Positions 1-64,000 of a stretch of DNA of 64,000 nt are shown piece after piece. Numbering within the stretch: the stretch's first letter is position 1; each line of letters opens with the position of its first letter. The stretch lies in assembly GCA_000004985.1 (NCBI GenBank), contig GG738865.1. One strand, written 5' to 3'. Under the pieces are notes generated by a model. The model did not search any database and had not been told where the DNA came from. It was given only the letters and a program-made list of their open reading frames with translations. Source of the stretch: Naegleria gruberi. Lineage: Eukaryota. The position numbers and the translations under genes were made by a program.

Positions 1-3000
1 TGGGTACAATCCATGGTTAACTTCCACAATATTGCCAAAGTTGTTGAACCAAAACGAAGAATGGTGGAAGAAGCAGAAACTAAACTTCAAATTGCCCAAG
101 CACAGCTCAAGGAAATGGAAGACGAATATGAGGAAAAGCAAAAAGAGTTGAGAGAACTTCAATTCCAATTGGATGAAGCCCTCAAACACAAGAAACAATT
201 GGAAGATGATGCCTATCAAACCAGAAAACGTATGGAGGCCGCAGAAGCCCTCATCAATGGTTTATCTTCTGAAGAGGAAAGATGGAGAAAGGATCAAAAG
301 CAATTCCAATTAGATATTCATAACTTGATTGGTGATATTGCGCTTGCATCTGCCTTTTTGACTTACTCTGGTCCATTCAATCAAGAGTTCAGAAATGTAT
401 TGATTGAAGACCTTTGCTTTAATGAATTTAGAAATAGAGGTATTCCATTCTCTGAAAAGGTGAATATTATTGACTTTACTACCCATCCAACAGTAATTGG
501 TGAATGGAGACTTCAAGGACTTCCTAATGATGACTATTCAACTCAAAATGCTATCATTGTTACCACTGGTTCCAGGTATCCTCTTTTAATAGATCCTCAA
601 GGACAAGGTAAGGAGTGGATCAAGAATAAGGAATCTACAGAGTTAGTAATTACCACCTTGAGATCTGATAACCTCAAAGAAGACTTGGAGAAGTGTGTAG
701 CTACCGGTAAACCTTTGTTAATTGAAGATGTCGGTGAAGAGCTTGATCCAATATTGGATAGTGTTTTGGATATGCAAATCATCAAGAAAGGAAAACGTCC
801 AAAAATCAAAATTGGAGAAAATGAAGTCCCATTTAATGAAGACTTCAAACTCTACATTACAACCAAACTTCCTAACCCAAGATATACTCCAGAAATGTTT
901 GCCAAAGTATCAGTCATTGACTTTACGGTCACTGCTATTGGTTTAGAAGATCAGCTATTGGCTATTGTTATCAATAAGGAAATGATTGAATTAGAAGAAA
1001 AGCGTAAGACCTTACTGAATGACATTCAGGAATGTAACGAAATTATGGAGCAATGTGAGAAGGAACTCTTGGAAAAACTTAGTGAAAATCGTGAGAAGAG
1101 TTTGGTTGATGATACTGATTTGATTGATATTCTTACCAAAACAAAAGAAAAGAACAGAATCATCAAGGAAAAGCTCATGGTTAGTGAGGAAACAAACAAG
1201 AGTATCCAAGAAGCTAGAGAAGAATTTAGACCTGTTGCAACACGAGGAAGTATTATGTACTTTGTCATTACCGAATTGAGTCTCATTAATTGCATGTATC
1301 AAGTAAGCTTGAGTCAATTCATCAAACTTTTCATTCAAGCCATTGATGAATCTGAACAAGATAGAAATACAAAGGTCAGAATTGAGAATATTATCACCTT
1401 TGCAACATACTTCATCTACAAGTATGTTCAAAGAGGCCTCTATGAAAAGCACAGAATTATATTTGCATTATTGTTGGCCCTTAAGATTGATTTGAAAAAA
1501 CCAAAATCAAAGGGTAGAGGTATCACAGCAAAGGAATTCAACTGTCTCATCAGAGCTGGTAATGCCCTCCAAAAGAGTGACGCTCCAAGAATTCCATTCT
1601 CTTGGATTGAAGACAAGATTTGGTTGAATATTTTCAGTTTGAGCAAGGCTGATATTCCTGAATTCAAATCCATTCACCTTATCATTGAAAATAACGAAGA
1701 TGATTGGAAGAGATTTTACTATTCTGCTACACCTGAAAGTGATCCAGTTCCAGATTATTCATCTCTTAGTACTTTCCACAAGTTATTACTAATTAGATGT
1801 TTACGTATGGACAGAACTATGAATGCTTGCTCTACATATATTATTGATACTCTTGGACAAAGTTTCGTTGACTCAATCTCTTTGAATTTGGAAGAGACTT
1901 GGAAAGAAACTTCTGCAATAACACCAGTTGTATGCTTGCTGTCTCAAGGTTCTGACCTTACTAATTCTATTGAAAAATTAGCACTCCATATGAAGATTAA
2001 TATTGATAGAGTTTCTATGGGTCAAGGCCAAAAGGAAAAGGCTCAAGAATTAGTTAAGAATGCTATTGCCAATGGTGGCTGGGTTTTATTACAAAATTGT
2101 CACTTGGGCATCGACTATTTGGAAGTATTGGAAAAGACCTTAATTGATCTCTCCAAAGAAGATTGCTCTGAAAAGACATTTAGAGTTTGGATTACCACTG
2201 AACCAACACCACTTTTCCCAATCAATTTACTTCAAATGTCAATCAAGGTTACTGATGAACCTCCAACTGGTATCAGAGCTGGTTTGACTAAGGCTTATAA
2301 TTGGCTGACTCAAGAATCTCTTGGAGAAGTTCCTGAAAATAGAAAGTTAATCTATAGTACCTGCTTCCTTCACTCAGTTCTAATTGAGAGAAAGAAATTT
2401 GGTCCTCTTGGTTGGTGTGTTCCTTATGAATTCAATCAATCAGATTTAGAATGTTCAATCCACTTTTTGATTAATTATTTGAATGAAAACGATATCAAAA
2501 AGATTCAATGGAATACCATAAGATACATGATTTGTGATGTACAATATGGTGGTAGAGTTACAGATGCTTTTGATTCTGTATTGCTTTCCAAGTATGGAAA
2601 CAAATTCTATGGTCCTCATATCTTCTCTAAGGACTTTGTATTGTACAGTGATAAGGAAAAGACTTATGAAATTCCAGACAGACCAAAGATTGATGACTAT
2701 CGTAAATATATTTATGAAAACTTGCCATTGTTTGATCCTCCAGAAGTCTTTGGCTTGCATCAAAATGCAGAAATTGTTCACAATGAACAAAAAGCCAACT
2801 TTGTTCTCAATACTATTCAAGGAATTCAACCTAAAGAATCCACTGCAGGCTCAGGAGAAACAAGAGAAGAAGCTGTACTAAAAGATGTAAAGAATTATCT
2901 TGAAAAGATTCCAGAAGAGTATGATACTAAGGAATTGAAAAAGTTTTACAAGAAATTAGAAACTCTCAAGAAGGACAGTGGAGGTGCAAACAATCCAATG

Positions 3001-3735
3001 ATTATCTTCCTCAAACAAGAAATTGACAGAATGAGGATAGTTTTGAGATTGGTGAGAAGAAACTTGCAAGATTTGAGTCTTGCCATTGCTGGTACCATTG
3101 TCATGAGTGCAGAACTACAAAACATTTTTGATTCACTCTATGATGCCAAAGTTCCATCACAATGGCAAAAGGTTTCGTGGGAATCTCAAAAGTTGGGTGT
3201 TTGGATTGAACAATTACAAAAGAGACATGAACAATTTATGAACTGGCTTCAAAAAGGTCAACCAAAGTTATTCTGGATTTCTGGTTTCTTCAATGTTGCT
3301 GGTTTCTTGACTGCAGTCAAACAAGAATCAACAAGAAAGCATGCTGGTTGGTCTCTTGAAGCAGTAACTCTCAAGACTGAAATCACAACAAAGGATGCTC
3401 TCAAGGATTCTATCAATGTACCTGATGATGCAGAAGGAGTATTCGTTTATGGCCTCTATCTCGAAGGAGCTATCTGGGATAAGAAAACAAGACAATTGGC
3501 AGATGTTCCAGCAAGTGAATTGGGTCTTGTACATGATTTACCTGTCATTCACCTCTCTGCCAACTCTCCAATGCAAGGAAGTGAAACTATGGGACCTAAA
3601 GAATATGTCTGTCCCGTCTACAAGAATCCAGACAGAACACAAAGAAATTACATCTTTGATTTGCATATCAAGACTCCTGATGATCCAAGCAAGTGGACTT
3701 TGAGAGGTGTTGCAGCTCTCTGCTCCAAACAATAA
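1..3735 (+). CDS. dynein heavy chain, C-terminal ~1240 aa (5' end cut by window edge); probably cytoplasmic dynein
   Basis: One uninterrupted ORF runs from the window edge to TAA at 3733-3735. A coiled-coil, stalk-like segment (EAETKLQIAQAQLKEMEDEYEEKQKELRELQFQLDEA) is followed by AAA5/AAA6-like and C-terminal dynein motifs (GLYLEGAIWD, YVCPVYKNPDRT). Opposite-strand mini-ORFs inside it are spurious. Confidence 0.9.
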   Translation, partial: WVQSMVNFHNIAKVVEPKRRMVEEAETKLQIAQAQLKEMEDEYEEKQKELRELQFQLDEALKHKKQLEDDAYQTRKRMEAAEALINGLSSEEERWRKDQKQFQLDIHNLIGDIALASAFLTYSGPFNQEFRNVLIEDLCFNEFRNRGIPFSEKVNIIDFTTHPTVIGEWRLQGLPNDDYSTQNAIIVTTGSRYPLLIDPQGQGKEWIKNKESTELVITTLRSDNLKEDLEKCVATGKPLLIEDVGEELDPILDSVLDMQIIKKGKRPKIKIGENEVPFNEDFKLYITTKLPNPRYTPEMFAKVSVIDFTVTAIGLEDQLLAIVINKEMIELEEKRKTLLNDIQECNEIMEQCEKELLEKLSENREKSLVDDTDLIDILTKTKEKNRIIKEKLMVSEETNKSIQEAREEFRPVATRGSIMYFVITELSLINCMYQVSLSQFIKLFIQAIDESEQDRNTKVRIENIITFATYFIYKYVQRGLYEKHRIIFALLLALKIDLKKPKSKGRGITAKEFNCLIRAGNALQKSDAPRIPFSWIEDKIWLNIFSLSKADIPEFKSIHLIIENNEDDWKRFYYSATPESDPVPDYSSLSTFHKLLLIRCLRMDRTMNACSTYIIDTLGQSFVDSISLNLEETWKETSAITPVVCLLSQGSDLTNSIEKLALHMKINIDRVSMGQGQKEKAQELVKNAIANGGWVLLQNCHLGIDYLEVLEKTLIDLSKEDCSEKTFRVWITTEPTPLFPINLLQMSIKVTDEPPTGIRAGLTKAYNWLTQESLGEVPENRKLIYSTCFLHSVLIERKKFGPLGWCVPYEFNQSDLECSIHFLINYLNENDIKKIQWNTIRYMICDVQYGGRVTDAFDSVLLSKYGNKFYGPHIFSKDFVLYSDKEKTYEIPDRPKIDDYRKYIYENLPLFDPPEVFGLHQNAEIVHNEQKANFVLNTIQGIQPKESTAGSGETREEAVLKDVKNYLEKIPEEYDTKELKKFYKKLETLKKDSGGANNPMIIFLKQEIDRMRIVLRLVRRNLQDLSLAIAGTIVMSAELQNIFDSLYDAKVPSQWQKVSWESQKLGVWIEQLQKRHEQFMNWLQKGQPKLFWISGFFNVAGFLTAVKQESTRKHAGWSLEAVTLKTEITTKDALKDSINVPDDAEGVFVYGLYLEGAIWDKKTRQLADVPASELGLVHDLPVIHLSANSPMQGSETMGPKEYVCPVYKNPDRTQRNYIFDLHIKTPDDPSKWTLRGVAALCSKQ

Positions 3736-3965
3736 TAAAATATCAATTCCAAATATCCACTAAAAGTTTACATATCAATCATGCACTAAATCGATTGTGG
3801 ATGATTATTTGAAGTTGAAATTAGAAGAATGTAGTGCAGTACCATTATTATTAGCACAGTGCAGAGGGAGAGAAAAGCCAAAATCATCACACAGATAATG
3901 AAAATCTATTTATTCAGCATGCTTTTTTTTTTTAAATATTAAAAAATTTAAAATTGAACAAAAAA

Positions 3966-5609
3966 ATGGAAGAATCAGCATTGTTGTCATACGTTCATAC
4001 TCACGGAGCCATCGAAAATTCTGTTGAGTTCGCCCAATCACACAATATTGACCACCAACAATTCTATGGTCAAATCAACAGTTTATCGCTTGCTAATATT
4101 TTGGTTCTTGAAAAGAGAGAATGTACATCTGCTTTACCAAGCACCGAAGGTTTGCAAATTTTAAATCAAGGACAATCAGCTGAAATTAAATTACTTGCTG
4201 CTCTCATCAATTCTCCTGATGGTGTTGATAAGAATGTTTTACAACAACAATTAGGTGATAATTATCTTCCAGCCTTCAAGGCTTGTATGAAGAACAAGTG
4301 GATTTCACAAGAAAAAGGTTCTGATATTTTGAAAAAGTCTGCCACTGTTAGCGAATTACCAAAGGATGTTGTTGTTGATCAATTGAAAATTATTTCTGCT
4401 TCCGGATTTGTTTTCCTCGAATTAGAAAAGCAAAAGGGAAAGAGTCTTGAAGATTTAAAGACTATCGAATTTGCTAACTTGAAAGTCCAAGATGATAAAG
4501 ATCCAAGATATACTGAATTGAAGAAGGCCTGTATTGAACAAGGAAAATGTATCAATTCTAATGATTTCACTGAATTGAAATCAAGAAAACTTGTTAAAGT
4601 TGAAACTATCAAGTTCTTCTATGTTTCAAAGGGTACTGAATTTGCTCTTGAAAGAAAGAAACAAGAAACTGATTTGACAACTCAAATGATCTTGTCTAAT
4701 GAATGGCAGAATGCTTCTTTCAAGGAATACAATTTCAAGGCTACTGGTAAGAGAAATGAAAATGGTTATCTTCACACTTTGTTGAAGGTCAGAACTGAAT
4801 TCCGTAAGGTTTTCCTTGAACTTGGCTTTGAAGAAATGGCCACTAATAATTTTGTTGAAAGCTCTTTCTGGAACTTTGACGCCTTGTTCCAACCTCAACA
4901 ACACCCTGCTCGTGATGCTCACGACACTTTCTTCTTGGAAAATCCAAAACAATGTATTTCATTGCCAACTGATGGATATCTTGAAGATGTTAAGAAAATT
5001 CACGAAGAAGGAGGTTTTGGATCTATTGGTTACAGATATGACTGGAAGGTTGAAGAATCAAAGAAGAATCTTCTCCGTACTCACACAACTGCTGTCAGTA
5101 CTCGTTATTTGAGAAAACTCGGAGAAGAATTAAGCAATGGTGCCGAATTCAAGCCAAGAAAATATTTCTCAATTGATCGTGTTTTCCGTAATGAAGCTCC
5201 TGATGCTACTCACTTGTGTGAATTCCACCAAATTGAAGGTATGGTCATCGATAAGGGTTTAACTCTTGGTGACATGATTGGACTTTTCCGTGTTTTCTTT
5301 GCCAAGATTGGTATTACTGATTTGAAATTCAAACCTGCTTTTAACCCATATACAGAACCATCCATGGAAATCTTTGGTTATCACCCAATGCTCAAGAAAT
5401 GGGTTGAAGTTGGTAACTCTGGTATGTTCAGACCTGAAATGCTCCGACCAATGGGACTTCCAGAAGATGTTACTGTTTTGGCTTGGGGTCTCTCACTGGA
5501 AAGACCAACCATGATCAAATATTCTGTTGATAACATCAGAGATTTGGTTGGCCACAAGGTTGATCTTGGTGGTGTTCAAAAGAATCCAATTTGTCGTCTT
5601 AATAAGTAA
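3966..5609 (+). CDS. FARSA: phenylalanyl-tRNA synthetase alpha subunit (class II aaRS, cytoplasmic type)
   Basis: 547 aa from ATG 3966; the track ORF start at 3954 is a TTG. The N-terminus is a winged-helix region. The C-terminal catalytic core carries class II motifs (FNPYTEPSMEIF, GMVIDKGLTLGDMIG, AWGLSLERPTMIKY). An A-run precedes the ATG. Confidence 0.9.
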   Translation: MEESALLSYVHTHGAIENSVEFAQSHNIDHQQFYGQINSLSLANILVLEKRECTSALPSTEGLQILNQGQSAEIKLLAALINSPDGVDKNVLQQQLGDNYLPAFKACMKNKWISQEKGSDILKKSATVSELPKDVVVDQLKIISASGFVFLELEKQKGKSLEDLKTIEFANLKVQDDKDPRYTELKKACIEQGKCINSNDFTELKSRKLVKVETIKFFYVSKGTEFALERKKQETDLTTQMILSNEWQNASFKEYNFKATGKRNENGYLHTLLKVRTEFRKVFLELGFEEMATNNFVESSFWNFDALFQPQQHPARDAHDTFFLENPKQCISLPTDGYLEDVKKIHEEGGFGSIGYRYDWKVEESKKNLLRTHTTAVSTRYLRKLGEELSNGAEFKPRKYFSIDRVFRNEAPDATHLCEFHQIEGMVIDKGLTLGDMIGLFRVFFAKIGITDLKFKPAFNPYTEPSMEIFGYHPMLKKWVEVGNSGMFRPEMLRPMGLPEDVTVLAWGLSLERPTMIKYSVDNIRDLVGHKVDLGGVQKNPICRLNK

Positions 5610-5628
5610 ATTATTGTAAAATTTTAAT

Positions 5629-7641
5629 TCAATAGTTTAACAGATTATTAGCCGTTTGACTTCGTTTTTTGGAAGCAGCAAGATTGTTAATTCTTGGTTG
5701 AGTCACAGCTGGTTCAACCTTCTTGCTTAGTACTGCCAATTCATCTTGGTTCTTTACACTTTTACCCTTCTCTAACACAAAGAATAGAACATTTTTATCC
5801 AGAACCAATCTGGACATGGATTTGAGTAATAGCTTTTGAAGATCCAAAAACTTGGTTGTAATCAGATCATATGTTAATTGGGTCTTTTGTTCCTTATCTT
5901 GTACACCTTCTTCCGTAAGCGTCAATTCACCAAAATGTTTACCTAGATTAGGAATGCAACAGATTGAAAAATCTGATAGGGCTTTTTCATAAGTTTCCCT
6001 CAATTGTTTTGTATAATTAGCCGAGTTCATATCAGTACTAATGATTTGTTGCAATTTTTCGTATTCTTTTTTGGAGCTTTCACTAATTGAATCAAATGTT
6101 TGCTTCATTCTAAATACTGATCCATTTCTAATGGCAGAAGCTATAGCATAGAGAGCTCCATAATTTCCCACATTAGCACAGCACATTGCCAAGTTAATTA
6201 AATATTCCAAAACAGCTACTCTTCTTTCCAGTTGTTCTTCCTGTACAATCAAACTGGCAAACCATAGTGAGTATGTGTTGAAAAAATCAATATTGTCAAT
6301 AATATTTGGACATTGATACTTTTTCCTACTCTTTGTCCAATTGGCTCCAAATAATTCTTGAGGCTCAATCCTCAAAAACAATCTTCCAAACAAGTAGGAG
6401 AGATGCGAAACAAATGATTTGGTTTCTATCTGAGTGATACATTCAATCAGTTTGCTTGAACGACTCATTTTCTGTTGGATTGTTCTTTCCACTGCTGTCA
6501 ACATTTGTGAATATGAGAAGGTTGAGTTTGTTCGGGAAACAAACTTTTCAAGATCGAAATTATCGCCTAGGGTTTGGGAAATACGTTTCAATTTCCCTTC
6601 GTTACTTCTAATGAATGTTCTTAATGTACATGTAAGTTTAGTGTAGGCTTGAACTCCCTCTAGATCAAATTTCGTATAGTAGAGGTAGTACTTCTGAAGC
6701 CAATGTTTAAGTGCTCGATAGGCATTGGCTTTTGTTTCTGTTACTTTATCATCTGATGAGGACAGCCAAGAAGAAAGGCAGGTGAAAAACTGACCTGATG
6801 ATATTCCCATATTTTGATACATTAAGCAAATCTTATCAATTGGTTTTAAATTGTCAGATGTTGCAGCATTAATATATCTCAATACAGTTTCAGTATGAAT
6901 AGGCTTGGATAATTCCAATTCTAATGAATCAAGATTTGACAAATCCAGTGTATCTTCATTGATTAATCCAAGTTTTTCATTGATGATTGCAGAATTTGTT
7001 TTGATTGCAGCTGATAATAGTACATTCTCCAAATCAAAGTTACTTCTCAAGACTTTCAACTCTAGATTTGTTGATGGATTTTTAACCTTCTCGAAATGAG
7101 AAGTAAACATTGTTCTATGGTAAGGAAATTCAGTGATTGATAATTGTTCCAATTCCTTTTCGGTTTTACCAATATATTGTGTTACTAATTCTTGATCCAC
7201 ATTCGATTCAAGTTCCTTAGATACAGAAAATTGGTTTTTAACTGGCGTAAATCCCTCCAATTCGAGTTGTTCTCTGTGTTTTTCCATACGAAGAATTTCA
7301 GCACTCTTACTTAAACCCTTCTCACGTAAATACTTTTCAAAAAGTAAGAGTAATATACTTCTCCGTTCCTCATCAACTTCCGATAATTTCTTCTTACTTC
7401 CTCCCTTCTGACTTAATAGTTGCTGTTCAGCTTTAATTTTCAGAGAGACCAACGATTCAAACTCTTCCAAAGCTTGTCCAGAAACCCTCACTTCCTCATC
7501 AATTTCTGTTAGATGTTCATGTGAATTTCTTCCTTGTTGCTGATGAGCATTTCCACTCCTCGACACTGTTGCCGAGGAGCAATTATTATCACTCTTTTTA
7601 TCGGGATGATTTCCCGTCAATGGTGATTGTGCTTGGACCAT
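5629..7641 (-). CDS. Ras guanine-nucleotide exchange factor (REM + CDC25-homology RasGEF domain)
   Basis: 670 aa, ATG at 7641. Contains the RasGEF signature GNYGALYAIASAIRN and other CDC25-homology blocks, with a REM-like region upstream. The N-terminus is low-complexity and coiled-coil. Confidence 0.85.
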   Translation of the reverse strand: MVQAQSPLTGNHPDKKSDNNCSSATVSRSGNAHQQQGRNSHEHLTEIDEEVRVSGQALEEFESLVSLKIKAEQQLLSQKGGSKKKLSEVDEERRSILLLLFEKYLREKGLSKSAEILRMEKHREQLELEGFTPVKNQFSVSKELESNVDQELVTQYIGKTEKELEQLSITEFPYHRTMFTSHFEKVKNPSTNLELKVLRSNFDLENVLLSAAIKTNSAIINEKLGLINEDTLDLSNLDSLELELSKPIHTETVLRYINAATSDNLKPIDKICLMYQNMGISSGQFFTCLSSWLSSSDDKVTETKANAYRALKHWLQKYYLYYTKFDLEGVQAYTKLTCTLRTFIRSNEGKLKRISQTLGDNFDLEKFVSRTNSTFSYSQMLTAVERTIQQKMSRSSKLIECITQIETKSFVSHLSYLFGRLFLRIEPQELFGANWTKSRKKYQCPNIIDNIDFFNTYSLWFASLIVQEEQLERRVAVLEYLINLAMCCANVGNYGALYAIASAIRNGSVFRMKQTFDSISESSKKEYEKLQQIISTDMNSANYTKQLRETYEKALSDFSICCIPNLGKHFGELTLTEEGVQDKEQKTQLTYDLITTKFLDLQKLLLKSMSRLVLDKNVLFFVLEKGKSVKNQDELAVLSKKVEPAVTQPRINNLAASKKRSQTANNLLNY

Positions 7642-7767
7642 TTTTTTAAGGGAGAATACTAAGGAACATGTGGAGTGAGTGGTAAATCCAAATACTCTAG
7701 CTTTCTTAAAGGGAGAGATTCTGAAAGTGTATTGTGGGAGGATAATGAAGAGAGAGTGGATGAGAAT

Positions 7768-8475
7768 TTATTGAACAAATACCAACCATCCTAAGAAGAT
7801 ATAGTACAGAATGACAGGGTACATGCTGAGAAGTTTTCTATTCTTCTTAACGCTGTGTGTCAAGACCAATGTTGAGGTTATGCAACACCACACCACACAA
7901 CACAAGACAATAAAGAATCGAATAGTGAATGATTGGAGGAAAATGAATGCAATACTACATAACACTAATGGGAATACACAATATCCCAAAACACACACAC
8001 TTTGGAAAAAGCTAATTGTTCCTCCTAATAATTGTCCATTCAATGTAAGAATACCACTTCCAAGCCAAATAATTACAAAAACACCTCCAAAGGCAGCTCC
8101 TTTTTGTGATTCTTTGGCACTAAATCCTAAAGTAAAAGCAAGAAGAATACACAAAAGTAAAGGACCCCACAAATCCCAATTTTTCAATTCTCTATGAATT
8201 CTTTGCTCATCGTTAACAGGAACTAAAACAAGAGCGATCTTTCTTCCGATATTGGTCAAATCTCTCATGATCGTTTTTATAACAGGTTCATCAATTGTAT
8301 CCGATGTATCTTCATAATCATCAAAAAATCGATTACCATTTGTTGTTGTTGTATTTGTTGGTTGTTGTGTTTGATCCTCAGAGCCTAAAAGTGGGTTATG
8401 TTGAATATCCAATTCGTTTTGATGTCCTCCTGATGATGAGAATGGATCATCCTCCTGCATAAAAGCTTGAGACAT
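7768..8475 (-). CDS. Yip1-domain family membrane protein (YIPF-like)
   Basis: 235 aa with an acidic, Thr-rich cytosolic N-terminus followed by 5 hydrophobic helices. The Yip1-type DLWGPLLL motif is present. ATG at 8475. Confidence 0.8.
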   Translation of the reverse strand: MSQAFMQEDDPFSSSGGHQNELDIQHNPLLGSEDQTQQPTNTTTTNGNRFFDDYEDTSDTIDEPVIKTIMRDLTNIGRKIALVLVPVNDEQRIHRELKNWDLWGPLLLCILLAFTLGFSAKESQKGAAFGGVFVIIWLGSGILTLNGQLLGGTISFFQSVCVLGYCVFPLVLCSIAFIFLQSFTIRFFIVLCCVVWCCITSTLVLTHSVKKNRKLLSMYPVILYYIFLGWLVFVQ

Positions 8476-8924
8476 TTTTTAATAAAAATTAATTTTTAAA
8501 TAATAATAATAGAAGTCTAATTAGAACCTTTGTTTTTTGCCTTGTCAGCACGTCCAACCACAAATATTATTATTTTCAAAGATCTTTTCAGAATAATAAT
8601 AAATAAGAATTTAATATTCTTTTAATTAGGGCCTATTAACTTTCCGTTCAAATAACATATACTTTTCGATTCAAAAAAAATGTACAGTGGTTCGCTTCCT
8701 CCTCACAAGATTGTCTATTTCGAGTCGAAGAGAAAAGTAACTGCCTATCCGTGGGGAATTACTAGTGGAGGTTCTTCTGGTAGTAGAGATCCATTGCAGT
8801 CTTTACGAGCAAGAATGGATTTGTTGAAGAGTCCGATCTTGGATTTGGAACTCTTCTCATGGAATGGTGCTGAGGTAGGTGCAGATTGTTGGATTCATCA
8901 ATTAACTTGATATTTAAAAAGGCT
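8476..8924. promoter_or_regulatory. divergent intergenic region between the Yip1-like gene (minus) and the MYND/TPR gene (plus); presumed bidirectional promoter
   Basis: AT-rich. A-runs precede both ATGs. No elements are individually identifiable. Confidence 0.3.
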
Positions 8925-11900
8925 ATGGAATATGAAAAAGCGGAACAAGCTAGGAAAAAGAAATATGCATCGTGTTTGCAATTAGTCAAACATATTTCTG
9001 GTTTACCAACAATTTCGGATGAGGATTTAAAAAACCCTGATTGGAGTTGTGAAAATGTAGAGCTGGTATTGTTGGAAAATGGGTTATTGGTAAAGGAAAA
9101 TGCAGTGAGTACGGTAGTGCAATCTGCATTTGTTGATGATAAATTTGTGGATCAGTTTATTGACTTTATGATTGATGAGTGGAAGGATCCAACACCTTCG
9201 GAATTAATTTATACATTGGTTTTATTTAAATCCAACAAAATTTTGAATAATTTATTGAAGAGAAGACACATAATGAGGATTTGTTATTTTGTCTTGACTT
9301 GCGAAACAACCCTAGATAATATTCAATTAGCTCTCCAACAATTTTTGGAGATGTATTACAGCATTTCTATCAATGTACTTTGTTCAATTCTTCATGATGA
9401 GCTCAGAAGGTTCAAAGATTTTAAACGTAATAATTATGATTTTGCAATAGAAATGAAATGTTTGGAATTAATTCTAGTGTTGCGAGTGAAATATCCAAGT
9501 GAGAGTATTGATTCCACACTTCAATCAATCCTCGTTTATTTATTAAGATTGGGCAATCAACAAGTTTCTAAAAAACTTTGCACTAGAGCTGTTGTGGCTC
9601 TGAAAGAAATGAAAGCCAAATCAAAAGAATCGTTCGGCGCTGTAAAAAAAGCTTTTGAAACAAAGTCAATTTCAACTAAAGTGGCTGGTACCCTTGCTGA
9701 ATATTGCCAAATAACGAATACAGAGAAATATTTGGAATCAAAGATTGATGAAAAGAAGGAGCTAGGAGAAAAGGCTATTGGAACTGGTACTGATGTTGAG
9801 GATTTTATTCAAGACATTGATGTAGATCCATCTATTTATTCTATTGATGAAATGAAAAAGCATTTGGATGCTACCATTCTCAAAAATGCAACTCCCTATA
9901 TCCACTCCCAATTCATCAAGAAGCACTATGGTACTATACACCACCAAGAAGTTGAGGAGGAAAAGGAATTTCAATATTTGGCCAAAGCTATTATTCGAGT
10001 ATGTTCATGTCTAATTTTTTACTTTTTAATAACACAGTTAATTTGAAACTAACAGTTCAGAAATTATGGCACTAGAAAGATGGCACTTCTTTCCAATAAG
10101 ATGATGTACGACAATATTGATACAAGTGATTTGAAGGATTTCTCAACCCAGACTTTCAAAAGAAACCAATCATCTGACTATTTTAATTATCTAGTTCAAG
10201 ATCTTGCACCAATAATGGAATATCTAAATAGAGAGAAAATGTCACTCGGATATGATGCCATGTACATTCTTGGTGTTTGTTGTGAATATAGAGGAATGGT
10301 TGTGGAAAAGTTTTCACACAATTCATGGTGCATCAAACCAATTTATACTTATCTTATTGATAGTGGTATCTTTCAAAGAATTGAGGAGATTATTTTGAAA
10401 CATCTGAAAGGTCCACCAAGAGAACATGAAGATGATCGTATTGTCAGATTACAATACATTTGTGAAGCAATACGACTGGCTTCTGAACTATTTAATTCAA
10501 TGAAGAATAATAGAGAAATTAGCAGAGTTTCTCACATTTTGGAAACTTCTAAATTCTTTGAATACTTAATTTATTGCTTGTATGAATTTAGGGAAGAGGA
10601 AATTATGCTCAAGACCATTGAACCTTGTTTTGCATATGCTGCAGAATGTAGACAGGAAGTAGGTATATGTCTCATCTATAAAAAGTACCTGCTGGCCCAA
10701 ATCACCCAAATGTTTAACTATGCCATCCTCCTGCCTGAAACAACAAGTGATGAAAAGGTTGATTTAACCACAACCATGACTGTAATTATTAGAACACTGT
10801 ATGACATTGCCAAACCAACTGCATCTAAGGTCAATGGATCCCTTTTAAAGGGTCAGAGAAGATTACTAGCACCAATGCTTGGTTGTGGAATTTTTTCCAA
10901 ATTGGCTTCATTTCTCAAAGAAAAACAAGGAATGCTAACAGGATTTGCTGTCTCAGCCATGAACGATGACAGAGATCCACGATACCACTGGATTGCAGAA
11001 CTCGTTACTATCATGTCTTATTATTCGAGATATCCACCAATGAGAAAATGCTTTTATGAAAACAATTATGAAATTTTCACAATTTTACTATCCAAAGTAA
11101 TATTCTCACTTAATGAGGTTTTCAAGAGCAAATCTAAAAATCAGAATAGAAAGCTTCACTTCCCTAATGTTTCTGGCTCTTCCTTCCTTAATGGGTTGTC
11201 TCTTGTGAATCGTTTGTTGTGGGACCGTGAGACTAGGAAATTCATGAGCGCAAATGAAAAGAACAGATCATCTGTTAATGGATCTACTAAGCTGGAAGAC
11301 TTATGTTTTTATTGGATTAATTATTTTGTACAGAGAGTGAAAAATTCAGAAACACTAACTCAAAGTGATTTACTTGTTTGGGGAAGATCCTATTTCCTCT
11401 TGTCTAGTTTAATGATAGAAGAAGATTTCCGTTCATACCTTGCAACCAATACTCAGATTGTGGAATTACTCATGGATACAATAAGTATCAAAGCTAGGCG
11501 ATTAACTACTGATGTAAAGAACTCTTCCTGTAAATGCATAATGATATTATTGAAGGAACCAAAGGCAGCTGAAAAAATGGAGGTTGACAAGATTTTGAAA
11601 TTTGTCAACTCTGAATTCAAAAACGAAACAACAACACGACTCATCGCTCCGGAGAATGAAATTGAAACAAATGTACTCCTAGGTCTGTTGTATGATATGT
11701 TTGAAAGTCGAATTGGAGAGGATGCAAAACAACTCATCAAGGCCAAATATCCTCTATTAGCTCCTCAAATCAAGGAAATTGGCAAGTGCAACACTTGTGG
11801 AAAAGGCTCTAGTTCAGAATCATCCTTAAAGCGTTGCTCTGCCTGTAATTCTGTAAGATATTGCAGTGTTGGTATGTTATTTTTATTGTATTTAATCTTC

Positions 11901-12392
11901 GATTCATTAACAATACTTTTCAATACATTTGTGGAAATAGAATGTCAGAAAAAGGATTGGAAAAATCATAAGGAAAAATGTAAAAAGATACAGGAAGAAT
12001 CGAAACAAACAATAGCAACAGCGCTACAAAAAGTCTACTCTGCAGACAAGTTGAAAACTAAGGGAAATAACGCCTACAAAGAGAATGACTTTAAGAGAGC
12101 TATCAATTACTATGGTCGTGCTCTCTTGCAAGAAGATGCAAAAGATATGAAACACATTCTCAATTTGAACATTGCACAGAGCTACTTTATGATTCATGAC
12201 TATGAACAGAGTATGAAATATGCTGATTTGGCTTTGGAAATTGATCCATCCTACATCAAAGCCATTCACAGAAAGGCAATCTGTTTGAAAATGCTCAACC
12301 GAAACAGTGAGGCACTATCGGTGGCAAACAAAGGACTTTCACTATCACCATCAGAAAAACAATTACAGGATTTGGTTGCTTCACTCAAATAA
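8925..12392 (+). CDS. large MYND zinc-finger + C-terminal TPR-repeat protein (multi-exon, ~1110 aa)
   Basis: Proposed exons are 8925..9998, 10056..11871 and 11941..12392. Intron 1 (9999..10055, 57 nt, GTATGT...AACAG) joins the track ORFs 8886..10046 and 10080..12392, which lie in the same frame and are separated only by a stop inside the intron. Intron 2 (11872..11940, 69 nt, GTATGT...AATAG) is a multiple of 3, so the ORF finder read through it. Splicing restores the MYND consensus C-x2-C...RYCSVECQKKDWKNHKEKC. The C-terminus has TPR repeats (GNNAYKENDFKRAINYYGRAL...). An alternative upstream exon 8680..8874 (GTAGGT donor) is possible. Confidence 0.6.
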
Positions 12393-12460
12393 AACCAACC
12401 ACCACTATTCTGTCCGACCAGACCATACTTTACAAGATAACACAGGTCAACCTGAAAAAA

Positions 12461-13609
12461 ATGTCAACACCAAAATTCTTGTTGATAATCACAGCTTTTC
12501 TTTTATTCCAATCAACTGTCCAATTATCACACAGTAGAATATCACTGAACGATGGGATCAAGAAACCAGCATCACTCTCCAATAATTTTCTCTGCTCCGA
12601 TAATGAAACACTCGATATGCAATCCGATGCTTTCCAATGGAGAAAGTCAGAGAATCGTTTGCTGAGTTCCTACTATAGAGAGTGGTGGTTTTTTGCCACC
12701 TATGATCCCAAGGCAGATGTTGGCTTCTGTATGGGATACAATGTACAAGATCCGCTCAGAACATTCAACAAGGAAAGATCATCAATGGCTGGAATGATAT
12801 GGCCATCTGTCCAGAAACAGCAGAAGGTCATTGATGTGGAGGATTACTTTACTCTCGATGATTTTAAAGCCAATGAACATAACGCCAGTATGCAAATTAC
12901 TCCAAACAATTACATTCAAGTATTGGATAGTGAAAATTATGTAATTGTTGGCTCTTCACATAATGTCAAGTGGTGGCTTCAATTCACACAAACTTGCTAT
13001 GCCTGTCGAGAGGTTATTCAAGTTCCTGAAGTGATTCAGTTGGATTGGATATCATATATGCCTGCTGCAAAAGTTAAGGGAATCATTCAGATTGATGGTA
13101 GAAATATTTCCATTGATACAATTGGTTATCACGATCATAATTATGGTAGTTGGCCAGCCTCACTCTTTGATTGGATTTGGTCACAATTTAATCATGCAGA
13201 GAGTGATTTGGCTATTGTGACTGGCTCTTACAAATTGCCTCTCACTTCAGAATCTGTTGGATATGCATTCATTCGATTCAGAGGGAAGAGAATTAAAATT
13301 GGAACCTTGTGTGCAAATTCATTTGAGCTCATTCCTCTCGAGTGGAAGAATTTCAATGGAAAGATGTATTGTGTTCGTGCACAAGTGAAAACTCACAACA
13401 AGGATTGGAAACTTGAAATGGAATATCGTGCTCAAGTAAGTGATAGAAATCCAGGAGATAGAGGATTGGGACTTTTCGTTTATGAGCAAATTTCACACTT
13501 TTCAGTTCAACTCTATGAGAAAGTTTCGAATGAATGGAAAGTGGCAGCCAACGTGACTGGATATGGATTTAGTGAATGGACCGATTTGAAATATTTTAAT
13601 AAGCCATAA
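12461..13609 (+). CDS. secreted protein, candidate AttH/CrtC-like (lipocalin-type hydroxyneurosporene-synthase family) domain
   Basis: 382 aa with an N-terminal signal peptide (MSTPKFLLIITAFLLFQSTVQLSHS). The block REWWFFATYDPKADVGFCMGYNVQD resembles the EWW[YF]-x-T...G-x-Q-x-T-F start of bacterial AttH/CrtC N-terminal domains. The family assignment is tentative. Confidence 0.5.
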   Translation: MSTPKFLLIITAFLLFQSTVQLSHSRISLNDGIKKPASLSNNFLCSDNETLDMQSDAFQWRKSENRLLSSYYREWWFFATYDPKADVGFCMGYNVQDPLRTFNKERSSMAGMIWPSVQKQQKVIDVEDYFTLDDFKANEHNASMQITPNNYIQVLDSENYVIVGSSHNVKWWLQFTQTCYACREVIQVPEVIQLDWISYMPAAKVKGIIQIDGRNISIDTIGYHDHNYGSWPASLFDWIWSQFNHAESDLAIVTGSYKLPLTSESVGYAFIRFRGKRIKIGTLCANSFELIPLEWKNFNGKMYCVRAQVKTHNKDWKLEMEYRAQVSDRNPGDRGLGLFVYEQISHFSVQLYEKVSNEWKVAANVTGYGFSEWTDLKYFNKP

Positions 13610-14330
13610 GGCCTTTTTCCTCAGTAACAGATAATCTATTATCTACCCCAACAACTGGTAAATTTACTAATACAAGGCAGATTTTTATTGAACTAGGCAT
13701 CTATGGAATATTTCAATTGTTTAATAGGAGACATGAATTTTCAATCGTTGTATCACATACACAGAGACGCTGGATTTGTGGATAACATTCAACATGAACG
13801 ACTCTTCGAATATTCTTCCCAATTTTCCTAGATGCGCTCATCAAAAGCTGTTGGGTTTCGAATAGATATTGTTTTTCTCATTCTCCATAACAGCAACAAC
13901 ACATGTTTGTCTTTCAGTTGTTACCCAAACAACAATGAATCAACAGCAGGAAAATTCAAGTAACAACAATTCGTTTACCGCCAATAATCCAACGTTATTC
14001 AATTTTACAATCGAAAAAATTGCCTCAACACAAACCACCACCACTCAATAATAACCGTTTATTGATTTAACAGAAAAGAAGTTGTACTAGTTTGTGGTTA
14101 CCTTTTTTGAGCTTTATCCCCAACAAACAATTTGAATTTAATACCTTCCGAGAGAATTTCCAATTGTTTGTTTTTTTGATATCTTTTCTCAATAGTCCTC
14201 ATCACACACAACAATAATAACAACGCCCACAGTGTTAATAGTAGAATTCGTGGTAGTAGATCATATTATTGAGAATTTGATTTCAATTATAAAGAAAGAA
14301 ATAATAACTTTCGGAGAGAAAATATAGAAC

Positions 14331-15791
14331 ATGATAGAGCAACAAATGATTGAGTCGTTTAGTCAATACTTTCAGAATATAATGATCATACTGTTGGGAT
14401 GTTATATTGGATGGATTGTCTTTTCAAATGTGATTCGTAAATATATCTACTCAATGGTTGATAGTAAAGTGTACGAGATGGGAAAATCATTCACAGAACA
14501 TTTAATTAATCAAACGAGGGGTTTTGAGTGCAAAGTCTACTCGTGTAAAACTAAGGACGGTTGTAAATTACAACTCTTTAGAATTATTTATAAGGGAAAT
14601 GATGCTGATCATTCGAATAATGTTTCATTGAGTCCTCAATCAACCATTAGATATTGTCCATCGGCACAACAAGTTGAGGAATTGTTAAGAGAGAGTGAAC
14701 AACTTTCAAAGAAACCAGTTGTGGTGTTGCAACATGGATTGTTAGAGGCCATGACTGTCTTTGTGCTACATGAAGATTCCATCGCATTCCAATTGGCCAA
14801 GAAGGGTTTTGATGTTTGGTTGGTCAATAATAGAACCTCACTGTTTGGTCAACAACATCTGGTTTCCAGAATTCATGATGAAGTCGAATTTTGGAAATTC
14901 TCTATTGATGAAATTGCCAAATATGATATGCCAGCAATAATAGATTTTGTTAGAAACGCAACTTGCCAATCAAAGATTTGTTGGGTTGGAATGTCCCAAG
15001 GAGCTGGTCAACTCTTTGCTGCCCTCTCACAAACTGAGTATGCCCACTATAAGAATTATCTTTCTGCTATTGTTGGACTGTCGCCAGCATGTTTCTTGAA
15101 GAAGAATCCAGAATCTACCTTTCTTAGACTCTTAATTAAGACTCCCTCATTCATTTTCGGAAGGAGAGAATTCATGCTTATTATTCTTATTGGACAACTG
15201 TTATTACCTGCCTCATTCCTTGCCAAGGGAGGTGAATATGCTCTCAAACTATTGAATATTCAACAAAAACCACTCCCAAACCATCCCCTGAAAGGTGAAT
15301 GGTTTAAGAACATTCCACTGGGATGTACCTCTGTAAATAATGTGGTTCACTGGTTAAGGATGTTAAACATTGGAGGATGTTTGAGAAAATTCAATGGAAT
15401 TGAAAAGTATCCAATTGATGAAATGTTAGATAGATGGAGAGAGGTCTACCACTCCAATTTGAGTCATCAGCAACAAGATAAGAAGCAACAAGAATATGTG
15501 CCACCTCTCTTTGTCTTTTTGGGAGGAAAGGATAATGTAATTGACTATGAAGAGAGTATCAAACATTTTGGCTGTTGTGACTCTGTGTTGGTGACTGATG
15601 AAACAGGTGAACATCCACCCAAGAATATTTCAACATGTCCAGGAAGTTGTCCAGTGTCCAACAATGTTCGTTGCAAGATTCTATTCGATCCAGAGTATGG
15701 TCACACTGATTTCCTTTGGGCTGAACCAGATGCCAAACACCAAAGACATTATGATAAGGTTATTCAATTCTTGGAGGAACATGTTCAATAG
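14331..15791 (+). CDS. alpha/beta-hydrolase lipase (acid/gastric-lipase-like)
   Basis: 486 aa with an N-terminal signal-anchor helix. The VVVLQHGLLEAMTVFV block is typical of the Abhydro_lipase N-terminal region. Nucleophile elbow GMSQG (GxSxG). Conserved C-terminal His region. Confidence 0.75.
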   Translation: MIEQQMIESFSQYFQNIMIILLGCYIGWIVFSNVIRKYIYSMVDSKVYEMGKSFTEHLINQTRGFECKVYSCKTKDGCKLQLFRIIYKGNDADHSNNVSLSPQSTIRYCPSAQQVEELLRESEQLSKKPVVVLQHGLLEAMTVFVLHEDSIAFQLAKKGFDVWLVNNRTSLFGQQHLVSRIHDEVEFWKFSIDEIAKYDMPAIIDFVRNATCQSKICWVGMSQGAGQLFAALSQTEYAHYKNYLSAIVGLSPACFLKKNPESTFLRLLIKTPSFIFGRREFMLIILIGQLLLPASFLAKGGEYALKLLNIQQKPLPNHPLKGEWFKNIPLGCTSVNNVVHWLRMLNIGGCLRKFNGIEKYPIDEMLDRWREVYHSNLSHQQQDKKQQEYVPPLFVFLGGKDNVIDYEESIKHFGCCDSVLVTDETGEHPPKNISTCPGSCPVSNNVRCKILFDPEYGHTDFLWAEPDAKHQRHYDKVIQFLEEHVQ

Positions 15792-16086
15792 GAATGAATT
15801 ATTGTACAATTTCACCTTTTTAACAATGATACCTGGTACTTGTGTGACATTGGTTAATAGACACATTCCGAAGGCTGCTTTTAAGATACCTTCAATCCTC
15901 ATCATCATTCCAATGTTGTTTGTTGAAGAAAATGTTGTAGGTGTTATCCACTCACTTTGAAAAAACTCCATTAATTCACCATATGGACTGCAATAAATTT
16001 GGTTGGTGGATAGCTGTTAAATTAGATTCAATCAAAATTTTTAAAATAAAATTAAAAAATTTAAAAAATTGTTTGTTGAAAAAAAA

Positions 16087-18432
16087 ATGAAAAAGACACT
16101 CTCCCTCTACTCTAAATCAGGATTGAAGACTGCTTCAACTACCTCCACTGCTACTTCCAGTGTGATGGTGATGAAGAGAAACTTTTCTAAAAATACTTTC
16201 AAGAGACTGGAATTTATTGATACTGAGGATAAAGTAGTGTTGGAACACATTTCCAAGGAACAACTTGCTCACCTTGCCAAACTCAGAAATATTGGTATTT
16301 CTGCTCACATTGACAGTGGTAAAACAACATTGACCGAACGTATTCTTTTCTATACCGGTCGTATCAAGGAAATTCACGAAGTTAAAGGTACTGATGGTGT
16401 TGGTGCCACTATGGATTCTATGGATTTGGAAAGAGAAAAGGGTATCACTATTCAATCTGCTGCTACTCACTGTGAATGGGACAAGCATCACATTAATATT
16501 ATTGATACTCCAGGTCACGTTGACTTTACAATTGAAGTTGAAAGAGCTTTGAGAGTTTTGGATGGTGCTATTTTGATTTTATGTTCAGTTTCTGGTGTTC
16601 AATCACAATCTTTAACTGTCGATCGTCAAATGAAGAGATATGGTGTTCCACGTTTGTGTTTCATCAACAAATTGGATCGTTTGGGAGCTAATCCAGATCG
16701 TGTCATTGCACAAGTCAGAGACAAGTTAAAGTTGAACGCTGCTGCTGTTCAAATTCCAATGGGTTTGGAAGATAACTTGCAAGGTGTTGTTGACGTTATT
16801 GAAATGAAGGCCCTCTATTTTGAAGGTGACAATGGTGAAAAGATTACAAAGAAGGAAATTCCAGAAAGATATTTGGAAGAAGCTCAAACAAAGAGAGCTG
16901 AATTATTTGAAAGATTGGCTGAAGTTGATGATGAATTTGCTGAAGTTTATTTGGAAGATGGTGAAATTACTGAATCACTCATTCACACCACAATTCGTAG
17001 AGTTACTATTGCTAACAAATTCGCTCCTGTTTTCATGGGTAGTGCCAAGAAGAATACTGGTATCCAAGCTTTGTTGAATGGTGTCCTTCGTTATTTACCA
17101 AATCCTGCTCAAGTTAAAAACACAGCTATTGATTGTTCTGAAGAAAAGGCAGGTTTACCAGAAGCTGAAAGAAAGGTTGAAATTCATGCCGACAATACTA
17201 AACCATTCATTGGTTTGGCTTTCAAATTGGAAGAAGGTAAATACGGTCAATTGACATATATGAGAGTTTATCAAGGTACATTGAAGAAGGGTACTTCAAT
17301 TACTAATGCCAGAACTGGTGACAAGTTGAAGGTACCAAGATTGGTCAGAATGCACGCTAACGAAATGGAAGATATTACAGAAATTGGACCAGGTGAAATT
17401 TGTGCCGTTTTTGGTGTTGATTGTGCTTCTGGTGATACATTTATTTCATCTGCAAAGAATAAGTTCACTTTGGAAACTATGTTTATTCCTGAACCAGTCG
17501 TTTCCAAGTCTGTTCAACTTAAGGATCGTGCTAAGGAAAACATTTTTGCCAAGTGTTTGAACAAATTCCAACGTGAAGATCCAACATTTAAGGTTACATT
17601 CGATCCAGAAGGTAATCAAACCATTATCAGTGGTATGGGTGAATTGCACTTGGATATCTATGTTGAAAGAATGAAACGTGAATTTGATTGTGAAGTTATT
17701 GTTGGTAAGCCATATGTTGCTTATCGTGAAACTATTCAAGGACGTGGTGAATACAATTACACTCACAAGAAACAATCTGGTGGTGCTGGTCAATATGCTA
17801 AGGTTATTGGTCACATTGAATCAATGACTGAAGAAGAAATGGCTGAACATCCAGACAAATTCATGTTTGAAAATCGTATTATTGGTAACGCTATTACACC
17901 ATCATATATTACTGGTTGTGAAAGAGGTTTCCGTGAATCTGTTGTTAAGGGACCATTGATTGGTTGTCCTGTTTGGGGTGTTAAGGCAATTTTGAGCGAT
18001 GGTGCTACTCACCCTGTCGATTCGAGTGAAATGGCCTTTAGATTTGCTTGTGAACAAGGTTTCAGACAAGCTTTTGAAAAATCAAGACCTGCAATTCTTG
18101 AACCAATTATGAAGGTTGAAATTGTTGTTCCAGAAGAATTCCAAGGTGAAGTTTTGGGCAGTATCAATCAAAGACGTGGTCAAGTTACAAATTCTGAAAG
18201 AAGTGCCATCGATGCCAGTTGGACAATTTGGGCTGAAGTTCCTTTGGCTGAAATGTTCGGTTATACAACAACTTTGAGAAGTTTAACACAAGGTAAAGGT
18301 GAATGTTCAATGGAATATTTCACTCACCGTGTTGTTACTCCAGATATTCAACAAAAGATTATTGACGAAAAGAGTAAGGAAAGTGGAAACGGAGGTGAAG
18401 CTAAGGCTGAATCTGGTAAGAAGAAGAAATAA
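16087..18432 (+). CDS. GFM1: elongation factor G, mitochondrial (EF-G1)
   Basis: ATG at 16087; the track start at 16069 is TTG. An N-terminal presequence-like stretch is followed by the G domain ([32 protein letters not shown]) and EF-G domains II-V. The Lys-rich C-terminus ends at TAA 18430-18432. Confidence 0.95.
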
Positions 18433-18813
18433 ACTAATTGATAAAATACTTAATGTAAATAGAATTGGTTAGTTTTCTTTAATTTAATATTTGTATTAAC
18501 ATTTCCTTCAGGAAAAAGTTAACGAATACTTTGAAAAGGGCCGATTTATTCCAAGAATTTTATTTGCCATTTTTAGAAATTGGAAAACCTTAAGTTGACC
18601 GTAATTTGAAAACTTTTGAAACATTGGAAATTCCATGTTTTATTATTGTAATATGCTCCTTAAATTCCTTGTTAAGGTCTTACTGTAATCCTCAAACATT
18701 CAAACAGTACGATTCACAATTCCCAACAAACATTCTCTTCATTGTCCAATGTTGAACGGCCTTGCGGTTTGCACACACTTTTCTTGAAGAAAAAAATTAA
18801 CAACAAACTCAAC

Positions 18814-21800
18814 ATGAGGAGCAACCTTAATTGGCTTAATTGCTTACTGTTAACAGCCTTTGTGTTAGCGCTCTTTTCCTTTCACACGAAGGGTACTGTG
18901 CTAGAGTATTGCGATACAATGACAAATATTCCACCTCTTTGCTCGAATCAACAAAATCTAGGACATGCTGTTGATATAGAGTTGCCAGGTGGATATAGTG
19001 AAGTAGGAATGAATGTTACAACACAATTGGTTGGCTTTATCAATGACCAAAATGAAGATTTGTATCACTTGGTGAATGCTCCTACTTTGGTTGATAAATA
19101 CATTTCAAAACTTAAGAGGGTAAGCAAGAATGGTGCAGAGATTTGGACATTAGACATTCAAAGTGATTGCAGCACAAGTGCATCAGTAGTTAGTCAAACT
19201 CTTTCCTTTGCTTCGGATGGTACTATTGTGTTATCTGGTTGGATTATTACAAAGGAAAGAGCATGTTTTAGGGGTACAAAACTATCCTCAAAAACCTCTC
19301 AAAACAATAGAAAAGTTCCATTCATTGCCTTCGTATCATCAACTGGCTATGTGATTTCTGTAATTTCCTTAGAAAATGACTTCCCTGATGCATCAATTTC
19401 ACATGTTGATTTAGACCATTCCGACTCGAACAAACTCTATCTTATCATCAGAATGGATTCAAGATTATTGATTGCATGTTACAATGACGGTAGATTAATG
19501 TGGAACAATGTAATATCCTCTTGTGCAGATCCAAGTAAATGTCAGGCTGCAGGTTTGAGTTATTCACCATTTGGGAAAATTTTGGTCACACTTTATGAAA
19601 GTGATGGAACTAATTTCCAATTCGCTGCTCAAGGTTTCAATTTTGTTTCACACAAATCTGGAATCTACATAGCGACATTTAGCTCAGATGATGGTTTGTT
19701 CTCTTCTATTGATATGGTGTTCCACAGTACCTCAGTTAACATGGGAGCACCAAAGACAGTTTTGGATCGTTTAGGAAAATTACACCTACTGATTGCATGT
19801 GAGGCTAATTGCTACATAAGCGGTTCCATTGCAAATCCAGGTGTCTTCTTGTTGAGATATTACAATGGAGCTGTTGAAAAATTAAACAGATTCATTTCCC
19901 TTATATTATCCAAAATTAAGCTTCAAAGCCTTGCATTAGACAGAGATCTATCTATCTATGCAATTATTAATGGATTGACATCATTTTCAATAATTGATGA
20001 CACCGATGGCAGAGTATCAAATTTTCTTGATATTGGAGTTCTTTGTAAATTCAGATACTCAGATGGAAAGATTTTATGGTTACGAAAAATAGCTGACGAT
20101 CCAACTCTGGATTACTACCACGTAAGTCCTTCCAGCATAATGGTTAATAAGAAGGCCACTGTTGATGAAATTATTCCAACCATGTTCACATATCTCAGAG
20201 ATGGCACAAGAAGAACAGCCTGGATTGAATCATACACTGCTCGTTACGATACAACTGAATCATCATCTGCTAGAATAGGAGGATCTGGAGGATCAACAAC
20301 ACACACAACAAGTGACAAAGTTACTGCAATTCTTTTTGGAACCACTTCAGATTATGTTAGGGATATTGGATTTGAATTCAAATCTGTACCTGCTTTCCAA
20401 GGCGGGTTAGGAATTAGATATGCCATTGACAGTGATGAATATTTCACCTCGATTGACTATTGTGTTGGTGGTAATTCATATACCACAGTAGAATATATCA
20501 AATTCAACACAAACAAGAAGTCTTTTTCAAATGGTAAATGTCGTAGTTCCCTTCAAACTGAAAGCGTTCCAAAAGGTAAAGAACTTGTTGGTTTCACAGT
20601 CAACATAGGTATATATCTGGATTCAATCAAGTTTTACTATCGTAGCCCATATATTTGCATGACTGGCACAGAAGGGGACAAGTGTGACACCAATGTATGC
20701 TATGGTATTTCTTCCAAGTCCGCACTGAAATGTAGTGGTAAGGGTAATTGCGTTGGGCCTAATACTTGCTCATGTTATTTTGGATATTTTGGGTCTAATT
20801 GTGAACAGAAAACTACATGTTTTGGTATTGACTTTGATTCAAAAACAGTTTGTTCTGGAAATGGAAATTGTTATGGGCCGAATACTTGTCGGTGTAATGG
20901 TAGATATACTGGAAACCAATGTCAATACGCAACATGTAATGGAATAATTCAATCGGATAGCAAGGTGTGTTCAGGTCATGGATCATGTATTAAGGAAGAT
21001 ACATGTTCCTGCCAAGAGGGATATTCTGGTCCGTCATGTAGCACATATTCGTGTTCAGGAATTTTAAATTCTGATTCGAAAGCTTGTTCAACACATGGAG
21101 TTTGTTCAAGTTTAAATAATTGCACATGCTTAGTTGGTTATTTTGGTAGTACTTGTAACGAATTCGAGTGTGGGGGTATCAATGCCAAGTCTAATCTTAC
21201 CTGCACAGGAAGAGGAATTTGTTCTTCTTCAAATAATTGTAAATGTTTAGCCCCTAATTCTTATGGAGACAATTGTGAATCATGTAAGGAAGGGTATTAT
21301 GGAAGCAAATGTGAAAAATGGAATTGTAATGGTATTGAGAACACGTCGCCTGATGTATGTGGTGGTAGAGGACAATGTGTCGCTCCAAATCAATGTAAAT
21401 GTACTTCAACTGCCACTGGTTCATTTTGTGAACAATGTGTTACAGGTTATTTTGGACTTAAGTGCGGTAATTGGACATGTAATGGTATTGAAAACACAGC
21501 CACAAATGTTTGTAACCACAGAGGAAGTTGTATTGCATATGATAATTGTCAATGTTCTTCAAGATCTTATGGTTCCAGTTGTGAATCATGTGTTGGATTG
21601 TTTACTGGTGCTCTCTGTTCTGAATGTTCTGGACACCTCGAAGGAGATGAAGAATGTTTAAATTATGCTGTCACCGATCCAGAATACTATGCTTTTACTG
21701 ATGATAATAGGTTAGAATTTCTTCAATTTATAGTAATGTCAACAGGTATTGTGAATTCTACCGATTATGCTTGTAGCAAGTTGTTTACTAATCTAGAGAA

Positions 21801-24800
21801 TGAAATTGGTATAGGTTTGGAATGTACTGTTAGGAATGGCACAGTTTCTCCTTCTAATACTGTCAATAGAGCTTATTTAATTACTGTTAAAACTTTTCAA
21901 GGTACAATGAGTCCAAGTAAACCAATACATTTCAACATCTTTTGGGCAAATCCACAAAAAAAACCATCCTATACCACCCTTAACATTAGTGTAAAAGAGT
22001 TTTATACAAAGAATTCGATTGGTTTAGATTTGTATGCTGAGCAATATAGGGTGTAAACAGATGTTATGACACACAATTACGTTTACATTACTCGCAACCA
22101 GAACACCGATACACTTTCACATCCATTAAATGGAACATTACAAATTCAAATAATCTCCAAACTGTTCCTAAAATTGTGCAAGCTGTAGAAACTGCCAAAA
22201 ACAGTCTTGACTTGACTATTCCATTCGTACCAGAAATGCTCACTAATGAAACTCTAATTGTAACAGTGACTTTTGTATCTGCTTTTGGTCAACAAGCCGT
22301 AAAATCATTCCCACTTAAATTAAGTAAACCTTATCCTAAACCAAGTTCTACCATTCCTACTAGAACAGTTACCTTCCTTAGTTCAGAAGATGAGACTATT
22401 CCTCTTCGAGAATTCTATGAAAATCCTGAATGTTTAGATCAAGGAATCGTTCCATCCTTTTCCCTGTATCGCGGTTACTATGATGATTATTTTACTATGG
22501 ATCGTACTAGTTCACATTCGGTTATTCTTACCTCAGATTTAATTATTGTTAAATCTTTAACGTTTACAAATGAGGAAATACTGCCCATATGGTTTGGCAA
22601 TTCAGCAAGAATCCGGTTAGATGTTCGTTACCTTCCACCTATTCCAAAAATAGTCGAATCGATTGTTTATTATAACTTTATACAGCCAAGCATTACCATT
22701 GCTTGTAGGAGTCCTTATGGAGATTCATATTTTTACAGCAGCATCAGATATTCGTTGTTAGAGGATTCTTCCAAAATAGCGAATGGATACGCTTCCTCTG
22801 CAACTGTTCCAGTTAGAGTACTGAGTGCTGCTAATCCAGACTCTGCAGTATCGAGTGCTCTTTTCGAATTGACTTGTAGTGGGCCAAATAGGCTTGGAGA
22901 TACTTCCATTTCAAAATATGTGACATTTATTAAAGAACAACCTGCAAGTAGTACACCTCACCAGGATATTGTAAAATTCTTGCAGTTTCATTGAAGACTC
23001 CAAATGGAAGAAGTACAATACCTTATTCAGAAAATGATCAAACCTATAATCTTGAAGTGGTATCTTCAAGTAATGATTGCAAGTTAAGAGTTATCTTATC
23101 CAATCCAATCAGCTATAATTCTGTTGAATTATTATCAACTACACTTTCCAATACCATCAGCACTGTACCAGTAGTATTCAAACAGAGCACTCTCTCAAAG
23201 TTTACAATGGCAAAGAGTTCTACAACAATGTCTTTATATGCCGCTAATGATCTCTCTGTACAAGGTCAAAGTATTGAACTTCAAGGCAAATTTTTTACAA
23301 TAATTGACATGTGTTCAATTTCTCCATCCACCATTGAAATTGGAATAACCAAAGCAACACTTTCATGTACATCTGACCTTGTTACCACATCGACAAAGAT
23401 TGAGCTCTATCATGATGGACTCTTGGTTGGTAAATCTGCCAGTTTCCCAATTGACTTTGTAACATCAAGGTCAGGACAATCTTTTAAGGTTGTAATTTAT
23501 GACACACTTACTGGTGGTAAAGCTAGTGAAGATATACTCTTGTCAAAAGCCATTACGTTCAGTACTAAATCATTACTTACAAGTAGTTTCGTATCAAAAA
23601 TTGCAAGTCAAATGGCAATCATTTCACAATCGAATAGTGCCAGTTTTAAAGACATTTCCAGTAATAATAATTATATTGTTTCAATGATTAATAATATTGG
23701 AATAGCTACAGAGATTGTGCAAAAGGAAATCGCTTCATTGACTCCAAAAGCTTTGGATATGTCAATTACGGCAATTTCGAAAGACATGAAAGAGTCAAGT
23801 CCATCTCTAGGCTCGTTCTCAACCATGGTCAACCAGATAAAGGACTTGTCCAATCCTGAATATTTAACTGATTCAAATGTTGAGAAAACTACTCAAATTG
23901 TAAACGAATTTGTTTCATATACTCAAAGATTGACAAACTGGGATGATGGGATTTCTGCTTCGCTTTCTAATATTGTAACAAACATTGCTCCAAAGATATC
24001 TGAAACCACTACAATGTCCATGATTTCTAAAATTGCGTTTTCTACTATTTCCAAAAGTTCACAATTCACATTCACAACCACAAACTTTTTCCCAGATAAG
24101 AAACCTTCCAATTTGATTATTGTGAATGCAGTAAAGTCCAGTTACGTCTCCATGAACTCACTTTCGATTACATCCGAATCCAAAGTCCCACTAGTCTCAT
24201 TCCAATTGTCCAAACACAAGACAACAGCTCAAGCCAATGAAGAAATCATAGTTTCACACTCAGTTTTCAAATATCCATCATCAAAGCGATCCATTACAAC
24301 ACCTAAAAGAGATTTCATTTCCCAATTGAGTATTTCTTCAAAAAACATTTTGGAAGGAACTGCTTCATTCAATATTCCTCTCCCATCGTATGCTTCACCA
24401 ATTAGTCCTCTAATCAAACAAACTTTCAGATGTATTACTGTATACGACATGAAGGATTTCCAAGTTGAAACGTATTGTAAATACGCCAGCAATTCCAAAC
24501 AATATTTATCTGAATTTCAATCTGATTCAACAACTGTTGTAACATGTTCATGCGATTTGAATTATTTATCAAAGCAATCTCAATTTTCAATGATTGGTGT
24601 AACAGCTGAGTATTTGGAAGATGATTCTGCCTATAGAGCAGACCAAGATGCAAAGGTAGCAGCTGGTGTATCTGTTGCACTCATATTCGTTATTCTTTTT
24701 ATTGTTGGAATAGTTCTATTGGGTGTTGGAATTTCAGTCTTTTTGTATTTTAGAAAGAAGAAACAAATGCCACCTGCCCAATTCCCTGCCAATTCACAAC

Positions 24801-25009
24801 CATCGATTCAGTACACTACACAACCCTCAAGTAGCACCATCAATACCTCTACTCCTGATTTATTGGTTGCCTATTCTGTAAATGCTGATTTTGAATTGGG
24901 AACTGTAAATGCTGGTCAGCATTGGTCAGTTCCAAATCAAATCCATTTAGGTGCTATGGATGGTATCGAAAATGTGACAGCACAAAATATTCAACCAACT
25001 TCAATTTAG
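18814..25009 (+). CDS. large type-I membrane glycoprotein with tandem EGF-like Cys-rich repeats (tenascin-like C-x-G-x-G-x-C...C-x-C repeats), Ser/Thr-rich stalk, one C-terminal TM helix and a short cytoplasmic tail; multi-exon, ~2000 aa
   Basis: The track shows three abutting ORFs in frames 1, 0 and 2 (18742..22056, 22176..22994, 22991..25009). Only the first has a signal peptide (ATG 18814, MRSNLNWLNCLLLTAFVLALFSF). Only the last has a TM (VAAGVSVALIFVILFIVGIVLLGVGISVFLYF) plus tail. The last two begin at GTG/TTG rather than ATG. Junction 2 is explained by a 38-nt intron 22948..22985 (GTAGTA...TTGCAG). Junction 1 has two candidate introns: 22032..22204 (173 nt, GTATGC...AACAG) or 22022..22101 (80 nt, GTTTAG...ACCAG). 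It may instead be a real frameshift. Confidence 0.55.
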
Positions 25010-25065
25010 TGGTAAATGATTCAATATTGCGAACAGGTTATTAAAAAAATACCAATAAAATTGAT

Positions 25066-27198
25066 TTAATGTAAATCTAAACTTTTAGCCATTGAAATTA
25101 TTTGATCCAAATCATTTTCGAAATCCTTCACAAGTTCTTGAGGATTGGCAGTTAAGGTATCAGCACAAACACCAAGAACAAGCTTTCCATTATGGCTCGA
25201 CACAGCAAAAGATAATCCAACAGAAGCAGGGGAAGGTGCAAACACAACTAAATTGGATACCTTGACATTCTCCACTGTTAATTGAGTTGAGGATCCAACA
25301 ATATTTGTGAAAACTGCAGAAACCCAATTGGAAACAAACTTGTAAATTGTAGAAACTGTGCTCTTTTGTAAAATATTAACTAGTCTACAAGATTGATATG
25401 TAAAAAATGGTTCTGGAAGTCTCTTGCTCTTATCCATAACCTTCTTGATTTGTAGGAGTCTAGACTCGGGATTTCTAGAGAGATTCTTCAAATTAAGCGG
25501 CACAAGCATAAATCCAAACTTGTTGGATAAGTTGTTAAACTCTTCTTCCTCAAGTCTAATATTTACAGGAACAGATAAGGTAACCTTCATATTGCTTTCA
25601 TTATTGGATCTTCTCTCAGTAAATCTCAATAAGGCTCCAGAAAGGGAATTCAAAACAATATCATTCACTGTAGAGTTGTTACAGATCTTCTTAGCCACCA
25701 GTTTGACATCTGCAATATCAAAAGCCCTTGTCCACGAAACTTGCTTTTCTGTTGAAACTTTTGTTTTGAAAAGACTCTTATCACCTCCTCGAATAATCAT
25801 AGAAATCCACTTGAGTGCAACCATAAGTAAGCCCCATAACAGCCACATAAATGCTATCATTCTAATGATATAGCCAATAACAGGAACGTGTTCCAATGAA
25901 CGAATAGTCTTGGATATGAGTTTCCCCTTTCTTTCATGAAGTTCTTCCTTGAAATGCTCTTCTCCCTGGTCACAGAATTGAGAAAAGAACATTACTAAAG
26001 ATGATCCATCTCCAATAGCATGATGAATTCTAAATAATAACAGATATCCCATGGCAGGACAATTATCAATCACAATACACTCCCACAATGGCTTGGAAAA
26101 ATCAAAGGGTTCACAAACCAATTTACCTAGCAGCTCTCTAACAAGCTCGTGTTCTTCTGTTTCAGAATATTCGCGATTGCCACTCTTTAGTACTCTCATG
26201 TATCTAATATGTTGTTCAATGTCAATAGATCCTTGATCACAAAAAGTATTGTAATCATTGCTAACAGTAGACCTGAATCTTGCATATTGTTGCACAACCC
26301 TCTTATCCAATCGACTTCTCAAATCTTCATGTGAAATAGGACTCTCCAATGTTACAAAGGCACAACAAATGTTGGAATTTGTTGGTTCTTGGGTGATTAA
26401 TGTCATTTTGGTTACATGTGACAAATCTTTGAAAGACGTCTTTCTAATTTCAGTGTTAATACTCAGCTTTTCCAAAACCCTTTTTGCTACTGCATTTCTT
26501 TCTTCAATATATTTGGTTTCCTCCTTTCTTTGTTTGATTGGTTCCTTGAATTCTACTTGGGATGGTGATTCTTGATGATGATTAACAAGGGTGGCAGTTA
26601 CTACAGCTGTACTAACAGAATCCATCTCAATTGAAGAAGAAATTAATAGATTTTCTTTTTCAGGATTTGTTTCCTCTGCAAGAGTTGCCTCTTCTGTGCT
26701 ATTATTGGTTATTTCTTGTGTGGTAGTAATTACTAATTCTTCTTTGATCACATTTTCTTCAATTGGTTTTTCATTCAAGTTTGAGCTTTCTTCCTTGTTG
26801 GGGTTTTGTTCAAAATTGGATTGTTCTGAAATAGGTTCTTGAGTAATTGTGGTCTGATTATCGATCATAGAATGCTCTTCATCATTAGTTATTTTACTTT
26901 CCTCTCCTCCATTGATCACAATTTCAATCGATTGAGCAGATTCGACAATGGTTTCTTCATTTCTTGATTGACTTGGTTCTTCTTCCTTCTTGTGATTATT
27001 TCCATTCATTGCAATAGTAGTAGAAGAATTTTCTGCAACATCCTCGTGATGGTGATGATGATGAGTGGCACTATCAATTTCTTGCATTAAATTCATTCCA
27101 GAAGGCGACAAGAATTCATCCAAACTCAAAGTCTGACTCTTTCTCTTACTTGCTGAGGAAGGAGTTGTTTGATTCTTCTTTTTCTTTTGTTTGGTCAT
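25066..27198 (-). CDS. wax-ester synthase / acyl-CoA:diacylglycerol acyltransferase (WS/DGAT, WSD1-like) with a long low-complexity N-terminal extension
   Basis: 710 aa. The C-terminal ~380 aa carries the WS/DGAT catalytic motif HHxxxDG (FRIHHAIGDGSSLVMFF) and a condensation-domain-like fold with an internal TM-like helix. The N-terminal ~330 aa is Ser/Thr/Glu/Asn-rich and contains a His6 run. ATG at 27198. Confidence 0.75.
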   Translation of the reverse strand: MTKQKKKKNQTTPSSASKRKSQTLSLDEFLSPSGMNLMQEIDSATHHHHHHEDVAENSSTTIAMNGNNHKKEEEPSQSRNEETIVESAQSIEIVINGGEESKITNDEEHSMIDNQTTITQEPISEQSNFEQNPNKEESSNLNEKPIEENVIKEELVITTTQEITNNSTEEATLAEETNPEKENLLISSSIEMDSVSTAVVTATLVNHHQESPSQVEFKEPIKQRKEETKYIEERNAVAKRVLEKLSINTEIRKTSFKDLSHVTKMTLITQEPTNSNICCAFVTLESPISHEDLRSRLDKRVVQQYARFRSTVSNDYNTFCDQGSIDIEQHIRYMRVLKSGNREYSETEEHELVRELLGKLVCEPFDFSKPLWECIVIDNCPAMGYLLLFRIHHAIGDGSSLVMFFSQFCDQGEEHFKEELHERKGKLISKTIRSLEHVPVIGYIIRMIAFMWLLWGLLMVALKWISMIIRGGDKSLFKTKVSTEKQVSWTRAFDIADVKLVAKKICNNSTVNDIVLNSLSGALLRFTERRSNNESNMKVTLSVPVNIRLEEEEFNNLSNKFGFMLVPLNLKNLSRNPESRLLQIKKVMDKSKRLPEPFFTYQSCRLVNILQKSTVSTIYKFVSNWVSAVFTNIVGSSTQLTVENVKVSNLVVFAPSPASVGLSFAVSSHNGKLVLGVCADTLTANPQELVKDFENDLDQIISMAKSLDLH

Positions 27199-27692
27199 TT
27201 TCTAGGTGTTTTAAGAATTTTCCTTGTTGTGTGTTTAGATTGTTGCTCTTGTTTTTACGACACTTCCGATTAGAAACGATCGAAAATTTGCCTTCTTAAA
27301 CTCTTACTTTGTGGTAAGCTTGAATTGGGACTTTTTTTTCTGTTCTAAAATCCGAGTTGATGGTTGAAATTTTCCCTACCAAAGTTTGCTCTTTCCAGTT
27401 ATTAGTTGGTTATTAATCTATTGATATCAATCGATTATTTTCTACGATATATCCACATTTATAATACCACTAGTAGTACAGAATATGGAGAATTTCCTGT
27501 GTATTTAATATTTGGAGACTAATATACTGCTGATTAAATTACTTTAAATTCCCAATAAATATTATTTCAAATGGTGTTGTATTTTGCCAACATTTCACTT
27601 CATGACTACGAATTCATTGAACATGCTGTGCAATCAATCAAATAATATTTTCTAAATCATGAATATTTTTAATTTTTTAAATTATTAAAAAA
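27199..27692. promoter_or_regulatory. divergent intergenic region between the WS/DGAT gene (minus) and the U1-70K gene (plus); presumed bidirectional promoter
   Basis: About 490 bp and AT-rich. The run aaaaaaATG sits at 27693. Confidence 0.3.
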
Positions 27693-28601
27693 ATGTCGAG
27701 CAAAAAGTACAAGAACGTGCCGAGCATATTACCACCACAGATTCAGGCCTTGTTTACACCAGGCCCTCCAGTCTCTTTTCTTCCTCCACTCGATGCTAAA
27801 AGAAGAAAGAAAACAAAACATAGAGATCTGAACGGAATTTCAGAATTTGTAGATAAATTTGAACAGGAACAAGTTGAATATGATGCCGAAGGTCAAGCTA
27901 TTCGGACGAAAAAGTATTCAATGCCTGAATCGAGAAGAAAAAGAAAGGAAAGTAGACAAAAAGATAAAGCAATTAAAGTGGAAAATGTTGTAAGAAAAGG
28001 ATTACAAGACTGGGATCCAAATAATGATACAAAGGCAACAACAGAACCATTCAATACATTATTTATTTCAAAGATGAATTATGAAACAACGGAGGATACT
28101 CTTAGGAATGCATTTGGTAAATTTGGACCGATCAAGACTGTTCGTGTTGTACGAGATGCATCAACAAACAAATCGAGAGGCTATGCCTTTGTAGAATTTG
28201 AAAAACATGAAGACATGAAAGAAGCATACAAACTAGGTGATGGTATGGAAATTGATCAGTGGCGTGTACTTGTAGATGTTGAAAGAGGTCGTACTGTAAA
28301 GGATTGGAAACCAAGAAGATTAGGAGGAGGACTGGGTAATTCTCGTGATCCTCCACCTCCAATTGTTGAAGAGAAGGTTGAAGAATTTAGACCTCCACAA
28401 AGTGGAGGAGGAGGTGGTGGTTTCCGTAAATCCTTCGGTGGAGGAGACAGAAGAGGAGGTGGAAGATTTGGTGGAGGTGGTGATAGAAGAGGAGGAGACA
28501 GAAGAGGTGGTGATCGAGGTGATAGAGACCGAGGAGGTTACAGAGATAGTTATGATGACAGAAGATCTTACAAGAGAGGACGTGATTACGATGATAGGTA
28601 A
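27693..28601 (+). CDS. SNRNP70: U1 small nuclear ribonucleoprotein 70 kDa (U1-70K)
   Basis: 302 aa. A Pro-rich N-terminal U1-70K motif (LPPQIQALFTPGPPVSFLPP) is followed by an RRM (LFISKMNYETTEDTLRNAFGKFGPIKTVRVVRD...RGYAFVEFEKHEDM) and an RG/RD/GGG-rich tail. The overlapping + ORF 28345..28605 is the other frame of the GA-rich tail and is spurious. Confidence 0.9.
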   Translation: MSSKKYKNVPSILPPQIQALFTPGPPVSFLPPLDAKRRKKTKHRDLNGISEFVDKFEQEQVEYDAEGQAIRTKKYSMPESRRKRKESRQKDKAIKVENVVRKGLQDWDPNNDTKATTEPFNTLFISKMNYETTEDTLRNAFGKFGPIKTVRVVRDASTNKSRGYAFVEFEKHEDMKEAYKLGDGMEIDQWRVLVDVERGRTVKDWKPRRLGGGLGNSRDPPPPIVEEKVEEFRPPQSGGGGGGFRKSFGGGDRRGGGRFGGGGDRRGGDRRGGDRGDRDRGGYRDSYDDRRSYKRGRDYDDR

Positions 28602-28772
28602 TTAAAAAACATTTTATTAAGGTAGGTATTTATCTTGTTGTTATTGTTTTGAAATTGACAAAGGTACGTAAATGTATTGGAAAAGAAAATAAACTATTTT
28701 TCAAAAATTTAAATTTCTCTTTTTTAATAAATATATTTGTTTTGTAAAATTGATTCGAATTGTTTGTGTTAT

Positions 28773-30878
28773 TTACTCTAAGACTGCCAAAACAGCTTCA
28801 CCTTGAACGAGGTCACCAATAGCATATGGTAAACTCTTGATAACACCATCCTTAGTGGCCAAAATCTTGTGTTCCATCTTCATGGCTTCCATTGCAAGGA
28901 TAGTATCACCCTTTGAAACCTTATCTCCTTCCTTAACCATGACAGCTGTAATTTTACCTGGCATTGGACTCTTCAATGATCCCATAGCTGGACCACCCTT
29001 TTGTTCGAAAGCAGCCAAAACTGGAACAATTTCATATCTTTGACCATCTCTTGTGAAGAGGTAAATTGTCTTTTGGTCGTGACTAAAAGCAAGGGTTGAG
29101 TGGAATTTTCTGCCATCAACAGAAGCAACAATTTCCTTAGTAGTAGCATCATAAGAACCACTAACAACATGGCTATTCTTACCAATCTTCATGACAAATT
29201 TGCTAGTTGTTTGTGGATCCCACACATGTTCAACATTGACAGAAACAATTTGATCTTTGTGGTGTGGATGGTGGAATTCAAAGTTTTCATCGTGATTGTG
29301 ATTGAATCTGAGACCTTTGAGTTGATCGAATGGATCGCTTGAACGCTTAGTTTGTCTATCATTCTTGACAATCAATGAGAGAGTGGACAACAAGAAGACA
29401 GAATCATCAATCTTCTTTTCAGGGAAGAGTTCACTATAATACTTTTGAATAAAGTGAGTTTCCAATTCAGTGACATTCTTAAATCTTTCATTGGTGGCCA
29501 ATCTGATAAGGAATTCAATATTTGTATTCAAACCAGAAATGTGATATCTGTGGAGACAAGAAACCAATTTACGGAGAGCCAATTCTCTGTTTTCGCCCCA
29601 AACAACAAGTTTAGCAATCATTGGATCATAGTAAATGGAAACTTCATCACCTTGTCTGACACCAGTTTCAACTCTGACTTCTCCTGGAATTTCTTCTGGA
29701 GGACTCAAATAACGCAATGTACCAGTACCTGGCAAGAAGTTATTTTCTGGATTTTCAGCATAGATACGAGCTTCGAAAGCATGACCAGTTCTCTTCAATT
29801 CGTTTTGGAGAAGTGGTAATCTATTTCCAGAAGCAACTTGAAGTTGCCATTCAACCAAATCTTGACCAGTAATCATTTCAGTAACTGGATGTTCAACTTG
29901 AAGTCTAGTATTCATTTCCATAAAGTAATAACTATTATCAGCATTGTCCATAATAAATTCGACAGTACCAGCACCAACATATCCAACAGCTCTGGCAGCA
30001 TCTACAGCACTTTCACCCATAGCTCTTCTGACTTCATCTGCCAAACCTGGTGCAGGAGCTTCTTCAATAATCTTTTGATGTCTTCTTTGAACTGAACAAT
30101 CTCTTTCAAACAAGTAAACACAATTTCCGTGAGTATCAGCAAAAACTTGAATTTCAATGTGACGTGGTGTTTGAATATATTTTTCAATTAAAACTCTGTC
30201 ATCACCAAATGAAGCTTTAGCTTCACGTTTAGCAGAAGAGAGAGCTTCTTTGAATTCCTTTTCACTGTGGGCAAGCTTCATACCTTTACCACCACCTCCC
30301 AAGACAGCTTTAATCAAAATTGGGAAACCAATTTTCTTTGCTTCTTCCAATAATTTGTCTTCACCTTGTTCATCTCCGTGATAACCTGGCACAACAGGTA
30401 CTTTGGCATGTTCCATAATCTTTTTACTTTCACTCTTTGATCCCATTGAAATAATAGCTCCTTCTGGTGGTCCAATAAAAACAACACCATTCTTGGCACA
30501 GAGACTGGCAAATTTAGCATTTTCTGACAAGAAACCATAACCAGGGTGAATAGCTTGAGCTCCACATTGTTTGGCAATTTCAAGAATTTTATCACCACAC
30601 AAGTATGATTTGCTTGATTCTGGTGGACCTAACAAGTAGGCTTCATCAGCCATAGCTACGTGCATAGAATTGGCATCGGCTTCACTATAAACAGCAACAG
30701 TTTTAATACCAAGCTTTCTTGCTGTTTTCATAACTCTACAGGCAATTTCACCTCTGTTGGCAATCAAGATTTTATCAAAGAGTGGTTTCTTGTTTTGTTC
30801 ATTGCAAAGTCTGCTGCTGATGATGATTGTGATGTGAGTTGTTGATTCATAATTGTATGAAAATATTTCTTTCCGCAT
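28773..30878 (-). CDS. MCCC1: 3-methylcrotonyl-CoA carboxylase alpha subunit (biotin carboxylase + biotin-carboxyl-carrier domain), mitochondrial
   Basis: 701 aa. ATP-grasp biotin carboxylase core (FDKILIANRGEIACR, GGGGKGM) and a C-terminal biotinyl domain with the EAMKME motif. Sequence upstream at 30764..31036 (frame-shifted) encodes a presequence-like peptide MLLRNSLKQSKSIRKNVGAALST... and may be a 5' exon. Confidence 0.9.
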   Translation of the reverse strand: MRKEIFSYNYESTTHITIIISSRLCNEQNKKPLFDKILIANRGEIACRVMKTARKLGIKTVAVYSEADANSMHVAMADEAYLLGPPESSKSYLCGDKILEIAKQCGAQAIHPGYGFLSENAKFASLCAKNGVVFIGPPEGAIISMGSKSESKKIMEHAKVPVVPGYHGDEQGEDKLLEEAKKIGFPILIKAVLGGGGKGMKLAHSEKEFKEALSSAKREAKASFGDDRVLIEKYIQTPRHIEIQVFADTHGNCVYLFERDCSVQRRHQKIIEEAPAPGLADEVRRAMGESAVDAARAVGYVGAGTVEFIMDNADNSYYFMEMNTRLQVEHPVTEMITGQDLVEWQLQVASGNRLPLLQNELKRTGHAFEARIYAENPENNFLPGTGTLRYLSPPEEIPGEVRVETGVRQGDEVSIYYDPMIAKLVVWGENRELALRKLVSCLHRYHISGLNTNIEFLIRLATNERFKNVTELETHFIQKYYSELFPEKKIDDSVFLLSTLSLIVKNDRQTKRSSDPFDQLKGLRFNHNHDENFEFHHPHHKDQIVSVNVEHVWDPQTTSKFVMKIGKNSHVVSGSYDATTKEIVASVDGRKFHSTLAFSHDQKTIYLFTRDGQRYEIVPVLAAFEQKGGPAMGSLKSPMPGKITAVMVKEGDKVSKGDTILAMEAMKMEHKILATKDGVIKSLPYAIGDLVQGEAVLAVLE

Positions 30879-31438
30879 AATGATGATGATGAAACGATCA
30901 TATTTTGTCTCTTATTAGAGAATGAAGATGACTTATTGGCGGCAATAGAATTGGCTGCAACTACACTGGTTGATAAAGCAGCACCAACATTTTTACGGAT
31001 CGATTTTGATTGCTTCAAGCTGTTACGAAGGAGCATTTTTTTTGTAAGTTTTGGCTCAGATTTTCATCACAAACAATAAACAATGCAAAATGGTAATGAC
31101 AAACATTAATTGTTTGTTGATGAAGATAATATTCATGAAATGGAAAGAAGTAATGATACGGACTGTGGAATGTAAACTGCAACGATGATGAGCATGTTGT
31201 TCTTTTGCGATTATCGAGTAGTAACAGGAGTGGGACGGTATTCCTTACTTTTGAAAGTCCATTGTGCGGACAGTGGACATAGAAACAGTTTTGCTGTAAT
31301 TGAATTTTGTTTTGAGTGAAAGTTCCATTGAAAAACTAGTTGGCCAAAACTCCAATTGATGAAAATAGCTTACATTCAGCTGGTGTTCGACTCATCACTC
31401 GAATTAAAACATTTGGCGCCAAAACAAATTCAAAAAAA
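30879..31438. promoter_or_regulatory. divergent intergenic region between MCC-alpha (minus) and the OB-fold gene (plus); may also contain the MCC-alpha presequence exon
   Basis: See the MCC-alpha evidence. The motif aaaaaaaATG precedes the start at 31439. Confidence 0.3.
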
Positions 31439-33729
31439 ATGGATGAAATAAATAACTCTCCCGTTATTGCAAATGAAGACGTGTTGGAAAAGTTAGAAAC
31501 ACAAGATACTGATGATGATCATAGCGAACAGCAGGTACAATTATCTACCTTGATACGATCTGGTGTTAATAATTTGGATAGAAATATAAAGATTACATGT
31601 TATGTTCTTCGGATCAAAAGATGTGAGTTTAGGAAATTATCAAATTGATGCTAACAAGAATAATAGTTCATATTGATTCACATTTTCTTAATGTTTCCGA
31701 TGTTTTGATTACACCAACTGTCAATAGTCAGGGTTTTGTGAGTGACAATCATATTTCTGCTGCTCAATTGGTGCAACCAAAAGATGGATATGAAATAACA
31801 ATTACCGATCGTGAAACTGTTATAGTTGTCATTCTATCACCTTTATTGAATGAATTAATAACTCAATCAAAAATTAGAGAAAACACTAAAATAATGATAA
31901 CTAAATATAAAGTGCTAATCGATGAGAAGGTGAAAGGAAAGCAGAAGGGAGTTGTTTTCATTCAATCTTTGGAAATTATTTCACAAAACAAAAAACCACG
32001 AGTTTCAATTGAAGATTTTTCACAAGTTCTCGATGAAGCAAGAGGAAATATTTGCCCACTACTGTCAGGAAGAGGATTTTACATGCCACTAGAGGATGAG
32101 GATAATTTTGATTTTGAGGTATACAGTGGTACTGTACCAGAGGTAGTAAGTAGAATAATTGAATACTTTATTTTAACACATGAAAGACTCTGGTAGAGCC
32201 ATTCGAGAATGTGTCACAATTGGCAGATATTATTGGAAGTGGCGTAAAGAAACCATTCATTGCTAGAATTTGGAAAAAGTCAAAGATAAGATACTTTGGA
32301 AAAACAAATGAGGAGAAACAATATCCAATGTTCTACGTATTATTAATTACAGACAAATCGACACCAAAAGGTGTACCAGTCACCATTTGGAATGAATTAG
32401 CATTGAAAACTTATGGAGATTTAAGTGTTGGCGATATTATTTCAGCAGAGGAATATAGAGTGAAAAATTTCCACGATTCTGGAGTTTTCTCAACCAAATT
32501 CAAAACTGAAATTTCTATCAACCCAACAAAATCACGAGTAATTCCAATTCAAAAGTTGGACGATAGAATTGCTAGCTTTGCTCCAATAGAATTTCCACTC
32601 ACAAATATTAACACTATTATTCAATCTAAACTCGATGGAACAGTACTGAATATCATGGGCATTGTAGCAAATATTGGCCCTTACAGAAGAGAAAAGAGCC
32701 AACATCAATTCTCTCAGTATAGATATGTCACATTAATGGATCCTTCTAGCATTTCTGCGATGTCTGTAAAATTATATACTAATTCAAGAAAGCACATTTT
32801 GGATACTGTTCAAATTGGTCAAGTTGTGCTTTTGACTGATGTTTCTGCACATACATTCCTAACCTGTATGGACAAGGCTCAAACTACAACTAGTAATTTA
32901 GAAAGCTCATTCATTACTCATGTATTTACAGAATCGCAATTATCTACTCTAAATTTTGCCTCTAATATCAAGGAAATTACTGGATACTTTGAGGATTTGA
33001 ATGAATGGAGAGAAAATAATAAGGACTTTTTCAATACTTGCCTTTCTGTGCCAACAACATTTGGACCTTCGAGGCAATATCCTATTCCAGACTTTCAAGA
33101 TTTTGAATCATTCAAAGCAAGATATGTCAACATTCCTTGGATTTATTACAAGGAATTATTTGAGATTCCTACTACTCTTCAACGTTTTCAAAGTACTAAT
33201 GTAATTGTCAAGGCAGTGGTGAAGGACATAACCATTGAAAATAACCTTAAAAGAAAGAGATCTCAAGAGGATGAGAGTAAGATGAAAAAGTCCAGCGATG
33301 CCAGCTCGACCAGAAGTGAAGAAAATTCCTATGAAGACGAAATTGACACTGCCTATACAATTTTAAGCCTAGAAACAGAGGTAAGTTTCAATTCAATACA
33401 ATACAAATTGGAATATGATATTAATTTAACAACCTGCAAAGGGAGTAAATGGAGATAGAAGACTGGAAATGTTAGTACCAATTTGGAATAATGAATTTTC
33501 GCATCCTGACTGTTATAATCCAACTTTTTTGGATGTAATAGATGAGCATTGCGAACAACTTTTCAAATTAAAAAGTCAAACCCATTACTTTAAGAATATG
33601 AATAGATTAATAGAGTATTATAAAAAAGAGATTGTGGACCAGACATACATTTTTGGAGTGGAAGTTCTTTGCAAAGAATATTCTGAATGCAAATATTATG
33701 TTACTCACATGTTTAAGGATGAGCCATAG
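31439..33729 (+). CDS. multi-exon gene encoding a ~714-aa protein with OB-fold-like segments (possible ssDNA-binding, RPA/POT1/RMI1-like); function unknown
   Basis: Exons are 31439..31622, 31667..32145 (or ..32142), 32187..33380 and 33442..33729. Introns are 31623..31666 (44 nt, GTGAGT...CTAAC...TAATAG), 32146..32186 (41 nt, GTAAGT...GAAAG) and 33381..33441 (61 nt, GTAAGT...CAAAG). These join four track ORFs in three frames. OB-like blocks include KPFIARIWKKSKIRYFGK...YPMFYVLLITDKSTPKGVPVTIWNELA. The C-terminal exon is Cys/His-containing. Confidence 0.55.
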
Positions 33730-33770
33730 TTTTATTAGCAAGACTGAGATTACTGGATTAAGAAAACAGT

Positions 33771-34799
33771 TCAGTTTTTATTGCTCATAATGGCCTCCCT
33801 GATTTTTTGCACCTTGGTACTGAACTTGATGGCTTTTGGTTCCTCTTTTGTATTATCTGAATCAAGAGGAAAGCGAATAAAGCTTGAACCGTAAACGAAT
33901 GTATCATCTGCGACTTCCTTCTTGCTGTCTGTATTAACTTGTCTTAGTTTTTTCAAATATTTCAATTCTAGACAAGAGTGAAGCATGATAGTATCTATCT
34001 GCATTTCACTATCTTCCAAAAAATTGGAAGAACTCACAACAGTTGGGGCAGTGAATTGATTTTCTCCAACCTTGAACAGAGAAGGTAATGTCTTTTCAAA
34101 AGTATCTGTTTGAACATCTTCCGGCTCAATAGAGAATTCTGGTTGAATTGTTTGATTTACCATCACTGGCTCATTCCAATAAAATTTAGTTCTAGTCTTC
34201 TTTGTTTTCTTGTTATGATAAATATCATTGTACTTGTTAACTAGAGCACTAATTTCCTTTTCAACATTTTCCAAATCCAAGAATCCATTTTGCTTTTCCT
34301 CATCACCTTCCACTCCTGAATAGAGTGAAGACCATTTCATTTGTTGATTCTTCCTCTCATAATATTCAACCTTCTTTAACTTTTCAATCAAAGTCTCCTT
34401 CCTTCGAATTCTTTCATTCTCCTCTCTTTCCGCTAGTACTCTCTTTTTATATTCTGTTTTAAATAACTTGATAGCTTGTTTTCTATAATTATTATTATCA
34501 TCATTTCCATCATGATGAATATTTGCAATAATTTCAAAGGCTGGACAATTTTCTTGTTTTTTCCTCTCGTAAATGATTTTTTCTCTATAAAGATTCTCCA
34601 ATCTCTTGGCCAATATTTCAATCCGTTCCATACTTGATGTATTATTCCCTCCATCATTAATTTTCTTCTCCAACTCTAAAGGCTCTCCGATAGTTTTAAT
34701 AATCTTTCCACAATGTTTCCTGATTCTCCTTTGAAATTCGTTAATAAATTGCAATCGTAGATCGATAGCATCATCTTGTACTGTTACATAGTGAGGCAT
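33771..34799 (-). CDS. hypothetical coiled-coil protein
   Basis: ATG at 34799; the track start at 34811 is TTG. About 342 aa, rich in charged heptad-like repeats (ERKKQEN..., EREENERIRRKETLIEKLKK). No recognisable catalytic motif. Confidence 0.5.
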   Translation of the reverse strand: MPHYVTVQDDAIDLRLQFINEFQRRIRKHCGKIIKTIGEPLELEKKINDGGNNTSSMERIEILAKRLENLYREKIIYERKKQENCPAFEIIANIHHDGNDDNNNYRKQAIKLFKTEYKKRVLAEREENERIRRKETLIEKLKKVEYYERKNQQMKWSSLYSGVEGDEEKQNGFLDLENVEKEISALVNKYNDIYHNKKTKKTRTKFYWNEPVMVNQTIQPEFSIEPEDVQTDTFEKTLPSLFKVGENQFTAPTVVSSSNFLEDSEMQIDTIMLHSCLELKYLKKLRQVNTDSKKEVADDTFVYGSSFIRFPLDSDNTKEEPKAIKFSTKVQKIREAIMSNKN

Positions 34800-35012
34800 G
34801 AAGAATTTCAATCAGCTTATTTTTTTTAAGGATTTTTATTTTATTAAAATTATTAAATTGTTATTTAATATTTCTTCATCATATTGTCATGACAATAAAG
34901 TCCATAATTGGGTTATTTTTCATGTTCTATTTATGGAAGTGATTTTGATAAATAAATTACTATTTAAATATTGATCTGTTATGTTTATATAATTAAGAAA
35001 TTATAAAAAGAA

Positions 35013-35495
35013 ATGAAATTCATTCCGCTTGAAAGAAATCAATTTACCAATCTCTTGCTCAATCAACAGAGAATTCAAGACGTTTCGAATAATTCCAACT
35101 GTCAATGCAGAGCTCGTGATCAACAGCCAACTAATTGTGAATGTTCTCAAATCAATGTTGGAATATTATTGCATCCTTCAAGTCAAACTTCAATTCATGA
35201 CTTTACAATTGAATCGTTTCTCAATCAGTTTAGTTTAAACCTCTTGTCGAAACTACCACATGGACAATCGATTAATATTATTGGAATTGCAATTGTCATG
35301 CCAAAGACTGAACTCAAACAAGAAGGAGAAAATGATTTCATCAGAGAATTTTGGAAATTTTCACCTCCTTATTCAAAACCTAACCATTATTCGAAACGAG
35401 TTTTAATTTCACTTCCTGGTGATGGCAATTCCCTGTGGTTTCATCTTTCTCCCTTCCTTTCCTTCAATTCCACTTCACTTCCTTCAAAACTATAA
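35013..35495 (+). CDS. hypothetical ORF (160 aa); possibly not a real gene
   Basis: ATG-initiated ORF in a gap between convergent/divergent genes. No recognisable domain. Low complexity. Confidence 0.2.
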   Translation: MKFIPLERNQFTNLLLNQQRIQDVSNNSNCQCRARDQQPTNCECSQINVGILLHPSSQTSIHDFTIESFLNQFSLNLLSKLPHGQSINIIGIAIVMPKTELKQEGENDFIREFWKFSPPYSKPNHYSKRVLISLPGDGNSLWFHLSPFLSFNSTSLPSKL

Positions 35496-35767
35496 ATGTT
35501 AATTTTCATCATCTTTTCATATTCCACTTTCTTCTACTTTCCACCAGTTTAAATTGTACAAATAAGTTAACTAGATCATTTATTGAGTTGTAATTAAATA
35601 GGCGCCGTAAATTCCAGTAAATTTTTCAAAATCTAAAAAAAATTAAAAAAAAATAGAAATTTCATTATCCTTGTTCAGCAGCGTCATCTTTGTATGTTCA
35701 AGAGTCGCAATCACAAATAGATTTTTCAAAGTTCAGCCAATAACAAGGAAAAACAAAATACAACACA

Positions 35768-35811
35768 ACAACAATAACAAATACAACAATAACAAATACA
35801 ACAATAACAAC
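35768..35811 (+). repeat. tandem CAA-rich 15-nt repeat (acaacaataacaaat x ~3) in the 5' leader immediately upstream of the GDPD start codon
   Basis: Direct reading: acaacaataacaaat acaacaataacaaat acaacaataacaac ATG. Confidence 0.5.
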
Positions 35812-35812
35812 A

Positions 35813-37122
35813 ATGAATAGTCGGGGGATAAAATCGAGCGGACTAGTAGGGAATGGTTCTACTTCTGCTCTTGTATTATTAATTATCAATGTGATGATGC
35901 TGATAGTAGCGATGAATAATTTCCTAATAATGACGGAAGCAAAATTTGAATTGATTGGACATAGAGGAGCTCCAAATTTGAGACCTGAACATACGTATGA
36001 ATCCTATTTATTGGCTTTTCAACAAGATGCTGATTATATTGAATTTGATGTAATGCCATCTAAAGATGGAGTCCTTATGGTGACTCATAGTTTTGAATTA
36101 ACTGGTAGGTACCTGATTGAAAATCTTTGAGTGTGCTAACTGTTTCTTCTATAGAAATTAGTAATGTTGCCTCTGTGAGCAAATTTTCGGATAGAAAGAA
36201 AACTAAAGTTGTCGATAAGAAATCATATTCTGGATGGTTTATTGAGGATTTTACTGCTTCTGAATTACAGGAATTGAGATTGAGAGAAAGATATCCACAA
36301 GCTAGAACTACCAAGTTTGATGACATCTTTGTCATGCCAACTCTTGAAACAGCACTTGACTATATAATTGCTATTACTCCAAATAATTCTTCTAAAATCA
36401 AGCTCTATATCGAAACAAAGCATCCAACATATTTTGCATCTGCTTTGAATGTCGATGTTAACCAATTGCTTGTTAATGTTTTGGAGAAGTACCATTATCT
36501 TGAATATACCATGTTCCAATCATTTGAAATTTCAAGTATGACTAGTATTCGTACAATTTTGTCCAACAAGAATATTCAACCATTGGGATATGTGATGCTT
36601 TTAGTGGCTAATGGTTCTCAAATTGATAATGGAAGAAATTTTGATGAGTACCTGACTGAGGAAGGTATTGATACAGCAAAGAGTGCTGGTATCACTGGTT
36701 TCGGACCAGCTTGGAAGATGGTTACTAAACCATGGGTTGAATCAGTTCACAAGAGAAATTTAATCATTCACCCATATACTTACAGACCTGAGGAATACTT
36801 TTTGAAACAAACCCCATATACCACCTTCTCTGATTTTATTAAGAGTGCTTTGGAACTTGGTGTTGATGGAGTTTTCACTGAGGACATTGATCAAACCAGA
36901 GCCATTGTTCTTGCCTATGAATCCAATTCAGTTGTGACTGTCTTGCTAATCGTTGCCTTTGTATTCGTTGGAGTTTTATTCATTGTCATTGCTGCCTCTG
37001 TTTTATCAGCTTACCTTTGCAAGAGAAAGACCAATCCATCATCATCAGCCACCCAAAACAGAGAAGAACGTGCAGGTCTTGCCCAACAATCCAATTCCTA
37101 TTCATATAATCAAGATGAATAA
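35813..37122 (+). CDS. glycerophosphodiester phosphodiesterase (GDPD family), membrane-anchored; 2 exons
   Basis: Exons are 35813..36104 and 36155..37122. The intron 36105..36154 (50 nt, GTAGGT...CTAAC...TATAG) joins track ORFs 35813..36130 and 36127..37122. N-terminal signal anchor. GDPD catalytic block ELIGHRGAPNLRPEHTYESYLLAFQQDADYIEFDV. C-terminal TM VVTVLLIVAFVFVGVLFIVIAASVL plus a short tail. 419 aa. Confidence 0.85.
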
Positions 37123-37439
37123 TTATTACCACTACTTTATAAATCTCACACAATAGATTTATCATCTTTTCAATTATAATGGATTCCAAGATTGACCTTT
37201 GATGTTTCAACTTGCTCCTCGAATTGGTTTGGGAACGCCCATTCATAATTAGGCGCCAAAAACATTAAGACCTCAATAAACGCCTCTCCTACTATTTTAC
37301 TTGTTTGAAAAAACAAAACACTCATCATCTTCCATCCTCCGAACACTACCAATATACTCTGTGTTTTGTTCAATAACTTGGATTTTCCATTATTATTATT
37401 AATACAAATAATTAAATAATTTAATATAGTAGCTTAATC

Positions 37440-38057
37440 ATGCCAACACCATCACCAAAAACCAAAACTACGGAATATGAACCTCTCATCTATAGAATTG
37501 TTGCCTTCCTTCAGGTAATTCTGAGTTTGTTCTTCAACTTGACCTTAATTTGCTTAATTCCGTTCATGATTGTTGCCAATCACAGAACCAATCAGACCAA
37601 TACAGAACAATTAGTAGTCTTGGGTATATGTTTAATCATTTTAACGCTCATGTCCATGGCAAAGAATGTGGGCACAGCTTTGGCTTCATGGAAAGGAACC
37701 TTCATGGCCATTCAGGAAGGATTACAGAATCACATTACTCAACAAAATCTCAGAACGAAACGATTTGCCATGATTGGCTGTGGATGTGCCATTGCTCACA
37801 TGATACTTGGCCTCATTCTTTCCTATTTAGGAACTGTCTTTATTGTCATGCTTGTGGATAATTTGGATGATAGAGAATTCGATTGGGGAGTTGATAGTTT
37901 GGAATTTGATAATCCTTTTGCTTTTGTTGTGGCCATTGTCCATTTAATTTTCAATATTGCCGCATTTGGAGTATCAGTGTGGAATCTCATTTTGGTAACT
38001 CGTGAAATTGCCCACTATCACAATGTCAAACCAAGTGGTGAAGAAGAATCCCATTAA
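37440..38057 (+). CDS. hypothetical small polytopic membrane protein (~4 TM)
   Basis: 205 aa with four hydrophobic helices. No recognisable family. Confidence 0.45.
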   Translation: MPTPSPKTKTTEYEPLIYRIVAFLQVILSLFFNLTLICLIPFMIVANHRTNQTNTEQLVVLGICLIILTLMSMAKNVGTALASWKGTFMAIQEGLQNHITQQNLRTKRFAMIGCGCAIAHMILGLILSYLGTVFIVMLVDNLDDREFDWGVDSLEFDNPFAFVVAIVHLIFNIAAFGVSVWNLILVTREIAHYHNVKPSGEEESH

Positions 38058-38163
38058 ATAATTCTTAATCTCTTTCCTTTCACTTATTTTCTTATAACTT
38101 TATTGTAAACTCAAAGTGCAATTGCATCAAAGCATGCAAAAACGAAATTAAATAAAGAAAAAA

Positions 38164-39201
38164 ATGTTACATGAAGAAATACCACCTGTTACATCATCTC
38201 TGGAAAATCACAACAATTCATCCCGAATGTTATCCATGATGAAAAATTGTAAACTCACTCCCGAATTGATCTGTGAAGAATTTGAAGGTTTATTGCAACC
38301 TGAGAGAATTTTAAATGTCTACGTGTATGGAAGTAGATTGTATGGTAAATCGGCCGATAATGATTATTATACTATCAATCAAGATTCGGATTTTGATATC
38401 ATGCTTGTTTATGATTTTGATAATTTTCAGGCACCACAAAAGTTGACTTTCCTTTCGAATCAGAAGGAGAATAGAAATTCAGAGTTTTTCCAATTGGAAA
38501 TTCCTCTGTGGATGAAGAGAAGAGAGAGTTTAATTGAAAATAGTGTGGAAAATTCGAATAATGCATCAGAAAATCTCAACGAGATTGAGAAATTCACACC
38601 ACACATGGAGAGGCAAACACTTGAGAATGGTGAAATTATTTACAATTTCAAACAGAAACAATTTGGAGTGGATATGTGCATTTATACAAGAGAGCAATTT
38701 TTGAATCAATTGAAGAAACATCAATTTTCTGAATTGTTGGGTTTGTTTTTGGAGAGAAGCGATGAAGATTATCACAGTTTTATATTGAAAAAGACAGTTG
38801 ACTTTTCTGAAGAGTTTGAAAAGAGTGGAGTTGGAATTCAGTTGAGTAAATTGAGAGCTTCGCTTAGTCAATCAGCGTCTATGGTGTGGAAATGTTGTAG
38901 ATCCATGATGGAACACAGATTGGATTTAGATCCTCCAGAAGTAGAAGTATTCAAAGGCAAAAAGACACTTATTCACACTCTCAGAGTTTATCACTATGGA
39001 ATTCAAATTGCCAAGTTTGGAAAGATTGTGGATTGGCATGAATGTGACAAGTATTATGATGCAATATTCAAACATCCAGAAAAGTACAATTCCTTTAGAG
39101 AATTATCTCAACAATTCAACAAGATTAGACTTGCCTTACATGATGAATTTAGAAATCTTTGTCCAAAAGATGAGACACTAGCAGAGAATGATGAGGAATA
39201 A
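38164..39201 (+). CDS. candidate nucleotidyltransferase-fold protein (Pol-beta-like NTase core; possible Mab21/cGAS-like)
   Basis: 345 aa. YVYGSRLYGKSADNDYYTINQDSDFDIMLVYDF contains GS-x-x-x-G...D-x-D and a [DE]FD[IV]M[FL] block, resembling the GS...[DE]h[DE]h NTase signature (cGAS has EFDVMF). The C-terminal part is helical. Motif-level evidence only. Confidence 0.45.
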   Translation: MLHEEIPPVTSSLENHNNSSRMLSMMKNCKLTPELICEEFEGLLQPERILNVYVYGSRLYGKSADNDYYTINQDSDFDIMLVYDFDNFQAPQKLTFLSNQKENRNSEFFQLEIPLWMKRRESLIENSVENSNNASENLNEIEKFTPHMERQTLENGEIIYNFKQKQFGVDMCIYTREQFLNQLKKHQFSELLGLFLERSDEDYHSFILKKTVDFSEEFEKSGVGIQLSKLRASLSQSASMVWKCCRSMMEHRLDLDPPEVEVFKGKKTLIHTLRVYHYGIQIAKFGKIVDWHECDKYYDAIFKHPEKYNSFRELSQQFNKIRLALHDEFRNLCPKDETLAENDEE

Positions 39202-39293
39202 ATTTTGTACAAATATATTATTGAGAAATTTAGCTAAAATTCGAGTTGTGAGAACGAATGAAACCTAGGATTGTTAAAGAATACTATTGATCA

Positions 39294-40591
39294 TTATTCT
39301 TCAGCAGTTTCGAGTTTTTGAATCAACTTTTCCAGAGTTTCCTTCTTCTTTGTGATTGCTTTTACAATGGCAGTTGTGTCATTTGGATCCAAAGCATCAG
39401 CAAGTTTCTTTTCCAATTCTTCAATTTCATTTGATTCTCTGTCCGCTATTGATTCAATTTCTTCCATACTGGCACGATTAATATCGTCATCTGTGAGGAA
39501 ACTTGTTGAAGCAAGATGTTTGCGAAGTTCTTCAGAAATTTGTTGAACTGGTTCAACAACTGCTGCAATTGGTTGAACAGCAGGTACTGATGATTCAACA
39601 ACACTTGTAGCTGTTGGTTGAGTAGTGATAGGAGTAGGTTCTGGTTGCTTCTTTGATTTTCTCTGTTGTTGAGATTGTTATTAAATCATGAAAATGGGAA
39701 TTTGATACTTACACCTCTCTTCTTCTTGGCAGGAGTACCATTTTGTGATTGTGAACTAGTGGCAACAGTGCTAGTAGTTGTGGATTTACTTGGAGTATTT
39801 GGTGGAGTTTCAATAATTACCGAATCAGATGAAACAGTTGTTGCTTTAGGTGAGTGAGCAATAGAATCAGCAACCATTGTGGATGATGACCTCTTCTTTC
39901 CTCGTCCTCTTCCTCTTCCAGAACTGCCTCTCTTTGATTCTTTAGTTTGTTGAGTTGAAATATGTTCCACATTTGATGATGATGAGTGTACTGCATGTTT
40001 AACACGATGATGTACATAATTATCATTTTCACTTTCAGTTTCACTTGCAAGAGAAAAGTCAAATTGATTATTTTTATCCTCAATTTCTCTTTCAATTCTA
40101 TTGAAAAAGATGATGTTAACAAAAAGTCTAATCAGATAAAAAGACATACATATTATAAACTCCAGATTGTGCAACTTGTTGAATTTTAACATCCACTTCA
40201 GAACGAAGTAATTCTGTTGAATGTCTACTCGTGGAAATGTGTAACATTTGTTGAAGTTGGGTAAGAACTTTTAACTTTTCCCAAGTAATTTCACCTTGTG
40301 CACGGAATGCACTAACCACACTACTGTATGCAGTTGTTTCTATTCAATAATGCACGTAAATATCATCCATACTTGTATCCAATAATACCTACCATATTGT
40401 CTTAAACGTTTAACGAGTTGTTTTTCAGATGACGTTATCAGAGAATCCGTATCAATCATCATGTTATCACTTCCATTTGTTGATTGTTGTTGGCTTAGAT
40501 TTGTTGTGTGATCGGTGACCAAATTATTCGATGCTGATGACGATGAAGCAGTGTTATTCACGCCCGACAACGCTTCTTGTTGTTGGCTCAT
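39294..40591 (-). CDS. ENT (EMSY N-terminal)-domain protein; 4 exons, ~380 aa
   Basis: Exons on the minus strand are 40591..40393, 40339..40150, 40097..39713 and 39662..39294. Introns are 53, 52 and 50 nt (GTAGGT/GTATGT/GTAAGT donors, AG acceptors). The spliced ENT domain ...KQLVKRLRQYETTAYSSVVSAFRAQGEITWEKLKVLTQLQQMLHISTSRHSTELLRSEV matches EMSY ...LELEAYSSVISALRAQGDLTKEKK...LSISTERH.... Ser/Thr-rich middle with RGRGRGKKR. C-terminal coiled-coil. Confidence 0.7.
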
Positions 40592-40762
40592 TTTTTTCAA
40601 TAATTTATTTTTAAAAATTTAAAATTGAAAAAGTTTTCTTTTTTGTAACCGTTACGTGCACTCCCAAACTCAAATACTTATTCAAATTATTCAAAGAAAC
40701 ACTGTAAATATCTATAGAGAGATGAGCAAAATTGTTATTGTTATTATTTGTTGTTAAGTTTT

Positions 40763-42556
40763 TTACATTCTAAAGACACCGAATTGAGTTGGACTTTCAA
40801 TCTTTCCATTTTCACAAGCACTCAAACTCAAACCAAGAATTCTTCTTGTGTCACGTGGATCAATGACACCATCATCCCACAATCTGGCAGATGAGAAGTA
40901 TGGGTGACCTTCATGTTCATACTTGGCTCTAATACCATTCTTGAATTCTTCCATTTCTTGTTCTGGAACTTCCTTACCTAATCTCTTCATACCTTCAACC
41001 TTAACTTGGGAAAGGACGCCAGCAGCTTGTTCACCACCCATGACAGAGATTCTAGAATTTGGCCACATGTACAAGAATCTTGGATTGTAAGCTCTACCAC
41101 ACATACCATAGTTACCAGCACCGAAACTACCACCGAGGAGGACAGTAATCTTTGGAACCTTAGCACAAGCAACAGCCATGACCATCTTGGCACCATCCTT
41201 AGCAATACCATTGGTTTCGTATTGTTTACCAACCATGAAACCAGTAATATTTTGAAGGAACAAGAGTGGAATACCTCTTTGAGAACACAATTCAACAAAG
41301 TGAGCTCCCTTTTGAGCAGATGATGAGAACAAGATACCATTGTTAGCAATAATACCAACTGGCTTACCATAAATCTTGGCAAAACCTGTCACCAATGTAG
41401 TTCCGTATAATTGTTTGAATTCATCAAATCTACTTCCATCGACAATACGAGCAATAATATCTCTGACATCGAATGGTTTTCTACCATCACGTGGAATGAT
41501 ACCTAAAATTTCATCTGGATTATATTTTGGTTCTTCAAAAGATGTTGGAACTTCATTTCTATTACTATTATTCTTTCCCAAAAAGTCAGTCTTTTTCATA
41601 TTGAGATTTGAAATAATTCTTCTTGTCAAATAAATAGCTTCAGTTTCATCATTGGCATAGTAATCAGTGACACCACTTTGTCTACAGTGAACATCAGCAC
41701 CACCCAATTCTTCATCAGTAACTTCTTCACCAGTAGCAGCCTTAACTAATGGTGGACCACCCAAATAAATAGTACCATTACCCTTTACAATAATACTTTC
41801 ATCAGCCATTGCAGGAACATAGGCACCACCTGCAGTACATTTACCCATAACTACAGCAATTTGTGGAATACCTTGAGCACTCATATTGGCTTGATTGTAG
41901 AAAATTCTACCAAAGTGAAGTTTGTCAGGGAAAACATCAGCTTGATGTTCCAAGTTGGCACCACCACTGTCAGCAATGTAAATACATGGCAAGTTATTTT
42001 GTTCAGCAATTTCTTGGGCTCTCAAATGTTTCTTTACAGTGATTGGATAATATGTACCTCCTTTAACAGTTGCATCGTTAGCAACAATTACACACAATTG
42101 ATCGTGAATTTTACCAATACCTGTAATAATACCACCAGCAGGTACTTCATCCTTTCCGTACAATTCATAACCAGCCAATTGACTGAATTCGAGGAAAGGA
42201 GATCCATCATCCAACATTCTATTAATACGATCTCTAACCAAGAGCTTGTTTCTTGAAGTGTGCATCTTTCTATACTTTTCTCCACCTCCCAACTTGATCT
42301 TTTCAACCAAATTCTTCAAATCATTAACTCCTTGAATATTGTGAGTATAATTTGCCTTGTATTCGGCATCATGATGAATATTATTTTCAAGAATATTATG
42401 AGTATTTTCAGCACTTGTAATACTATGATAAAATCTATTATTATTTGATGAAGATCCAGCAGCTAATTGTTTGGCCAAAGAACCACCAACCAAACCAGAA
42501 CGTTGTTGTTGGTTGAGAAGAATGCTAGAAATTTTCTTGGTTGAATTTTTAAGCAT
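40763..42556 (-). CDS. MCCC2: 3-methylcrotonyl-CoA carboxylase beta subunit (carboxyltransferase), mitochondrial
   Basis: 597 aa with an N-terminal presequence-like region. Carboxyltransferase N and C domains ([62 protein letters not shown]). Confidence 0.9.
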
Positions 42557-43096
42557 TTTTTTGTTTGTGTTTTTTATTGCAAACTCTGGCTCATATCTTC
42601 ATTGCGCTCCATACTCTTTAGCAAATCATCTACACAAGCATTTGCTTACTTGAGCATAGAATGCAAGCACATACGGACTTCCAAACTTTTCCTTGGTCCA
42701 TTGTTTTTTGAAAAAGTCAGTCCATTGGTCACGGATTGAAATATTGAATGTTGTTGTGTTTGTTACAAGGGAAAAATTCATTTTGATTGAATGGAAAGTT
42801 TTGAGATGGATGGAATTGTGACAATCTTGATGAAAACAAGTGATAATTATCGACTAATAACAACATTGAAAGTTTAACCAATGATGACCAATACATTTAT
42901 GATCATAGATCAACTTGAATGAAACACTTTCCACTATTTTGATTTGATTCAAATCTTCTCAATCTCCTAATCACCGAAACCGCACACACAATAAGAGCAG
43001 AAAAAACAATAGAACAACAACAGTATCCAGAAGAACCCCACAACTCTTCTTGTTTTAATCGAGTGCTCGGAAATCAATAGAGGACAAGTAACAACA
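42557..43096. promoter_or_regulatory. 540-bp divergent intergenic region between MCC-beta (minus) and the helical-repeat gene (plus); presumed bidirectional promoter
   Basis: No ORF or RNA gene is recognisable in it. Confidence 0.3.
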
Positions 43097-45193
43097 ATGA
43101 ATAGACGATCATCTTCTAATTGCTTTATCAATTATTTGCTGATGAATAGTCATCATCATGGCACTACAAGTACAATAAGGAGAACAATGATGAGGAGTTT
43201 AATGAATAATAATAGTGGATTGACAACAACAAAAACAACATTAATTAATAATAATAACCGAGGAGGACATTTGAATATATTGTCATCATCATCAGTATCT
43301 GTTAATAATAATAATAATAGGAGAGAATTTAAAACAAATTATTGGACACAAAGTAAACAGGAAAATGGGAATATTGTTGATCATTCATTGGTCGAAGCCT
43401 TGATTACTTTCGAAAGTTCGAGAAAAAGTGTAAATGATAATTTATCAATTCTTTGTAATCAGAGTGACATTACTGAAGAGAGATTGACATCAATATTAAA
43501 TCAAAAGATTATTGAAAAGTTAGATCCATCAACAATATTTACAATGATGCAATTCTATGCCAAGAAGGGAAATGCTCCAAAAGTTAAGGAATTATATAGA
43601 CACATCAAGAATCCAAATGAGGAATCAAAAAAGCAACTTGTTAAATTGTTGGCTTTGGCTGGTTCTAGATTGAAAACAAAAACAAATCCAGAATCAATCA
43701 CACCAAAGGTGGCAAAGAATTTAATGAAAACAATGCCTTCAAATATCAATGTAGCTCATAAGAGAAGTATTTCTGAGCTTAAAGAGGTAGAGGATGCCTT
43801 GAAAAAGAAAAAAGACAGTGTATCATATACACACAGTGTTGTAATTGAAGCATTCTCAATTAGAGGTAACATGAAACAAGCTGAAACTTATTTTGAAAAT
43901 ATTCAACATGTGAATACTGAAGTTTTAAATTCAATGATTGATGGTTGGATTAGAACTTTGACCAAGAGTGATAAATCTCTCATTGAAGGCCAATCTGAAA
44001 ACACAAGTGAAGAATCATTTAATTTTGTAAAGGGCAGAGTGAATTATTATTTTGATTTATTTGACTTGTACAAGATCAAGAGAGATGTGAGAACCTATGC
44101 CTATTTTCTCAGATTTAAATTTATTGAAGCTCTTTTCGTGGATCCTAAAGATCCAGATGTAAATTCAATTGTAGATTTAATAGAGAGTATGATAAGCAAG
44201 GATAAAATTTCACCAGACAATTATTTCGTCTCGACATTCCTTGCCAGACTGAATACCATACACTCCAAAGCCAAAGTGAAAAAGCTTTACAGTACCTATA
44301 AGAAACACCTCCTCAAAGTTAAAGTCACAAATGCCAATAATTTAGCCATCCTCACCACACTTGCCAACTCGAAATGTATTCCAGAAGCTCTTTCATTGTT
44401 TGAACACTTGAAAAAGTCACTTCCAACAAATGAAAAGACCACTGCTTATGAAATTATGATTTCCATGTTCTTGGAGAGTGATGACGAGGCAGCTATTGTG
44501 TTAATTGATGACATGATTCAAAAGAAAGTACCTAGATCCTCTAAAACTTACTACTCTGTTCTCAACTACTTTTCACAACAAGGCAATCACAAGGCAGTGT
44601 CCAAATATTTCCAACTCTTACAGGTTGAGGGGGTTTCGTTGACTCCAGAAATTCTCAAAGTATCCCTAAAGAGTTTAGCTTTAACGAGAAGTAAGAAACA
44701 AGTAATGGACATTCTCAAGAGAGCAGAAACTGAGAATTATCTCACTGAGGAAAGTTGTTCTTCATTTATTGGAACTTATGGACTTTTGGAAGAATTGGAA
44801 GAAGCTGAAAGAGTTTTCAATCTTTTCAAAGATACAAACATGCTGGATATTTACAATGAAATGTTATGTACATATGTTAATCACTCATGTGTTGGTGATG
44901 CCATCACTCTCTATTTGGATTATCCAATGAAGGGTGATATTTTCACGTATGAAACTCTTGTTGGAGCTTTGGGTATTTCAAAAGAGTATTCTGCCATTTT
45001 ACAAATTCACAAAATCATGATCAAGCTTGGTATTCGACCAACTTTTAAATATTATGATCAACTCATTGATATTCTCACCAAGGAACCAGTAACGGATCCA
45101 GAAGTTAAATCCTTCCTCCAATCTCTCCCAGATGAAATGTCTCAATTCAACATTGGACAAATTGAACAATTAATCATGAGACTTTTGTTTTAA
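43097..45193 (+). CDS. hypothetical helical-repeat protein (PPR/TPR-like), probably mitochondrial
   Basis: 698 aa. The N-terminus is basic and hydroxylated with no acidic residues (presequence-like), followed by an Asn-rich tract. The rest is predicted all-alpha with repeating ~35-aa helical-hairpin-like units. Confidence 0.5.
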   Translation: MNRRSSSNCFINYLLMNSHHHGTTSTIRRTMMRSLMNNNSGLTTTKTTLINNNNRGGHLNILSSSSVSVNNNNNRREFKTNYWTQSKQENGNIVDHSLVEALITFESSRKSVNDNLSILCNQSDITEERLTSILNQKIIEKLDPSTIFTMMQFYAKKGNAPKVKELYRHIKNPNEESKKQLVKLLALAGSRLKTKTNPESITPKVAKNLMKTMPSNINVAHKRSISELKEVEDALKKKKDSVSYTHSVVIEAFSIRGNMKQAETYFENIQHVNTEVLNSMIDGWIRTLTKSDKSLIEGQSENTSEESFNFVKGRVNYYFDLFDLYKIKRDVRTYAYFLRFKFIEALFVDPKDPDVNSIVDLIESMISKDKISPDNYFVSTFLARLNTIHSKAKVKKLYSTYKKHLLKVKVTNANNLAILTTLANSKCIPEALSLFEHLKKSLPTNEKTTAYEIMISMFLESDDEAAIVLIDDMIQKKVPRSSKTYYSVLNYFSQQGNHKAVSKYFQLLQVEGVSLTPEILKVSLKSLALTRSKKQVMDILKRAETENYLTEESCSSFIGTYGLLEELEEAERVFNLFKDTNMLDIYNEMLCTYVNHSCVGDAITLYLDYPMKGDIFTYETLVGALGISKEYSAILQIHKIMIKLGIRPTFKYYDQLIDILTKEPVTDPEVKSFLQSLPDEMSQFNIGQIEQLIMRLLF

Positions 45194-45409
45194 AGTATTA
45201 AAGTAAATAGTTTATTATTGATTAATAGTGATTACTAATAGGTGCTAGGTGCTAATATTCAAGGTTATTAAGAATTTAAGAGAAATGCCCCCTTTGTGGG
45301 GAACAAGATTTTTTGTTATTAGCCGTGTGCTGGTTTTTCAAACACATTTTCGCGCCAATTTTCTGACCGTTACCATTATTAAAATACTCCAAAAAAATAA
45401 CAACAAGGT

Positions 45410-47455
45410 ATGCCTCCACCTCCTCCTTCAACATCTTCATCATCAACACCAAGAGGAAAGGCAATGCGATCTGCTTTTCTACCACCCGAAACCCCATTAT
45501 CAACCAAAATTAGAAAACCAATCAGGGCCACTCCTTCTTCTTCAACTTCCTCATCGACCAATGGCACTAAGCTACAAGAACAAGAACAGCTACAAGACCA
45601 ATGTATTAAAGTGTACATTAGAATTCGTCCGAACGATGATCATGACCAATTACAAATTGAATTTCTCAACAATTCTTCAATTCAAGTCACGTGTAAAAAT
45701 CAAGAAAAGGCAGATACACCAAAAGTATTCCTATTTGATCAGGTTTTGGATGAAAATGTTTCTCAGCAACAAGTTTTTGATTTGATTGGTGTTCCAGTTG
45801 TTGAAGAACTTCTTCAGGGGTTCAATGCTTCCATTTTAGGTTATGGACATACAGGATCTGGTAAAACATTTACAATGGGAACTAATCTTCATGAGATTGC
45901 AGATTCCTTTGAGAGTGGCAATTTGCCTGCTGCTTGTGGTTTATTGCCACGAATTGTTGAAAGGTTGCTAAACAGGAAGAAAGTGGACGAACAATTAAGC
46001 TGCTCCTTATTTGAAATTTATAATGGAGGAGTTTATGATTTATTTGGAGAGGCCAGCAAAAAGTGTAAGGTCAAGTATTCAAACGGTGTGGATGTTGTGA
46101 CCAATGCTAAAAAGAAGCTTATTCATTCACTGTCTGATCTTTCTTCCATTTCGTCTGGTTTAAAAAGGAGACATCAAAGTGCAACTGGACAAAATCTATC
46201 CTCATCAAGATCACACTGCATCTTTAGATTGTTTATCACAACTGCAGACAATACTGAAAGATGCCTAAACATGGTTGACTTGGCTGGATCTGAACGTCAA
46301 AAAACTGCCAACATTCACGCTGATAAAATGTTACTAGATGAAGCAAATTACATTAATACTTCATTGACAGTTTTGAAAAGATGCATTGAAGCAGTCTATA
46401 ATAATCAATCCAATACTGATAAGAAGACACTAGTTCCATACAGGGAAGATAATCTTGCCTTATTGTTGCATTCAACTTTGGAAGGAAATTCAAAAACTTT
46501 CTTTATTGGAAATATTGGAACTGCAAGTGAATCGATATCAACTTTGAATTATGCACAAACGGCAAGAAAGATTAAAAAGATGACTAGCAAGTTGAGTTCA
46601 ATGTTGAAGAAGAAATCAGGAGGATTGTTTGAAGAGGAAATTGAAAAGTTAAAGAAAGAGTTGGAAGAAACTAAGGGTAAATTGGATGAGGAAAGAGATA
46701 GCAAGACCAAACATATTGAAGAACTCTCACAGAAAATTGCATTATTAGAAACTAAACAACAGGAAGCTAATGAAATTCTCAAACAATCGAATACCATTAT
46801 AGAAGAGATGCAAATCAGAGACGATTCTCTGAAAGAAATTTGCTCAGAAAAAGAAGAAATTATTTCAAATCTCTTTGAAGAATTGTCAAAAGCCAGAAAA
46901 GAAAGCGAGCTCTTGGAGAAGGACAATTCAACATTGAAGAGTGAAAATTCAATTCTTTTGGAAGCAATTGAAAATCAATGTGAAATCATTAGACAACGAG
47001 ATAAGGAACATGATTCAGCTTTCCAAAATTTGAAAGAGCAACTAGACGAATATCAAAAACAGTCATCCTCAAAGACTCTTACAATTCAAACTCTGCGAGA
47101 TGAATTGAAAAAAAAGGACAAAATCATACAGAGAAAATCTTCAACTACTGCAGAACAACTTTATCAGACCATTGAAAATTTACTTAAAACAATTGAAGAT
47201 CAAAAGAAGACAATTCACATGTTTTTGAATGGAACGATGGAAGTTGTGGATATTGATAAGGAAGAAGCTCATGATGGTAATTCATGTGATAGTGATGATG
47301 ATGATGAGAAGGTGATGTCTGATTCTCCAGTTGTGAAATCAAACAAACGAAAGGTAATTTCTCCACTCCAAAATATTGTCTATGAATCAACAGATGAAAA
47401 TAATGAACCAGAATGTAAATATTCAAAATCTGATTTATTAGAATATTTAAAATAA
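45410..47455 (+). CDS. kinesin-like protein (N-terminal motor + coiled-coil stalk)
   Basis: 681 aa. P-loop GYGHTGSGKTFTM, switch motifs SSRSH and LVDLAGSER, neck, then a long coiled-coil (LKKELEETKGKLDEE...). The N-terminus is Ser/Pro-rich. Confidence 0.85.
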   Translation: MPPPPPSTSSSSTPRGKAMRSAFLPPETPLSTKIRKPIRATPSSSTSSSTNGTKLQEQEQLQDQCIKVYIRIRPNDDHDQLQIEFLNNSSIQVTCKNQEKADTPKVFLFDQVLDENVSQQQVFDLIGVPVVEELLQGFNASILGYGHTGSGKTFTMGTNLHEIADSFESGNLPAACGLLPRIVERLLNRKKVDEQLSCSLFEIYNGGVYDLFGEASKKCKVKYSNGVDVVTNAKKKLIHSLSDLSSISSGLKRRHQSATGQNLSSSRSHCIFRLFITTADNTERCLNMVDLAGSERQKTANIHADKMLLDEANYINTSLTVLKRCIEAVYNNQSNTDKKTLVPYREDNLALLLHSTLEGNSKTFFIGNIGTASESISTLNYAQTARKIKKMTSKLSSMLKKKSGGLFEEEIEKLKKELEETKGKLDEERDSKTKHIEELSQKIALLETKQQEANEILKQSNTIIEEMQIRDDSLKEICSEKEEIISNLFEELSKARKESELLEKDNSTLKSENSILLEAIENQCEIIRQRDKEHDSAFQNLKEQLDEYQKQSSSKTLTIQTLRDELKKKDKIIQRKSSTTAEQLYQTIENLLKTIEDQKKTIHMFLNGTMEVVDIDKEEAHDGNSCDSDDDDEKVMSDSPVVKSNKRKVISPLQNIVYESTDENNEPECKYSKSDLLEYLK

Positions 47456-47458
47456 AAA

Positions 47459-48529
47459 ATGGGAAATAGTCAACCAAGTAGAAATTTCACAAAAAATCAA
47501 TTAACAACACCAGTTTCCATTCCGATATTGTTTCTTATCGGAGATAAATCAAGTGGAAAGACGCAAACTATTCTTTCATATAACCACAGTTTCGAATTAA
47601 ACAGACGAACCCGACATTTAATTATTGAACTTTCGCGATGCATTCTTGGTTATGAAGCTCATCAAATTTCCAAGATTGACGAAAAACATTACAAAAGCAT
47701 TGCAAAAAAGTTAAAAAAAACTTGGAATTCCAAAAAGGAAAATTCTTTAAAATTCAACGCTGAAAATTTTAAAAGAAATTTAAATTATTTTGAAATTTCA
47801 ATTGAAAAACTTTTGGAAATTCTTGAAAAAATTGTAAAGGACGAATTTAGTACTGAATTGACCAATTCAGAAATTCAAATTATTGAACAAGCTCAACTAT
47901 TAATTCATCCATTTGCTTATTTCCTGGAAAATTGGTCAATTGGAACACAAACTAATCAATTAGTTGAATTATGTGCAATTCCAAGATCGAAATTATCACT
48001 TGATTCAGAAACATTTTCATGGATGAAAGAAAGAGAAAATTCTGTCGTTTTGGTTTTCATTTCATTGATTGGATGGTTGGATGAAACAGAGTATAATTTT
48101 CACAATTTTGATGAGATTGGAAAGGTGCTTGGACACGTTTCGAATAAGAAATTCGAATTTGTTTTTACAAAACCAGATCTGTTGTGGAAAATTCTGGCAA
48201 AAGGAGTGAAATATAAACATCAGGTGAAAGATACAAGAGCAGAGTTATTGGATATGGAAACTAAATACGGATTCGATCGAATAGTTAGCTCAATAATTTC
48301 AAAATACGAAACTGAACTACTGGCAGAATGCAATGATGCACAGAAACCTTTCAACTATCACATAGCAAGAACCAATTCATTGGACGAAATCTCAAAAGTG
48401 ATTGAAAGTGCCACTTCTGAATTTTCTCAATTTATTTCACCATTTATTATTCGAAAGACTTTATTCCAACCAGCACATTCCAATCAATTATTCTATTCAG
48501 ATCTATTAATATTGTGCATCTACCCTTAA
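47459..48529 (+). CDS. divergent G-protein alpha-subunit-like protein (N-myristoylation motif, intact P-loop, degenerate switch II and NKxD)
   Basis: 356 aa, a typical G-alpha length. MGNSQ (MGxxxS) N-terminus. P-loop LFLIGDKSSGKTQTI, compared with G-alpha LLLLGAGESGKSTI. A helical-domain-sized insert follows. VVLVFISLIGWLDETEY...SNKKFEFVFTKPDLLWKIL aligns with G-alpha AIIFCVALSDYD...[30 protein letters not shown] replaces TCATDT. DVGGQ is absent. The start is 3 bp after the kinesin stop. Confidence 0.6.
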   Translation: MGNSQPSRNFTKNQLTTPVSIPILFLIGDKSSGKTQTILSYNHSFELNRRTRHLIIELSRCILGYEAHQISKIDEKHYKSIAKKLKKTWNSKKENSLKFNAENFKRNLNYFEISIEKLLEILEKIVKDEFSTELTNSEIQIIEQAQLLIHPFAYFLENWSIGTQTNQLVELCAIPRSKLSLDSETFSWMKERENSVVLVFISLIGWLDETEYNFHNFDEIGKVLGHVSNKKFEFVFTKPDLLWKILAKGVKYKHQVKDTRAELLDMETKYGFDRIVSSIISKYETELLAECNDAQKPFNYHIARTNSLDEISKVIESATSEFSQFISPFIIRKTLFQPAHSNQLFYSDLLILCIYP

Positions 48530-48883
48530 TAATCCTTTAAATACAGTGAAAAATTGATTATTTTTAACAGAAACTTTCCGTAATGAAATATAACAGTTGA
48601 CATTTCCATAACTCGTGTCAAGTTTCTATCCAATTCTATCTTCATATTACATGATGAAGAAGGTAGAGTAAGCAACTGCCAAACATCAAAATTTGGCCAG
48701 CTCTATACACCAAACAAACATCTTGAAAGTTTTGCAAGTTTAAATTTCAGATCTTGGAAAAAAACGTTGCAACTTTCCATAAACAGTTTCTATTGCCAGA
48801 ACTGTAAAGAAAAAACCAAACTAATCTTCATAGCGCTCAAATTAAACTTTTAGCTTATTAGAAGACACAAAAAAATAAACACA

Positions 48884-51162
48884 ATGAAGTGGTTCTCTAC
48901 TACACATGTGTTTTGTTTGTTGTTGATTTTGTTGGTAGTGGTAGAAAGTGAGTTGACAATTCTGTCAAGCGAAGATTTGGCATTTGACAGTTCCAGGAGT
49001 AATCAGAGTGTTATTGAAAGGAAATTATTATCAATTGACGAAAATATAAAGAGAATCAATATTTCTAACACAAATTTCCTTCAAAATTTAGCAAATGACA
49101 ATTGGCAGGTAATCGCATCAACTCAATCACTAGTAATTGTTAGTTTACAGAATTTAACAACCATTGATGATGTTCTTCTACTCGCATCACGTAAACTAAT
49201 TAAAATTGGTGTACACACTATTATTGGAATAGACATTAGGTTTGTGGAGACGAAACTTCAACTAAACTCGACGAAACACTTCTACAAGACTGAGAGAATG
49301 GACAGAACATCTTCTGATTGTTGGATGGGAAATGTTTTCGAATATTTCGATGTTGTAATTTCAAGTGATTTGTTTCTTCCAATTCTCATAAGACAAAATC
49401 GAGATTGTTATGTCACAACCCCAGTGTTTAGAACATTAGATTATCAAGATTTGAGTTTAGTTTCATTTTCTCCCTTTGAAATAGTAATAGCAAACTCAAA
49501 AGCATCATTTAATGATCTTGTCACCTATCAATATGAAATAATGAACGACATGTTCAAAAATTTACAAATTTCACAACAAGTTTGTGAATCAACGACAAGT
49601 TCATACAAGGAACATGATTATTCAGTGTTGAGAATTGAACAATTTTTCACAAATATTTCAGCGGATGATTTTTTATTTATTGTGGAATATCATGCGTTGG
49701 ATAATTGGACACTAAATCAAACATTTACTAATTTGGCATTTGAAATGGTGTTAAATAGAACTGGATATAGTGTTGATAAGCTCAATTCTATGAAAAGATC
49801 ATTCTTTCCCACAAAATGTTACTCCTGTCTAACGTCATCTTGTATGTGGGAAGACAGAGCTAGTCCAGTAGCTTCAAATGCAGATGGTGTCAGTATTGGA
49901 GGTGGTATCTCTCTATTCATTGCATTATTTTTCTATTTTCCTTCTTTAATTCTATTCAGAAACAGAGAATCGGTCAAGATTCGTCTCATTGTTCCATACG
50001 TTTCGGTTCTGAGTCCAGTTTTCATCATGTTGATTCAGATTTTTCAACTTATCAAGCCGTGTTATTTGCTCTATCAGATTGCTGTTAATTTTCTATCCTG
50101 TTGGTCGATTATCATTTATTTTTTGATTTGTATTCGATTCGTCTTGTTGAGAAATATTTATACGCTAGTTCTGTATCTTAATGAGAGACATATCAAGATT
50201 TTAAAATGGTTAGTGAGTAAGAGAGTTGCAAGTATTGGATCCTTTCTGATGGGTGTGTTGATTGGATGTTTAGTTTCCCTCGTTCCCCTTGTTGGATTTT
50301 ATGATGTAAGTTGTTATTCGAATCCCAAACTAAACATCTTCTTTGAAAATAGGAATTCTTTGGAAATCGTGCTGCCATACAATGTGCTTTCATCACCTTT
50401 GGAATCACTGTAGCCATTGCAACATTATCATTACTAGCACTTGTCATTCATTTCCTCTTCAAGATTCCAATAATTTGGAGAAGAGGTCTATTATATATTC
50501 TATTCTTTGATGATCCATTTCAAATCAAGTTTGATATTTTATTCTTCTCACTCAATACTATAGTCATTACAGTTTATTTATTCACAGAGGCGAATCAGAA
50601 TTATGTTTACAGTATTTTTGCACCACTCCTATCTCACAATATTGGAATGTTGTATAGAGGAGGTTTAGTTTTGATTATTGAATGGTTTAAAACGATTTAT
50701 TTTAGAAAACAACTGAATATGACTGAGAAGGAGAAAGTGGACGAATTGGTTCTTCATTTGGAAAATCCAGAATTCTTCAATTTAATGAAGGAATTTGTTG
50801 CAAAGGAAACTTCACTTGAGAACTTGAAATTTTACGAAGAATTGAAACAAATAGAAAGAATGAGTCAATCTGACAAGAATCCCAAAATCAGTCACGAAGA
50901 AATGATTCGAATAAGGGACAAGTACTTTAAAGAAAATGTTCTATACGAATTGAATATTGGAGGCCAAACTAAGCAATCGTTTCACAATCTCGTAGCAACA
51001 GCTGCAAATCCAAATGAAGAAGTTCGCCTTAAAGATTTGAAATTCATTCTCGATGAAGAATTGATGGGAAATTTGAGTGATGCCTATTTGAGATTGAAAC
51101 AACAACCAGGTTTTAAGAGATGGAAAGTAGCTCACAATATTTATATTGAGGAAAAGGAATAG
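48884..51162 (+). CDS. 7-transmembrane receptor-like protein with C-terminal RGS domain (7TM-RGS architecture); 2 exons, ~743 aa
   Basis: Exons are 48884..50305 and 50353..51162, joined by intron 50306..50352 (47 nt, GTAAGT...CTAAAC...AAAATAG). The exon-2 frame is open upstream of the track ORF at 50647. Signal peptide, a ~330-aa extracellular region, 7 hydrophobic helices, then an RGS domain (EFFNLMKEFVAKETSLENLKFYEELKQ...IRDKYFKENVLYELNIGGQ...LKDLKFILDEELMGNLSDAYLRL). Confidence 0.7.
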
Positions 51163-51448
51163 TTTGGGAGTTTTGGAAAAATTTGTACTTTTCTCTATCC
51201 CAAGATTGAGTTTTGATTCTTGAATTCATCTTGGTTCCTTGAAAATCAGTGAAATTACTTTTCGTTCCATTTATTGGAGGAATTCTCTGAATAGTTCACT
51301 CTCGTATTAGGAAAAGCAAACTCATTCCTTTATGAGAGCTCTATGGAACGTTGAAAACCTCATAATCAGTTTGAGAATCCATTAATGTGAAATTTTAGAA
51401 AATATTCTTTACTATTATGGTTAAAGAAATATAGTTCTGGATAATCTT

Positions 51449-53133
51449 TTATTCGTCAGCAATTGCTTTCATATTTTTAATTTCTTCCTCGTGTTTCTCT
51501 CTCAATTCCTTCTTATTGAGCGATTTCTTAAGAATTGCCAAGAATAAGAAAGCTGGAATTAACCAAATAAATAAAACTAAAAGTAAGGTTTGAGGAAGTT
51601 TGAGTTTGGACAAGATACTATAAACACCACTGGTCACAGAAATTCCCAAATAGGTAAATGTTGAAAAGAAACCCATAAATTCACACTTCTTTTCCAATGG
51701 AATTAATTTGCTCATTAATCCACGAGCTACACTAGCATTCCATGCATATAAAAATCCAACAACCAGAAATTGAGCCAAAACAATGTACTTTTCCACTTTC
51801 ATTGAAATTGTAATAAATACTGAATTGAAGAAGAATTAGAAAATTCTCATTCAATTTGATTTGAAAACTTACTCGAAAGTGTTAAAACTCCAAAAAGTGA
51901 ATTTTGACCTGCCAAAACATAAATGTCATGAACCTTGAATAATTTCTCAAAAATTACACCTCCAATCACACCACCAACCATGGCAATCTTGAAATACAAG
52001 TTCAATAACACCTCCTGTTCAAGTCCAAAATTATAAATATCAATAAAAAGAGGTCCCAAATAAATTGTCACAACAGTACCAGCTGTGGAGAAGAATAAAT
52101 AGGAAAAGAGGAAAATCCAACAGTGATAGTATTGCTCATTCCTTCTCCAATGGATGAAGGTCTCAGCAAGTGATTTTAAAGATTTGGCAACCACTGCATA
52201 GACCTTTCCCAATCCTCTCAAATATTTTGGTAATTTGGAGAAACATTCAGGAATTTGCAAAGTTTGTGCTGTTTTGGCAGAAATTGGCTCTGGATTCAGA
52301 GTGACCTTATCTACACCATTTGGACTCAGAATGACAAACAGAGAGACCAGAATGGTGAGACTTGTGAAAACGAGAACCCACCAATTTTCTCTCGAAATAT
52401 CCCAAACTCCTCCCGAAAAAACACTCGAAGGTACAAAGGCCAATACCAATAATCCAACAAGATTGACACCAAATCCAATGAAATTACCCAACAAACTCAA
52501 AATCATCATATTCTTCTTATCAAAACAAGGTAAGAGAGCATTATTATTCATTACTGAAAATCTCAAAAAGAACATGGCCAATATATACACAATTTCACAA
52601 ATAGCCAAATGAGAAGTATAATCCTGTGGTGATTCATGTGGTAATTTATCAGTGAAAAACAATCCAATTGTTGCCAAAATACCCAAATACATTGTCACCA
52701 TCATTGAACTCCTAATTAATTTCAAATTATCAACCAAAGATCCCAAAATTGGCAATGTCAATGCACTTGCCAATGTTGTCACTGTATTAATAATTGAAAA
52801 TGCAGTAGAATACTCAGCTCCACTACCAGAAGCAACATTATGTAAAATCTTTGGATACAGAGCTGAATAGACAATTGTGTTCAACACATTAAAAACAATA
52901 CTAAACGATAACCATCCAATTGAACTTTTCACAACATGAAACAGTATCTGTGTTCTACTACTATGACCCATTCTATTCATTCCATTCTTAGCATCATCAT
53001 GTTCTGCATCATCATCATTCATCATTAATTGTTTTGATTCTTCATTATCAACAAATGATTGATCATGATGATCTATTGATTGAAAACGAGCATGATGATC
53101 ATATTCATCACCTCCATCTCCTCTTTGTATCAT
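51449..53133 (-). CDS. major-facilitator-superfamily-type transporter (Atg22/UNC93-like topology); 2 exons
   Basis: Exon 1 is 53133..51873, ending at a GTAAGT donor. Exon 2 is 51819..51449, or 51795..51449. Both acceptors (TTCAG or AAAG) keep the frame, giving an intron of 53 or 77 nt. About 12 predicted TM helices. His/Asp-rich cytosolic N-terminus. Confidence 0.6.
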
Positions 53134-53704
53134 TTCTTGTTCTTCTGTTCTGTTGTTGTTGATGATGATGTTGAAGAAGAAATGATGATGCAGAATTATT
53201 GTGATGATGAGGATGAGGATGATGATTATTGGAGAGTGATGATAGATCGGAGGGTGCCTTGACGAGTGGTGTAAATTTACTTGGCATTAATTCTTCTCTT
53301 TTTCACAACAAGTGTATGTAGTACTATTAATTATTAAATGTTTGAATATATTGAATATATTGAATTCCTCCGATGAAAATATTTGGATGAGGATGTTGGT
53401 GAGTGATGTGAAGAATCTTTTTTTCAAAGGGTTTTTTGAAAGTTGAGAAGGAGCGGTTTGGCAATGGATGTGTGAAAAGATATTTTGTAAAGATTGGTTC
53501 AGTATGTGATGATGGTAAATTGTATTGAGGCAAAGGGCAAAACGTTGAAGACATTGTTAGTGATATTGAAAAGGGGACTGTTTGATATTTAACAGAAATG
53601 GATTTTCACAAAAGAAATAGTTAAAAATAATCTCAAAGTTGAACTAGAGTCTAGAAATTCTGAAGAAGAGAGAAAGGATATCTTTTATTGACATGCATTA
53701 ATGA

Positions 53705-54073
53705 TCACTTGTTGGATTGATAGATTGAGGAGAGGCTCTCAATTATATCTTTACTCTTTGCAAGTTTTTCTTTTCCAAATTCAATCAAATAACCAATAGA
53801 TCTTATCTGATTCAAGAGCAGCAAAATACAACTCATAGATATGATTGCATATAAATTATTGAAACTACAATAAATCAAAGCAATAAAGTTCAGTAAAGTG
53901 TATATTAACATGCCTAGAGGATCTCTTGTTGCCATTGAATAAAACCCACATAAAACTGCCAACAAAAGCAAAATACGTATGAGTGAAAAACTATAGTTAA
54001 GGGGAGGAGAAAATCTGGAAAAACAAGATAAGATCACCAAAAATCCAATTAGCACCAATTGAAAGGAGAACAT
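53705..54073 (-). CDS. hypothetical small 4-TM membrane protein
   Basis: 122 aa, four hydrophobic helices, ATG at 54073. No family assigned. Confidence 0.35.
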   Translation of the reverse strand: MFSFQLVLIGFLVILSCFSRFSPPLNYSFSLIRILLLLAVLCGFYSMATRDPLGMLIYTLLNFIALIYCSFNNLYAIISMSCILLLLNQIRSIGYLIEFGKEKLAKSKDIIESLSSIYQSNK

Positions 54074-54297
54074 GTTTCCTAATTTCGAAAATCGGTACTG
54101 ATTTGGAAAGAGGCAATCAGTGGTTCAATATGTTTGGCAAACATGTCGTAAAGTGGTGTCGTGTTGCTTTCAGAGTTGAGCAAGATTGGTTCTGTATGTC
54201 GAGACATTTTTTAAGTTGCTTTCAACCAACTAGAATAATACGCATGCACCTTCTCTGATTGGTCCAAATACGAACTTTACAAAAAATGAATACGTAT

Positions 54298-55746
54298 CTA
54301 TATTGTCTTGATGGTGAGTTTGATGATAGGGAATGTTTGGGTGTTGAGGATATGCAAGAGCGCATCATTGTCGAATCTAACCAGTTTAAAAATTAAATCA
54401 TCCCAGTAGTGAAATGTACAAAATTGGTAGTGAGGAAGTTGTGGAAATTTGGAGCGAATTTTTGAGATTATTGTTGAGAAGTTAGATTCTTGTAGAGTGT
54501 TAGAAATGAGAACTGTTTCGTCTTGGAAAGTGGCATAAACCACAACCCTTCTATCAATAGATTGATTACTACCACTACTTGCGATTCTTGTCTGAATATT
54601 TAACTGTTCCATTGTCGGCGTGCTTGTAGAAAGAAATATCTCTTCATAATCTTTTAAAGTCCTAGATGGGATTGGAAGAGCTGTTGAGGGTGTGAAATAC
54701 GAAGTGTTTGCATTCTGAACTTCATTCTCTAAGGTGGTGACAATAGTTTCATGACGTTCATAAAAGATTGGTTTGATCGTAGAAACATCAACTGGTGCAT
54801 TACGCTTAATATCAGTTTCATTCGACAGTGGTGTTTTAGCATTTTTCTCTTCTTCTATTTTATGAATCTCTGAAGCAGTACGGTTTTTGAACAGTCTTTG
54901 ATTATTTGGCAGTTCCTTATTAATTTTTTCTTTTGAAATGGGTGTCTTTTTTGGAGAGGAGGTTTCTTGTTTCCTCTTTTTTCTGTGCTTTTTCAAAGGG
55001 CCAACAATCTGTCCAGCCAACCGTGGATCGTTGGAGGTAGCTGACCTTGTCAATTTAATTGGTGCACTACTTCTTGTTCTCCTAGTATTTGAATTTGGAT
55101 GTGAGGAATTTGACTCATCATTGTATTCACTATCAGATTCAGAATTAGAGTATAATGAAGAAGACGATGATGAATCTGACTCACTCTCTGAAGATTCATT
55201 CAATACTACCTTTGGTTTTCTTCCTCGTTTAGCCTTCACCTTCCCAATATCACTGGTTGACTCTTGTGAGAAATCAAAACTATGTTGTTTGGCTATTGCT
55301 TTGGCAACCTCCACAACTTGTGGTGTCAATTTGGCATAGAATTCTTCAATTTTCTTCAAATAATCCTTTTTAAATGCTTCCTTCTCCTCTTCAGAACCAC
55401 TAACTGATTGAAGGCTTTTTTTAATAATTGTAGTAATTTCTCTTCTAGCCTTTATCACATCTGCATTATCCTCGATCTTATTAGATATAGAACGCCACAA
55501 ATTAGAAATAAATGAATTATTCTCTAGAAGAAAGGGGGCTGGCAATCCCGAAAGGAATTTGAATAGTTTGACATATTTGCACTCACCACTCGAATGGTGG
55601 GTAAATATACAGTGAGGACATCTCATGGCAAATTTTGAGTCGTCAATTGCCCCTTTCTCTGAACTCTTTTCATTCTTCTTTTCAACAAATAAAACAGGCT
55701 GTTCCTCAGGCTGCACTTGCTTGTTCATATCGGAAATCTGCTCCAT
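54298..55746 (-). CDS. hypothetical nuclear-type protein (Cys/His cluster near N-terminus, basic KRGRKPK AT-hook-like/NLS tract, acidic Ser-rich middle)
   Basis: 482 aa from ATG 55746. Contains CPHCIFTHHSSGECKY and KAKRGRKPKV...KKHRKKRKQ. The C-terminal ~90 aa look like a small beta-grasp (PB1/ubiquitin-like) fold. Confidence 0.45.
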   Translation of the reverse strand: MEQISDMNKQVQPEEQPVLFVEKKNEKSSEKGAIDDSKFAMRCPHCIFTHHSSGECKYVKLFKFLSGLPAPFLLENNSFISNLWRSISNKIEDNADVIKARREITTIIKKSLQSVSGSEEEKEAFKKDYLKKIEEFYAKLTPQVVEVAKAIAKQHSFDFSQESTSDIGKVKAKRGRKPKVVLNESSESESDSSSSSSLYSNSESDSEYNDESNSSHPNSNTRRTRSSAPIKLTRSATSNDPRLAGQIVGPLKKHRKKRKQETSSPKKTPISKEKINKELPNNQRLFKNRTASEIHKIEEEKNAKTPLSNETDIKRNAPVDVSTIKPIFYERHETIVTTLENEVQNANTSYFTPSTALPIPSRTLKDYEEIFLSTSTPTMEQLNIQTRIASSGSNQSIDRRVVVYATFQDETVLISNTLQESNFSTIISKIRSKFPQLPHYQFCTFHYWDDLIFKLVRFDNDALLHILNTQTFPIIKLTIKTI

Positions 55747-55994
55747 TCTTCTTTAAACAGATTCTGTAAAATCAATTTATATTTAATAATTTAATAAATT
55801 AAAAAAGGGGTAGAAATTAATAATGGGTTGATGGGTTGTCACTGATAAAAAGCCTTGTTCATCAGTGTTTGCTATTATTTTTTTAAAACAAGGCTTGATT
55901 GATTTGGGGATTTGTCTTTTTAGTGACAACTCTAGCCGCACAGAAGTAATGAAGCTTTCAATGAAAATGGTCTTTATTTGTACAATGTGGTATT

Positions 55995-57434
55995 TTACAA
56001 CATTTTTATAATTACATCAATATACAATGTGTTATCTACAAGGAATCCACTCTGGGGGTCATTTAATCTTTCTAGAGCGAGTAATTGTTGCCTACCTAAA
56101 CTGGCACTATCTTTTTGAAAGTGTTCATTGAAACATTCGTGTTCTACTGATAGATTTTGCATGTCTTTCTGGTTGACCACTCTGAGGGTAAAGTCACAAT
56201 AGGCACTCGATTGATTATTATTCTCAATGACCAGACTCAAAAATACACTTATATGAGTATTGAATGAATCTCCCAAAGGATAGAGAACTACTTTCCATGT
56301 ATGTCCACCAATTTGAATTAATGGAGAGCTAACATGTTTCTTACTAATTTTAGAATAGTTTGGAATTCTCCAACGATAGTGGGCATGAGCATTTTGTTTG
56401 AATACTTGAACTACATAAATTCCCTTTCTATTTGGATTAATTCTTCCTTCATCTCCTCTCAATACTGCTCTCCTATTCTTGACAAAACTTGTTTCATTGG
56501 TACTATAATATTTGTAAGCCTCAAAAAGTAATTCGTGAGGAACAATATCCAAAGGTTCCACAGAATTCAATAAATATTCAGGTTTAATGAGTGGGAATCT
56601 GATAAAGTCGACTACATTCTTAATGATATCTCTCACAGATAATGTAGAATCTTTTCGGTCAATCCTGATCATACCCCAAGAAACTACCTTTTCTATTTCA
56701 AATTGTTAACAATTAATGATTATAAAGAACTTACCAAATAAATATTCTTCCTTTAAATTTAAATAATCCGATTGAAGAACTTCAATTAATGAATCCTCAG
56801 AAAGTAGAGTGAGGAAAGTATCATTTTCAAAACATTCATCCACATGATCTAATGCCACACTGTAAATAATTATTACTAAATATAATAAAATTACCTTCAA
56901 TAAATCTCAAACATAATTTCTTTAAAAGAGGTAATTCAAGCTCTCCTGCTGCATCAATCAGAGGTACAACATTTGCAGCTGAAATTTGTACTTTTCCACA
57001 ATAAATAAATCTCAAAACTTCCTTGAACACTATTTCCAAATTAATTTTAAAGATTAAAAACCATAAAACCCACCATTTGGAAGAACATTTGGCTTCTTGA
57101 TTGGATTTTCTTCAGAACTGTTACTCTCACGAAATCCGAGAGTGAACATGTTACGAAAATATGGACAACGAGCAGCTAGGACACATTTGTGTGCTGATAT
57201 TAATTCCTGATCATGATGTTCAGATCCAACAAGAAAGAAAACATCTCTGAAATGTTCCATCTGATATAATTGTTCAAAATCCGTACTCAATGTACTAGTA
57301 TCTTGTAAATCAGTTCCGACTAATCCAAAAATTTGATCACCATAATTTTGACTAATATTCAAATCGGAATCATCAAGATTTGGAGTCTCCACACCATTAG
57401 GTTCATCAACAGCTGATCCTAGTTGATGAACCAT
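55995..57434 (-). CDS. BTB/POZ-BACK protein with C-terminal beta-sandwich (PHR/MATH-like) domain; 4 exons, ~435 aa
   Basis: Exons on the minus strand are 57434..57074, 57029..56895, 56848..56735 and 56692..55995. Introns are 44 nt (GTGGGT...AATAG), 46 nt (GTAATT...CATTAG) and 42 nt (GTAAGT...AAATAG). The spliced BTB reads DVFFLVGSEHHDQELISAHKCVLAARCPYFRNMF...FKEVLRFIYCGKVQISAANVVPLIDAAGELELPLLKKLCLRFIED, then BACK-like HVDECFENDTFLTLLSEDSLIEVLQSDYL. The C-terminal region includes IQIGGHTWKVVLYPLG. Confidence 0.7.
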
Positions 57435-57680
57435 TTTTTTCTATTTAAAAATAAATTGTTTAATATTAATAAATAATATTTTAAACAATGTTGTAAAACT
57501 CCCAATCCATCGTATTCATATAATTAATGAATTTATCAATAGGATACCTGTTAAGGATGAATATTAAAAATTGTTTTTGTTAACATTTGTATGATGATCA
57601 CGTTGGCGCCAAAACCATGTACAATTCCTACATCATCTTTTTCACCTCAAAGCCTCATCATACAACAATAAAAGAAAAAA

Positions 57681-58793
57681 ATGTCTACAAAAGGTGAATC
57701 GACCCGTTTGAAACCAAAGAATGCACCTCTCATTGAGGAAATTAGTGATGATGAAGAAGAAGTCACAATTGAAGAAGAAAAACCAAAGATTTCAAAGAGA
57801 CAAGAAAAGAGGGAGAGAAAGGCTTCAAGAATGATGGATCCTGCTGCTACTGAAGACAATGATTCCGAAGAATTAAAAGCCCTCAAAAGAGAAGTTCTCA
57901 AAAAAGCATTCAGCACATTTAAAGAGACTGAGGAAAAGAAACAAACAAACAAGTCAGCAATTGCCTACAACTTTATTGTCTTTGTTTTCATTGTCTCAGT
58001 GCTATCCTTATTTATTTTTCAAGCATTTATCATGAAGATTGCACCAACAGATGTAATTACTCCAAAAGAAACTCAGGAATTATTCTCTGGCAACAGCTCA
58101 ATCAAGGCCTTTAATATTCTATTAGGTATGGCATACTCTCCTAGACTTACTCTCCTCTATTTGGCTGTCACTGATAGACAAGTTATTGTGGATCTTTTTG
58201 ACAAGTCTGGATTAGTTTTTGGAAAGGACAAGAACAGCTATCTTGATTTGAGTCTTAAGGTGATGGGGTGTGCCATCTCTCCACGTTTATTCTTCATTTT
58301 ACAGAGTGCCAACGTGTTGATTGATAGACATTATGATCTTGTTGAGAGTGGAACAGTTTTTTCTGTAATTTCAGAACAACTTCAAGACTTTGGAGGTCTC
58401 TACTCTTTGGTTACTGACTCCTTCTGGAAGAATGACAAGACATTTGAGACTCTCTTCTTTTCATTCTCAATTTTCTGTCAAGTAGTATTTTTAATCTTTG
58501 ACTTTGCTTCGAGAATTGGATTTTTCAAGAGAGGAGTTAAATTCTTAATCATGCTTCTCCTTTGGGTTGTATTGAACTCTTACTTTATCCCTCCAATGAT
58601 TTTGTCTTACATGTTCAAGATTACCTATTTCATTCAGCCTGGATTAACTTTGATCATGTACTTGACTGAAAGTTTGGAAATCAAATACGAAAAGCAATTA
58701 CTCGATTCTCAAGAAAGAGAACAAAGAGAAGCCTTCTTAAAGGATGCTCGTGAAACTTTGAAAAAGGCTCAACAATCCAAAAAGCAAGAATAA
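57681..58793 (+). CDS. hypothetical membrane protein (acidic/basic cytosolic N-terminus, several C-terminal TM helices)
   Basis: 370 aa. The N-terminal 90 aa are charged (DDEEEVTIEEEKPKISKRQEKRERK). 4-5 hydrophobic helices follow. Charged coiled C-terminus. Confidence 0.45.
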   Translation: MSTKGESTRLKPKNAPLIEEISDDEEEVTIEEEKPKISKRQEKRERKASRMMDPAATEDNDSEELKALKREVLKKAFSTFKETEEKKQTNKSAIAYNFIVFVFIVSVLSLFIFQAFIMKIAPTDVITPKETQELFSGNSSIKAFNILLGMAYSPRLTLLYLAVTDRQVIVDLFDKSGLVFGKDKNSYLDLSLKVMGCAISPRLFFILQSANVLIDRHYDLVESGTVFSVISEQLQDFGGLYSLVTDSFWKNDKTFETLFFSFSIFCQVVFLIFDFASRIGFFKRGVKFLIMLLLWVVLNSYFIPPMILSYMFKITYFIQPGLTLIMYLTESLEIKYEKQLLDSQEREQREAFLKDARETLKKAQQSKKQE

Positions 58794-58941
58794 AGGTTCA
58801 AATATTTATTATTTTTTAAAAGTACCTCCAACTTTCACAATATCATAGGTGCTTACTGTCAAGGGTAAGTATTTCAATATGAATCATCAACCCTGTTACA
58901 AAACTCTTAAGAATATTTATTAATAAAAATTCAAATAAAAA

Positions 58942-59502
58942 ATGCAAGAACAATTCACCACACGACCAATCTATCAAAAACTGATAACGGAAGTTTATGA
59001 AGATAGGTTGAGACAATTAATAGAAGAAAGAGATACCCTTTCGGAAAAGTTTTTAAAGTTGTATGTGCTTGTTTAAATATGTATTGTGTAGGAATTTAAT
59101 TCATGATCAATAGTCAGGAATTAGCTGTGCAATTACAAACAATTAGTAGTAAGAAGGAATTTAATACTCTGGTGGATGTCGGAAGTAATTTCTATGTTCA
59201 AGGACATGTGTAAGTGTAAAGATGATGAAATTAAGTTGATTTATATAATTTTGGGGATAAATGATTGTTGAACGCTTTAAATTGGTTAATTTATGGATTG
59301 GATAAACAGACCAAGTACGGAAATTGTTTATTTAAATATTGGATTAGACTTCTTATCGGAATTCAAGCTAGCAGATGCTATCAACTTTGTAAATAATCAA
59401 ATCAAAATTTTGGACGACATGATTGAAGATAAAAAGCAAAGAGCCATAATTTTGGAACAAAACATTCATCTTGCATTGACTAATAATGGATTTGAAAAGT
59501 AA
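58942..59502 (+). CDS. UXT: UXT / prefoldin-alpha-like small protein; 3 exons, ~135 aa
   Basis: Exons are 58942..59060, 59114..59209 and 59310..59502. Introns are 59061..59113 (53 nt, GTATGT...CAATAG) and 59210..59309 (100 nt, GTAAGT...AAACAG). The spliced protein ...LVDVGSNFYVQGHVPSTEIVYLNIGLDFLSEFKLADAINFVNNQIKIL... matches the UXT core [43 protein letters not shown]. The ORF track shows only the last exon. Confidence 0.7.
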
Positions 59503-59521
59503 ATTTATTTTGGCTAGTTCC

Positions 59522-62500
59522 TCACTCGACCAAATCATCAATTACTTTTTCATTCTTTTCAACAAATCCTGGAATGCTCTTTTCACCAATACCAATTTTG
59601 GTGAGCTCGTTAATGGATTTGAATGGTCTGTGTTCGATAATCTTTTCAGCCTTTTTATCACCAATAGTGACAAGCCTCTTCAATTCTTTAACTTCATTTG
59701 ATTCATCATTGATATATTCCAATATCTTTTCAGCAGTTGAGCTACTCTTTAAAGATGCTGGTTTGGATTTTGTTGCTGTCTTTTTCTTTGGTTTCTCCTC
59801 TTCTTCATCTTCATCGACCATCTTGTCGTTGTTAACTTGTTTCTCCTCTTCTTCATCTTTGTAAAGTGCCTTGGTTCTTTCTTCATTCTTGATTCTTCTC
59901 TTCAACTTTTCAACCTTTCGTTGGAGTTTTTCATTTGTTGGGAGAAGAGCAAGAGCCTTTTCCAAGAGTTCCAAAGAACCTCTCTCATTACCTTCCTTCT
60001 TTAAAATGGCTGCTTCCTTAATGTGATTTCTTGCAAGAGCCAGTTTGTCCTCTTTCGTCAACATTCTTCCAGAATCCAATGTCAAATCCATGGACTTGTT
60101 AATGGCAAAAGTGCTAATCTCCAGAAGAGCTGCATTATCGAAGAATACTGCACCAGCTTCCTGCTTTGGTTTCTTTCCTCTTCTGACGGCCTTTGGCACA
60201 AAACTATTCTTTTTCTCCTCTTCTTCCACTTGCTCTTCTTGTTCATTTTCAGAATCAGAATCTTCTGCTGAAGATCTCTTTCTTTTTGGAGCAGTATTCT
60301 TCTTGGTAGCTTGTCTTGTCTTTGGCTTTTCCTTTACAGGAGAAGGTACATTGGTCTTGGTGTAAATGATGGATTCTTCGATTTTAGGATCAAAGATAAT
60401 TCCTTCCAATGGTTGTACTGGTTGTATTTTAACAGGTTTAGGAAGTGTAGTCTCTGTTGTGATCTTTTCAAGTAATGGTGAAGGAGTAATAATGATTGGT
60501 TGAACTGCAGTTGATGTCGACAATTCGTTATTCTTCTTTTCGAATAAATCATCTGTTGTAACATTCTCCAAACCTCCCAATATAGTGTGGAAATCATCAA
60601 CAGGGAAGAGTGTAATATCCTTCTCCTTGATTGGGGAAATTGCTGAAAGATCCAACTCTGGAAGGGTTGACTTAGTTGACGAACCTGGCTTAGTAATACC
60701 TCTTGATTGCAAGCTCTTTAACCTTTGATTTCTTGTTGGAGTTTTGTTATTTACATGATTAGGTTTTTGATTAGATAAATTAGTTTTTGGTTTTTGATCT
60801 GACAATGTTTGAGGTGATGGTACTTTTCTTTGTGCACTCAGGTTTAAGGTTGACTTGGTGTTTATCTTAGAGAGTGAGGTTGTCTTAGATGCAGCTAGTG
60901 ATGGTGTATTGTTGCTAGGTGTGGAAGGAACTTGATTTTCCTTTCCTAATTGCTTGTTGGCAAATGATGGTGTCGAATTCATAGTGTTGGTATTAAGAGT
61001 AGAGAGTGGAGCTCTGTTGGACGATGTTGCTTTGAAAGTCTTAGCCAAAGGTGTAGTGGTAGTAGATACAGATATCACTTTGCTCATTACAATCTCTGGT
61101 GTTCTTGAGTCCTTCTTGTTTGAGGACTTTGGAGCTTGGAATGAAGAGGTTGTTGGTTTAGGAGTAGTTGTTGATTGCTTTTGGAAGAGAGGTGGAGTTG
61201 GGAGCGAATTCATTGTCTTGACACTCATTGGGGTAGAGGAGCTCTTCTTTGTGGAAGTGAGTGGAGTTGAACCAACACTCTTAGCAGAGCTAGGAGTTGA
61301 GCTAGTTGATTTGGATGGAGTAATCTCGTCTAAATCATTTAACATGGCACTCAATTTTCTCTTCATGTCCATAAAATCTGAACCATCAGAACTGACCATT
61401 GTATTAGATGAAGTATTCGAAGCTCCTGTAAGTGCCAAATGTTCCAACTTGGCCAATCTATCCAAAATCTCATCTTGCAACGAAATACTCCTCTTCAAAA
61501 TTGGATTCAAAATGCCTTGTTTCAAATCTTCTTGTGCCTTCTCCAAGTCTTCTTTTGTTGCAAAATTGTTTGGAGCTAAAAGCATCATTTGGTTAATATA
61601 ATCAGCTCCAGACAGAGATTTAGATGTGGAGGTGACTCCAATCTTCTTTTGCGACATTAATTTTTCCTTTTCCAATTGCAAAAGTTTCAATTGTGTATCC
61701 TTATCAGCTCCATATCCTATGTTTGCCATATTTTCCAAGGCTTTTCTTTCTTCCTCATTTTCAAAGTAGCTGGCATTTATCACAGGCTTATTTACAATGG
61801 ATTGTGATTTCATACCAAATCTCAGGGATTTGTGAGTATCTACATAGTGTTCAGTAAATGGAGAAACATTGACAACCATGATTGCTTGAGAAGATCCACC
61901 GAGAGAATCTTGTAACAATCGTGTAAGTTTGCTGTCACGATACGAAACCTTTTGATTCTTGGAATTTAATTGATCTACAACCTTTCTCAAGCTGAATAAG
62001 GATGTATTGATACTACTCGATTCTGCCAACCTAGCACCAGTATTACCAGTCTTTCTATTATCTTCAGAACCAGCCAAATCTATTAAATTAATCTTACCAG
62101 TGAGCCATTGACCTGATCTAGGATCCTTATTTTTCACAGTAAGTGTTAAAATAGCATGAGATCGAGAAGATTGCACGTTGAGTTTCGTTGAGGCAACCTT
62201 CCTATTCTTCATACCCACTTGATAAAATTCCTCACAAAATCCATCATAGGACGTTATTGATTTGATAGTTAGTCCCTTAACAATAATATTCTTACTCTTA
62301 TCTTCATGGAGAGGTAAATCCTTTCCAAGAGATGTGGTTGAATCTTTCGAAGAAACCAACAAGTCAAAGACCTTCTCGTTATAAATCTCCAAGTAGGAAA
62401 CAGATAATTTACAGAGTGGAGCAGAACTATCTGGGCCCTTTCTCCTTTCCACTTCAAATAATAATTGTTGTACTGTTCGAGGAATAAGGCCCATATTTTC

Positions 62501-62977
62501 CAAAGTTTCACCACCCTGCATGGTGTGAGTTTTACCACTTCCAGTCATACCATAGCAAAACACTGTTGTATTAAAACCATCAAAGAGAGTGTCCACTATT
62601 GGTATTATTTCGTTTTGGAAGATTTCATCTTGTGTGGAGGATTCATCATAGGTGGCATCGAATTCAAAACGAATTTCATCGCCAGGATTTCTTGGATCCT
62701 TCATGTACACTATATTGTTCAATGATTGTTGTTGTTGTTGTTCTGATTTGCCAACACGACATGTTTGAAAGCCTGATTTTTCAACTTCACTGGGCAGAAG
62801 AGGTCGGATACGAGAGGCAACTCTTACCTTTCTTCCACCTGTTGTTGATGTGTTATTATTACTAGTAGTGGTGGTGCTGTTGTTGGATATTGATAAACTT
62901 AATGATGGCGAATCGTTGTGTACCATAAAATTTGCCGAGCAACCACGAGGACTCTTTGCAATGCACTGTGTTGACAT
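59522..62977 (-). CDS. chromokinesin-like kinesin (kinesin-10/Kid-like): N-terminal motor, Ser/Thr-rich middle, TPR-like helices and C-terminal helix-hairpin-helix
   Basis: ATG at 62977; the track start at 63001 is TTG. Motor motifs FCYGMTGSGKTHTM, SSRSH, LIDLAGSED. The C-terminus ends with an HhH-like segment (SINELTKIGIGEKSIPGFV), typical of Kid/KIF22 DNA-binding tails. Several opposite-strand ORFs inside it are spurious. Confidence 0.8.
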   Translation of the reverse strand: MSTQCIAKSPRGCSANFMVHNDSPSLSLSISNNSTTTTSNNNTSTTGGRKVRVASRIRPLLPSEVEKSGFQTCRVGKSEQQQQQSLNNIVYMKDPRNPGDEIRFEFDATYDESSTQDEIFQNEIIPIVDTLFDGFNTTVFCYGMTGSGKTHTMQGGETLENMGLIPRTVQQLLFEVERRKGPDSSAPLCKLSVSYLEIYNEKVFDLLVSSKDSTTSLGKDLPLHEDKSKNIIVKGLTIKSITSYDGFCEEFYQVGMKNRKVASTKLNVQSSRSHAILTLTVKNKDPRSGQWLTGKINLIDLAGSEDNRKTGNTGARLAESSSINTSLFSLRKVVDQLNSKNQKVSYRDSKLTRLLQDSLGGSSQAIMVVNVSPFTEHYVDTHKSLRFGMKSQSIVNKPVINASYFENEEERKALENMANIGYGADKDTQLKLLQLEKEKLMSQKKIGVTSTSKSLSGADYINQMMLLAPNNFATKEDLEKAQEDLKQGILNPILKRSISLQDEILDRLAKLEHLALTGASNTSSNTMVSSDGSDFMDMKRKLSAMLNDLDEITPSKSTSSTPSSAKSVGSTPLTSTKKSSSTPMSVKTMNSLPTPPLFQKQSTTTPKPTTSSFQAPKSSNKKDSRTPEIVMSKVISVSTTTTPLAKTFKATSSNRAPLSTLNTNTMNSTPSFANKQLGKENQVPSTPSNNTPSLAASKTTSLSKINTKSTLNLSAQRKVPSPQTLSDQKPKTNLSNQKPNHVNNKTPTRNQRLKSLQSRGITKPGSSTKSTLPELDLSAISPIKEKDITLFPVDDFHTILGGLENVTTDDLFEKKNNELSTSTAVQPIIITPSPLLEKITTETTLPKPVKIQPVQPLEGIIFDPKIEESIIYTKTNVPSPVKEKPKTRQATKKNTAPKRKRSSAEDSDSENEQEEQVEEEEKKNSFVPKAVRRGKKPKQEAGAVFFDNAALLEISTFAINKSMDLTLDSGRMLTKEDKLALARNHIKEAAILKKEGNERGSLELLEKALALLPTNEKLQRKVEKLKRRIKNEERTKALYKDEEEEKQVNNDKMVDEDEEEEKPKKKTATKSKPASLKSSSTAEKILEYINDESNEVKELKRLVTIGDKKAEKIIEHRPFKSINELTKIGIGEKSIPGFVEKNEKVIDDLVE

Positions 62978-63593
62978 TTTTTTGGTTCTTATTTTCTTCA
63001 ACGGTTTGTGTTTTGAATTTTTGGCGGGAAGAAGTTGAACGAATGAATTGGGTTTATTGCAAAATCAAGGCTAGCTTGGTGTAGTTCCATGTCATCAGCT
63101 TGGGAATTAAATGCTCTAATTACTCCTCATTTAGGATTGATTCCTCTTGCATGTTAAATCAAGGTGAGCCAAATATTCAAGATTCTTTGCTGAGAAGATA
63201 GAGGTTGAGTGTACCAAAGTTTTTATTTTGGTGGTTCCATCCAGACAATACCACGTCTACATTTAAAATGTAACGGCTAGTTTGTTTGATATCATAATGA
63301 TTGAAGAATAATATCAACACCTATATAATATGTTCTTCTTTACCATCACCTTCATCTAATTACGAATTCTGCTCAGTACACAACTTCTTGATGTGATTGA
63401 AACCTAATATTTGTGCTCAATCCTTGTGGTTCCATTTACATCTTGTATCTATTTTCAAACCGACGCGCCAAAATTTCGATCCTCTTCCAAGTTTACAAAA
63501 AACTGTTATTCATTTTACTCAGAAAAAATAAATTCAACCTTCGTCACAGTCAGCAACAACCAAATCAACAAAGAAAAAAACAACAACATCAAA

Positions 63594-64000
63594 ATGCCAG
63601 CTAAGACTAAGAAATCCACTGAAAGCAAGGATAAGACCAAGGAAACCAAGAAGGACAAGGTTACCAAGAAGACTACAAAGGCTTCCGGTGATGGTGAAGA
63701 AGGTGAAAAGGACGACAAGAAGAAGAAGTCTAGACATGAATCCTACTCTTCATATATCTACAAGGTCTTGAGACAAGTCCACTCTGATATTGGTATTTCC
63801 ACCAAGGCTATGTCTATCATGAACTCTTTCATCCAAGATATCTTTGAAAGAATTGCCAATGAAGCTGCTCAATTGTGTAGAGTCAATGGTACTAAGACTT
63901 TGTCTTCTCGTGAAATCCAAACTGCTGTCAGATTGATCCTTCCAGGTGAATTGGCTAAGCACGCTGTTTCTGAAGGTACCAAGGCTGTTACCAAGTATCA
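63594..64000 (+). CDS. H2B: histone H2B (3' end beyond window)
   Basis: ATG at 63594 after an A-rich leader. [14 protein letters not shown]...[92 protein letters not shown] is colinear with canonical H2B. The ORF track did not list it because it runs off the window. Codon usage is strongly biased (AAG, ACC, GGT, GCT), unlike neighbouring genes. Confidence 0.9.

Follow-up and report, generated by a model that had tools for sequence, protein, structure and literature searches.

Two one-base frame shifts divide a predicted lectin/EGF cell-surface protein gene of Naegleria gruberi into three annotated proteins

At the gene level, we found that NAEGRDRAFT_67006, NAEGRDRAFT_67007 and NAEGRDRAFT_67008, listed in GenBank as separate predicted proteins of Naegleria gruberi, have a single-gene origin and are pieces of one gene predicted to encode a lectin/EGF cell-surface protein of ~2,065 residues. 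The breaks between the pieces are two single-base frame shifts, not introns, and our result is therefore an annotation correction. Taken at face value, one gene with two one-base shifts and no intron would be a pseudogene or null allele of very recent origin, a reading to which we give about even chances. The gene lies in a stretch of 64,000 nucleotides (the window). A preliminary description had likened the protein to dictyostelid ones, which was the wrong taxon: the DNA is N. gruberi nuclear DNA, and the three pieces are 100% identical to XP_002677684/5/6.

The three open reading frames abut on the forward strand, at the coordinates first proposed for them. ORF1 (frame 0) is open from 18676 and runs from the ATG at 18814 to 22056, ORF2 (frame 2, 315 codons) spans 22050-22994, and ORF3 (frame 1, 686 codons) spans 22952-25009. 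At 35% GC, open frames of such length (315 and 686 codons) lie far outside chance expectation, and codon-usage log-odds preferred the assigned frame in each of the three pieces. The insertion of one base per junction gave a 2,065-aa ORF with a terminal stop only. The annotated models cover less: NAEGRDRAFT_67006 starts at the ATG at 18919, downstream of the ORF1 ATG, and NAEGRDRAFT_67007 covers only the ATG 22236-22994 portion of the frame-2 segment (22236-22991 matches XP_002677685 exactly).

Two intact, uncharacterized N. gruberi predicted proteins, NAEGRDRAFT_73856 (XP_002671087, 2,122 aa; hereafter P0003) and NAEGRDRAFT_74706 (XP_002670243, 2,003 aa; P0004), are colinear with the window protein over their full length, at 35 and 26% identity, respectively. 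Both run across all three ORFs, which bears out the original proposal of one coherent type-I membrane protein of ~2000 aa. By tblastn, P0003 residues 1-1087 aligned to 18919-22002 (frame +1), residues 1112-1328 to 22053-22721 (frame +3), and residues 1430-2086 to 22970-24856 (frame +2). In a full HMMER scan, the extracellular segment of ORF3 (22970-24655) matched only P0003 (E 4.7e-74) and P0004 (E 1.3e-9).

Each piece contains an internal ATG-to-stop ORF that was accepted as a gene model, as three independent genes would. However, the frames leave no intergenic space and overlap by 7 nt (ORF1/ORF2) and 43 nt (ORF2/ORF3), the middle piece lacks both a signal peptide and a transmembrane (TM) helix, the last one has only the TM helix, and both paralogues hold all three parts in one chain. 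Moreover, paralogue homology starts 5' of the first ATG in both ORF2 (22236; by 180 nt) and ORF3, the starts of the 67007 and 67008 models, and therefore neither is a complete independent gene. We consider three independent genes effectively refuted as an evolutionary description, and the GenBank arrangement itself extremely improbable.

For the N-terminal half, the start codon and a predicted signal peptide, MRSNLNWLNCLLLTAFVLALFSFHTK, occupy 18814-18891, with a hydropathy peak at residues 5-25. Cys33, upstream of the annotated Met36 of NAEGRDRAFT_67006, is conserved in P0004, which likewise has an N-terminal signal-like segment. Then follows a region of ~460 residues (18892-20274), all-beta in a low-confidence AF2 model (pLDDT 38.5), for which the Pfam scan returned no family. 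Its top Foldseek matches were all beta-propellers, weak ones (E of at least 2e-3, TM-score ~0.2), a hint that the fold is possibly propeller-like. Next is a jacalin-like lectin domain (Pfam PF01419; residues 488-608, 20275-20637), common to both paralogues, which scored 41.2 bits against a cut-off of 22 and covered profile positions 4-136 of 136. A profile search of the PDB matched the jacalin-type lectins horcolin and agglutinin. The likeness to jacalin-related lectins (horcolin, Helianthus agglutinin) lies in one domain over the Pfam threshold, whereas here this domain is a single module within a giant membrane protein.

The lectin domain is followed by seven tandem EGF-like units of the tenascin/teneurin type (residues 613-948, 20650-21657), with Pfam EGF_2 (PF07974) matching seven stretches with regular cysteine spacing at 69.8 bits against a gathering cut-off of 22.1. 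A motif scan gave five strict matches and a relaxed one; direct inspection of the sequence supplied the seventh unit (CSTHGVC). This count replaces the roughly 12 tandem repeats previously reported; the last three units carry an additional C-x2-C-x8-C element, and such elements may have been tallied separately. In the PDB search, the EGF profile matched the EGF region of teneurin-2/3, WIF-1 and a mastigoneme protein. Teneurin/tenascin arrays (EGF_2, EGF_TEN, EGF_Teneurin) are built from the same 6-8-Cys EGF unit, the only module that they have in common with the window protein. In contrast to teneurins, EGF_TEN scored 53.1 here, under its cut-off of 65, YD-shell, NHL and Tox-GHH were not found by Pfam, and the protein is predicted to be type I, whereas teneurins are type II.

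For the C-terminal half, the frame-1 extracellular segment (22970-24655) begins with a conserved cysteine pair, C1387 and C1423, and continues as an S/T-rich beta region, with a helical bundle predicted from ~23543 (AF2 secondary structure, low confidence). A juxtamembrane motif of four cysteines (C-x14-C-x22-C-x-C, 24431-24553; C1874, C1889, C1912 and C1914) is invariant in all three paralogues. The TM helix (residues 1949-1980 of the joined model, 24656-24751) reaches a Kyte-Doolittle maximum of 3.19 and precedes an RKKK basic stop-transfer and a cytoplasmic tail of ~85 residues, which completes the 24656-25009 segment with the stop codon at 25007-25009. Hydropathy agreed with the features first assigned to each frame: a signal peptide in ORF1, neither signal peptide nor TM helix in ORF2, and a TM helix plus tail, with no signal peptide, in ORF3. 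Thus joined, the predicted topology is type I, with an N-terminal signal peptide and a C-terminal TM helix.

The juxtamembrane region resembles the GAIN/GPS region of adhesion GPCRs and polycystin-1 in that it adjoins the membrane, is predicted to pass from a helical region to beta strands (AF2, low confidence), and bears a C...C...C-x-C pattern that does not vary among the three paralogues, but the likeness goes no further than resemblance. GPS and GAIN profiles gave no Pfam match at E <= 10 for ORF3 or the C-terminal halves of the paralogues, and the PDB profile search matched no GAIN protein. The HL|T/S cleavage triad is absent, the post-Cys residues being D-L-N-Y, D-L-S-S and L-L-T-S in the three paralogues. 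The AF2 model placed helices before strands at pLDDT 43.9, too poor for its Foldseek matches to have meaning. Moreover, one TM helix is predicted here, versus 7 in adhesion GPCRs and 11 in polycystin-1.

Both paralogues have the architecture of the window gene in the same order: all-beta N-terminus, jacalin domain, EGF_2 units (8-9 vs. 7 in the window gene), Cys-poor stalk, four-Cys motif, TM helix and tail. In the window gene, the stalk is long and S/T-rich and the tail short. Each paralogue is one uninterrupted annotated protein, whereas the window copy, split into three annotated proteins, has a continuous frame only after two one-base corrections. The best explanation is that the window gene belongs to a small N. 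gruberi-specific family of putative type-I surface glycoproteins of ~2,000 aa.

Junction 1 (frame 0 to 2 in the three-frame translation, 22047-22056) follows the end of the frame-0 segment (21658-22049), which in tblastn and the multiple alignment is homologous to the paralogues just 5' of the NRC/HKC motif. The shift is bracketed by a frame-2 TAG (22047-49) and a frame-0 TAA (22054-56). It lies at 22047-22053 and amounts to the loss of one base or the gain of two, with the best placement at 22047-22052, in or beside a GGG run. Homology is back in frame 2 within 1-3 codons (GV-NRC, 22050-22064), and the corrected model aligned to P0004 across the junction without a gap. A genuine frameshift, the third of the options initially offered, was the best-scoring model against both paralogues (BLOSUM62 scores of 235 for P0003 and 117 for P0004), ahead of every GT-AG model tried: 217/102 for 29 nt, 212/104 for 59 nt, 161/80 for 80 nt and 85/55 for 173 nt.

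Junction 2 (22949-22969) joins the frame-2 middle segment (22050-22969; P0003 alignment, codon log-odds of +9 to +34 bits in frame 2) to frame 1, again with one base missing or two extra. It lies 3' of a frame-1 TAG (22949-51) and 5' of a conserved Cys codon (22970), where homology returns at CK[IV]L; the second conserved Cys is 36 residues on. The sequence is non-repetitive, with no homopolymer longer than 2. A frameshift at or before 22969 scored 93-101 and 111-122 against the two paralogues (best 101 and 122), versus 80 and 96 for a 38-nt intron; it outscored all candidates except the removal of 17 nt, which tied (102/111).

As for introns, the GT...AG strings quoted in the preliminary description are present: 38 nt at 22948-22985 for junction 2, and 80 nt (22022-22101) or 173 nt (22032-22204) for junction 1. 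All three have a frame-restoring length of 2 mod 3 and give open joins, the genome uses very short introns, and the 38-nt candidate has a pyrimidine-rich 3' end, TTCTTGCAG. However, the seven introns verified at other sites in the window, our reference, measure 44-57 nt, with the donor GT[AG][AT]GT (G+5/T+6 in 7/7) and CTAAC-like branch sites, whereas the donors GTAGTA, GTTTAG and GTATGC lack G+5/T+6. A pattern scan for a canonical intron by local donor, branch site and size gave no candidate at either junction.

At junction 1, the 173- and 80-nt removals cost 150 and 74 BLOSUM62 units, respectively, and delete conserved frame-2 coding sequence: NRC..YSQPE..W, kept in both paralogues, falls inside the candidates, and codon bias within the 173-nt one favours frame 2 by +9 bits. 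Neither option is supported. The preliminary description had regarded junction 2 as fixed by the 38-nt intron. Removal of this candidate costs about 15-26 units against each paralogue, and its segment encodes in frame 1 the Cys-Lys-Ile-Leu kept at the same position in both paralogues, with its paired Cys. None of the seven verified introns is as short, and the candidate has no CTAAC-type branch site. Spliceosomal introns joining the pieces are thus very unlikely.

If the assembled DNA is correct, the frame could instead be recovered in the RNA or on the ribosome, by programmed -1 frameshifting, transcript slippage, insertion editing or ultra-short introns, and the full-length 2,065-aa protein would still be made from it after two such restorations. 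The same -1 correction is needed at both junctions, the downstream ORFs are undecayed, and both shift windows hold a tiny GTA...CAG string of length 2 mod 3, GTAAACAG (8 nt, 22053-22060) and GTAGTACACCTCACCAG (17 nt, 22948-22964), candidate non-canonical introns of which the longer one scores as well as a frameshift. However, 8-17 nt is far under the size of the verified introns, and neither shift window (22050-22053, 22952-22969) has a slippery X XXY YYZ heptamer or a homopolymer. No stable stimulatory RNA structure was found 3' of the junctions (z = -0.30 and +1.24 vs. shuffles). Elsewhere in the window, canonical introns or separate genes account for the abutting ORF pairs that we examined, and none of these needs such a mechanism. 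Insertional editing and programmed frameshifting are not known for nuclear genes of Heterolobosea, nor has the removal of such ultra-short elements been described in this group. We give recoding next to no weight.

The frame is thus disrupted relative to intact homologues, as in unitary or duplicated pseudogenes that carry frameshifts and that automated annotation divides into several gene models; these share with this gene the abutting ORFs, the internal-ATG models and a colinearity revealed by an intact paralogue. In contrast to them, the window gene is unusually pristine, with two indels, no nonsense mutation and conserved residues kept. Retention of the residues common to both intact paralogues was 0.49 and 0.55 downstream versus 0.52 and 0.56 upstream. 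We saw no relaxed constraint 3' of the first break and no stops in the 315 and 686 codons, and signal peptide, TM helix and every cysteine invariant in the family are preserved. Two base-calling errors in an intact gene would leave exactly this picture.

Since the downstream sequence is so pristine, an assembly artefact stays a live alternative. The gene would then be intact and would yield the full 2,065-aa membrane protein, with the shifts arising from single-base indel errors in the whole-genome Sanger assembly or from a consensus that joins heterozygous haplotypes into a chimera. Besides the absence of downstream decay and the preserved features, the best placement of junction 1 in or beside a GGG run and the N. 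gruberi NEG-M genome being a 2010 Sanger assembly favour this reading. Naegleria has been described as mainly heterozygous diploid (PMC9928731), which we also count for it. However, the two disruptions are confined to 920 nt of a single gene and none was seen at the other ORF pairs examined, so a local low-quality patch would be needed, and junction 2 lies in sequence free of repeats and of longer homopolymers. We regard an assembly error as a tenable but less favoured account, and real mutations as somewhat more probable than consensus errors.

If the gene is such a recent pseudogene or null allele, translation begun at the ATG at 18814 would end at the TAA at 22054. The largest possible product would be a secreted lectin/EGF fragment of 1,080 aa that lacks a membrane anchor, and the 985 downstream codons would be untranslated relics, still undecayed. 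The intact members of the family may act in carbohydrate-dependent surface recognition or adhesion.

At the gene level, we confirmed the earlier proposal that three abutting open reading frames on the + strand form a single surface-protein gene. The stop-to-stop frames were recovered as described, at 18676-22056 (ORF1, frame 0, first ATG 18814), 22050-22994 (ORF2, frame 2), and 22952-25009 (ORF3, frame 1), with overlaps of 7 and 43 nt. When used as query in a full HMMER scan of 1.84 billion representative proteins, ORF3 had three matches: its own model and two intact paralogues, P0003 (NAEGRDRAFT_73856, 2,122 aa; E 4.7e-74) and P0004 (NAEGRDRAFT_74706, 2,003 aa; E 1.3e-9). Homologues of this part were found in N. 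gruberi only, and it forms the C-terminus of both paralogues. A tblastn search of P0003 against the window ran colinearly through all three frames: residues 1-1087 at 18919-22002 (frame +1), 1112-1328 at 22053-22721 (frame +3), and 1430-2086 at 22970-24856 (frame +2). Homology already starts about 180 nt 5' of the first ATG in ORF2 and about 230 nt 5' of that in ORF3; therefore, neither piece is a complete independent gene. Adding one base per junction gives an open reading frame of 2,065 aa with a terminal stop only.

The DNA of the window is nuclear and comes from the heterolobosean amoeba Naegleria gruberi; its GC content of about 35% agrees with the 33-35% published for this species from a Sanger assembly (PMC8296547; PMC9928731). 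Public annotation places three consecutive "predicted proteins" here, each starting at an internal ATG and ending at the following stop, and all on a single 820,293-bp scaffold (NAEGRDRAFT_67006, 67007, and 67008). ORF1 is 100% identical to XP_002677684 (NAEGRDRAFT_67006, 1,045 aa), XP_002677685 (NAEGRDRAFT_67007, 252 aa) exactly matches 22236-22991, and XP_002677686 (NAEGRDRAFT_67008) is exactly the last 593 codons of ORF3. These entries (UniProt D2VDQ8, D2VDQ9, and D2VDR0) each represent a fragment of a single gene. The annotated start of NAEGRDRAFT_67006, ATG 18919, leaves out the signal peptide and C33, a cysteine kept in P0004. The absence of a signal peptide from XP_002677684 results from a wrongly chosen ATG; a better start is ATG 18814. 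The P0003 model starts at the equivalent internal methionine, also without a signal peptide, and is therefore probably 5'-truncated too.

At the junction between ORF1 and ORF2 (junction 1), the frame switch is held to a few bases by a frame-2 TAG (22047-49) and a frame-0 TAA (22054-56). Directly there begins the frame-2 reading GV-NRCYDTQLRLHYSQPEHRYTFTSIKWNIT, which aligns with GV..INRCFETKIKAYYSQPEFGTFQSLTWNLT in P0003 and gap-free with AV-HKCFSTTFKITKWSQYEKRETYRSINWTIV in P0004. We scored junction models locally with BLOSUM62 against P0003/P0004, taking every enumerated GT-AG join into account at both junctions. The preliminary description had left a 173-nt intron, an 80-nt intron, and a genuine frameshift as options for this junction. 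The frameshift fits best: a one-base correction at 22047-22052 scored 235/117, against 161/80 for the 80-nt intron and 85/55 for the 173-nt intron, and two shorter GT-AG joins reached 217/102 (29 nt) and 212/104 (59 nt). Inside the 173-nt candidate, the codon-usage log-odds were +9 bits for frame 2, versus -11 and -33.

The switch between ORF2 and ORF3 (junction 2) is confined between a frame-1 TAG (22949-51) and a Cys codon at 22970. From 22970, frame 1 reads CKILAVSLK...TIPY...Y.LEV...NC, the counterparts being CKVLGASLI...TIPF...Y.LEI...NC in P0003 and CKILSFRIK...LPF...Y.IEV...NC in P0004, with both cysteines of the conserved pair present in the match. The 38-nt intron suggested for this position (22948-22985) would remove the first of them, and it scored 80/96 against P0003/P0004. 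All one-base placements at or before 22969 scored 93-101/111-122, the best reaching 101 and 122.

Seven verified introns elsewhere in the window join abutting reading frames and offer a local calibration useful for re-annotating N. gruberi. On the + strand they lie at 9999-10055 (57 nt), 31623-31666 (44 nt), 32147-32196 (50 nt), 36105-36154 (50 nt, interrupting a Pfam GDPD domain between profile positions 47 and 50), and 50306-50352 (47 nt); on the - strand, at 39663-39712 (50 nt) and 51820-51872 (53 nt). All seven have a GT[AG][AT]GT donor with strict G+5/T+6 and a CTAAC/TTAAC/CTAAT-like branch site. Their length, 44-57 nt, is far below the published mean of 203 bp (PMC8296547). A pattern scan for introns of this donor and branch type found none at either junction; the candidate donors GTAGTA, GTTTAG, and GTATGC lack G+5/T+6, and no verified intron is as short as the 38-nt candidate. 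The 29- and 59-nt candidates at junction 1, and those of 32 and 17 nt at junction 2, retain the conserved motif downstream; they were rejected as too short, devoid of donor/branch consensus, or costing the conserved VTFI or EFYTKN. The introns proposed earlier lack support; each junction is a one-base frame shift.

Programmed frameshifting was ruled out, with neither a slippery site nor a structure: the two shift windows contain no X XXY YYZ heptamer or homopolymer longer than 3, and the 87 nt downstream fold no better than shuffled sequences (z = -0.30 and +1.24). Tiny GTA...CAG strings occur in both shift windows (22053-22060, 8 nt; 22948-22964, 17 nt), each with a length of 2 modulo 3, and removing the 17-nt string gives a fit to the paralogues equal to that of the frameshift. 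They probably reflect chance and are the sole hint of anything non-standard at the junctions.

At the protein level, the joined gene starts with a signal peptide, followed by an all-beta region of about 460 aa, a jacalin-like lectin domain, and seven tenascin/teneurin-type EGF units. Next comes an ectodomain of about 1,000 aa, poor in Cys and rich in S/T, in which a low-confidence model predicts a helical bundle and then beta strands. An invariant C-x14-C-x22-C-x-C motif adjoins the membrane, and a single TM helix and a tail of about 85 aa complete the protein. Hydropathy gave a signal-like N-terminus and a single strong TM helix (nt 24656-24751) with RKKK after it; the middle piece lacks hydrophobic segments. 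The Pfam hits were confined to ORF1, namely the jacalin-like domain (aa 488-608) and seven EGF_2 units; ORF2 and ORF3 gave none at E <= 10. The "around 12" repeats counted initially were an overcount; the last three of the seven units carry an extra C-x2-C-x8-C. P0003 and P0004 have the same Pfam content, jacalin plus EGF_2 (8-9 units), and a C-terminal TM helix. The juxtamembrane motif is reminiscent of a GPS motif but passes neither the Pfam nor the cleavage-site test. AF2 models, each built from a three-sequence alignment, reached pLDDT 44 for the juxtamembrane 378 aa and 38.5 for the N-terminal 466 aa; Foldseek searches against PDB gave meaningless matches for the former and only weak beta-propeller hints for the latter.

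Among the neighboring genes, a 710-aa ORF on the - strand (25066-27198) converges on the surface-protein gene, with 56 nt separating the two stop codons; it has a His6 run and an HHAIGDG motif and, judged by eye, may be wax-ester synthase/DGAT-like. A three-exon gene on the + strand (upstream exons 31340-32146, last exon in 32184-33455) matches Pfam RADX (RPA-related protein, E 5e-11) and DUF5088 in its last exon, RADX being an unexpected family in a heterolobosean. The ORF at 45410-47455 stops with TAA, and another (47459-48529) with a myristoylation-like N-terminus, MGNSQPS, opens 3 nt further on in the same frame; 47453-47461 marks either two extremely closely spaced genes or one gene that was mis-split.

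Regarding the origin of the shifts, we lean modestly towards a real, very recent disruption. Two indels fall within 920 nt of a single gene, no frame correction was required in any other abutting ORF pair that was examined in the window, and under neutral decay a truncating indel is expected to be followed by another one downstream. Somewhat less probable is an artefact, or a null allele in a heterozygote, for which several features speak: the 1,001 downstream codons contain no stop, every invariant cysteine is intact, and junction 1 has a GGG run. Moreover, residues conserved between the two intact paralogues are kept equally well on both sides of the break, at 0.49 and 0.55 downstream versus 0.52 and 0.56 upstream. 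Neither a junction-spanning alignment against metagenomes nor an exact DNA pattern across junction 1, with extra bases permitted, gave a match.

The main value of this result is the annotation correction, and the case is an ordinary annotation or pseudogene example in a lineage-specific family. If resequencing bears out the shifts, the locus represents a very recent gene death in that family; if not, it points to indel errors in the reference assembly. In its assembled form, the copy in the window could give rise to no more than a secreted lectin/EGF fragment of 1,080 aa. Together with its paralogues, the gene forms a small family encoding giant jacalin-EGF surface proteins; no relevant literature was found for the locus tags, for GAIN in Naegleria, or for jacalin and EGF in Naegleria. 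Judging from their domain content, the intact members would act in lectin-mediated surface recognition or adhesion, and the amoeba may use these giant proteins for carbohydrate-based recognition of prey or substrate.

What the first reader, a model, noticed from the sequence alone, without database searches (positions are those of the whole stretch)
25066..27198. Bacterial/plant-type WS/DGAT acyltransferase fused to a 330-aa low-complexity, His6-containing N-terminal extension
The HHAIGDG catalytic motif and condensation-like fold identify a wax-ester-synthase/DGAT-type enzyme. The family is best known from actinobacteria, Acinetobacter and plants. A long acidic Ser/Thr/Asn-rich extension with a histidine run is atypical. 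It suggests added regulation or localisation, or an evolutionarily recent acquisition adapted to the host. This is one of several lipid-metabolism genes in the window.
Basis: partly seen in the sequence, partly recalled or inferred. Interest (0 to 1): 0.5.

Follow-up and report, generated by a model that had tools for sequence, protein, structure and literature searches.

The report
Naegleria WS/DGAT acyltransferase with disordered tail
This is an ordinary, uncharacterised neutral-lipid (wax ester/triacylglycerol) synthase gene of the amoeba Naegleria gruberi, with a fast-evolving floppy N-terminal tail and a greasy membrane-anchor helix of the kind already described in plant and Euglena versions of the enzyme.

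Summary
The ORF is real: 25066..27198 on the minus strand, 710 aa. It is 100% identical to Naegleria gruberi NAEGRDRAFT_57890, so the window is eukaryotic.

It belongs to the WS/DGAT family:
- Both Pfam domains pass their thresholds.
- The HHAIGDG, PLW and ND motifs are present.
- The AlphaFold model best matches the two solved WS/DGAT structures, 7NXG and 6CHJ.

The N-terminal extension is real but 258 aa long, not 330. It is Glu/Ser/Thr/Asn-rich with net charge -21, is predicted disordered, and contains no tandem repeats. Identity to other Naegleria species is 13-17% in the extension against 55-58% in the enzyme domain. Only a polybasic tip and the junction with the domain are conserved. The His run (residues 46-51) is only loosely conserved.

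Orthologues occur in N. lovaniensis, N. fowleri, Willaertia, Acrasis and Percolomonas. They fall in a clade whose named members are all eukaryotes (ichthyosporeans, oomycetes), with 93% NJ bootstrap. A recent acquisition is therefore not supported.

It is typical of this eukaryotic clade. Predicted transmembrane domains are already reported for plant and Euglena WSDs.

Verdict: a new, uncharacterised member of a known kind, of low interest.

The parts
25066..27198 (-). Complete single-exon CDS of the WS/DGAT-family protein (710 aa plus stop). It equals N. gruberi NAEGRDRAFT_57890.
   Evidence: ORF list. 100% identity over 100% of the length to P0001. In-frame TAG 6 nt upstream of the ATG.
26425..27198 (-). 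N-terminal extension, residues 1-258. It is acidic, Glu/Ser/Thr/Asn-rich and predicted disordered.
   Evidence: Composition and net charge -21. pLDDT <50 for residues 1-218. 13-17% identity to the N. lovaniensis and N. fowleri orthologues over residues 35-221, against 55-58% in the domain. 0 in-frame stops against 10-25 in the other frames. No Pfam hit.
27097..27198 (-). Conserved N-terminal tip, residues 1-34: polybasic 'MTKQKKKK...' followed by 'SLSLDEFL'.
   Evidence: 35% identity to both other Naegleria orthologues, the best-conserved part of the extension. A similar 'M[TA]K(K/R)K' start occurs in Acrasis P0025 and the unnamed P0024.
27046..27063 (-). His6 run, residues 46-51 (cat cat cat cac cat cac).
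   Evidence: Read directly from the sequence. N. lovaniensis and N. fowleri have shorter His runs at this alignment position and a second run near residue 20.
26455..26535 (-). Predicted charged helix, residues 222-248, leading into the basic junction 'IRKTSFKDLSH'.
   Evidence: AlphaFold helix H222-248, pLDDT about 66-82. 24-27% identity to Naegleria orthologues. The junction motif IR(K/R)xS...DLSH is conserved in Naegleria.
25654..26424 (-). N-terminal catalytic subdomain, residues 259-515 (PF03007 region).
   Evidence: PF03007 matches residues 293-515, E 2.7e-13. TIGR02946 matches residues 269-700. The AlphaFold model is confident here.
26083..26091 (-). PLW motif, residues 370-372.
   Evidence: Invariant in the heterolobosean-clade alignment A3 and conserved in at least 90% of the 25-sequence alignment A4. 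It aligns to 'PLW' of AtfA (7nxg) and Ma2 (6chj).
26005..26025 (-). Catalytic HHxxxDG motif, HHAIGDG, residues 392-398.
   Evidence: Read directly from the sequence. It aligns to HHAMVDG of 7nxg and HHSLVDG of 6chj. H392, H393, D397 and G398 are conserved in at least 90% of A4.
25792..25887 (-). Hydrophobic, TM-like helix, residues 438-469 ('VPVIGYIIRMIAFMWLLWGLLMVALKWISMII'). It lies in the linker between the two subdomains and has an invariant central Gly456.
   Evidence: Kyte-Doolittle 19-residue maximum of 2.22. AlphaFold helix 439-470. 17 of 20 members of the eukaryote-containing clade exceed 1.8 at this position, against a median of 1.15 in 139 other hits.
25660..25665 (-). ND motif, residues N512-D513 in 'TVNDIVLNS'.
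   Evidence: Invariant in all 25 sequences of A4. It aligns to 'TINDVVL' of 7nxg.
25099..25527 (-). WS/DGAT C-terminal domain (PF06974), residues 558-700.
   Evidence: E 1.5e-30, 106.6 bits, covering model positions 2-144 of 145.
27199..27692 (.). 494-bp intergenic region shared with the divergently oriented U1-70K gene (27693..28601 +). It is the presumed bidirectional promoter and 5'UTR region.
   Evidence: ORF positions. U1snRNP70_N plus RRM_1 hits. Promoter function is inferred, not tested.

Best explanation
The gene encodes the single WS/DGAT-family O-acyltransferase found for Naegleria gruberi in these searches.

Shown:
- The C-terminal 452 residues form the two-subdomain, condensation-like WS/DGAT fold. 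The catalytic HHxxxDG motif and the family's PLW and ND motifs are intact.
- The gene is conserved across Heterolobosea.
- Residues 1-218 are predicted disordered and evolve fast.

Inferred from the family's established chemistry: His393 acts as a general base. It deprotonates the hydroxyl of a lipid acceptor (diacylglycerol, a fatty alcohol or another lipid alcohol), which then attacks the thioester of an acyl-CoA to give a neutral ester (triacylglycerol and/or wax ester).

Inferred from hydropathy and from published plant and Euglena WSDs: the 32-residue hydrophobic helix in the inter-subdomain linker anchors the enzyme to the ER or lipid-droplet membrane. It most likely acts as a monotopic or hairpin anchor, because both subdomains must stay on the same (cytosolic) side to form the active site.

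The N-terminal 258 residues are a lineage-specific spacer or regulatory tail, not a second enzymatic domain. Only its polybasic tip and a basic 'RKTS'/'RRNS' kinase-like site at the junction are conserved. These two elements are candidate membrane-binding or regulatory motifs; this is speculative.
For: - Identity and coordinates.
- Family assignment: PF06974 at 1.5e-30 and PF03007 at 2.7e-13, both above the gathering cut-offs. TIGR02946 at 3e-49. PDB sequence hits to 7nxg and 6chj with aligned catalytic motifs.
- Structure: AlphaFold domain pLDDT is mostly 80-98. The top Foldseek hits are AbWSD1 7nxg (E 1.5e-19, TM-score 0.74 on the target) and MaWSD 6chj, ahead of NRPS condensation domains.
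- Motif conservation.
- Vertical history: orthologues in N. lovaniensis, N. fowleri, Willaertia, Acrasis and Percolomonas. The eukaryote-containing clade has 93% NJ bootstrap.
- Hydrophobic helix. Predicted TMDs and ER localisation are reported for land-plant WSDs (PMC12062176), and 1-2 TMDs are predicted for EgWSD1-4 (PMC5647427).
- Disordered, fast-evolving extension.
- Physiological plausibility: N. fowleri taken from mouse brain stores TAG-like lipid droplets (PMC11964265). N. gruberi encodes a FAR domain (FARAT) that could supply fatty alcohols (PMC13012113).
Against: - No enzymatic, expression or localisation data exist for this protein or any heterolobosean orthologue. No paper cites the locus tags or a Naegleria WS/DGAT.
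- TIGR02946 scores 168 bits, below its curated cut-off of 310, so the sequence is a divergent member.
- The acceptor substrate (DAG, fatty alcohol, sterol or prenol) cannot be read from the sequence.
- The hydrophobic segment contains Arg446 and Lys463, leaving an uncharged core of only 16 residues. AlphaFold draws it as one straight helix. A bilayer-spanning, hairpin or interfacial topology is therefore undecided.
- The phylogeny is NJ only, and many clade members are unnamed metagenomic sequences.
- Use of the ATG at 27198 is supported only by conservation, not by transcript or peptide data.
Confidence: 0.8

Rival explanations
1. The N-terminal extension is an annotation artefact. Translation would really start at a downstream Met (M35, M38, M64, M109 or M204), so the mature protein carries little or no tail.
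For: No transcript or peptide evidence was available. The protein is seen on only one contig, the genome itself. The Willaertia model has only about 110 residues before the domain. Residues 35-221 are barely conserved.
Against: The frame is open for all 258 codons, against 10-25 stops in every other frame, and its codon-position GC matches the domain. The tip containing Met1 is the best-conserved part of the extension: 35% identity, with 'M[TA]K.K.K...L[ST]L[DY]EF' shared by all three Naegleria species, and a polybasic 'M[TA]KKK' start in Acrasis. All three Naegleria orthologues keep tails of 258-291 aa. M265 cannot be the start, because conserved domain residues 251-264 lie upstream of it.
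Confidence: 0.08
2. The gene is a recent horizontal acquisition from bacteria (actinobacterial or gammaproteobacterial WS/DGAT) that later picked up a host-style tail.
For: The family is predominantly bacterial. Outside the eukaryote-containing clade, the named best hits are Anaerolineae, Cyclonatronum, Xanthomonadaceae and Mycobacterium at 22-31% identity. The eukaryotic distribution is patchy.
Against: Orthologues occur in six heterolobosean genera or species, with identity falling roughly as taxonomic distance grows: 58, 56, 48, 34 and 33%. The clade includes Sphaeroforma, Chromosphaera, Globisporangium and Aphanomyces and has 93% NJ bootstrap. No bacterial hit exceeds about 31% identity. 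Local GC equals that of the surrounding genome. An ancient transfer into eukaryotes is not excluded, but a recent one is not supported.
Confidence: 0.05
3. The protein has the WS/DGAT fold but makes neither storage TAG nor wax. It would instead acylate another acceptor (sterol, prenol/phytol-like alcohol or monoacylglycerol), or act on membrane or cyst-wall lipids, or be catalytically silent.
For: Family members differ widely in acceptor. KnWSD1 makes wax and phytyl esters but no TAG (PMC12062176). TrWSD4/5 are bifunctional (PMC5513132). The sequence is only about 15% identical to the solved enzymes in structural alignment, and TIGR02946 falls below its cut-off. No wax esters are reported for Naegleria in the papers found.
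Against: All catalytic and structural motifs are intact and under purifying selection, with 55-58% identity among Naegleria species, so a silent protein is unlikely. TAG-like droplets exist in N. fowleri (PMC11964265). This rival differs from the best explanation only in the acceptor substrate.
Confidence: 0.25
4. The N-terminal region is a functional metal-binding or targeting domain (His6 plus acidic residues), not a disordered spacer.
For: His runs occur in all three Naegleria tails. The region is strongly acidic. It is the only His run of 5 or more residues among the 30 long ORFs of the window.
Against: The position and length of the His runs are not conserved, and they are absent from Willaertia, Acrasis and Percolomonas. 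pLDDT is below 50 throughout residues 1-218. There is no Pfam match. Identity is 13-17%.
Confidence: 0.07

Closest known systems
Bacterial WS/DGAT: Acinetobacter baylyi AtfA/AbWSD1 (PDB 7NXG) and Marinobacter MaWSD/Ma2 (PDB 6CHJ)
   Same: It shares the two Pfam domains (PF03007 plus PF06974) and the HHxxxDG, PLW and ND motifs. These are the best structural matches of the AlphaFold model.
   Different: Sequence identity is only about 15% in the structural alignment. The bacterial enzymes have no N-terminal tail. Their inter-subdomain linker is not strongly hydrophobic: the median Kyte-Doolittle maximum is 1.15 in the 139 hits outside the clade, against 2.22 here.
Land-plant and streptophyte WSDs (AtWSD1, KnWSD1)
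   Same: These are eukaryotic WS/DGAT enzymes with predicted transmembrane domains and ER localisation (PMC12062176). They have the same domain order.
   Different: No plant sequence appeared among the named relatives I could identify, but most of the 150 hits are unnamed. I could not fetch plant sequences, so the position of the plant TMDs relative to the helix found here and the plant-versus-bacterial affinity remain untested. Plant WSDs are not described with a 258-aa acidic tail.
Euglena gracilis EgWSD1-6 (wax-ester fermentation enzymes; Discoba, the same supergroup as Naegleria)
   Same: They are WS/DGAT-family enzymes. Four of the six have 1-2 predicted TMDs and a presumed ER location, and the HHxxxDG motif is conserved (PMC5647427).
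   Different: EgWSDs were reported to group near bacterial WSDs in their own clade. Naegleria is not known to carry out wax-ester fermentation.
Thraustochytrium roseum TrWSD4/TrWSD5 (characterised protist WS/DGATs)
   Same: They are protist WS/DGATs with lineage-specific additions: an N-terminal coiled coil in TrWSD4 and a predicted TM in TrWSD5. Both are bifunctional in vitro (PMC5513132).
   Different: In TrWSD4/5 the first His of the motif is replaced by Ser or Asp, whereas Naegleria keeps HH. The TrWSD5 TM is C-terminal (residues 472-494), not in the inter-subdomain linker.
NRPS condensation / CAT-like acyltransferase superfamily
   Same: It shares the V-shaped two-lobe fold and the HHxxxDG catalytic motif. 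There are many Foldseek hits at E of about 1e-15 to 1e-18.
   Different: PF00668 scores 22.2 bits, below its 30.6 cut-off. There are no carrier-protein or adenylation partners. The WS/DGAT-specific C-terminal domain PF06974 is present.

Membership tests
[quoted passage not shown] | N-terminal catalytic domain PF03007 above Pfam's gathering score | tested here: met
   50.7 bits against a cut-off of 23.6, E 2.7e-13, residues 293-515.
[quoted passage not shown] | C-terminal domain PF06974 (formerly DUF1298) above the gathering score | tested here: met
   106.6 bits against a cut-off of 20.7, E 1.5e-30, residues 558-700, covering model positions 2-144 of 145.
[quoted passage not shown] | Intact HHxxxDG active-site motif | tested here: met
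   HHAIGDG at residues 392-398. It aligns to the motif of 7nxg and 6chj. All 20 sequences of the eukaryote-containing clade keep HH...DG.
[quoted passage not shown] | Additional conserved family motifs (PLW upstream of the active site; ND in the second half) | tested here: met
   P370-L371-W372 and N512-D513 are invariant or conserved in at least 90% of alignments A3 and A4.
[quoted passage not shown] | Two-lobe fold closest to solved WS/DGAT structures | tested here: met
   The top Foldseek PDB hits are 7nxg (E 1.5e-19, TM-score 0.74 on the target) and 6chj, ahead of NRPS C/Cy domains. The model's domain pLDDT is mostly above 80.
[quoted passage not shown] | NCBIfam TIGR02946 subfamily trusted cut-off (a model trained on prokaryotes) | tested here: not met
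   168.1 bits against a cut-off of 309.95, although E is 3e-49 over model positions 11-449 of 453. The protein is a divergent eukaryotic member. This does not contradict the Pfam-level membership.
[quoted passage not shown] | Acyl-CoA-dependent wax ester and/or TAG synthesis activity | not testable with these tools
   This needs an enzyme assay or complementation. No literature exists on any heterolobosean member.
Membrane-anchored eukaryotic WSD (plant / Euglena type) | Predicted transmembrane or hydrophobic anchor segment | tested here: met
   Residues 438-469 have a Kyte-Doolittle 19-residue maximum of 2.22 and form AlphaFold helix 439-470. The feature is shared by 17 of 20 clade members. 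No dedicated TM predictor was available.
Membrane-anchored eukaryotic WSD (plant / Euglena type) | ER (or lipid-droplet) localisation | not testable with these tools
   This is known for AtWSD1 and KnWSD1 (PMC12062176). No data exist for Naegleria.
NRPS condensation domain (PF00668) | PF00668 above the gathering score, in a context with carrier or adenylation domains | tested here: not met
   22.2 bits against a cut-off of 30.6, covering only residues 344-410 around the HHxxxDG motif. No such partner domains occur in the protein.

The most novel reading that the evidence does not exclude
Heterolobosean amoebae, including the brain pathogen N. fowleri, may use this divergent WS/DGAT as a principal route for storing ingested lipid as neutral-lipid droplets. 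The family is absent from humans to my knowledge. The enzyme would be held on the ER or droplet surface by a monotopic hairpin inserted in the inter-subdomain linker. Its recruitment or activity would be switched by the disordered tail, through the polybasic tip and a conserved basophilic-kinase site at the junction. It would then be a lineage-specific regulated lipid-storage enzyme and a possible selective drug target.
Probability: 0.2. Interest if true: 0.45.

Novelty: new member of a known kind. Interest (0 to 1): 0.2.

Why it matters
The result matters modestly.

- Naegleria gruberi preferentially burns lipids. N. fowleri recovered from brain tissue fills with TAG-like droplets (PMC11964265). 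Its neutral-lipid synthases are nevertheless uncharacterised.
- A single-copy WS/DGAT conserved across Heterolobosea is an obvious candidate to test, and the pathogen has an orthologue, FDP41_010596.
- From general knowledge, human wax and TAG synthases belong to the DGAT1/DGAT2 families, so the family has no human homologue.
- The data also extend to Heterolobosea, ichthyosporeans and oomycetes the published observation that eukaryotic WSDs carry a hydrophobic anchor which most bacterial ones lack.

Nothing here challenges current understanding. The N-terminal tail is the kind of fast-evolving disordered extension common in protist proteins.

Tried and rejected
- A full-length word-indexed search found only 3 hits. 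Repeating it with the domain alone and with the exhaustive representative search solved this.
- A profile search with an 11-sequence clade alignment again hit the candidate cap. It added only P0171 and P0172, so it did not supply the named relatives I wanted.
- A direct phylogenetic test against plant WSD1, Euglena EgWSDs and Thraustochytrium TrWSDs could not be run. Those sequences could not be fetched, and I did not use sequences recalled from memory.
- The first NJ bootstrap produced NaN distances for saturated pairs. I repeated it with a cap and use only the second run.
- The order of branches inside the heterolobosean-like group is unresolved (7-35% bootstrap), so I make no claim about it.
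- I looked for tandem repeats as the origin of the tail and found none.
- I looked for any Pfam domain in the tail and found none at E of 1 or below.
- I looked for a PTS1 or signal peptide by eye. The C-terminus is '-SLDLH' and the N-terminus is polybasic with no hydrophobic core, so neither is apparent.
- I considered an operon-like lipid gene cluster and rejected it. The genome is eukaryotic, and unrelated genes lie between the lipid-related ones.
- Literature searches for a Naegleria wax ester synthase, Naegleria wax esters or the locus tags found nothing specific.
Full report
**Observation.** The region 25066..27198 holds one uninterrupted minus-strand ORF of 710 codons that starts with ATG. 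An in-frame TAG lies six bases upstream of the ATG, so the reading frame cannot extend further without an intron. The motif HHAIGDG is at residues 392-398 (nt 26005-26025). A run of six His codons is at residues 46-51 (nt 27046-27063). The protein is 100% identical over its full length to the Naegleria gruberi hypothetical protein NAEGRDRAFT_57890. The window is therefore a piece of a eukaryotic (heterolobosean) nuclear genome. Its GC content is 31-38% throughout, with no local anomaly at the gene.

**Family assignment.**
- Pfam gives WS_DGAT_C (PF06974, 106.6 bits, E 1.5e-30, residues 558-700). It also gives WS_DGAT_cat (PF03007, 50.7 bits, E 2.7e-13, residues 293-515). Both are far above their gathering scores.
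- The NRPS Condensation model reaches only 22.2 bits, below its cut-off of 30.6.
- NCBIfam TIGR02946 aligns nearly end to end: residues 269-700 match model positions 11-449 of 453, E 3e-49. The score of 168 bits is below the curated 310 bits, as expected for a divergent eukaryotic member.
- A sequence search of the PDB finds only the two solved WS/DGATs, 7NXG (E 6.4e-9) and 6CHJ (E 2.5e-5). The PLW, HHxxxDG and ND regions are aligned in these hits.
- An AlphaFold2 model built from a 25-sequence alignment is confident for residues 256-710. Its best Foldseek matches in the PDB are 7NXG (E 1.5e-19, TM-score 0.74 on the target) and 6CHJ, followed by NRPS condensation and cyclisation domains.
- H392, H393, D397, G398, P370-L371-W372 and N512-D513 are invariant or conserved in at least 90% of the alignments.

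**The N-terminal extension.** Its boundary is residue 258, not 330.
- Orthologue conservation begins at residues 251-259 ('I..LSHVTKMTLITQEPTN'). I read this as the counterpart of the very N-terminus of bacterial WS/DGATs.
- TIGR02946 position 11 maps to residue 269.
- The model becomes structured at residue 256.

The 258 residues are 16% Glu, 12% Ser, 10% Thr and 9% Asn, with net charge -21. Residues 1-218 have pLDDT below 50, and they are followed by a predicted helix at 222-248. The region is only mildly low in complexity (3.1-3.7 bits per 40-residue window). It contains no tandem DNA repeats and matches no Pfam family.

It is genuinely coding. It has no stop in 258 codons, against 10-25 stops in each of the other five frames. 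Its GC1 > GC2 > GC3 pattern matches that of the enzyme domain. No splice is needed, so the 'mis-joined exon' refutation does not apply.

**Conservation of the extension.** All three Naegleria orthologues carry a tail: 258 aa in N. gruberi, 275 aa in N. lovaniensis and 291 aa in N. fowleri. It is shorter in Willaertia (110), Acrasis (82) and Percolomonas (116). Identity between N. gruberi and the other Naegleria species is 13-17% over residues 35-221, against 55-58% in the enzyme domain. Two islands are conserved:
- The tip (35% identity), with 'M[TA]K.K.K...L[ST]L[DY]EF'. A polybasic start is also seen in Acrasis (MTKKKHG) and in an unnamed relative, P0024.
- The junction, where Naegleria keeps 'IR(K/R)xS' just before 'DLSH'.

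His runs occur in all three Naegleria tails, but with different lengths and partly different positions. They are absent from the more distant orthologues. The tail therefore behaves like a rapidly evolving disordered region with a few short linear motifs. The His6 run is not a conserved functional element.

**Evolutionary placement.** The exhaustive HMMER search found 3612 relatives at E of 0.001 or below. The best non-Naegleria hits are:
- an unnamed JGI protein (P0024, 37% identity);
- Acrasis kona (P0025, 34%);
- Percolomonas sp. (P0026, 33%);
- several unnamed metagenomic or Logan proteins.

In an NJ tree of 159 sequences, these fall in a 20-sequence clade. Its other named members are all eukaryotes: Sphaeroforma arctica, Chromosphaera perkinsii, Globisporangium ultimum and Aphanomyces invadans. 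The clade receives 93% bootstrap in a 90-sequence resampling, and Naegleria plus Willaertia receives 100%. Branching inside the clade is unresolved.

Outside the clade, one named hit is a eukaryote (Syssomonas, below) and three eukaryotic-transcriptome or unnamed hits could not be placed. The remaining named hits are bacterial: Anaerolineae, Cyclonatronum, Xanthomonadaceae and Mycobacterium, at 22-31% identity. The gene is therefore old in Heterolobosea and belongs to a protist-wide WS/DGAT lineage. A recent acquisition is not supported. An ancient bacterial origin of the eukaryotic lineage remains possible. I could not include plant, Euglena or thraustochytrid reference sequences, so the 'plant versus bacterial' question is unanswered.

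Residues 438-469 ('VPVIGYIIRMIAFMWLLWGLLMVALKWISMII') form the only strongly hydrophobic segment of the protein (Kyte-Doolittle 19-residue maximum 2.22). It lies between the HHxxxDG helix and the C-terminal domain and is modelled as a single 32-residue helix.
- At the same alignment position, 17 of the 20 clade members exceed 1.8.
- The 139 other hits have a median of 1.15.
- Of the five strongest exceptions outside the clade, the only one that could be named is a eukaryote, Syssomonas.
- Gly456 in the middle of the segment is invariant in the clade.

Published work already reports two relevant things. [quoted passage not shown] Four of six Euglena WSDs have one or two predicted TMDs (PMC5647427). 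The helix is therefore best read as the membrane anchor of a eukaryotic WSD.

Both lobes of the fold must meet to form the active site. I therefore infer a monotopic hairpin or interfacial anchor rather than a true bilayer span. This is an inference. Arg446 and Lys463 leave an uncharged core of only 16 residues.

**Mechanism.** By homology, His393 (with His392) deprotonates the hydroxyl of a lipid acceptor, which attacks an acyl-CoA thioester to form a neutral ester. Which acceptor is used cannot be told from the sequence. Both TAG and wax esters are physiologically conceivable. N. fowleri isolated from mouse brain contains TAG-like lipid droplets (PMC11964265). N. gruberi encodes a fatty acyl-CoA reductase domain within FARAT (PMC13012113). 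No report of wax esters in Naegleria was found.

**Context.** The gene is convergent with an S/T-rich membrane-protein ORF, with 56 bp between the two stop codons. It is divergent from a U1-70K gene, with 494 bp between the two start codons. The window also holds:
- an acid-lipase-like hydrolase;
- a GDPD-family gene;
- the biotin-carboxylase and carboxyltransferase subunits of an acyl-CoA carboxylase.

These sit among dynein, kinesin, PheRS, EF-G, RasGEF and PPR genes. This is not a functional cluster.

**Novelty and verdict.** The protein is already in public databases as a hypothetical protein with these Pfam domains, and its orthologues are auto-named 'Diacylglycerol O-acyltransferase'. 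No paper in the searchable library mentions it. It is an uncharacterised new member of a known enzyme family. Its two 'extras', a disordered N-terminal tail and a hydrophobic anchor, are respectively commonplace and already described for eukaryotic WSDs. The finding is real and correctly classified but ordinary. Interest is low (0.2). Its main value is as a candidate neutral-lipid synthase in Naegleria, including the pathogen N. fowleri.

Noticed in passing
window 28773-30878 (-) and 40763-42556 (-): The first ORF has biotin carboxylase plus biotinyl-carrier domains (701 aa). The second is a carboxyltransferase (PF01039, E 6e-157, 597 aa). They lie about 10 kb apart on the same strand. They look like the alpha and beta subunits of a methylcrotonyl- or propionyl-CoA carboxylase, which is unusually close for a eukaryote.
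   Followed up: partly
window 14331-15791 (+): A 486-aa ORF matches Abhydro_lipase (PF04083) and the alpha/beta-hydrolase fold. It is an acid/TAG-lipase-like enzyme, a possible catabolic counterpart of the WS/DGAT, but it lies 9 kb away with unrelated genes in between.
   Followed up: partly
window 36127-37122 (+): A glycerophosphodiester phosphodiesterase (GDPD, PF03009) ORF, another lipid-related gene in the window.
   Followed up: no
window 18742-25009 (+): Three consecutive long ORFs: 18742-22056 with EGF-like and jacalin domains, then 22176-22994, then 22991-25009. The last is Ser/Thr-rich, has no Pfam hit and ends in a clear TM segment plus a short tail. Together they may be exons or frames of one large mucin-like surface protein. 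Its stop lies only 56 bp from the WS/DGAT stop.
   Followed up: no
window 27693-28601 (+): A U1 snRNP 70K homologue (U1snRNP70_N plus RRM) with a Gly/Arg/Asp-rich C-terminal tail. It is transcribed divergently from the WS/DGAT gene across a 494-bp spacer.
   Followed up: partly
P0020 (771 aa, Logan assemblies, sequence): This relative fuses a complete WS/DGAT (PF03007 plus PF06974) to regions with precomputed hits to PF01553 (acyltransferase) and PF03982 (DAGAT). Two or three different acyltransferase types would sit in one polypeptide. The source organism is unknown.
   Followed up: no
P0167 (1043 aa): In this relative the WS/DGAT domain occupies only residues 629-1036. The 600-residue N-terminal part is unidentified.
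   Followed up: no
window residues 406-417 of the protein (nt 25948-25983): The motif 'SQFCDQGEEHFK' directly after the catalytic helix is identical in all three Naegleria species and Willaertia. Its 'CDQ' core recurs in Acrasis, Percolomonas, P0029 and P0030. No function for it is known to me.
   Followed up: no

What the first reader, a model, noticed from the sequence alone, without database searches (positions are those of the whole stretch)
38164..39201. Candidate minimal nucleotidyltransferase (cGAS/Mab21-like?) protein
YGSRLYGKSADNDYY...DSDFDIML contains the GS...DxD elements of Pol-beta-superfamily NTases and a [DE]FD[IV]M[FL] block reminiscent of cGAS/Mab21 (EFDVMF). At 345 aa with a helical C-terminal half it could be a compact cGAS-like receptor or other signalling NTase. 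Such proteins in amoebozoa would be of immunological and evolutionary interest. Support is motif-level only.
Basis: inference. Interest (0 to 1): 0.5.

Follow-up and report, generated by a model that had tools for sequence, protein, structure and literature searches.

The report
Phage-type RlaP-like nucleotidyltransferase in Naegleria
This is a real Naegleria gruberi gene for a small nucleotide-adding enzyme, but it is not a cGAS-like immune sensor: it belongs to a compact, mostly bacteriophage-borne branch of the RlaP RNA-repair enzymes and most likely adds a nucleotide or two to broken RNA ends.

Summary
The window is Naegleria gruberi NEG-M (Heterolobosea, not Amoebozoa). The gene is already deposited as "predicted protein" D2VDR8, with a probably faulty 300-aa model.

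It is a Pol-beta-superfamily nucleotidyltransferase (NTase):
- G56-S57, D76-x-D78 and D170 are conserved.
- A high-confidence AlphaFold model (pLDDT 89.9) shows an alpha/beta NTase core plus a helical C-terminal domain.

Instead the protein belongs to a family of about 1000 cluster representatives. Most are ~200 aa and sit in large or jumbo phages. The family aligns profile-to-profile with T4 NrdC.11, a bona fide RlaP, across both domains (96.4% probability, E 1.2e-9).

Seven heterolobosean copies form one clade (198/200 bootstraps). That clade sits within a wider eukaryotic subclade that carries a ~70-residue insertion.

RlaP adds 1-2 nucleotides to RNA 3'-OH ends during RNA repair, and N. 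gruberi already has 15 RNA ligases. The RNA-repair role here is inferred from homology, not shown. It is a moderately interesting new variant of a known kind.

The parts
38164..39201 (+). Complete intronless ORF, 345 aa plus stop. It encodes a compact RlaP-like Pol-beta nucleotidyltransferase and corresponds to N. gruberi NAEGRDRAFT_67016 / D2VDR8.
   Evidence: ORF list. Orthologs at E 1e-104 and 1e-102. The public model is 100% identical over residues 26-307.
38245..38688 (+). N-terminal NTase domain (about residues 28-175), with an alpha/beta core that includes the lineage-specific insertion.
   Evidence: AF2 secondary structure, strands 49-55, 77-83, 95-98 and 169-174. Sub-threshold Polbeta PF18765 match over residues 47-90. 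Profile hits to MntA, ANT and KNTase NTase domains.
38326..38370 (+). YGSRLYGKSADNDYY: the hG[GS] nucleotide-binding motif (G56-S57 at 38329-38334), followed by an 8-residue loop insertion relative to the phage homologs.
   Evidence: G56 and S57 are invariant in 61/61 family members.
38383..38406 (+). DSDFDIML: the hDhDh metal-binding strand (D76 at 38389-38391, D78 at 38395-38397).
   Evidence: D76 and D78 are invariant in 61/61. They align with D22/D24 of T4 NrdC.11.
38419..38658 (+). Heterolobosean insertion (about residues 86-165) between the DxD strand and the third-Asp strand. It contains the conserved LTFLSNQKEN element and a helical hairpin. Compact phage homologs have only ~20 residues here.
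   Evidence: Alignments A1 and A5. AF2 helices 107-130 and 134-142. In P0018 the third Asp follows D38 by 20 residues.
38671..38673 (+). D170, the third catalytic carboxylate, on strand 169-174.
   Evidence: Invariant in the eukaryotic subclade. D 42 / N 16 / E 2 of 61 family-wide. Aligns with the conserved Asp of NrdC.11 in 'IDHELYS'.
38689..39195 (+). C-terminal all-helical, HEPN/KNTase-C-like bundle domain (about residues 176-344), the presumed acceptor-substrate binding domain.
38962..39006 (+). KTLIHTLRVYHYGIQ: the signature K267-x3-H271-x2-R274-x6-Q281 motif, shared with RlaP's invariant K243/H247/R250/Q254.
   Evidence: K267 and R274 are invariant; H271 and Q281 are conserved in 60/61. 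NrdC.11-clade invariants. Aligned column by column.
39085..39198 (+). C-terminal residues 308-345 (conserved terminal helices). They are missing from the public 300-aa gene model, which diverges here.
   Evidence: BLASTP against P0179/D2VDR8 is identical only for residues 26-307. Family-wide conservation of I321, F329, P334 and K335.

Best explanation
The gene encodes a two-domain Pol-beta-superfamily nucleotidyltransferase of the RlaP lineage (RNA-ligase-associating Pol-beta). RlaP is the family of T4 NrdC.11 and Pseudomonas RlaP.

Proposed mechanism:
- An N-terminal minimal NTase domain (G56-S57, D76, D78, D170) binds NTP and two divalent metals.
- A C-terminal helical bundle carrying the conserved R231, K267, H271, R274 and Q281 forms the other wall of a cleft that holds the acceptor.
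- By homology, the enzyme most likely adds one or a few nucleotides, without a template, to the 3'-OH of broken or trimmed RNAs such as tRNA fragments.
- That would restore ends so that Naegleria's many RNA ligases can reseal a functional molecule.

Evolutionary picture: the family is a compact version of RlaP, with a helical domain about 110 residues shorter. It is overwhelmingly found in large or jumbo bacteriophages. A single transfer gave rise to a eukaryotic subclade comprising Naegleria, Willaertia and uncultured protists. That subclade then duplicated (N. gruberi has two paralogs) and acquired a ~70-residue insertion.

Shown here: a real conserved gene, the NTase fold and triad, homology to RlaP over both domains, phage-centred distribution, and monophyly of the eukaryotic copies.

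Inferred, not shown: RNA as the acceptor, +1/+2 addition, and a role in RNA repair.
For: (1) Homology to RlaP. hhalign of the 61-member family profile against T4 NrdC.11 alone gives 95.8% probability, E 6.8e-9. Against a 6-member NrdC.11-clade profile it gives 96.4%, E 1.2e-9 over 180 columns. That alignment covers HMM positions 28-209 of 232 against 8-303 of 341. It takes in GS, DxD, the third-Asp strand, the L-[ED]-x-L-x-x-P hairpin and the K-x-L-x-H-x-x-R...Q motif.

(2) Bridging members. P0068 (E 2e-22 to our profile) passes the PF10127 gathering score, 25.9 against 23, over profile positions 19-237 of 249. P0013 scores 28.2 bits. In all, 24 of 61 members hit RlaP at E<=0.05, best 2.6e-7.

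(3) Fold. The AF2 model has pLDDT 89.9 and shows an NTase core plus a helical domain. That is the architecture reported for the PfRlaP crystal structure (PMC12776372). Foldseek against viral models returns phage 'nucleotidyltransferase' entries, one 'RNA repair pathway protein', and modules embedded in giant-virus proteins annotated Endonuclease V or exonuclease.

(4) Links to RNA and tRNA.
- Two members are fused to a YqeY/GatB-type domain, PF09424, at 42.8 and 45.6 bits against a cut-off of 27.
- In PBC2-type phage loci the gene order is NTase - S8 protease - Rnl1 RNA ligase (PF09511) - PNK/HD kinase - ClpP - DNA ligase.
- Seven loci carry a 'Swiss-Army-Knife RNA repair' HAD plus tRNA_bind protein.
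- tRNA genes lie within 6 kb in 15 of 60 loci.

(5) Published biochemistry. RlaP adds 1-2 NMPs to RNA 3'-OH, prefers damaged tRNA mimics, and does not act on DNA or protein (PMC12776372). RlaP is described as the most prevalent NTase of jumbo phages and as tracking RNA ligases (PMC7824862).

(6) Organism fit. [quoted passage not shown]

(7) The active site is intact and invariant in all 10 eukaryotic-subclade sequences.

(8) It is a bona fide nuclear gene. The flanking genes are ordinary eukaryotic genes. Synteny with the ENT-domain gene is kept in N. fowleri and N. lovaniensis.
Against: - The window protein itself does not reach any Pfam threshold. It has no PF10127 hit at E<=10, and Polbeta scores 19.1 against a cut-off of 26.9.
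- The hhalign probability is high but the identity is only ~17-20%.
- The eukaryotic subclade has lost the basic KAKKK patch that is conserved in the phage members (residues 244-248 are CCRSM). The conserved Glu of the LEC motif has shifted by two positions, E192 to E190. The acceptor substrate may therefore have changed.
- Association with RNA-repair genes in phage loci is seen in only about 15% of the 88 loci, and no background rate was computed. Other recurrent neighbours are ClpP (15 loci), NAMPT (9) and ADP-ribosylglycohydrolase (8).
- The third Asp is Asn in 16 of 61 family members, whereas RlaP is described as having three strictly conserved Asp.
- There is no biochemical or expression evidence for this protein.
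Confidence: 0.55

Rival explanations
1. One reading: a compact cGAS/Mab21/OAS/CD-NTase-like sensor that makes cyclic or linear oligonucleotide second messengers for immune signalling.
For: The GS...DxD...D triad is present. The D78-to-D170 spacing of 92 residues coincidentally equals my recollection of human cGAS (D227 to D319), which is from memory and untested. The bilobal NTase plus helical lobe layout also fits.
Against: - No Mab-21, OAS1_C or SMODS Pfam match, either for the window protein at E<=10 or for any of 61 members at E<=0.05.
- No PADLOC defence-system match at all at E<=1.
- The 92-residue spacing comes from a lineage-specific insertion. Compact homologs have ~20 residues there.
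- The C-terminal domain is a 4-helix HEPN/KNTase-C-type bundle that aligns to RlaP.
Confidence: 0.03
2. A HalB-like enzyme, as in the bacterial Hailong defence system: a protein-primed, template-independent poly-dA or oligonucleotide synthase whose product gates a partner effector.
Against: - The family profile does not detect HalB by sequence at E<=10.
- The channel gene has no homolog anywhere in this 64-kb N. gruberi window, so that adjacency is not conserved.
- The upstream TM gene is not conserved next to the N. lovaniensis ortholog.
- No recurrent membrane-protein partner was identified among the 20 commonest neighbour families in 88 phage loci. An M50 peptidase recurs in 8 loci.
- The family is carried mostly by phages rather than by defence islands.
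Confidence: 0.07
3. A small-molecule or protein adenylyltransferase of the KNTase/ANT/Lnu or MntA/GlnE/DrrA type. It would AMPylate an antibiotic-like metabolite or a protein hydroxyl rather than RNA.
Against: - Those sequence matches cover only the NTase domain (about 50-75 columns), whereas RlaP aligns over both domains.
- The signature K-H-R-Q motif is shared with RlaP, not with ANT or KNTase.
- Context points to RNA: YqeY fusions and Rnl1/PNK/tRNA-binding neighbours.
- No HEPN toxin partner was found, and there is no conserved Rx4-6H motif (alignments).
Confidence: 0.12
4. An enzyme of NAD+/ADP-ribose metabolism, for example an unconventional NMN adenylyltransferase, working with phage NAD-salvage genes to counter NAD-depleting defences.
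For: A NAMPT gene lies immediately upstream in the same orientation in 9 loci. An ADP-ribosylglycohydrolase lies downstream in 8 loci, largely the same jumbo-phage loci.
Against: This concerns only about 10% of loci. From general knowledge, known NMNATs are Rossmann-fold HIGH-motif enzymes, not Pol-beta NTases. The adjacency may simply reflect the auxiliary-metabolism region of jumbo phages. There is no such context in Naegleria.
Confidence: 0.05

Closest known systems
[quoted passage not shown]
   Same: - N-terminal NTase plus C-terminal helical domain.
- GS, DxD and a third Asp.
- A post-NTase hairpin with L-[ED]-x-L-x-x-P.
- The K-x-L-x-H-x-x-R...Q motif in the helical domain.
- Profile-profile probability of 96.4% over both domains.
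- Abundant in large phages (PMC7824862).
- Some members lie next to Rnl1/PNK.
   Different: - The window protein does not reach the PF10127 threshold.
- The helical domain is about 110 residues shorter than in NrdC.11.
- The eukaryotic subclade has a ~70-residue insertion inside the NTase domain and lacks the basic KAKKK patch.
- The activity has not been tested.
HalB of the Hailong anti-phage system (PDB 9dbh)
   Different: There is no detectable sequence relationship. There is no conserved channel partner. HalB is protein-primed and makes poly-dA (PMC13434031), which nothing here indicates.
KNTase/ANT/Lnu nucleotidyltransferases and MNT-HEPN (MntA-HepT) modules
   Different: Sequence similarity is confined to the NTase core. 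The C-terminal bundle has no conserved Rx4-6H RNase motif. There is no toxin-antitoxin gene pairing. The substrates of those enzymes (antibiotics, or a Tyr of HepT) are not indicated here.
cGAS / Mab21 / OAS / bacterial CD-NTases
   Same: The same Pol-beta superfamily catalytic triad, on an alpha/beta core.
   Different: No family-level match by sequence or fold. The C-terminal lobe is a different type.

Membership tests
Pol-beta nucleotidyltransferase superfamily | hG[GS] motif | tested here: met
   G56-S57 are invariant in 61/61 aligned members.
Pol-beta nucleotidyltransferase superfamily | [DE]h[DE]h metal-binding strand | tested here: met
   D76-F-D78-I. Both Asp are invariant in 61/61.
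Pol-beta nucleotidyltransferase superfamily | Third carboxylate on a neighbouring beta-strand | tested here: met
   D170 lies on strand 169-174. It is invariant in the eukaryotic subclade. Family-wide it is D 42 / N 16 / E 2.
Pol-beta nucleotidyltransferase superfamily | alpha/beta NTase core fold | tested here: met
Pol-beta nucleotidyltransferase superfamily | Curated Pfam threshold (PF18765 or PF01909) | tested here: not met
   The window protein scores 19.1 bits against a cut-off of 26.9. However, 56 and 55 of 61 relatives match these models at E<=0.05.
RlaP (PF10127) | Pfam gathering score | tested here: not met
   The window protein has no hit at E<=10. 24 of 61 family members hit at E<=0.05. 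P0068 (25.9 bits) and P0013 (28.2 bits) exceed the gathering score of 23.
RlaP (PF10127) | Homology over both the NTase and the helical domain to bona fide members | tested here: met
   hhalign against the T4 NrdC.11 clade gives 96.4%, E 1.2e-9, 180 columns. K267/H271/R274/Q281 align with K243/H247/R250/Q254.
RlaP (PF10127) | N-terminal NTase plus C-terminal helical domain forming a cleft | tested here: met
   AF2 domain layout compared with the PfRlaP description (PMC12776372). The cleft geometry could not be inspected because no coordinates were available.
RlaP (PF10127) | Gene neighbourhood with RNA ligases or other RNA-repair genes | tested here: inconclusive
   - Rnl1 plus PNK/HD occur in about 6 of 88 phage loci, and SAK-HAD plus tRNA_bind in 7.
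- No background rate was computed.
- Operon logic does not apply to the eukaryotic gene.
- N. gruberi has 15 RNA ligases genome-wide (PMC4408790).
RlaP (PF10127) | Adds 1-2 NMP to RNA 3'-OH | not testable with these tools
   Requires biochemistry.
cGAS / Mab21 / OAS / CD-NTase | Match to Mab-21, OAS1_C or SMODS models in Pfam, or to defence-system models in PADLOC | tested here: not met
   No Mab-21, OAS1_C or SMODS hit in Pfam. No PADLOC hit at all for this protein at E<=1.
cGAS / Mab21 / OAS / CD-NTase | Fold similarity to solved cGAS, OAS or CD-NTase structures | tested here: not met
cGAS / Mab21 / OAS / CD-NTase | Synthesis of cyclic or 2'-5' oligonucleotides | not testable with these tools
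   Requires biochemistry.
Hailong HalB | Sequence homology to HalB | tested here: not met
   The family profile does not hit 9dbh at E<=10.
Hailong HalB | Structural similarity | tested here: inconclusive
Hailong HalB | Conserved adjacent membrane or channel effector (HalA) | tested here: not met
   The TM neighbour is not conserved. The Ion_trans neighbour seen in N. fowleri and N. lovaniensis is absent from the window. No recurrent channel-type partner was identified in the phage loci.
HEPN RNase domain | Conserved Rx4-6H motif | tested here: not met
   R246-x4-H251 occurs only in the window sequence. Position 246 is K in the orthologs, and the motif is absent in the phage members (alignments).
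HEPN RNase domain | Four-helix up-down bundle | tested here: inconclusive

The most novel reading that the evidence does not exclude
The eukaryotic subclade (Naegleria, Willaertia and uncultured protists) may have taken on a new function. It lost the phage-type basic patch, shifted a conserved Glu, gained a ~70-residue insertion and duplicated. It might now make or tailor an oligonucleotide signal, in a HalB-like or otherwise immune-related way, or modify a non-RNA acceptor. That would be a phage gene domesticated into a new protist pathway rather than a simple RNA end-repair enzyme.
Probability: 0.08. Interest if true: 0.7.

Novelty: new variant of a known kind. Interest (0 to 1): 0.35.

Why it matters
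If the inference holds, Naegleria carries a phage-derived RNA end-tailoring enzyme alongside its 15 RNA ligases. That would add the missing "restore lost nucleotides" step to what looks like an unusually elaborate RNA-repair toolkit for a eukaryote.

The analysis also delineates a large family of about 1000 clusters. It is a compact RlaP-like family, mostly from jumbo phages, that the Pfam RlaP model largely misses. A monophyletic eukaryotic offshoot sits inside it.

For the scan, the practical result is negative. This is not evidence for a cGAS-like innate-immune sensor in an amoeba. The public gene model D2VDR8 should be corrected.

Tried and rejected
- **Single-sequence and 7-sequence profile searches of the PDB** gave nothing meaningful.
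- **The first AF2 model** (7 sequences) was mediocre, pLDDT 68.6. It was replaced by a 61-sequence model, which gave the same ranking of folds.
- **The afdb50 fold library** was unavailable.
- **The search for related loci with the broad alignment A2** failed because it had no conserved stretch to search with. I used the tighter A3 instead.
- **A giant-virus vector.** Scanning IMG/VR with the eukaryotic-subclade profile found no relative, so this route is unsupported. Klosneuvirus-type giant viruses do have structurally similar compact NTases.
- **A Hailong-like NTase-plus-channel pair.** Rejected because neither the TM neighbour nor the Ion_trans neighbour is conserved.
- **HEPN RNase activity of the C-terminal bundle.** Rejected because there is no conserved Rx4-6H motif.
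- **A viral insertion or contaminant.** Rejected because the flanks match N. gruberi proteins exactly, synteny with the ENT gene is kept across three species, and GC content equals that of the neighbours.
- **An obligate operon partner in phages.** None was found. The commonest neighbour, ClpP, occurs in only 15 of 88 loci.
- **A Biopython NJ run** timed out and was redone with a numpy implementation.
Full report
**Observation**

The window contains a single uninterrupted ORF at 38164-39201 on the + strand, 345 aa.
- YGSRLYGKSADNDYY is residues 55-69.
- DSDFDIML is residues 74-81 (DNA read).

The organism is not an amoebozoan. Five flanking ORFs are identical to Naegleria gruberi NEG-M proteins on an 820-kb scaffold:
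- methylcrotonoyl-CoA carboxylase alpha and beta;
- a PPR protein;
- kinesin-1;
- a 205-aa membrane protein.

Naegleria belongs to Discoba/Heterolobosea.

The gene is already deposited as 'predicted protein' NAEGRDRAFT_67016 / D2VDR8, but as a 300-aa model. That model starts at M26 and diverges after residue 307. The divergent tail removes C-terminal helices that are conserved across the whole family. The continuous ORF is therefore the better-supported model.

**Is it a nucleotidyltransferase?**

Yes. Taken alone, the protein reaches only a sub-threshold Polbeta match (PF18765, 19.1 bits against a cut-off of 26.9, residues 47-90). Homologs settle the question.
- Orthologs in N. fowleri and N. 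lovaniensis (48% identity), a second N. gruberi paralog (D2VRM3, 41-43%) and Willaertia magna were found.
- An exhaustive profile search gave 996 cluster representatives at E<=1e-3, of which 501 reach E<=1e-10. Most are proteins of about 200 aa.
- In a 61-sequence alignment G56, S57, D76, D78, K267 and R274 are invariant. H271 and Q281 are conserved in 60/61 and R231 in 59/61.
- The third carboxylate, D170, is D in 42, N in 16 and E in 2. It is invariant in the eukaryotic subclade.
- With this alignment AlphaFold2 gives a confident model (pLDDT 89.9, pTM 0.89). It has an alpha/beta NTase core, with D170 on strand 169-174, and an all-helical C-terminal half.

**Is it cGAS/Mab21-like?**

No.
- Pfam gives no Mab-21, OAS1_C or SMODS hit for the window protein at E<=10, nor for any of the 61 members at E<=0.05.
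- PADLOC, a library of anti-phage defence-system models, returns nothing for this protein.
- A profile search of PDB sequences finds MntA-type minimal NTases, ANT/KNTase, TUTases and poly(A) polymerases, through the NTase core only.

The 'EFDVMF-like' block is the generic hDhDh strand of the superfamily. The 92-residue gap to the third Asp results from a ~70-residue insertion found only in the heterolobosean sequences. Compact homologs have about 20 residues there.

**What family is it?**

Many compact members give weak hits to RlaP (PF10127): 24 of 61 at E<=0.05, with the best at 2.6e-7. Two members of the same family pass the RlaP gathering score. P0068 scores 25.9 bits over profile positions 19-237 of 249, and P0013 scores 28.2 bits.

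I fetched T4 NrdC.11, which the RlaP characterisation paper names as a family member (PMC12776372). I built a 6-sequence profile of its clade. The results were:
- hhalign of the 61-member family against NrdC.11 alone gives 95.8%, E 6.8e-9.
- Against the clade profile it gives 96.4%, E 1.2e-9 over 180 columns spanning both domains.
- The alignment pairs GS, DxD, the third-Asp strand ('VDMCIYTREQF' with 'IDHELYSLKYF') and the following hairpin ending L-[ED]-x-L-x-x-P.
- In the helical domain it pairs 'KKTLIHTLRVYHYGIQIAKFGKI' with RlaP's invariant 'DWKALSHALRGGLQLIEIYKTGDL'.

The family is therefore a compact relative of RlaP, with a helical domain about 110 residues shorter. The Pfam model largely misses it.

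**Distribution and evolution**

- By tblastn, the compact form occurs in 60 GenBank phage records. Large Bacillus phages, including phage G and PBC2/Tsamsa-like phages, account for 35, Prevotella phages for 15, and Xanthomonas phages for 3. It is annotated only as 'nucleotidyltransferase'.
- A shared peptide pattern found 8 loci in one genome each of 185,579 prokaryotic species. All 8 are MAGs. One is the same 425-kb contig that IMG/VR lists as viral.
- That pattern plus one more gave at least 100 loci in IMG/VR, many on 300-540-kb contigs.
- In a neighbour-joining tree of 201 columns the seven heterolobosean sequences are monophyletic in 198 of 200 bootstraps.
- Their nearest sisters are P0017, P0011, P0066 and P0022.
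- The contigs of P0011 and P0017 carry plainly eukaryotic genes: Prp21/Surp, Arm/importin-like, WD40, S10 carboxypeptidase and OPT transporters.

So a eukaryotic subclade is nested in a phage-dominated family. It shares derived features: loss of the KAKKK patch and a shift of the conserved Glu by two positions.

Foldseek against viral models shows similar compact NTases in Klosneuvirus-type giant viruses, with TM-score relative to target of 0.74-0.81. It also finds such modules inside giant-virus proteins annotated Endonuclease V or exonuclease. A scan of IMG/VR with the eukaryotic profile found nothing, so the donor remains open.

In Naegleria the gene sits among ordinary nuclear genes. It keeps synteny with the downstream ENT-domain gene in three species. 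Its GC content matches the neighbourhood.

**Mechanism**

RlaP has been characterised biochemically (PMC12776372).
- It transfers one or two NMPs, or dNMPs, to the 3'-OH of RNA.
- It prefers cleaved-tRNA mimics.
- It does not act on DNA or protein.
- It restores aminoacylation of tRNAs that lost nucleotides.
- Its structure is an NTase domain plus a helical domain forming a cleft.

RlaP is described as the most prevalent NTase of jumbo phages, and its distribution tracks the RNA ligases (PMC7824862).

Context for the compact family points the same way, but not strongly.
- Two members are fused to a YqeY/GatB-type domain above the Pfam threshold.
- PBC2-type loci read NTase - S8 protease - Rnl1 - PNK/HD - ClpP - DNA ligase.
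- Seven loci have a 'Swiss-Army-Knife RNA repair' HAD plus tRNA-binding protein.
- tRNA genes lie within 6 kb in 15 of 60 loci.
- Other recurrent neighbours are ClpP (15 of 88 loci), NAMPT directly upstream (9) and ADP-ribosylglycohydrolase (8).
- There is no obligate partner, and no background rate was computed.

I therefore propose that this protein is an RNA 3'-end tailoring NTase that feeds those ligases. Homology and an intact active site are shown. The RNA acceptor and the repair role are inferred. The altered basic patch in the eukaryotic clade is a genuine caveat.

**Rivals**

- **Antibiotic or protein adenylyltransferase.** It shares only the NTase core by sequence.
- **An NAD-related role.** It rests on the NAMPT adjacency seen in about 10% of phage loci.
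- **HEPN RNase activity.** It lacks a conserved Rx4-6H motif.

**Verdict**

The protein is a divergent, insertion-bearing eukaryotic member of a compact RlaP-like family centred on large phages. That makes it a new variant of a known kind, of moderate interest.

Noticed in passing
window 38239-39201 (public model D2VDR8 / XP_002677691.1): The deposited N. gruberi gene model (300 aa) starts at M26. After residue 307 it switches to a different reading frame, giving the tail 'LDLPYMMNLEIFVQKM', which deletes family-conserved C-terminal helices. This is probably a mis-predicted 3' intron.
   Followed up: partly
N. gruberi D2VRM3 (P0156/P0005), not in the window: A second paralog (368 aa, 41-43% identical) has a ~40-residue basic N-terminal extension with no acidic residues until its last three positions (MFKSFSITKCQTLRPNTFNALKYGYRAFSCGKSAKVHHEK). 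It looks like an organellar presequence, so the two paralogs may work in different compartments.
   Followed up: no
L099 7202-9348 and L100 5590-7836 (N. lovaniensis, N. fowleri): An Ion_trans (PF00520) channel gene lies immediately downstream of the NTase ortholog in the same orientation in both species. It has no homolog anywhere in this N. gruberi window, where the ENT-domain gene (about 39294-40340, minus strand) follows directly.
   Followed up: yes
L013, L016, L019, L020, L021, L044, L056, L057, L087 (IMG/VR jumbo-phage contigs), genes at ~1900-5800 and ~6600-9200: A recurrent NAMPT - compact NTase - ADP-ribosylglycohydrolase arrangement, with a UvrD-type helicase in some of these loci. 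It may be an NAD-salvage or counter-defence module in jumbo phages.
   Followed up: partly
P0008 (419 aa) and P0159 (443 aa), metagenomic proteins: The compact NTase is fused C-terminally to a YqeY/GatB-type domain (PF09424, 42.8 and 45.6 bits against a cut-off of 27). This is a domain fusion pointing to a tRNA-related substrate.
   Followed up: partly
L101 12240-13454 (JGI metagenome contig with eukaryotic genes): A 404-aa protein combining DarT (DNA ADP-ribosyltransferase toxin) and Macro domains is encoded on a contig that otherwise carries eukaryotic genes (Prp21/Surp, Arm, WD40). Bacterial toxin-antitoxin domains seem to be present in a protist.
   Followed up: no
L027 2118-2190, L028 8897-8970, L055 10235-10308: tRNAs with a CUA anticodon (amber suppressors, labelled 'Pyl' by ARAGORN) sit near the NTase in three large phage contigs. 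This suggests TAG-recoded phages.
   Followed up: no
L007 (a 'Candidatus Pacearchaeota' MAG contig) = L052 (IMGVR_UViG_3300035208_004923): The same 425,361-bp contig is filed both as an archaeal MAG contig and as a viral genome. It is probably a jumbo phage binned into a MAG.
   Followed up: no
BFVD entries A0A5K0U7I7 (Yasminevirus, 1081 aa) and A0A3G4ZN96 (Terrestrivirus, 794 aa): Giant-virus proteins annotated Endonuclease V and exonuclease contain a module structurally similar to this NTase (TM-score relative to the query of about 0.5 over ~315 columns). These are possible NTase-nuclease fusions for nucleic-acid end processing.
   Followed up: no
window 28773-30878 (-) and 40763-42556 (-): Both subunits of 3-methylcrotonoyl-CoA carboxylase (alpha D2VDR3, beta D2VDS0) are encoded about 10 kb apart on the same strand. 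That is unusually close linkage for a eukaryote.
   Followed up: no
window 32211-33458 (+): An ORF with RADX / DUF5088 matches (PF17659 at 41.6 bits, PF17008 at 38.7 bits), i.e. an RPA-related OB-fold protein, in a heterolobosean.
   Followed up: no

Follow-up and report, generated by a model that had tools for sequence, protein, structure and literature searches.

Does the close tandem arrangement of a highly diverged Gα-like gene and a receptor gene carrying an RGS domain reflect a signalling module, or are the two genes chance neighbours? The two lie on the plus strand, 354 bp apart, in the 64,000-nucleotide stretch of DNA that was analysed as a whole (the window; Table 1). An earlier note read them as a co-regulated receptor/Gα module, in which a possibly GTPase-dead Gα would partner a receptor-GAP. 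Neither gene type is new to Naegleria. N. fowleri has 13 Gαs, 28 7TM-RGS proteins and 79 other RGS proteins, and its 7TM-RGS domains are GAPs for canonical Gαs (PMC9283941); N. gruberi has ~44 Gαs, some with deviant catalytic motifs, according to PMC8584482 (citing Anantharaman 2011). The pairing of the two genes is not conserved at the Naegleria loci compared. Our preferred reading, which we consider reasonably probable, is that the first gene encodes a degenerate, probably nucleotide-binding and non-hydrolysing descendant of Gα, and that its adjacency to an ordinary 7TM-RGS gene is incidental.

Table 1. Features of the Gα-like/7TM-RGS locus (positions in the window).
Feature	Position	Strand	Basis or remark
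Kinesin gene (context)	45410..47455	+	Pfam Kinesin 1.6e-67
Gα-like gene, 356 aa, intronless	47459..48529	+	ORF and relatives; degenerate Gα family, probable pseudo-GTPase
G1 / P-loop GDKSSGKT, residues 28-35, intact Walker A	47540..47563	+	Sequence and orthologue
Switch I and switch II equivalents, residues 156-180; catalytic Arg, DxxG and Gln replaced	47924..47998	+	Gi1 alignment
β5 and G4 block FEFVFTKPDLL, residues 232-242 (TKPD 48167-48178)	48152..48184	+	11/11 identical in N. gruberi
β6 / G5-equivalent block KPFNYHIARTN, residues 296-306	48344..48376	+	8/11 identical in N. gruberi
Spacer, 354 bp, between the Gα-like and 7TM-RGS genes	48530..48883	.	
7TM-RGS exon 1: signal peptide, ~310-aa Cys-containing ectodomain, TM1-TM4	48884..50305	+	ORF, hydropathy
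Intron, 47 nt, GTAAGT...AG	50306..50352	+	Restores frame between two ORFs
7TM-RGS exon 2: TM5-TM7 and cytoplasmic RGS domain	50353..51162	+	ORF, hydropathy, Pfam
RGS domain, residues ~610-731 (Pfam core 610-693)	50758..51123	+	PF00615

The Gα-like gene consists of 356 codons and a stop codon. As stop codons are expected at ~7.6% per codon at the local base composition (our own estimate), an open frame of this length is not due to chance, and it is intact although the DNA is AT-rich. The P-loop is followed by FTKPD at residues 236–240, where TKPD stands for NKKD with the Lys and Asp retained; it aligns with SKPD in P0007, an N. gruberi protein discussed below, and with NKKD in Gi1. The spacing of these elements is close to that of Gi1, with 169 residues from P-loop to β4 compared to 179, and 40 residues from β4 to G4 compared to 50. 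The P-loop is separated from the first strand region by ~120 residues, which are predicted as helical in low-confidence models and have no significant sequence match.

In contrast to these retained elements, the switch motifs have gone. In an alignment with Gi1, Arg178 is replaced by Glu157, Asp200 by Pro175, Gly203 by Lys178 and Gln204 by Leu179. The DVGGQ of switch II aligns with PRSKL (residues 175–179), and the N. gruberi orthologue has a different sequence here that does not match either. The switch I motif RxxTxG, with its Arg finger and Mg-binding Thr, is absent, and no conserved Walker B acid was seen. The 356-aa protein was searched for DxxGQ and TCAT, and neither is present. At the G5 position, TCAT becomes ARTN (YHIARTN, aligned with FDYHVCNTTN of P0007 and YTHFTCATD of Gi1); this β6/G5 block is conserved within the subfamily, yet it is not the canonical motif. 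The Gα-like length, the P-loop, the substitution of FTKPD for NKKD, the room for a helical insert and the loss of DVGGQ and TCAT, all described in the earlier note, were borne out by the ORF and the motif alignments. The N-myristoyl motif that it described holds in part: Gly2 and an MGN.Q start are shared with the N. gruberi orthologue, but Pro6 disrupts the PROSITE N-myristoylation pattern. Only ~21 residues, prolines among them, precede β1, and no helix is predicted there in the low-confidence models.

The downstream gene encodes a protein of 743 residues with a signal peptide, an ectodomain, seven transmembrane segments and a C-terminal RGS domain. Its intron has the same position in a metagenome contig (L005). 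The protein scores 31.7–34.7 bits against PF00615 (cut-off 23.9), and the family profile matches the RGS domain of EhRGS-RhoGEF (4GOU) at 4.7e-5. The RGS contact residues SLEN, ELN and SDAYLR appear to remain, judged by eye and by an alignment to RGS4, which we treat as a lead. The transmembrane segments were called by hydropathy alone, from family-averaged peaks at ~340–358, 368–386, 399–417, 453–471, 488–506, 536–554 and 573–591. Pfam found no domain in the ectodomain (no EGF, lectin or GPS). The receptor resembles AtRGS1 and the N. fowleri 7TM-RGS proteins in having a cytoplasmic RGS domain behind seven transmembrane segments, and its description as an AtRGS1-type neighbour ~350 bp downstream is correct in this order of domains and in distance. 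It departs from AtRGS1, which has no ectodomain, in the large extracellular N-terminus that it shares with several N. fowleri 7TM-RGS proteins. Its nearest homologues are from N. fowleri and N. lovaniensis (35% identity over ~90% of the length); the homologue search returned none from N. gruberi, and a metagenome scan with the 7TM-RGS profile was negative. We take the gene to be an ordinary representative of the Naegleria-type 7TM-RGS receptor-GAPs, with a predicted GAP role. An EGF/Jacalin gene at 18742–25009 was also considered as a 7TM-RGS gene and ruled out, being single-pass.

Are the two genes parts of one functional and co-regulated module, in which the degenerate Gα serves the receptor-GAP as a decoy or as a permanently 'on' partner? 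Their tandem arrangement on one strand with a short spacer is consistent with this, and a given gene would have a 7TM-RGS gene as its immediate neighbour with a chance of only ~0.5%, taking ~28 such genes among roughly 12,000. The RGS and Gα families are, moreover, biochemical partners in Naegleria (PMC9283941). However, over 13–44 Gα genes the chance expectation is ~0.06–0.2 such adjacencies per genome, and the observation of the pair is post hoc. There is no Gα-like neighbour at the three loci in N. fowleri and N. lovaniensis that carry the nearest 7TM-RGS homologues, and the 551 bp upstream of the 7TM-RGS gene in L005 contain a tRNA, with no Gα-like gene seen. The synteny check therefore went against the module, as the pair is not conserved in the genomes examined (N. 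fowleri, N. lovaniensis and the L005 contig). A 274-aa N. fowleri gene upstream of one 7TM-RGS homologue (P0001) proved unrelated to the 356-aa protein. The phyletic patterns of the two genes look complementary and not shared. RGS domains contact switches I, II and III in the transition state, and the elements so contacted are those replaced and unconserved in the 356-aa protein. Given the loci without a Gα-like neighbour and the lost RGS contact surface, we regard the module as unlikely; the adjacency is most likely incidental, in an ordinary neighbourhood. Neither gene has a paralogue elsewhere in the window, whose long ORFs include no second RGS or Gα gene, and a search of the whole window with Rfam at gathering score found no family. 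The remaining genes in the window are functionally unrelated (PPR, carboxyltransferase, kinesin and MFS). The best matches of the window's proteins are Naegleria proteins with 31–43% identity, which suggests a compact genome of a heterolobosean akin to Naegleria.

Is the 356-aa protein derived from Gα at all? Searched exhaustively, a library of 1.8 billion proteins yielded two relatives only, both predicted proteins of N. gruberi. One is the orthologue XP_002677676 (NAEGRDRAFT_48704, here P0006/P0008; E 6e-16), annotated merely as 'predicted protein'. The other is a divergent paralogue, XP_002677043 (NAEGRDRAFT_49275, here P0007; E 4e-4), which is a clear member of the Pfam Gα family (145 bits, 3.1e-42) and matches solved Gαs at ~1e-13. 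The subfamily profile scored 51.6 bits against P0007 (E 7e-9), where 4000 shuffles reached a maximum of 15 bits. BLASTP aligned the 356-aa protein with P0007 colinearly over switch II, β4, G4, α4 and β6, and a C-terminal tail, (F/Y)SD(I/L), is common to both. Homology to a bona fide Gα member over the GTPase domain is thus significant through P0007 as an intermediate. Because it is linked to P0007, itself a Pfam Gα, we take the 356-aa protein to be a lineage-restricted, highly degenerate Gα derivative.

Direct comparisons, on the other hand, uniformly failed to place it in the family. Pfam searches found no Gα with the 356-aa protein even at E ≤ 1, so that it stayed below the PF00503 threshold, nor with its orthologue. 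A phmmer search of the PDB with the 356-aa protein and a search with the two-sequence profile found no Gα either. Alignment of the subfamily with Gi/Gt by hhalign gave a non-significant probability of 1.3%, though in the correct register, and a home-made Gi/Gt/P0007 profile scored 4 bits, which is at shuffle level. A word-indexed homologue search returned nothing with the 356-aa protein and P0007 alone with a four-sequence profile; a metagenome scan with the Gα-like profile found no relatives. The exhaustive search returned no relative from N. fowleri or N. lovaniensis, an absence that clustering at 50% or annotation could explain. The label 'Gα-like' given earlier therefore stands by way of P0007 and not by direct profile placement.

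These failures could mean that the 356-aa protein is some other P-loop NTPase, with a convergent or local likeness to one odd N. gruberi protein. The AlphaFold2 models, at a pLDDT of 40.4 (single sequence) or 39.7 (four-sequence alignment), are of low confidence, which leaves room for such a reading; a Foldseek search of the PDB with a model of pLDDT ~40 gave noise (best E 0.06, DOT1L) and was discarded. Furthermore, the significant alignment is confined to the C-terminal half: the N-terminal half, which comprises the P-loop and the putative helical domain, does not match P0007 significantly, and the P-loop stretch scores −2 bits. However, the matched region of P0007 (236–394) lies within both its Pfam Gα match (70–394) and its matches to solved Gαs, and the register of the alignment reproduces β4, G4 and β6. 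The P-loop lies at a distance typical of Gα, with space for an insert of ~120 aa, and there was no Ras, Arf or other GTPase among the matches of the exhaustive search. Together these points argue for Gα ancestry, and we consider an origin outside the family improbable, a little more so than the module.

What has been conserved since the two orthologues diverged? Identity to the N. gruberi orthologue peaks at FEFVFTKPDLL (11/11), at SSGKTQTIL in the P-loop block (9/9) and at KPF.xHIAR.N (8/11), whereas the switch bins are the lowest, at 3/20 each. Conservation thus has its maxima at the G1, G4 and G5 positions and its minimum across the switch regions, as would be expected of a protein that binds a nucleotide but no longer works as a GTPase switch. 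Selection appears to have maintained the motifs for nucleotide binding, whereas the switch machinery dissolved. The suggestion that the protein is possibly GTPase-dead is strengthened by this pattern and by the replacement of all four switch positions aligned with Gi1, and we conclude that the 356-aa protein is probably a pseudo-GTPase. It might instead be an active GTPase with a non-canonical or partner-supplied catalytic residue, in keeping with the perfect conservation of G1 and G4. Some GTPases without the catalytic Gln depend on a GAP. But here the loss extends beyond the Gln to DxxG itself, and the switch region shows no conservation between the two orthologues. Retained activity is about as doubtful as an origin outside the Gα family.

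How might such a protein work? We propose that it is restricted to this lineage, descends from the expanded Naegleria-type Gα family and has diverged extremely. It has kept G1 (the P-loop), G4 for guanine specificity in the form TKPD, and the block at the β6/G5 position. Gone are the Arg of switch I, all of the DxxGQ motif of switch II and the canonical G5 box. The conservation pattern suggests that a nucleotide, probably guanine, is still bound as a structural or constitutive ligand. The protein would neither hydrolyse GTP nor undergo the GTP/GDP switch movement, and would for that reason be an unlikely substrate of RGS GAP domains. Since its N-terminus is short and non-helical, canonical Gβγ binding is doubtful. 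It could act as an adaptor or scaffold, possibly anchored to the membrane, while the expected targets of the neighbouring 7TM-RGS protein would be canonical Gα subunits.

A nucleotide-locked pseudo-Gα could also have become, through co-evolution with its neighbour, a non-hydrolysable partner dedicated to it, and the neighbour's RGS domain would then be a binding module and not a GAP; we give this little credence, less than any of the readings above. Less likely still is a kinesin–Gα-like fusion by stop-codon read-through, and a fusion through a GT(47354)..AG(47469) intron was rejected as out of frame. A decaying pseudogene or mis-called ORF, which could be suspected from a start codon 3 bp after the kinesin stop and in the same frame, and from the orphan status of the protein in most databases, is very improbable in view of the intact frame in AT-rich DNA, an N. 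gruberi orthologue with motif-focused conservation and the same MGN.Q start, and a locus (L004, 2.4 kb, ending inside the gene) where the Gα-like gene is stand-alone.

How does a degenerate Gα descendant of this kind compare with known proteins? Literature searches by accession returned nothing relevant. P0007, the nearest recognisable Gα, is homologous to the 356-aa protein from switch II to α5, and both have [ST]KPD where NKKD is canonical, lack the catalytic Gln and carry an FSD(I/L) tail at the C-terminus. P0007 retains the GG of switch II and scores 145 bits in Pfam, whereas the 356-aa protein and XP_002677676 have no DxxG and are invisible to Pfam. The plant XLGs are likewise Gα-derived with degenerate catalytic motifs, and are thought to be partly independent of nucleotide exchange (PMC8584482). 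This likeness is one of description; the XLGs have a recognisable Gα domain and a long N-terminal extension, while the 356-aa protein is Gα-sized and far more diverged.

If the 356-aa protein did physically partner the adjacent receptor-GAP, the finding would be important; a receptor–pseudoGTPase signalling pair would have no known precedent. The evidence argues against such a partnership. What the locus adds to the known picture of Naegleria, with its many Gαs, some of them deviant, and its 28 7TM-RGS receptors, is modest: the Naegleria-type Gα expansion includes members too diverged for Pfam, and such members would be a natural example of a Gα pseudo-GTPase.

The 356-residue G-alpha-like protein bears the motifs that the earlier note had described: a P-loop GDKSSGKT (residues 28-35) and FTKPD (residues 236-240) are present, and it contains neither DxxGQ nor TCAT. 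Direct tests did not place it among the G-alphas. Pfam gave no G-alpha match at E<=1, phmmer found nothing in the PDB, despite the hundreds of G-alpha chains there, and a profile of the protein and its N. gruberi orthologue retrieved no G-alpha from the PDB. Comparison with Gi1 and Gt by hhalign gave a probability of 1.3%, nonetheless in the right register, and a mixed profile of Gi, Gt and P0007, a divergent N. gruberi paralogue, gave 4 bits, which is shuffle level. No relative emerged from a word-indexed search covering 5.8 billion proteins. Exhaustive searching with HMMER of 1.84 billion representatives (50% identity clustering) yielded two, both from N. gruberi: P0006 (E 6e-16), the cluster of the orthologue XP_002677676 / NAEGRDRAFT_48704, annotated as "predicted protein", and P0007 itself (E 4e-4; XP_002677043 / NAEGRDRAFT_49275).

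P0007 is a clear G-alpha, matching PF00503 at 3.1e-42 (145 bits) and solved G-alphas from Entamoeba, Naegleria and mammals at 1e-13 to 1e-9. The profile of the window protein and its orthologue scored P0007 at 51.6 bits (E 6.9e-9 at full-library size), against a maximum of 15 bits among 4000 shuffled sequences. The alignment of the window protein with P0007 was colinear through the switch II position (ELCAIPRS and ELNLVTAGGK, respectively), beta4 (VVLVFISL and VLLLFVSL), G4 (FVFTKPDLL and VIFSKPDIL), alpha4 and beta6/G5 (FNYHIARTN and FDYHVCNTT), and fell wholly within the G-alpha-matching region of P0007. The window protein and P0007 each end in a C-terminal tail (F/Y)SD(I/L), which canonical G-alphas lack. 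The G-alpha-like label thus stands by way of P0007, although not by direct comparison, and the window protein is probably a descendant of the Naegleria-type G-alpha expansion that has diverged beyond direct recognition. Structure prediction of the AlphaFold type gave a pLDDT of 40.4 from the single sequence and 39.7 with a four-sequence alignment; a fold search on this low-confidence model returned noise and was uninformative.

Motif states were read against Gi1 from an alignment (A2). G1 is intact (GAGESGKS in Gi1), whereas Arg178 of switch I is replaced by Glu157, Asp200, Gly203 and Gln204 of switch II by Pro175, Lys178 and Leu179, NKKD of G4 by TKPD, and TCAT of G5 by ARTN. Identity to the N. 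gruberi orthologue is 31% overall. It is highest in FEFVFTKPDLL (11/11), SSGKTQTIL (9/9) and KPF.xHIAR.N (8/11), and lowest over 40 residues across switch I/II (3/20 per bin). This pattern suggests that the elements holding the phosphates and base are under selection, while those for hydrolysis and switching have been released. The protein the earlier note called possibly GTPase-dead has indeed had its catalytic motifs replaced; judged by this conservation, it is most likely a nucleotide-bound pseudo-GTPase, a G-alpha derivative that would not cycle.

The N-myristoyl motif was upheld in part: Gly2 is conserved as a putative myristoylation site, but Pro at position 6 breaks the PROSITE pattern. 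As the N-terminus is short, contains prolines and has no predicted helix, canonical G-beta-gamma binding is doubtful. The NCBI model of the orthologue (P0008) begins MVGGSSSGKT and is missing about 29 N-terminal residues, among them a conserved MGNKQ start that is visible on a 2.4-kb metagenome contig (L004), where the gene call runs through an intron after ...FAKTLK.

Just AAA separates the kinesin stop from the G-alpha-like ATG (47453-47461), and the two ORFs have a common reading frame. This places the G-alpha-like promoter and 5'UTR within kinesin coding sequence unless the two genes are co-transcribed; stop-codon read-through is a much less likely option. A spliced fusion is unlikely, the candidate GT(47354)..AG(47469) intron being out of frame.

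Features of the window and of the comparison loci
Feature	Sequence	Position	Strand	Remarks
Three consecutive ORFs	window	18742-25009	+	probably one large gene
Biotin carboxylase/biotinyl subunit	window	28773-30878	-	acyl-CoA carboxylase
Carboxyltransferase subunit	window	40763-42556	-	acyl-CoA carboxylase
Kinesin gene	window	45410-47455	+	TAA stop
G-alpha-like ORF	window	47459-48529	+	356 aa, N-terminus MGNSQPS
7TM-RGS gene	window	48884-50413, 50647-51162	+	ORFs joined by intron removal, 743-aa product
7TM-RGS ectodomain	window	48884-49900	+	residues 1-339
7TM-RGS intron	window	50306-50352	+	47 nt, GTAAGT...AG
MFS-type transporter gene	window	51449-53133	-	
MFS-type transporter intron	window	about 51819-51871	-	~50 nt, GTAAGT...CAG
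7TM-RGS homologue	L002, N. lovaniensis	5913-8537		single continuous ORF
EGF_TEN-rich gene	L003, N. lovaniensis	13607-17545		
Orthologue of the G-alpha-like gene	L004, metagenome	1326-2318		
Intron-bearing tRNA	L005, metagenome	84-166	-	83 nt, Rfam tRNA 56.9 bits
7TM-RGS intron	L005, metagenome	about 1920-1963		

The gene beginning 354 bp downstream encodes, as the earlier note held, a 7TM protein with a C-terminal RGS domain, now amended by an intron and a large ectodomain. A signal peptide is followed by a Cys-containing ectodomain of ~310 aa, seven hydrophobic segments by hydropathy and the RGS domain, which scored 31.7-34.7 bits in Pfam (cut-off 23.9); the family profile matched the EhRGS-RhoGEF RGS domain in the PDB (4.7e-5). 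Among the matches listed, the closest homologues were from N. fowleri and N. lovaniensis (35% identity over ~90% of the length) and a metagenome contig (43%). Together with the N. gruberi relatives of the G-alpha-like protein, these homologues suggest as source of the window a heterolobosean akin to, yet different from, N. fowleri, N. lovaniensis and N. gruberi. By tblastn the exon break recurs in the metagenome gene at the same codon position, and the N. lovaniensis homologue L002 has no intron, so the intron was gained or lost within the family. The ectodomain matched no Pfam family and is a putative uncharacterised ligand-binding domain; GVHTIIG, ERMDRxxxDCWMGxVFEYFD, RQNRDC and CYSCxTSxCMWED are strongly conserved with Naegleria homologues.

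The earlier note had read this adjacency as a co-regulated receptor/G-alpha module, and the synteny check went against it. No G-alpha-like gene lies near the closest 7TM-RGS homologues in N. fowleri (L001) or N. lovaniensis (L002, L003): L001 has an unrelated 274-aa gene upstream, L002 has no upstream neighbour within 6 kb, and that of L003 is on the opposite strand. Metagenome contig L005 extends 551 bp upstream of its 7TM-RGS orthologue, and this stretch contains the tRNA, directly upstream of the gene and missed by ARAGORN in default mode. The 7TM-RGS search listed no N. gruberi protein among its matches and the G-alpha-like search none from N. fowleri or N. lovaniensis; within the scope of these searches (listed candidates, 50% identity clustering, annotation gaps), the two genes are not found together. 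An RGS domain contacts its G-alpha partner at the switch regions, in the transition state, and these regions are gone from the window protein. With about 12-16 thousand genes per genome, ~0.06-0.2 G-alpha/7TM-RGS adjacencies are expected by chance, a figure that rises when RGS genes of every type are included. The RGS/G-alpha interaction is lost on a Gly-to-Ser change in switch I (PMC9283941). The other neighbours (carboxyltransferase, PPR, kinesin and MFS transporter) are functionally unrelated. Taken together, these points make a functional module of the two genes very unlikely.

The window is gene-dense and eukaryotic, with a GC content of ~0.31-0.38 (2-kb windows), long ORFs nearly end to end and short introns starting GTAAGT; that of the MFS-type gene is in the style of the 7TM-RGS intron. 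The acyl-CoA carboxylase subunits lie ~10 kb apart. The three consecutive ORFs probably make up one gene, whose product would span the membrane once and combine a Jacalin lectin domain with many EGF repeats, and the EGF_TEN-rich gene adjoins a N. lovaniensis 7TM-RGS homologue.

N. fowleri has 13 G-alphas, 28 7TM-RGS and 79 other RGS proteins (PMC9283941), and N. gruberi about 44 G-alphas (PMC8584482). In Naegleria, 7TM-RGS receptors have been shown to act as GAPs on canonical G-alphas, some of them self-activating (PMC9283941), and such receptors are widespread in other eukaryote lineages (PMC3971589). The orthologue has so far been unannotated, and the significance of the finding is modest. 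Some Naegleria G-alphas have deviating catalytic motifs, according to PMC8584482 (citing Anantharaman et al. 2011), and the window protein would be an extreme case among them, one that Pfam does not detect.
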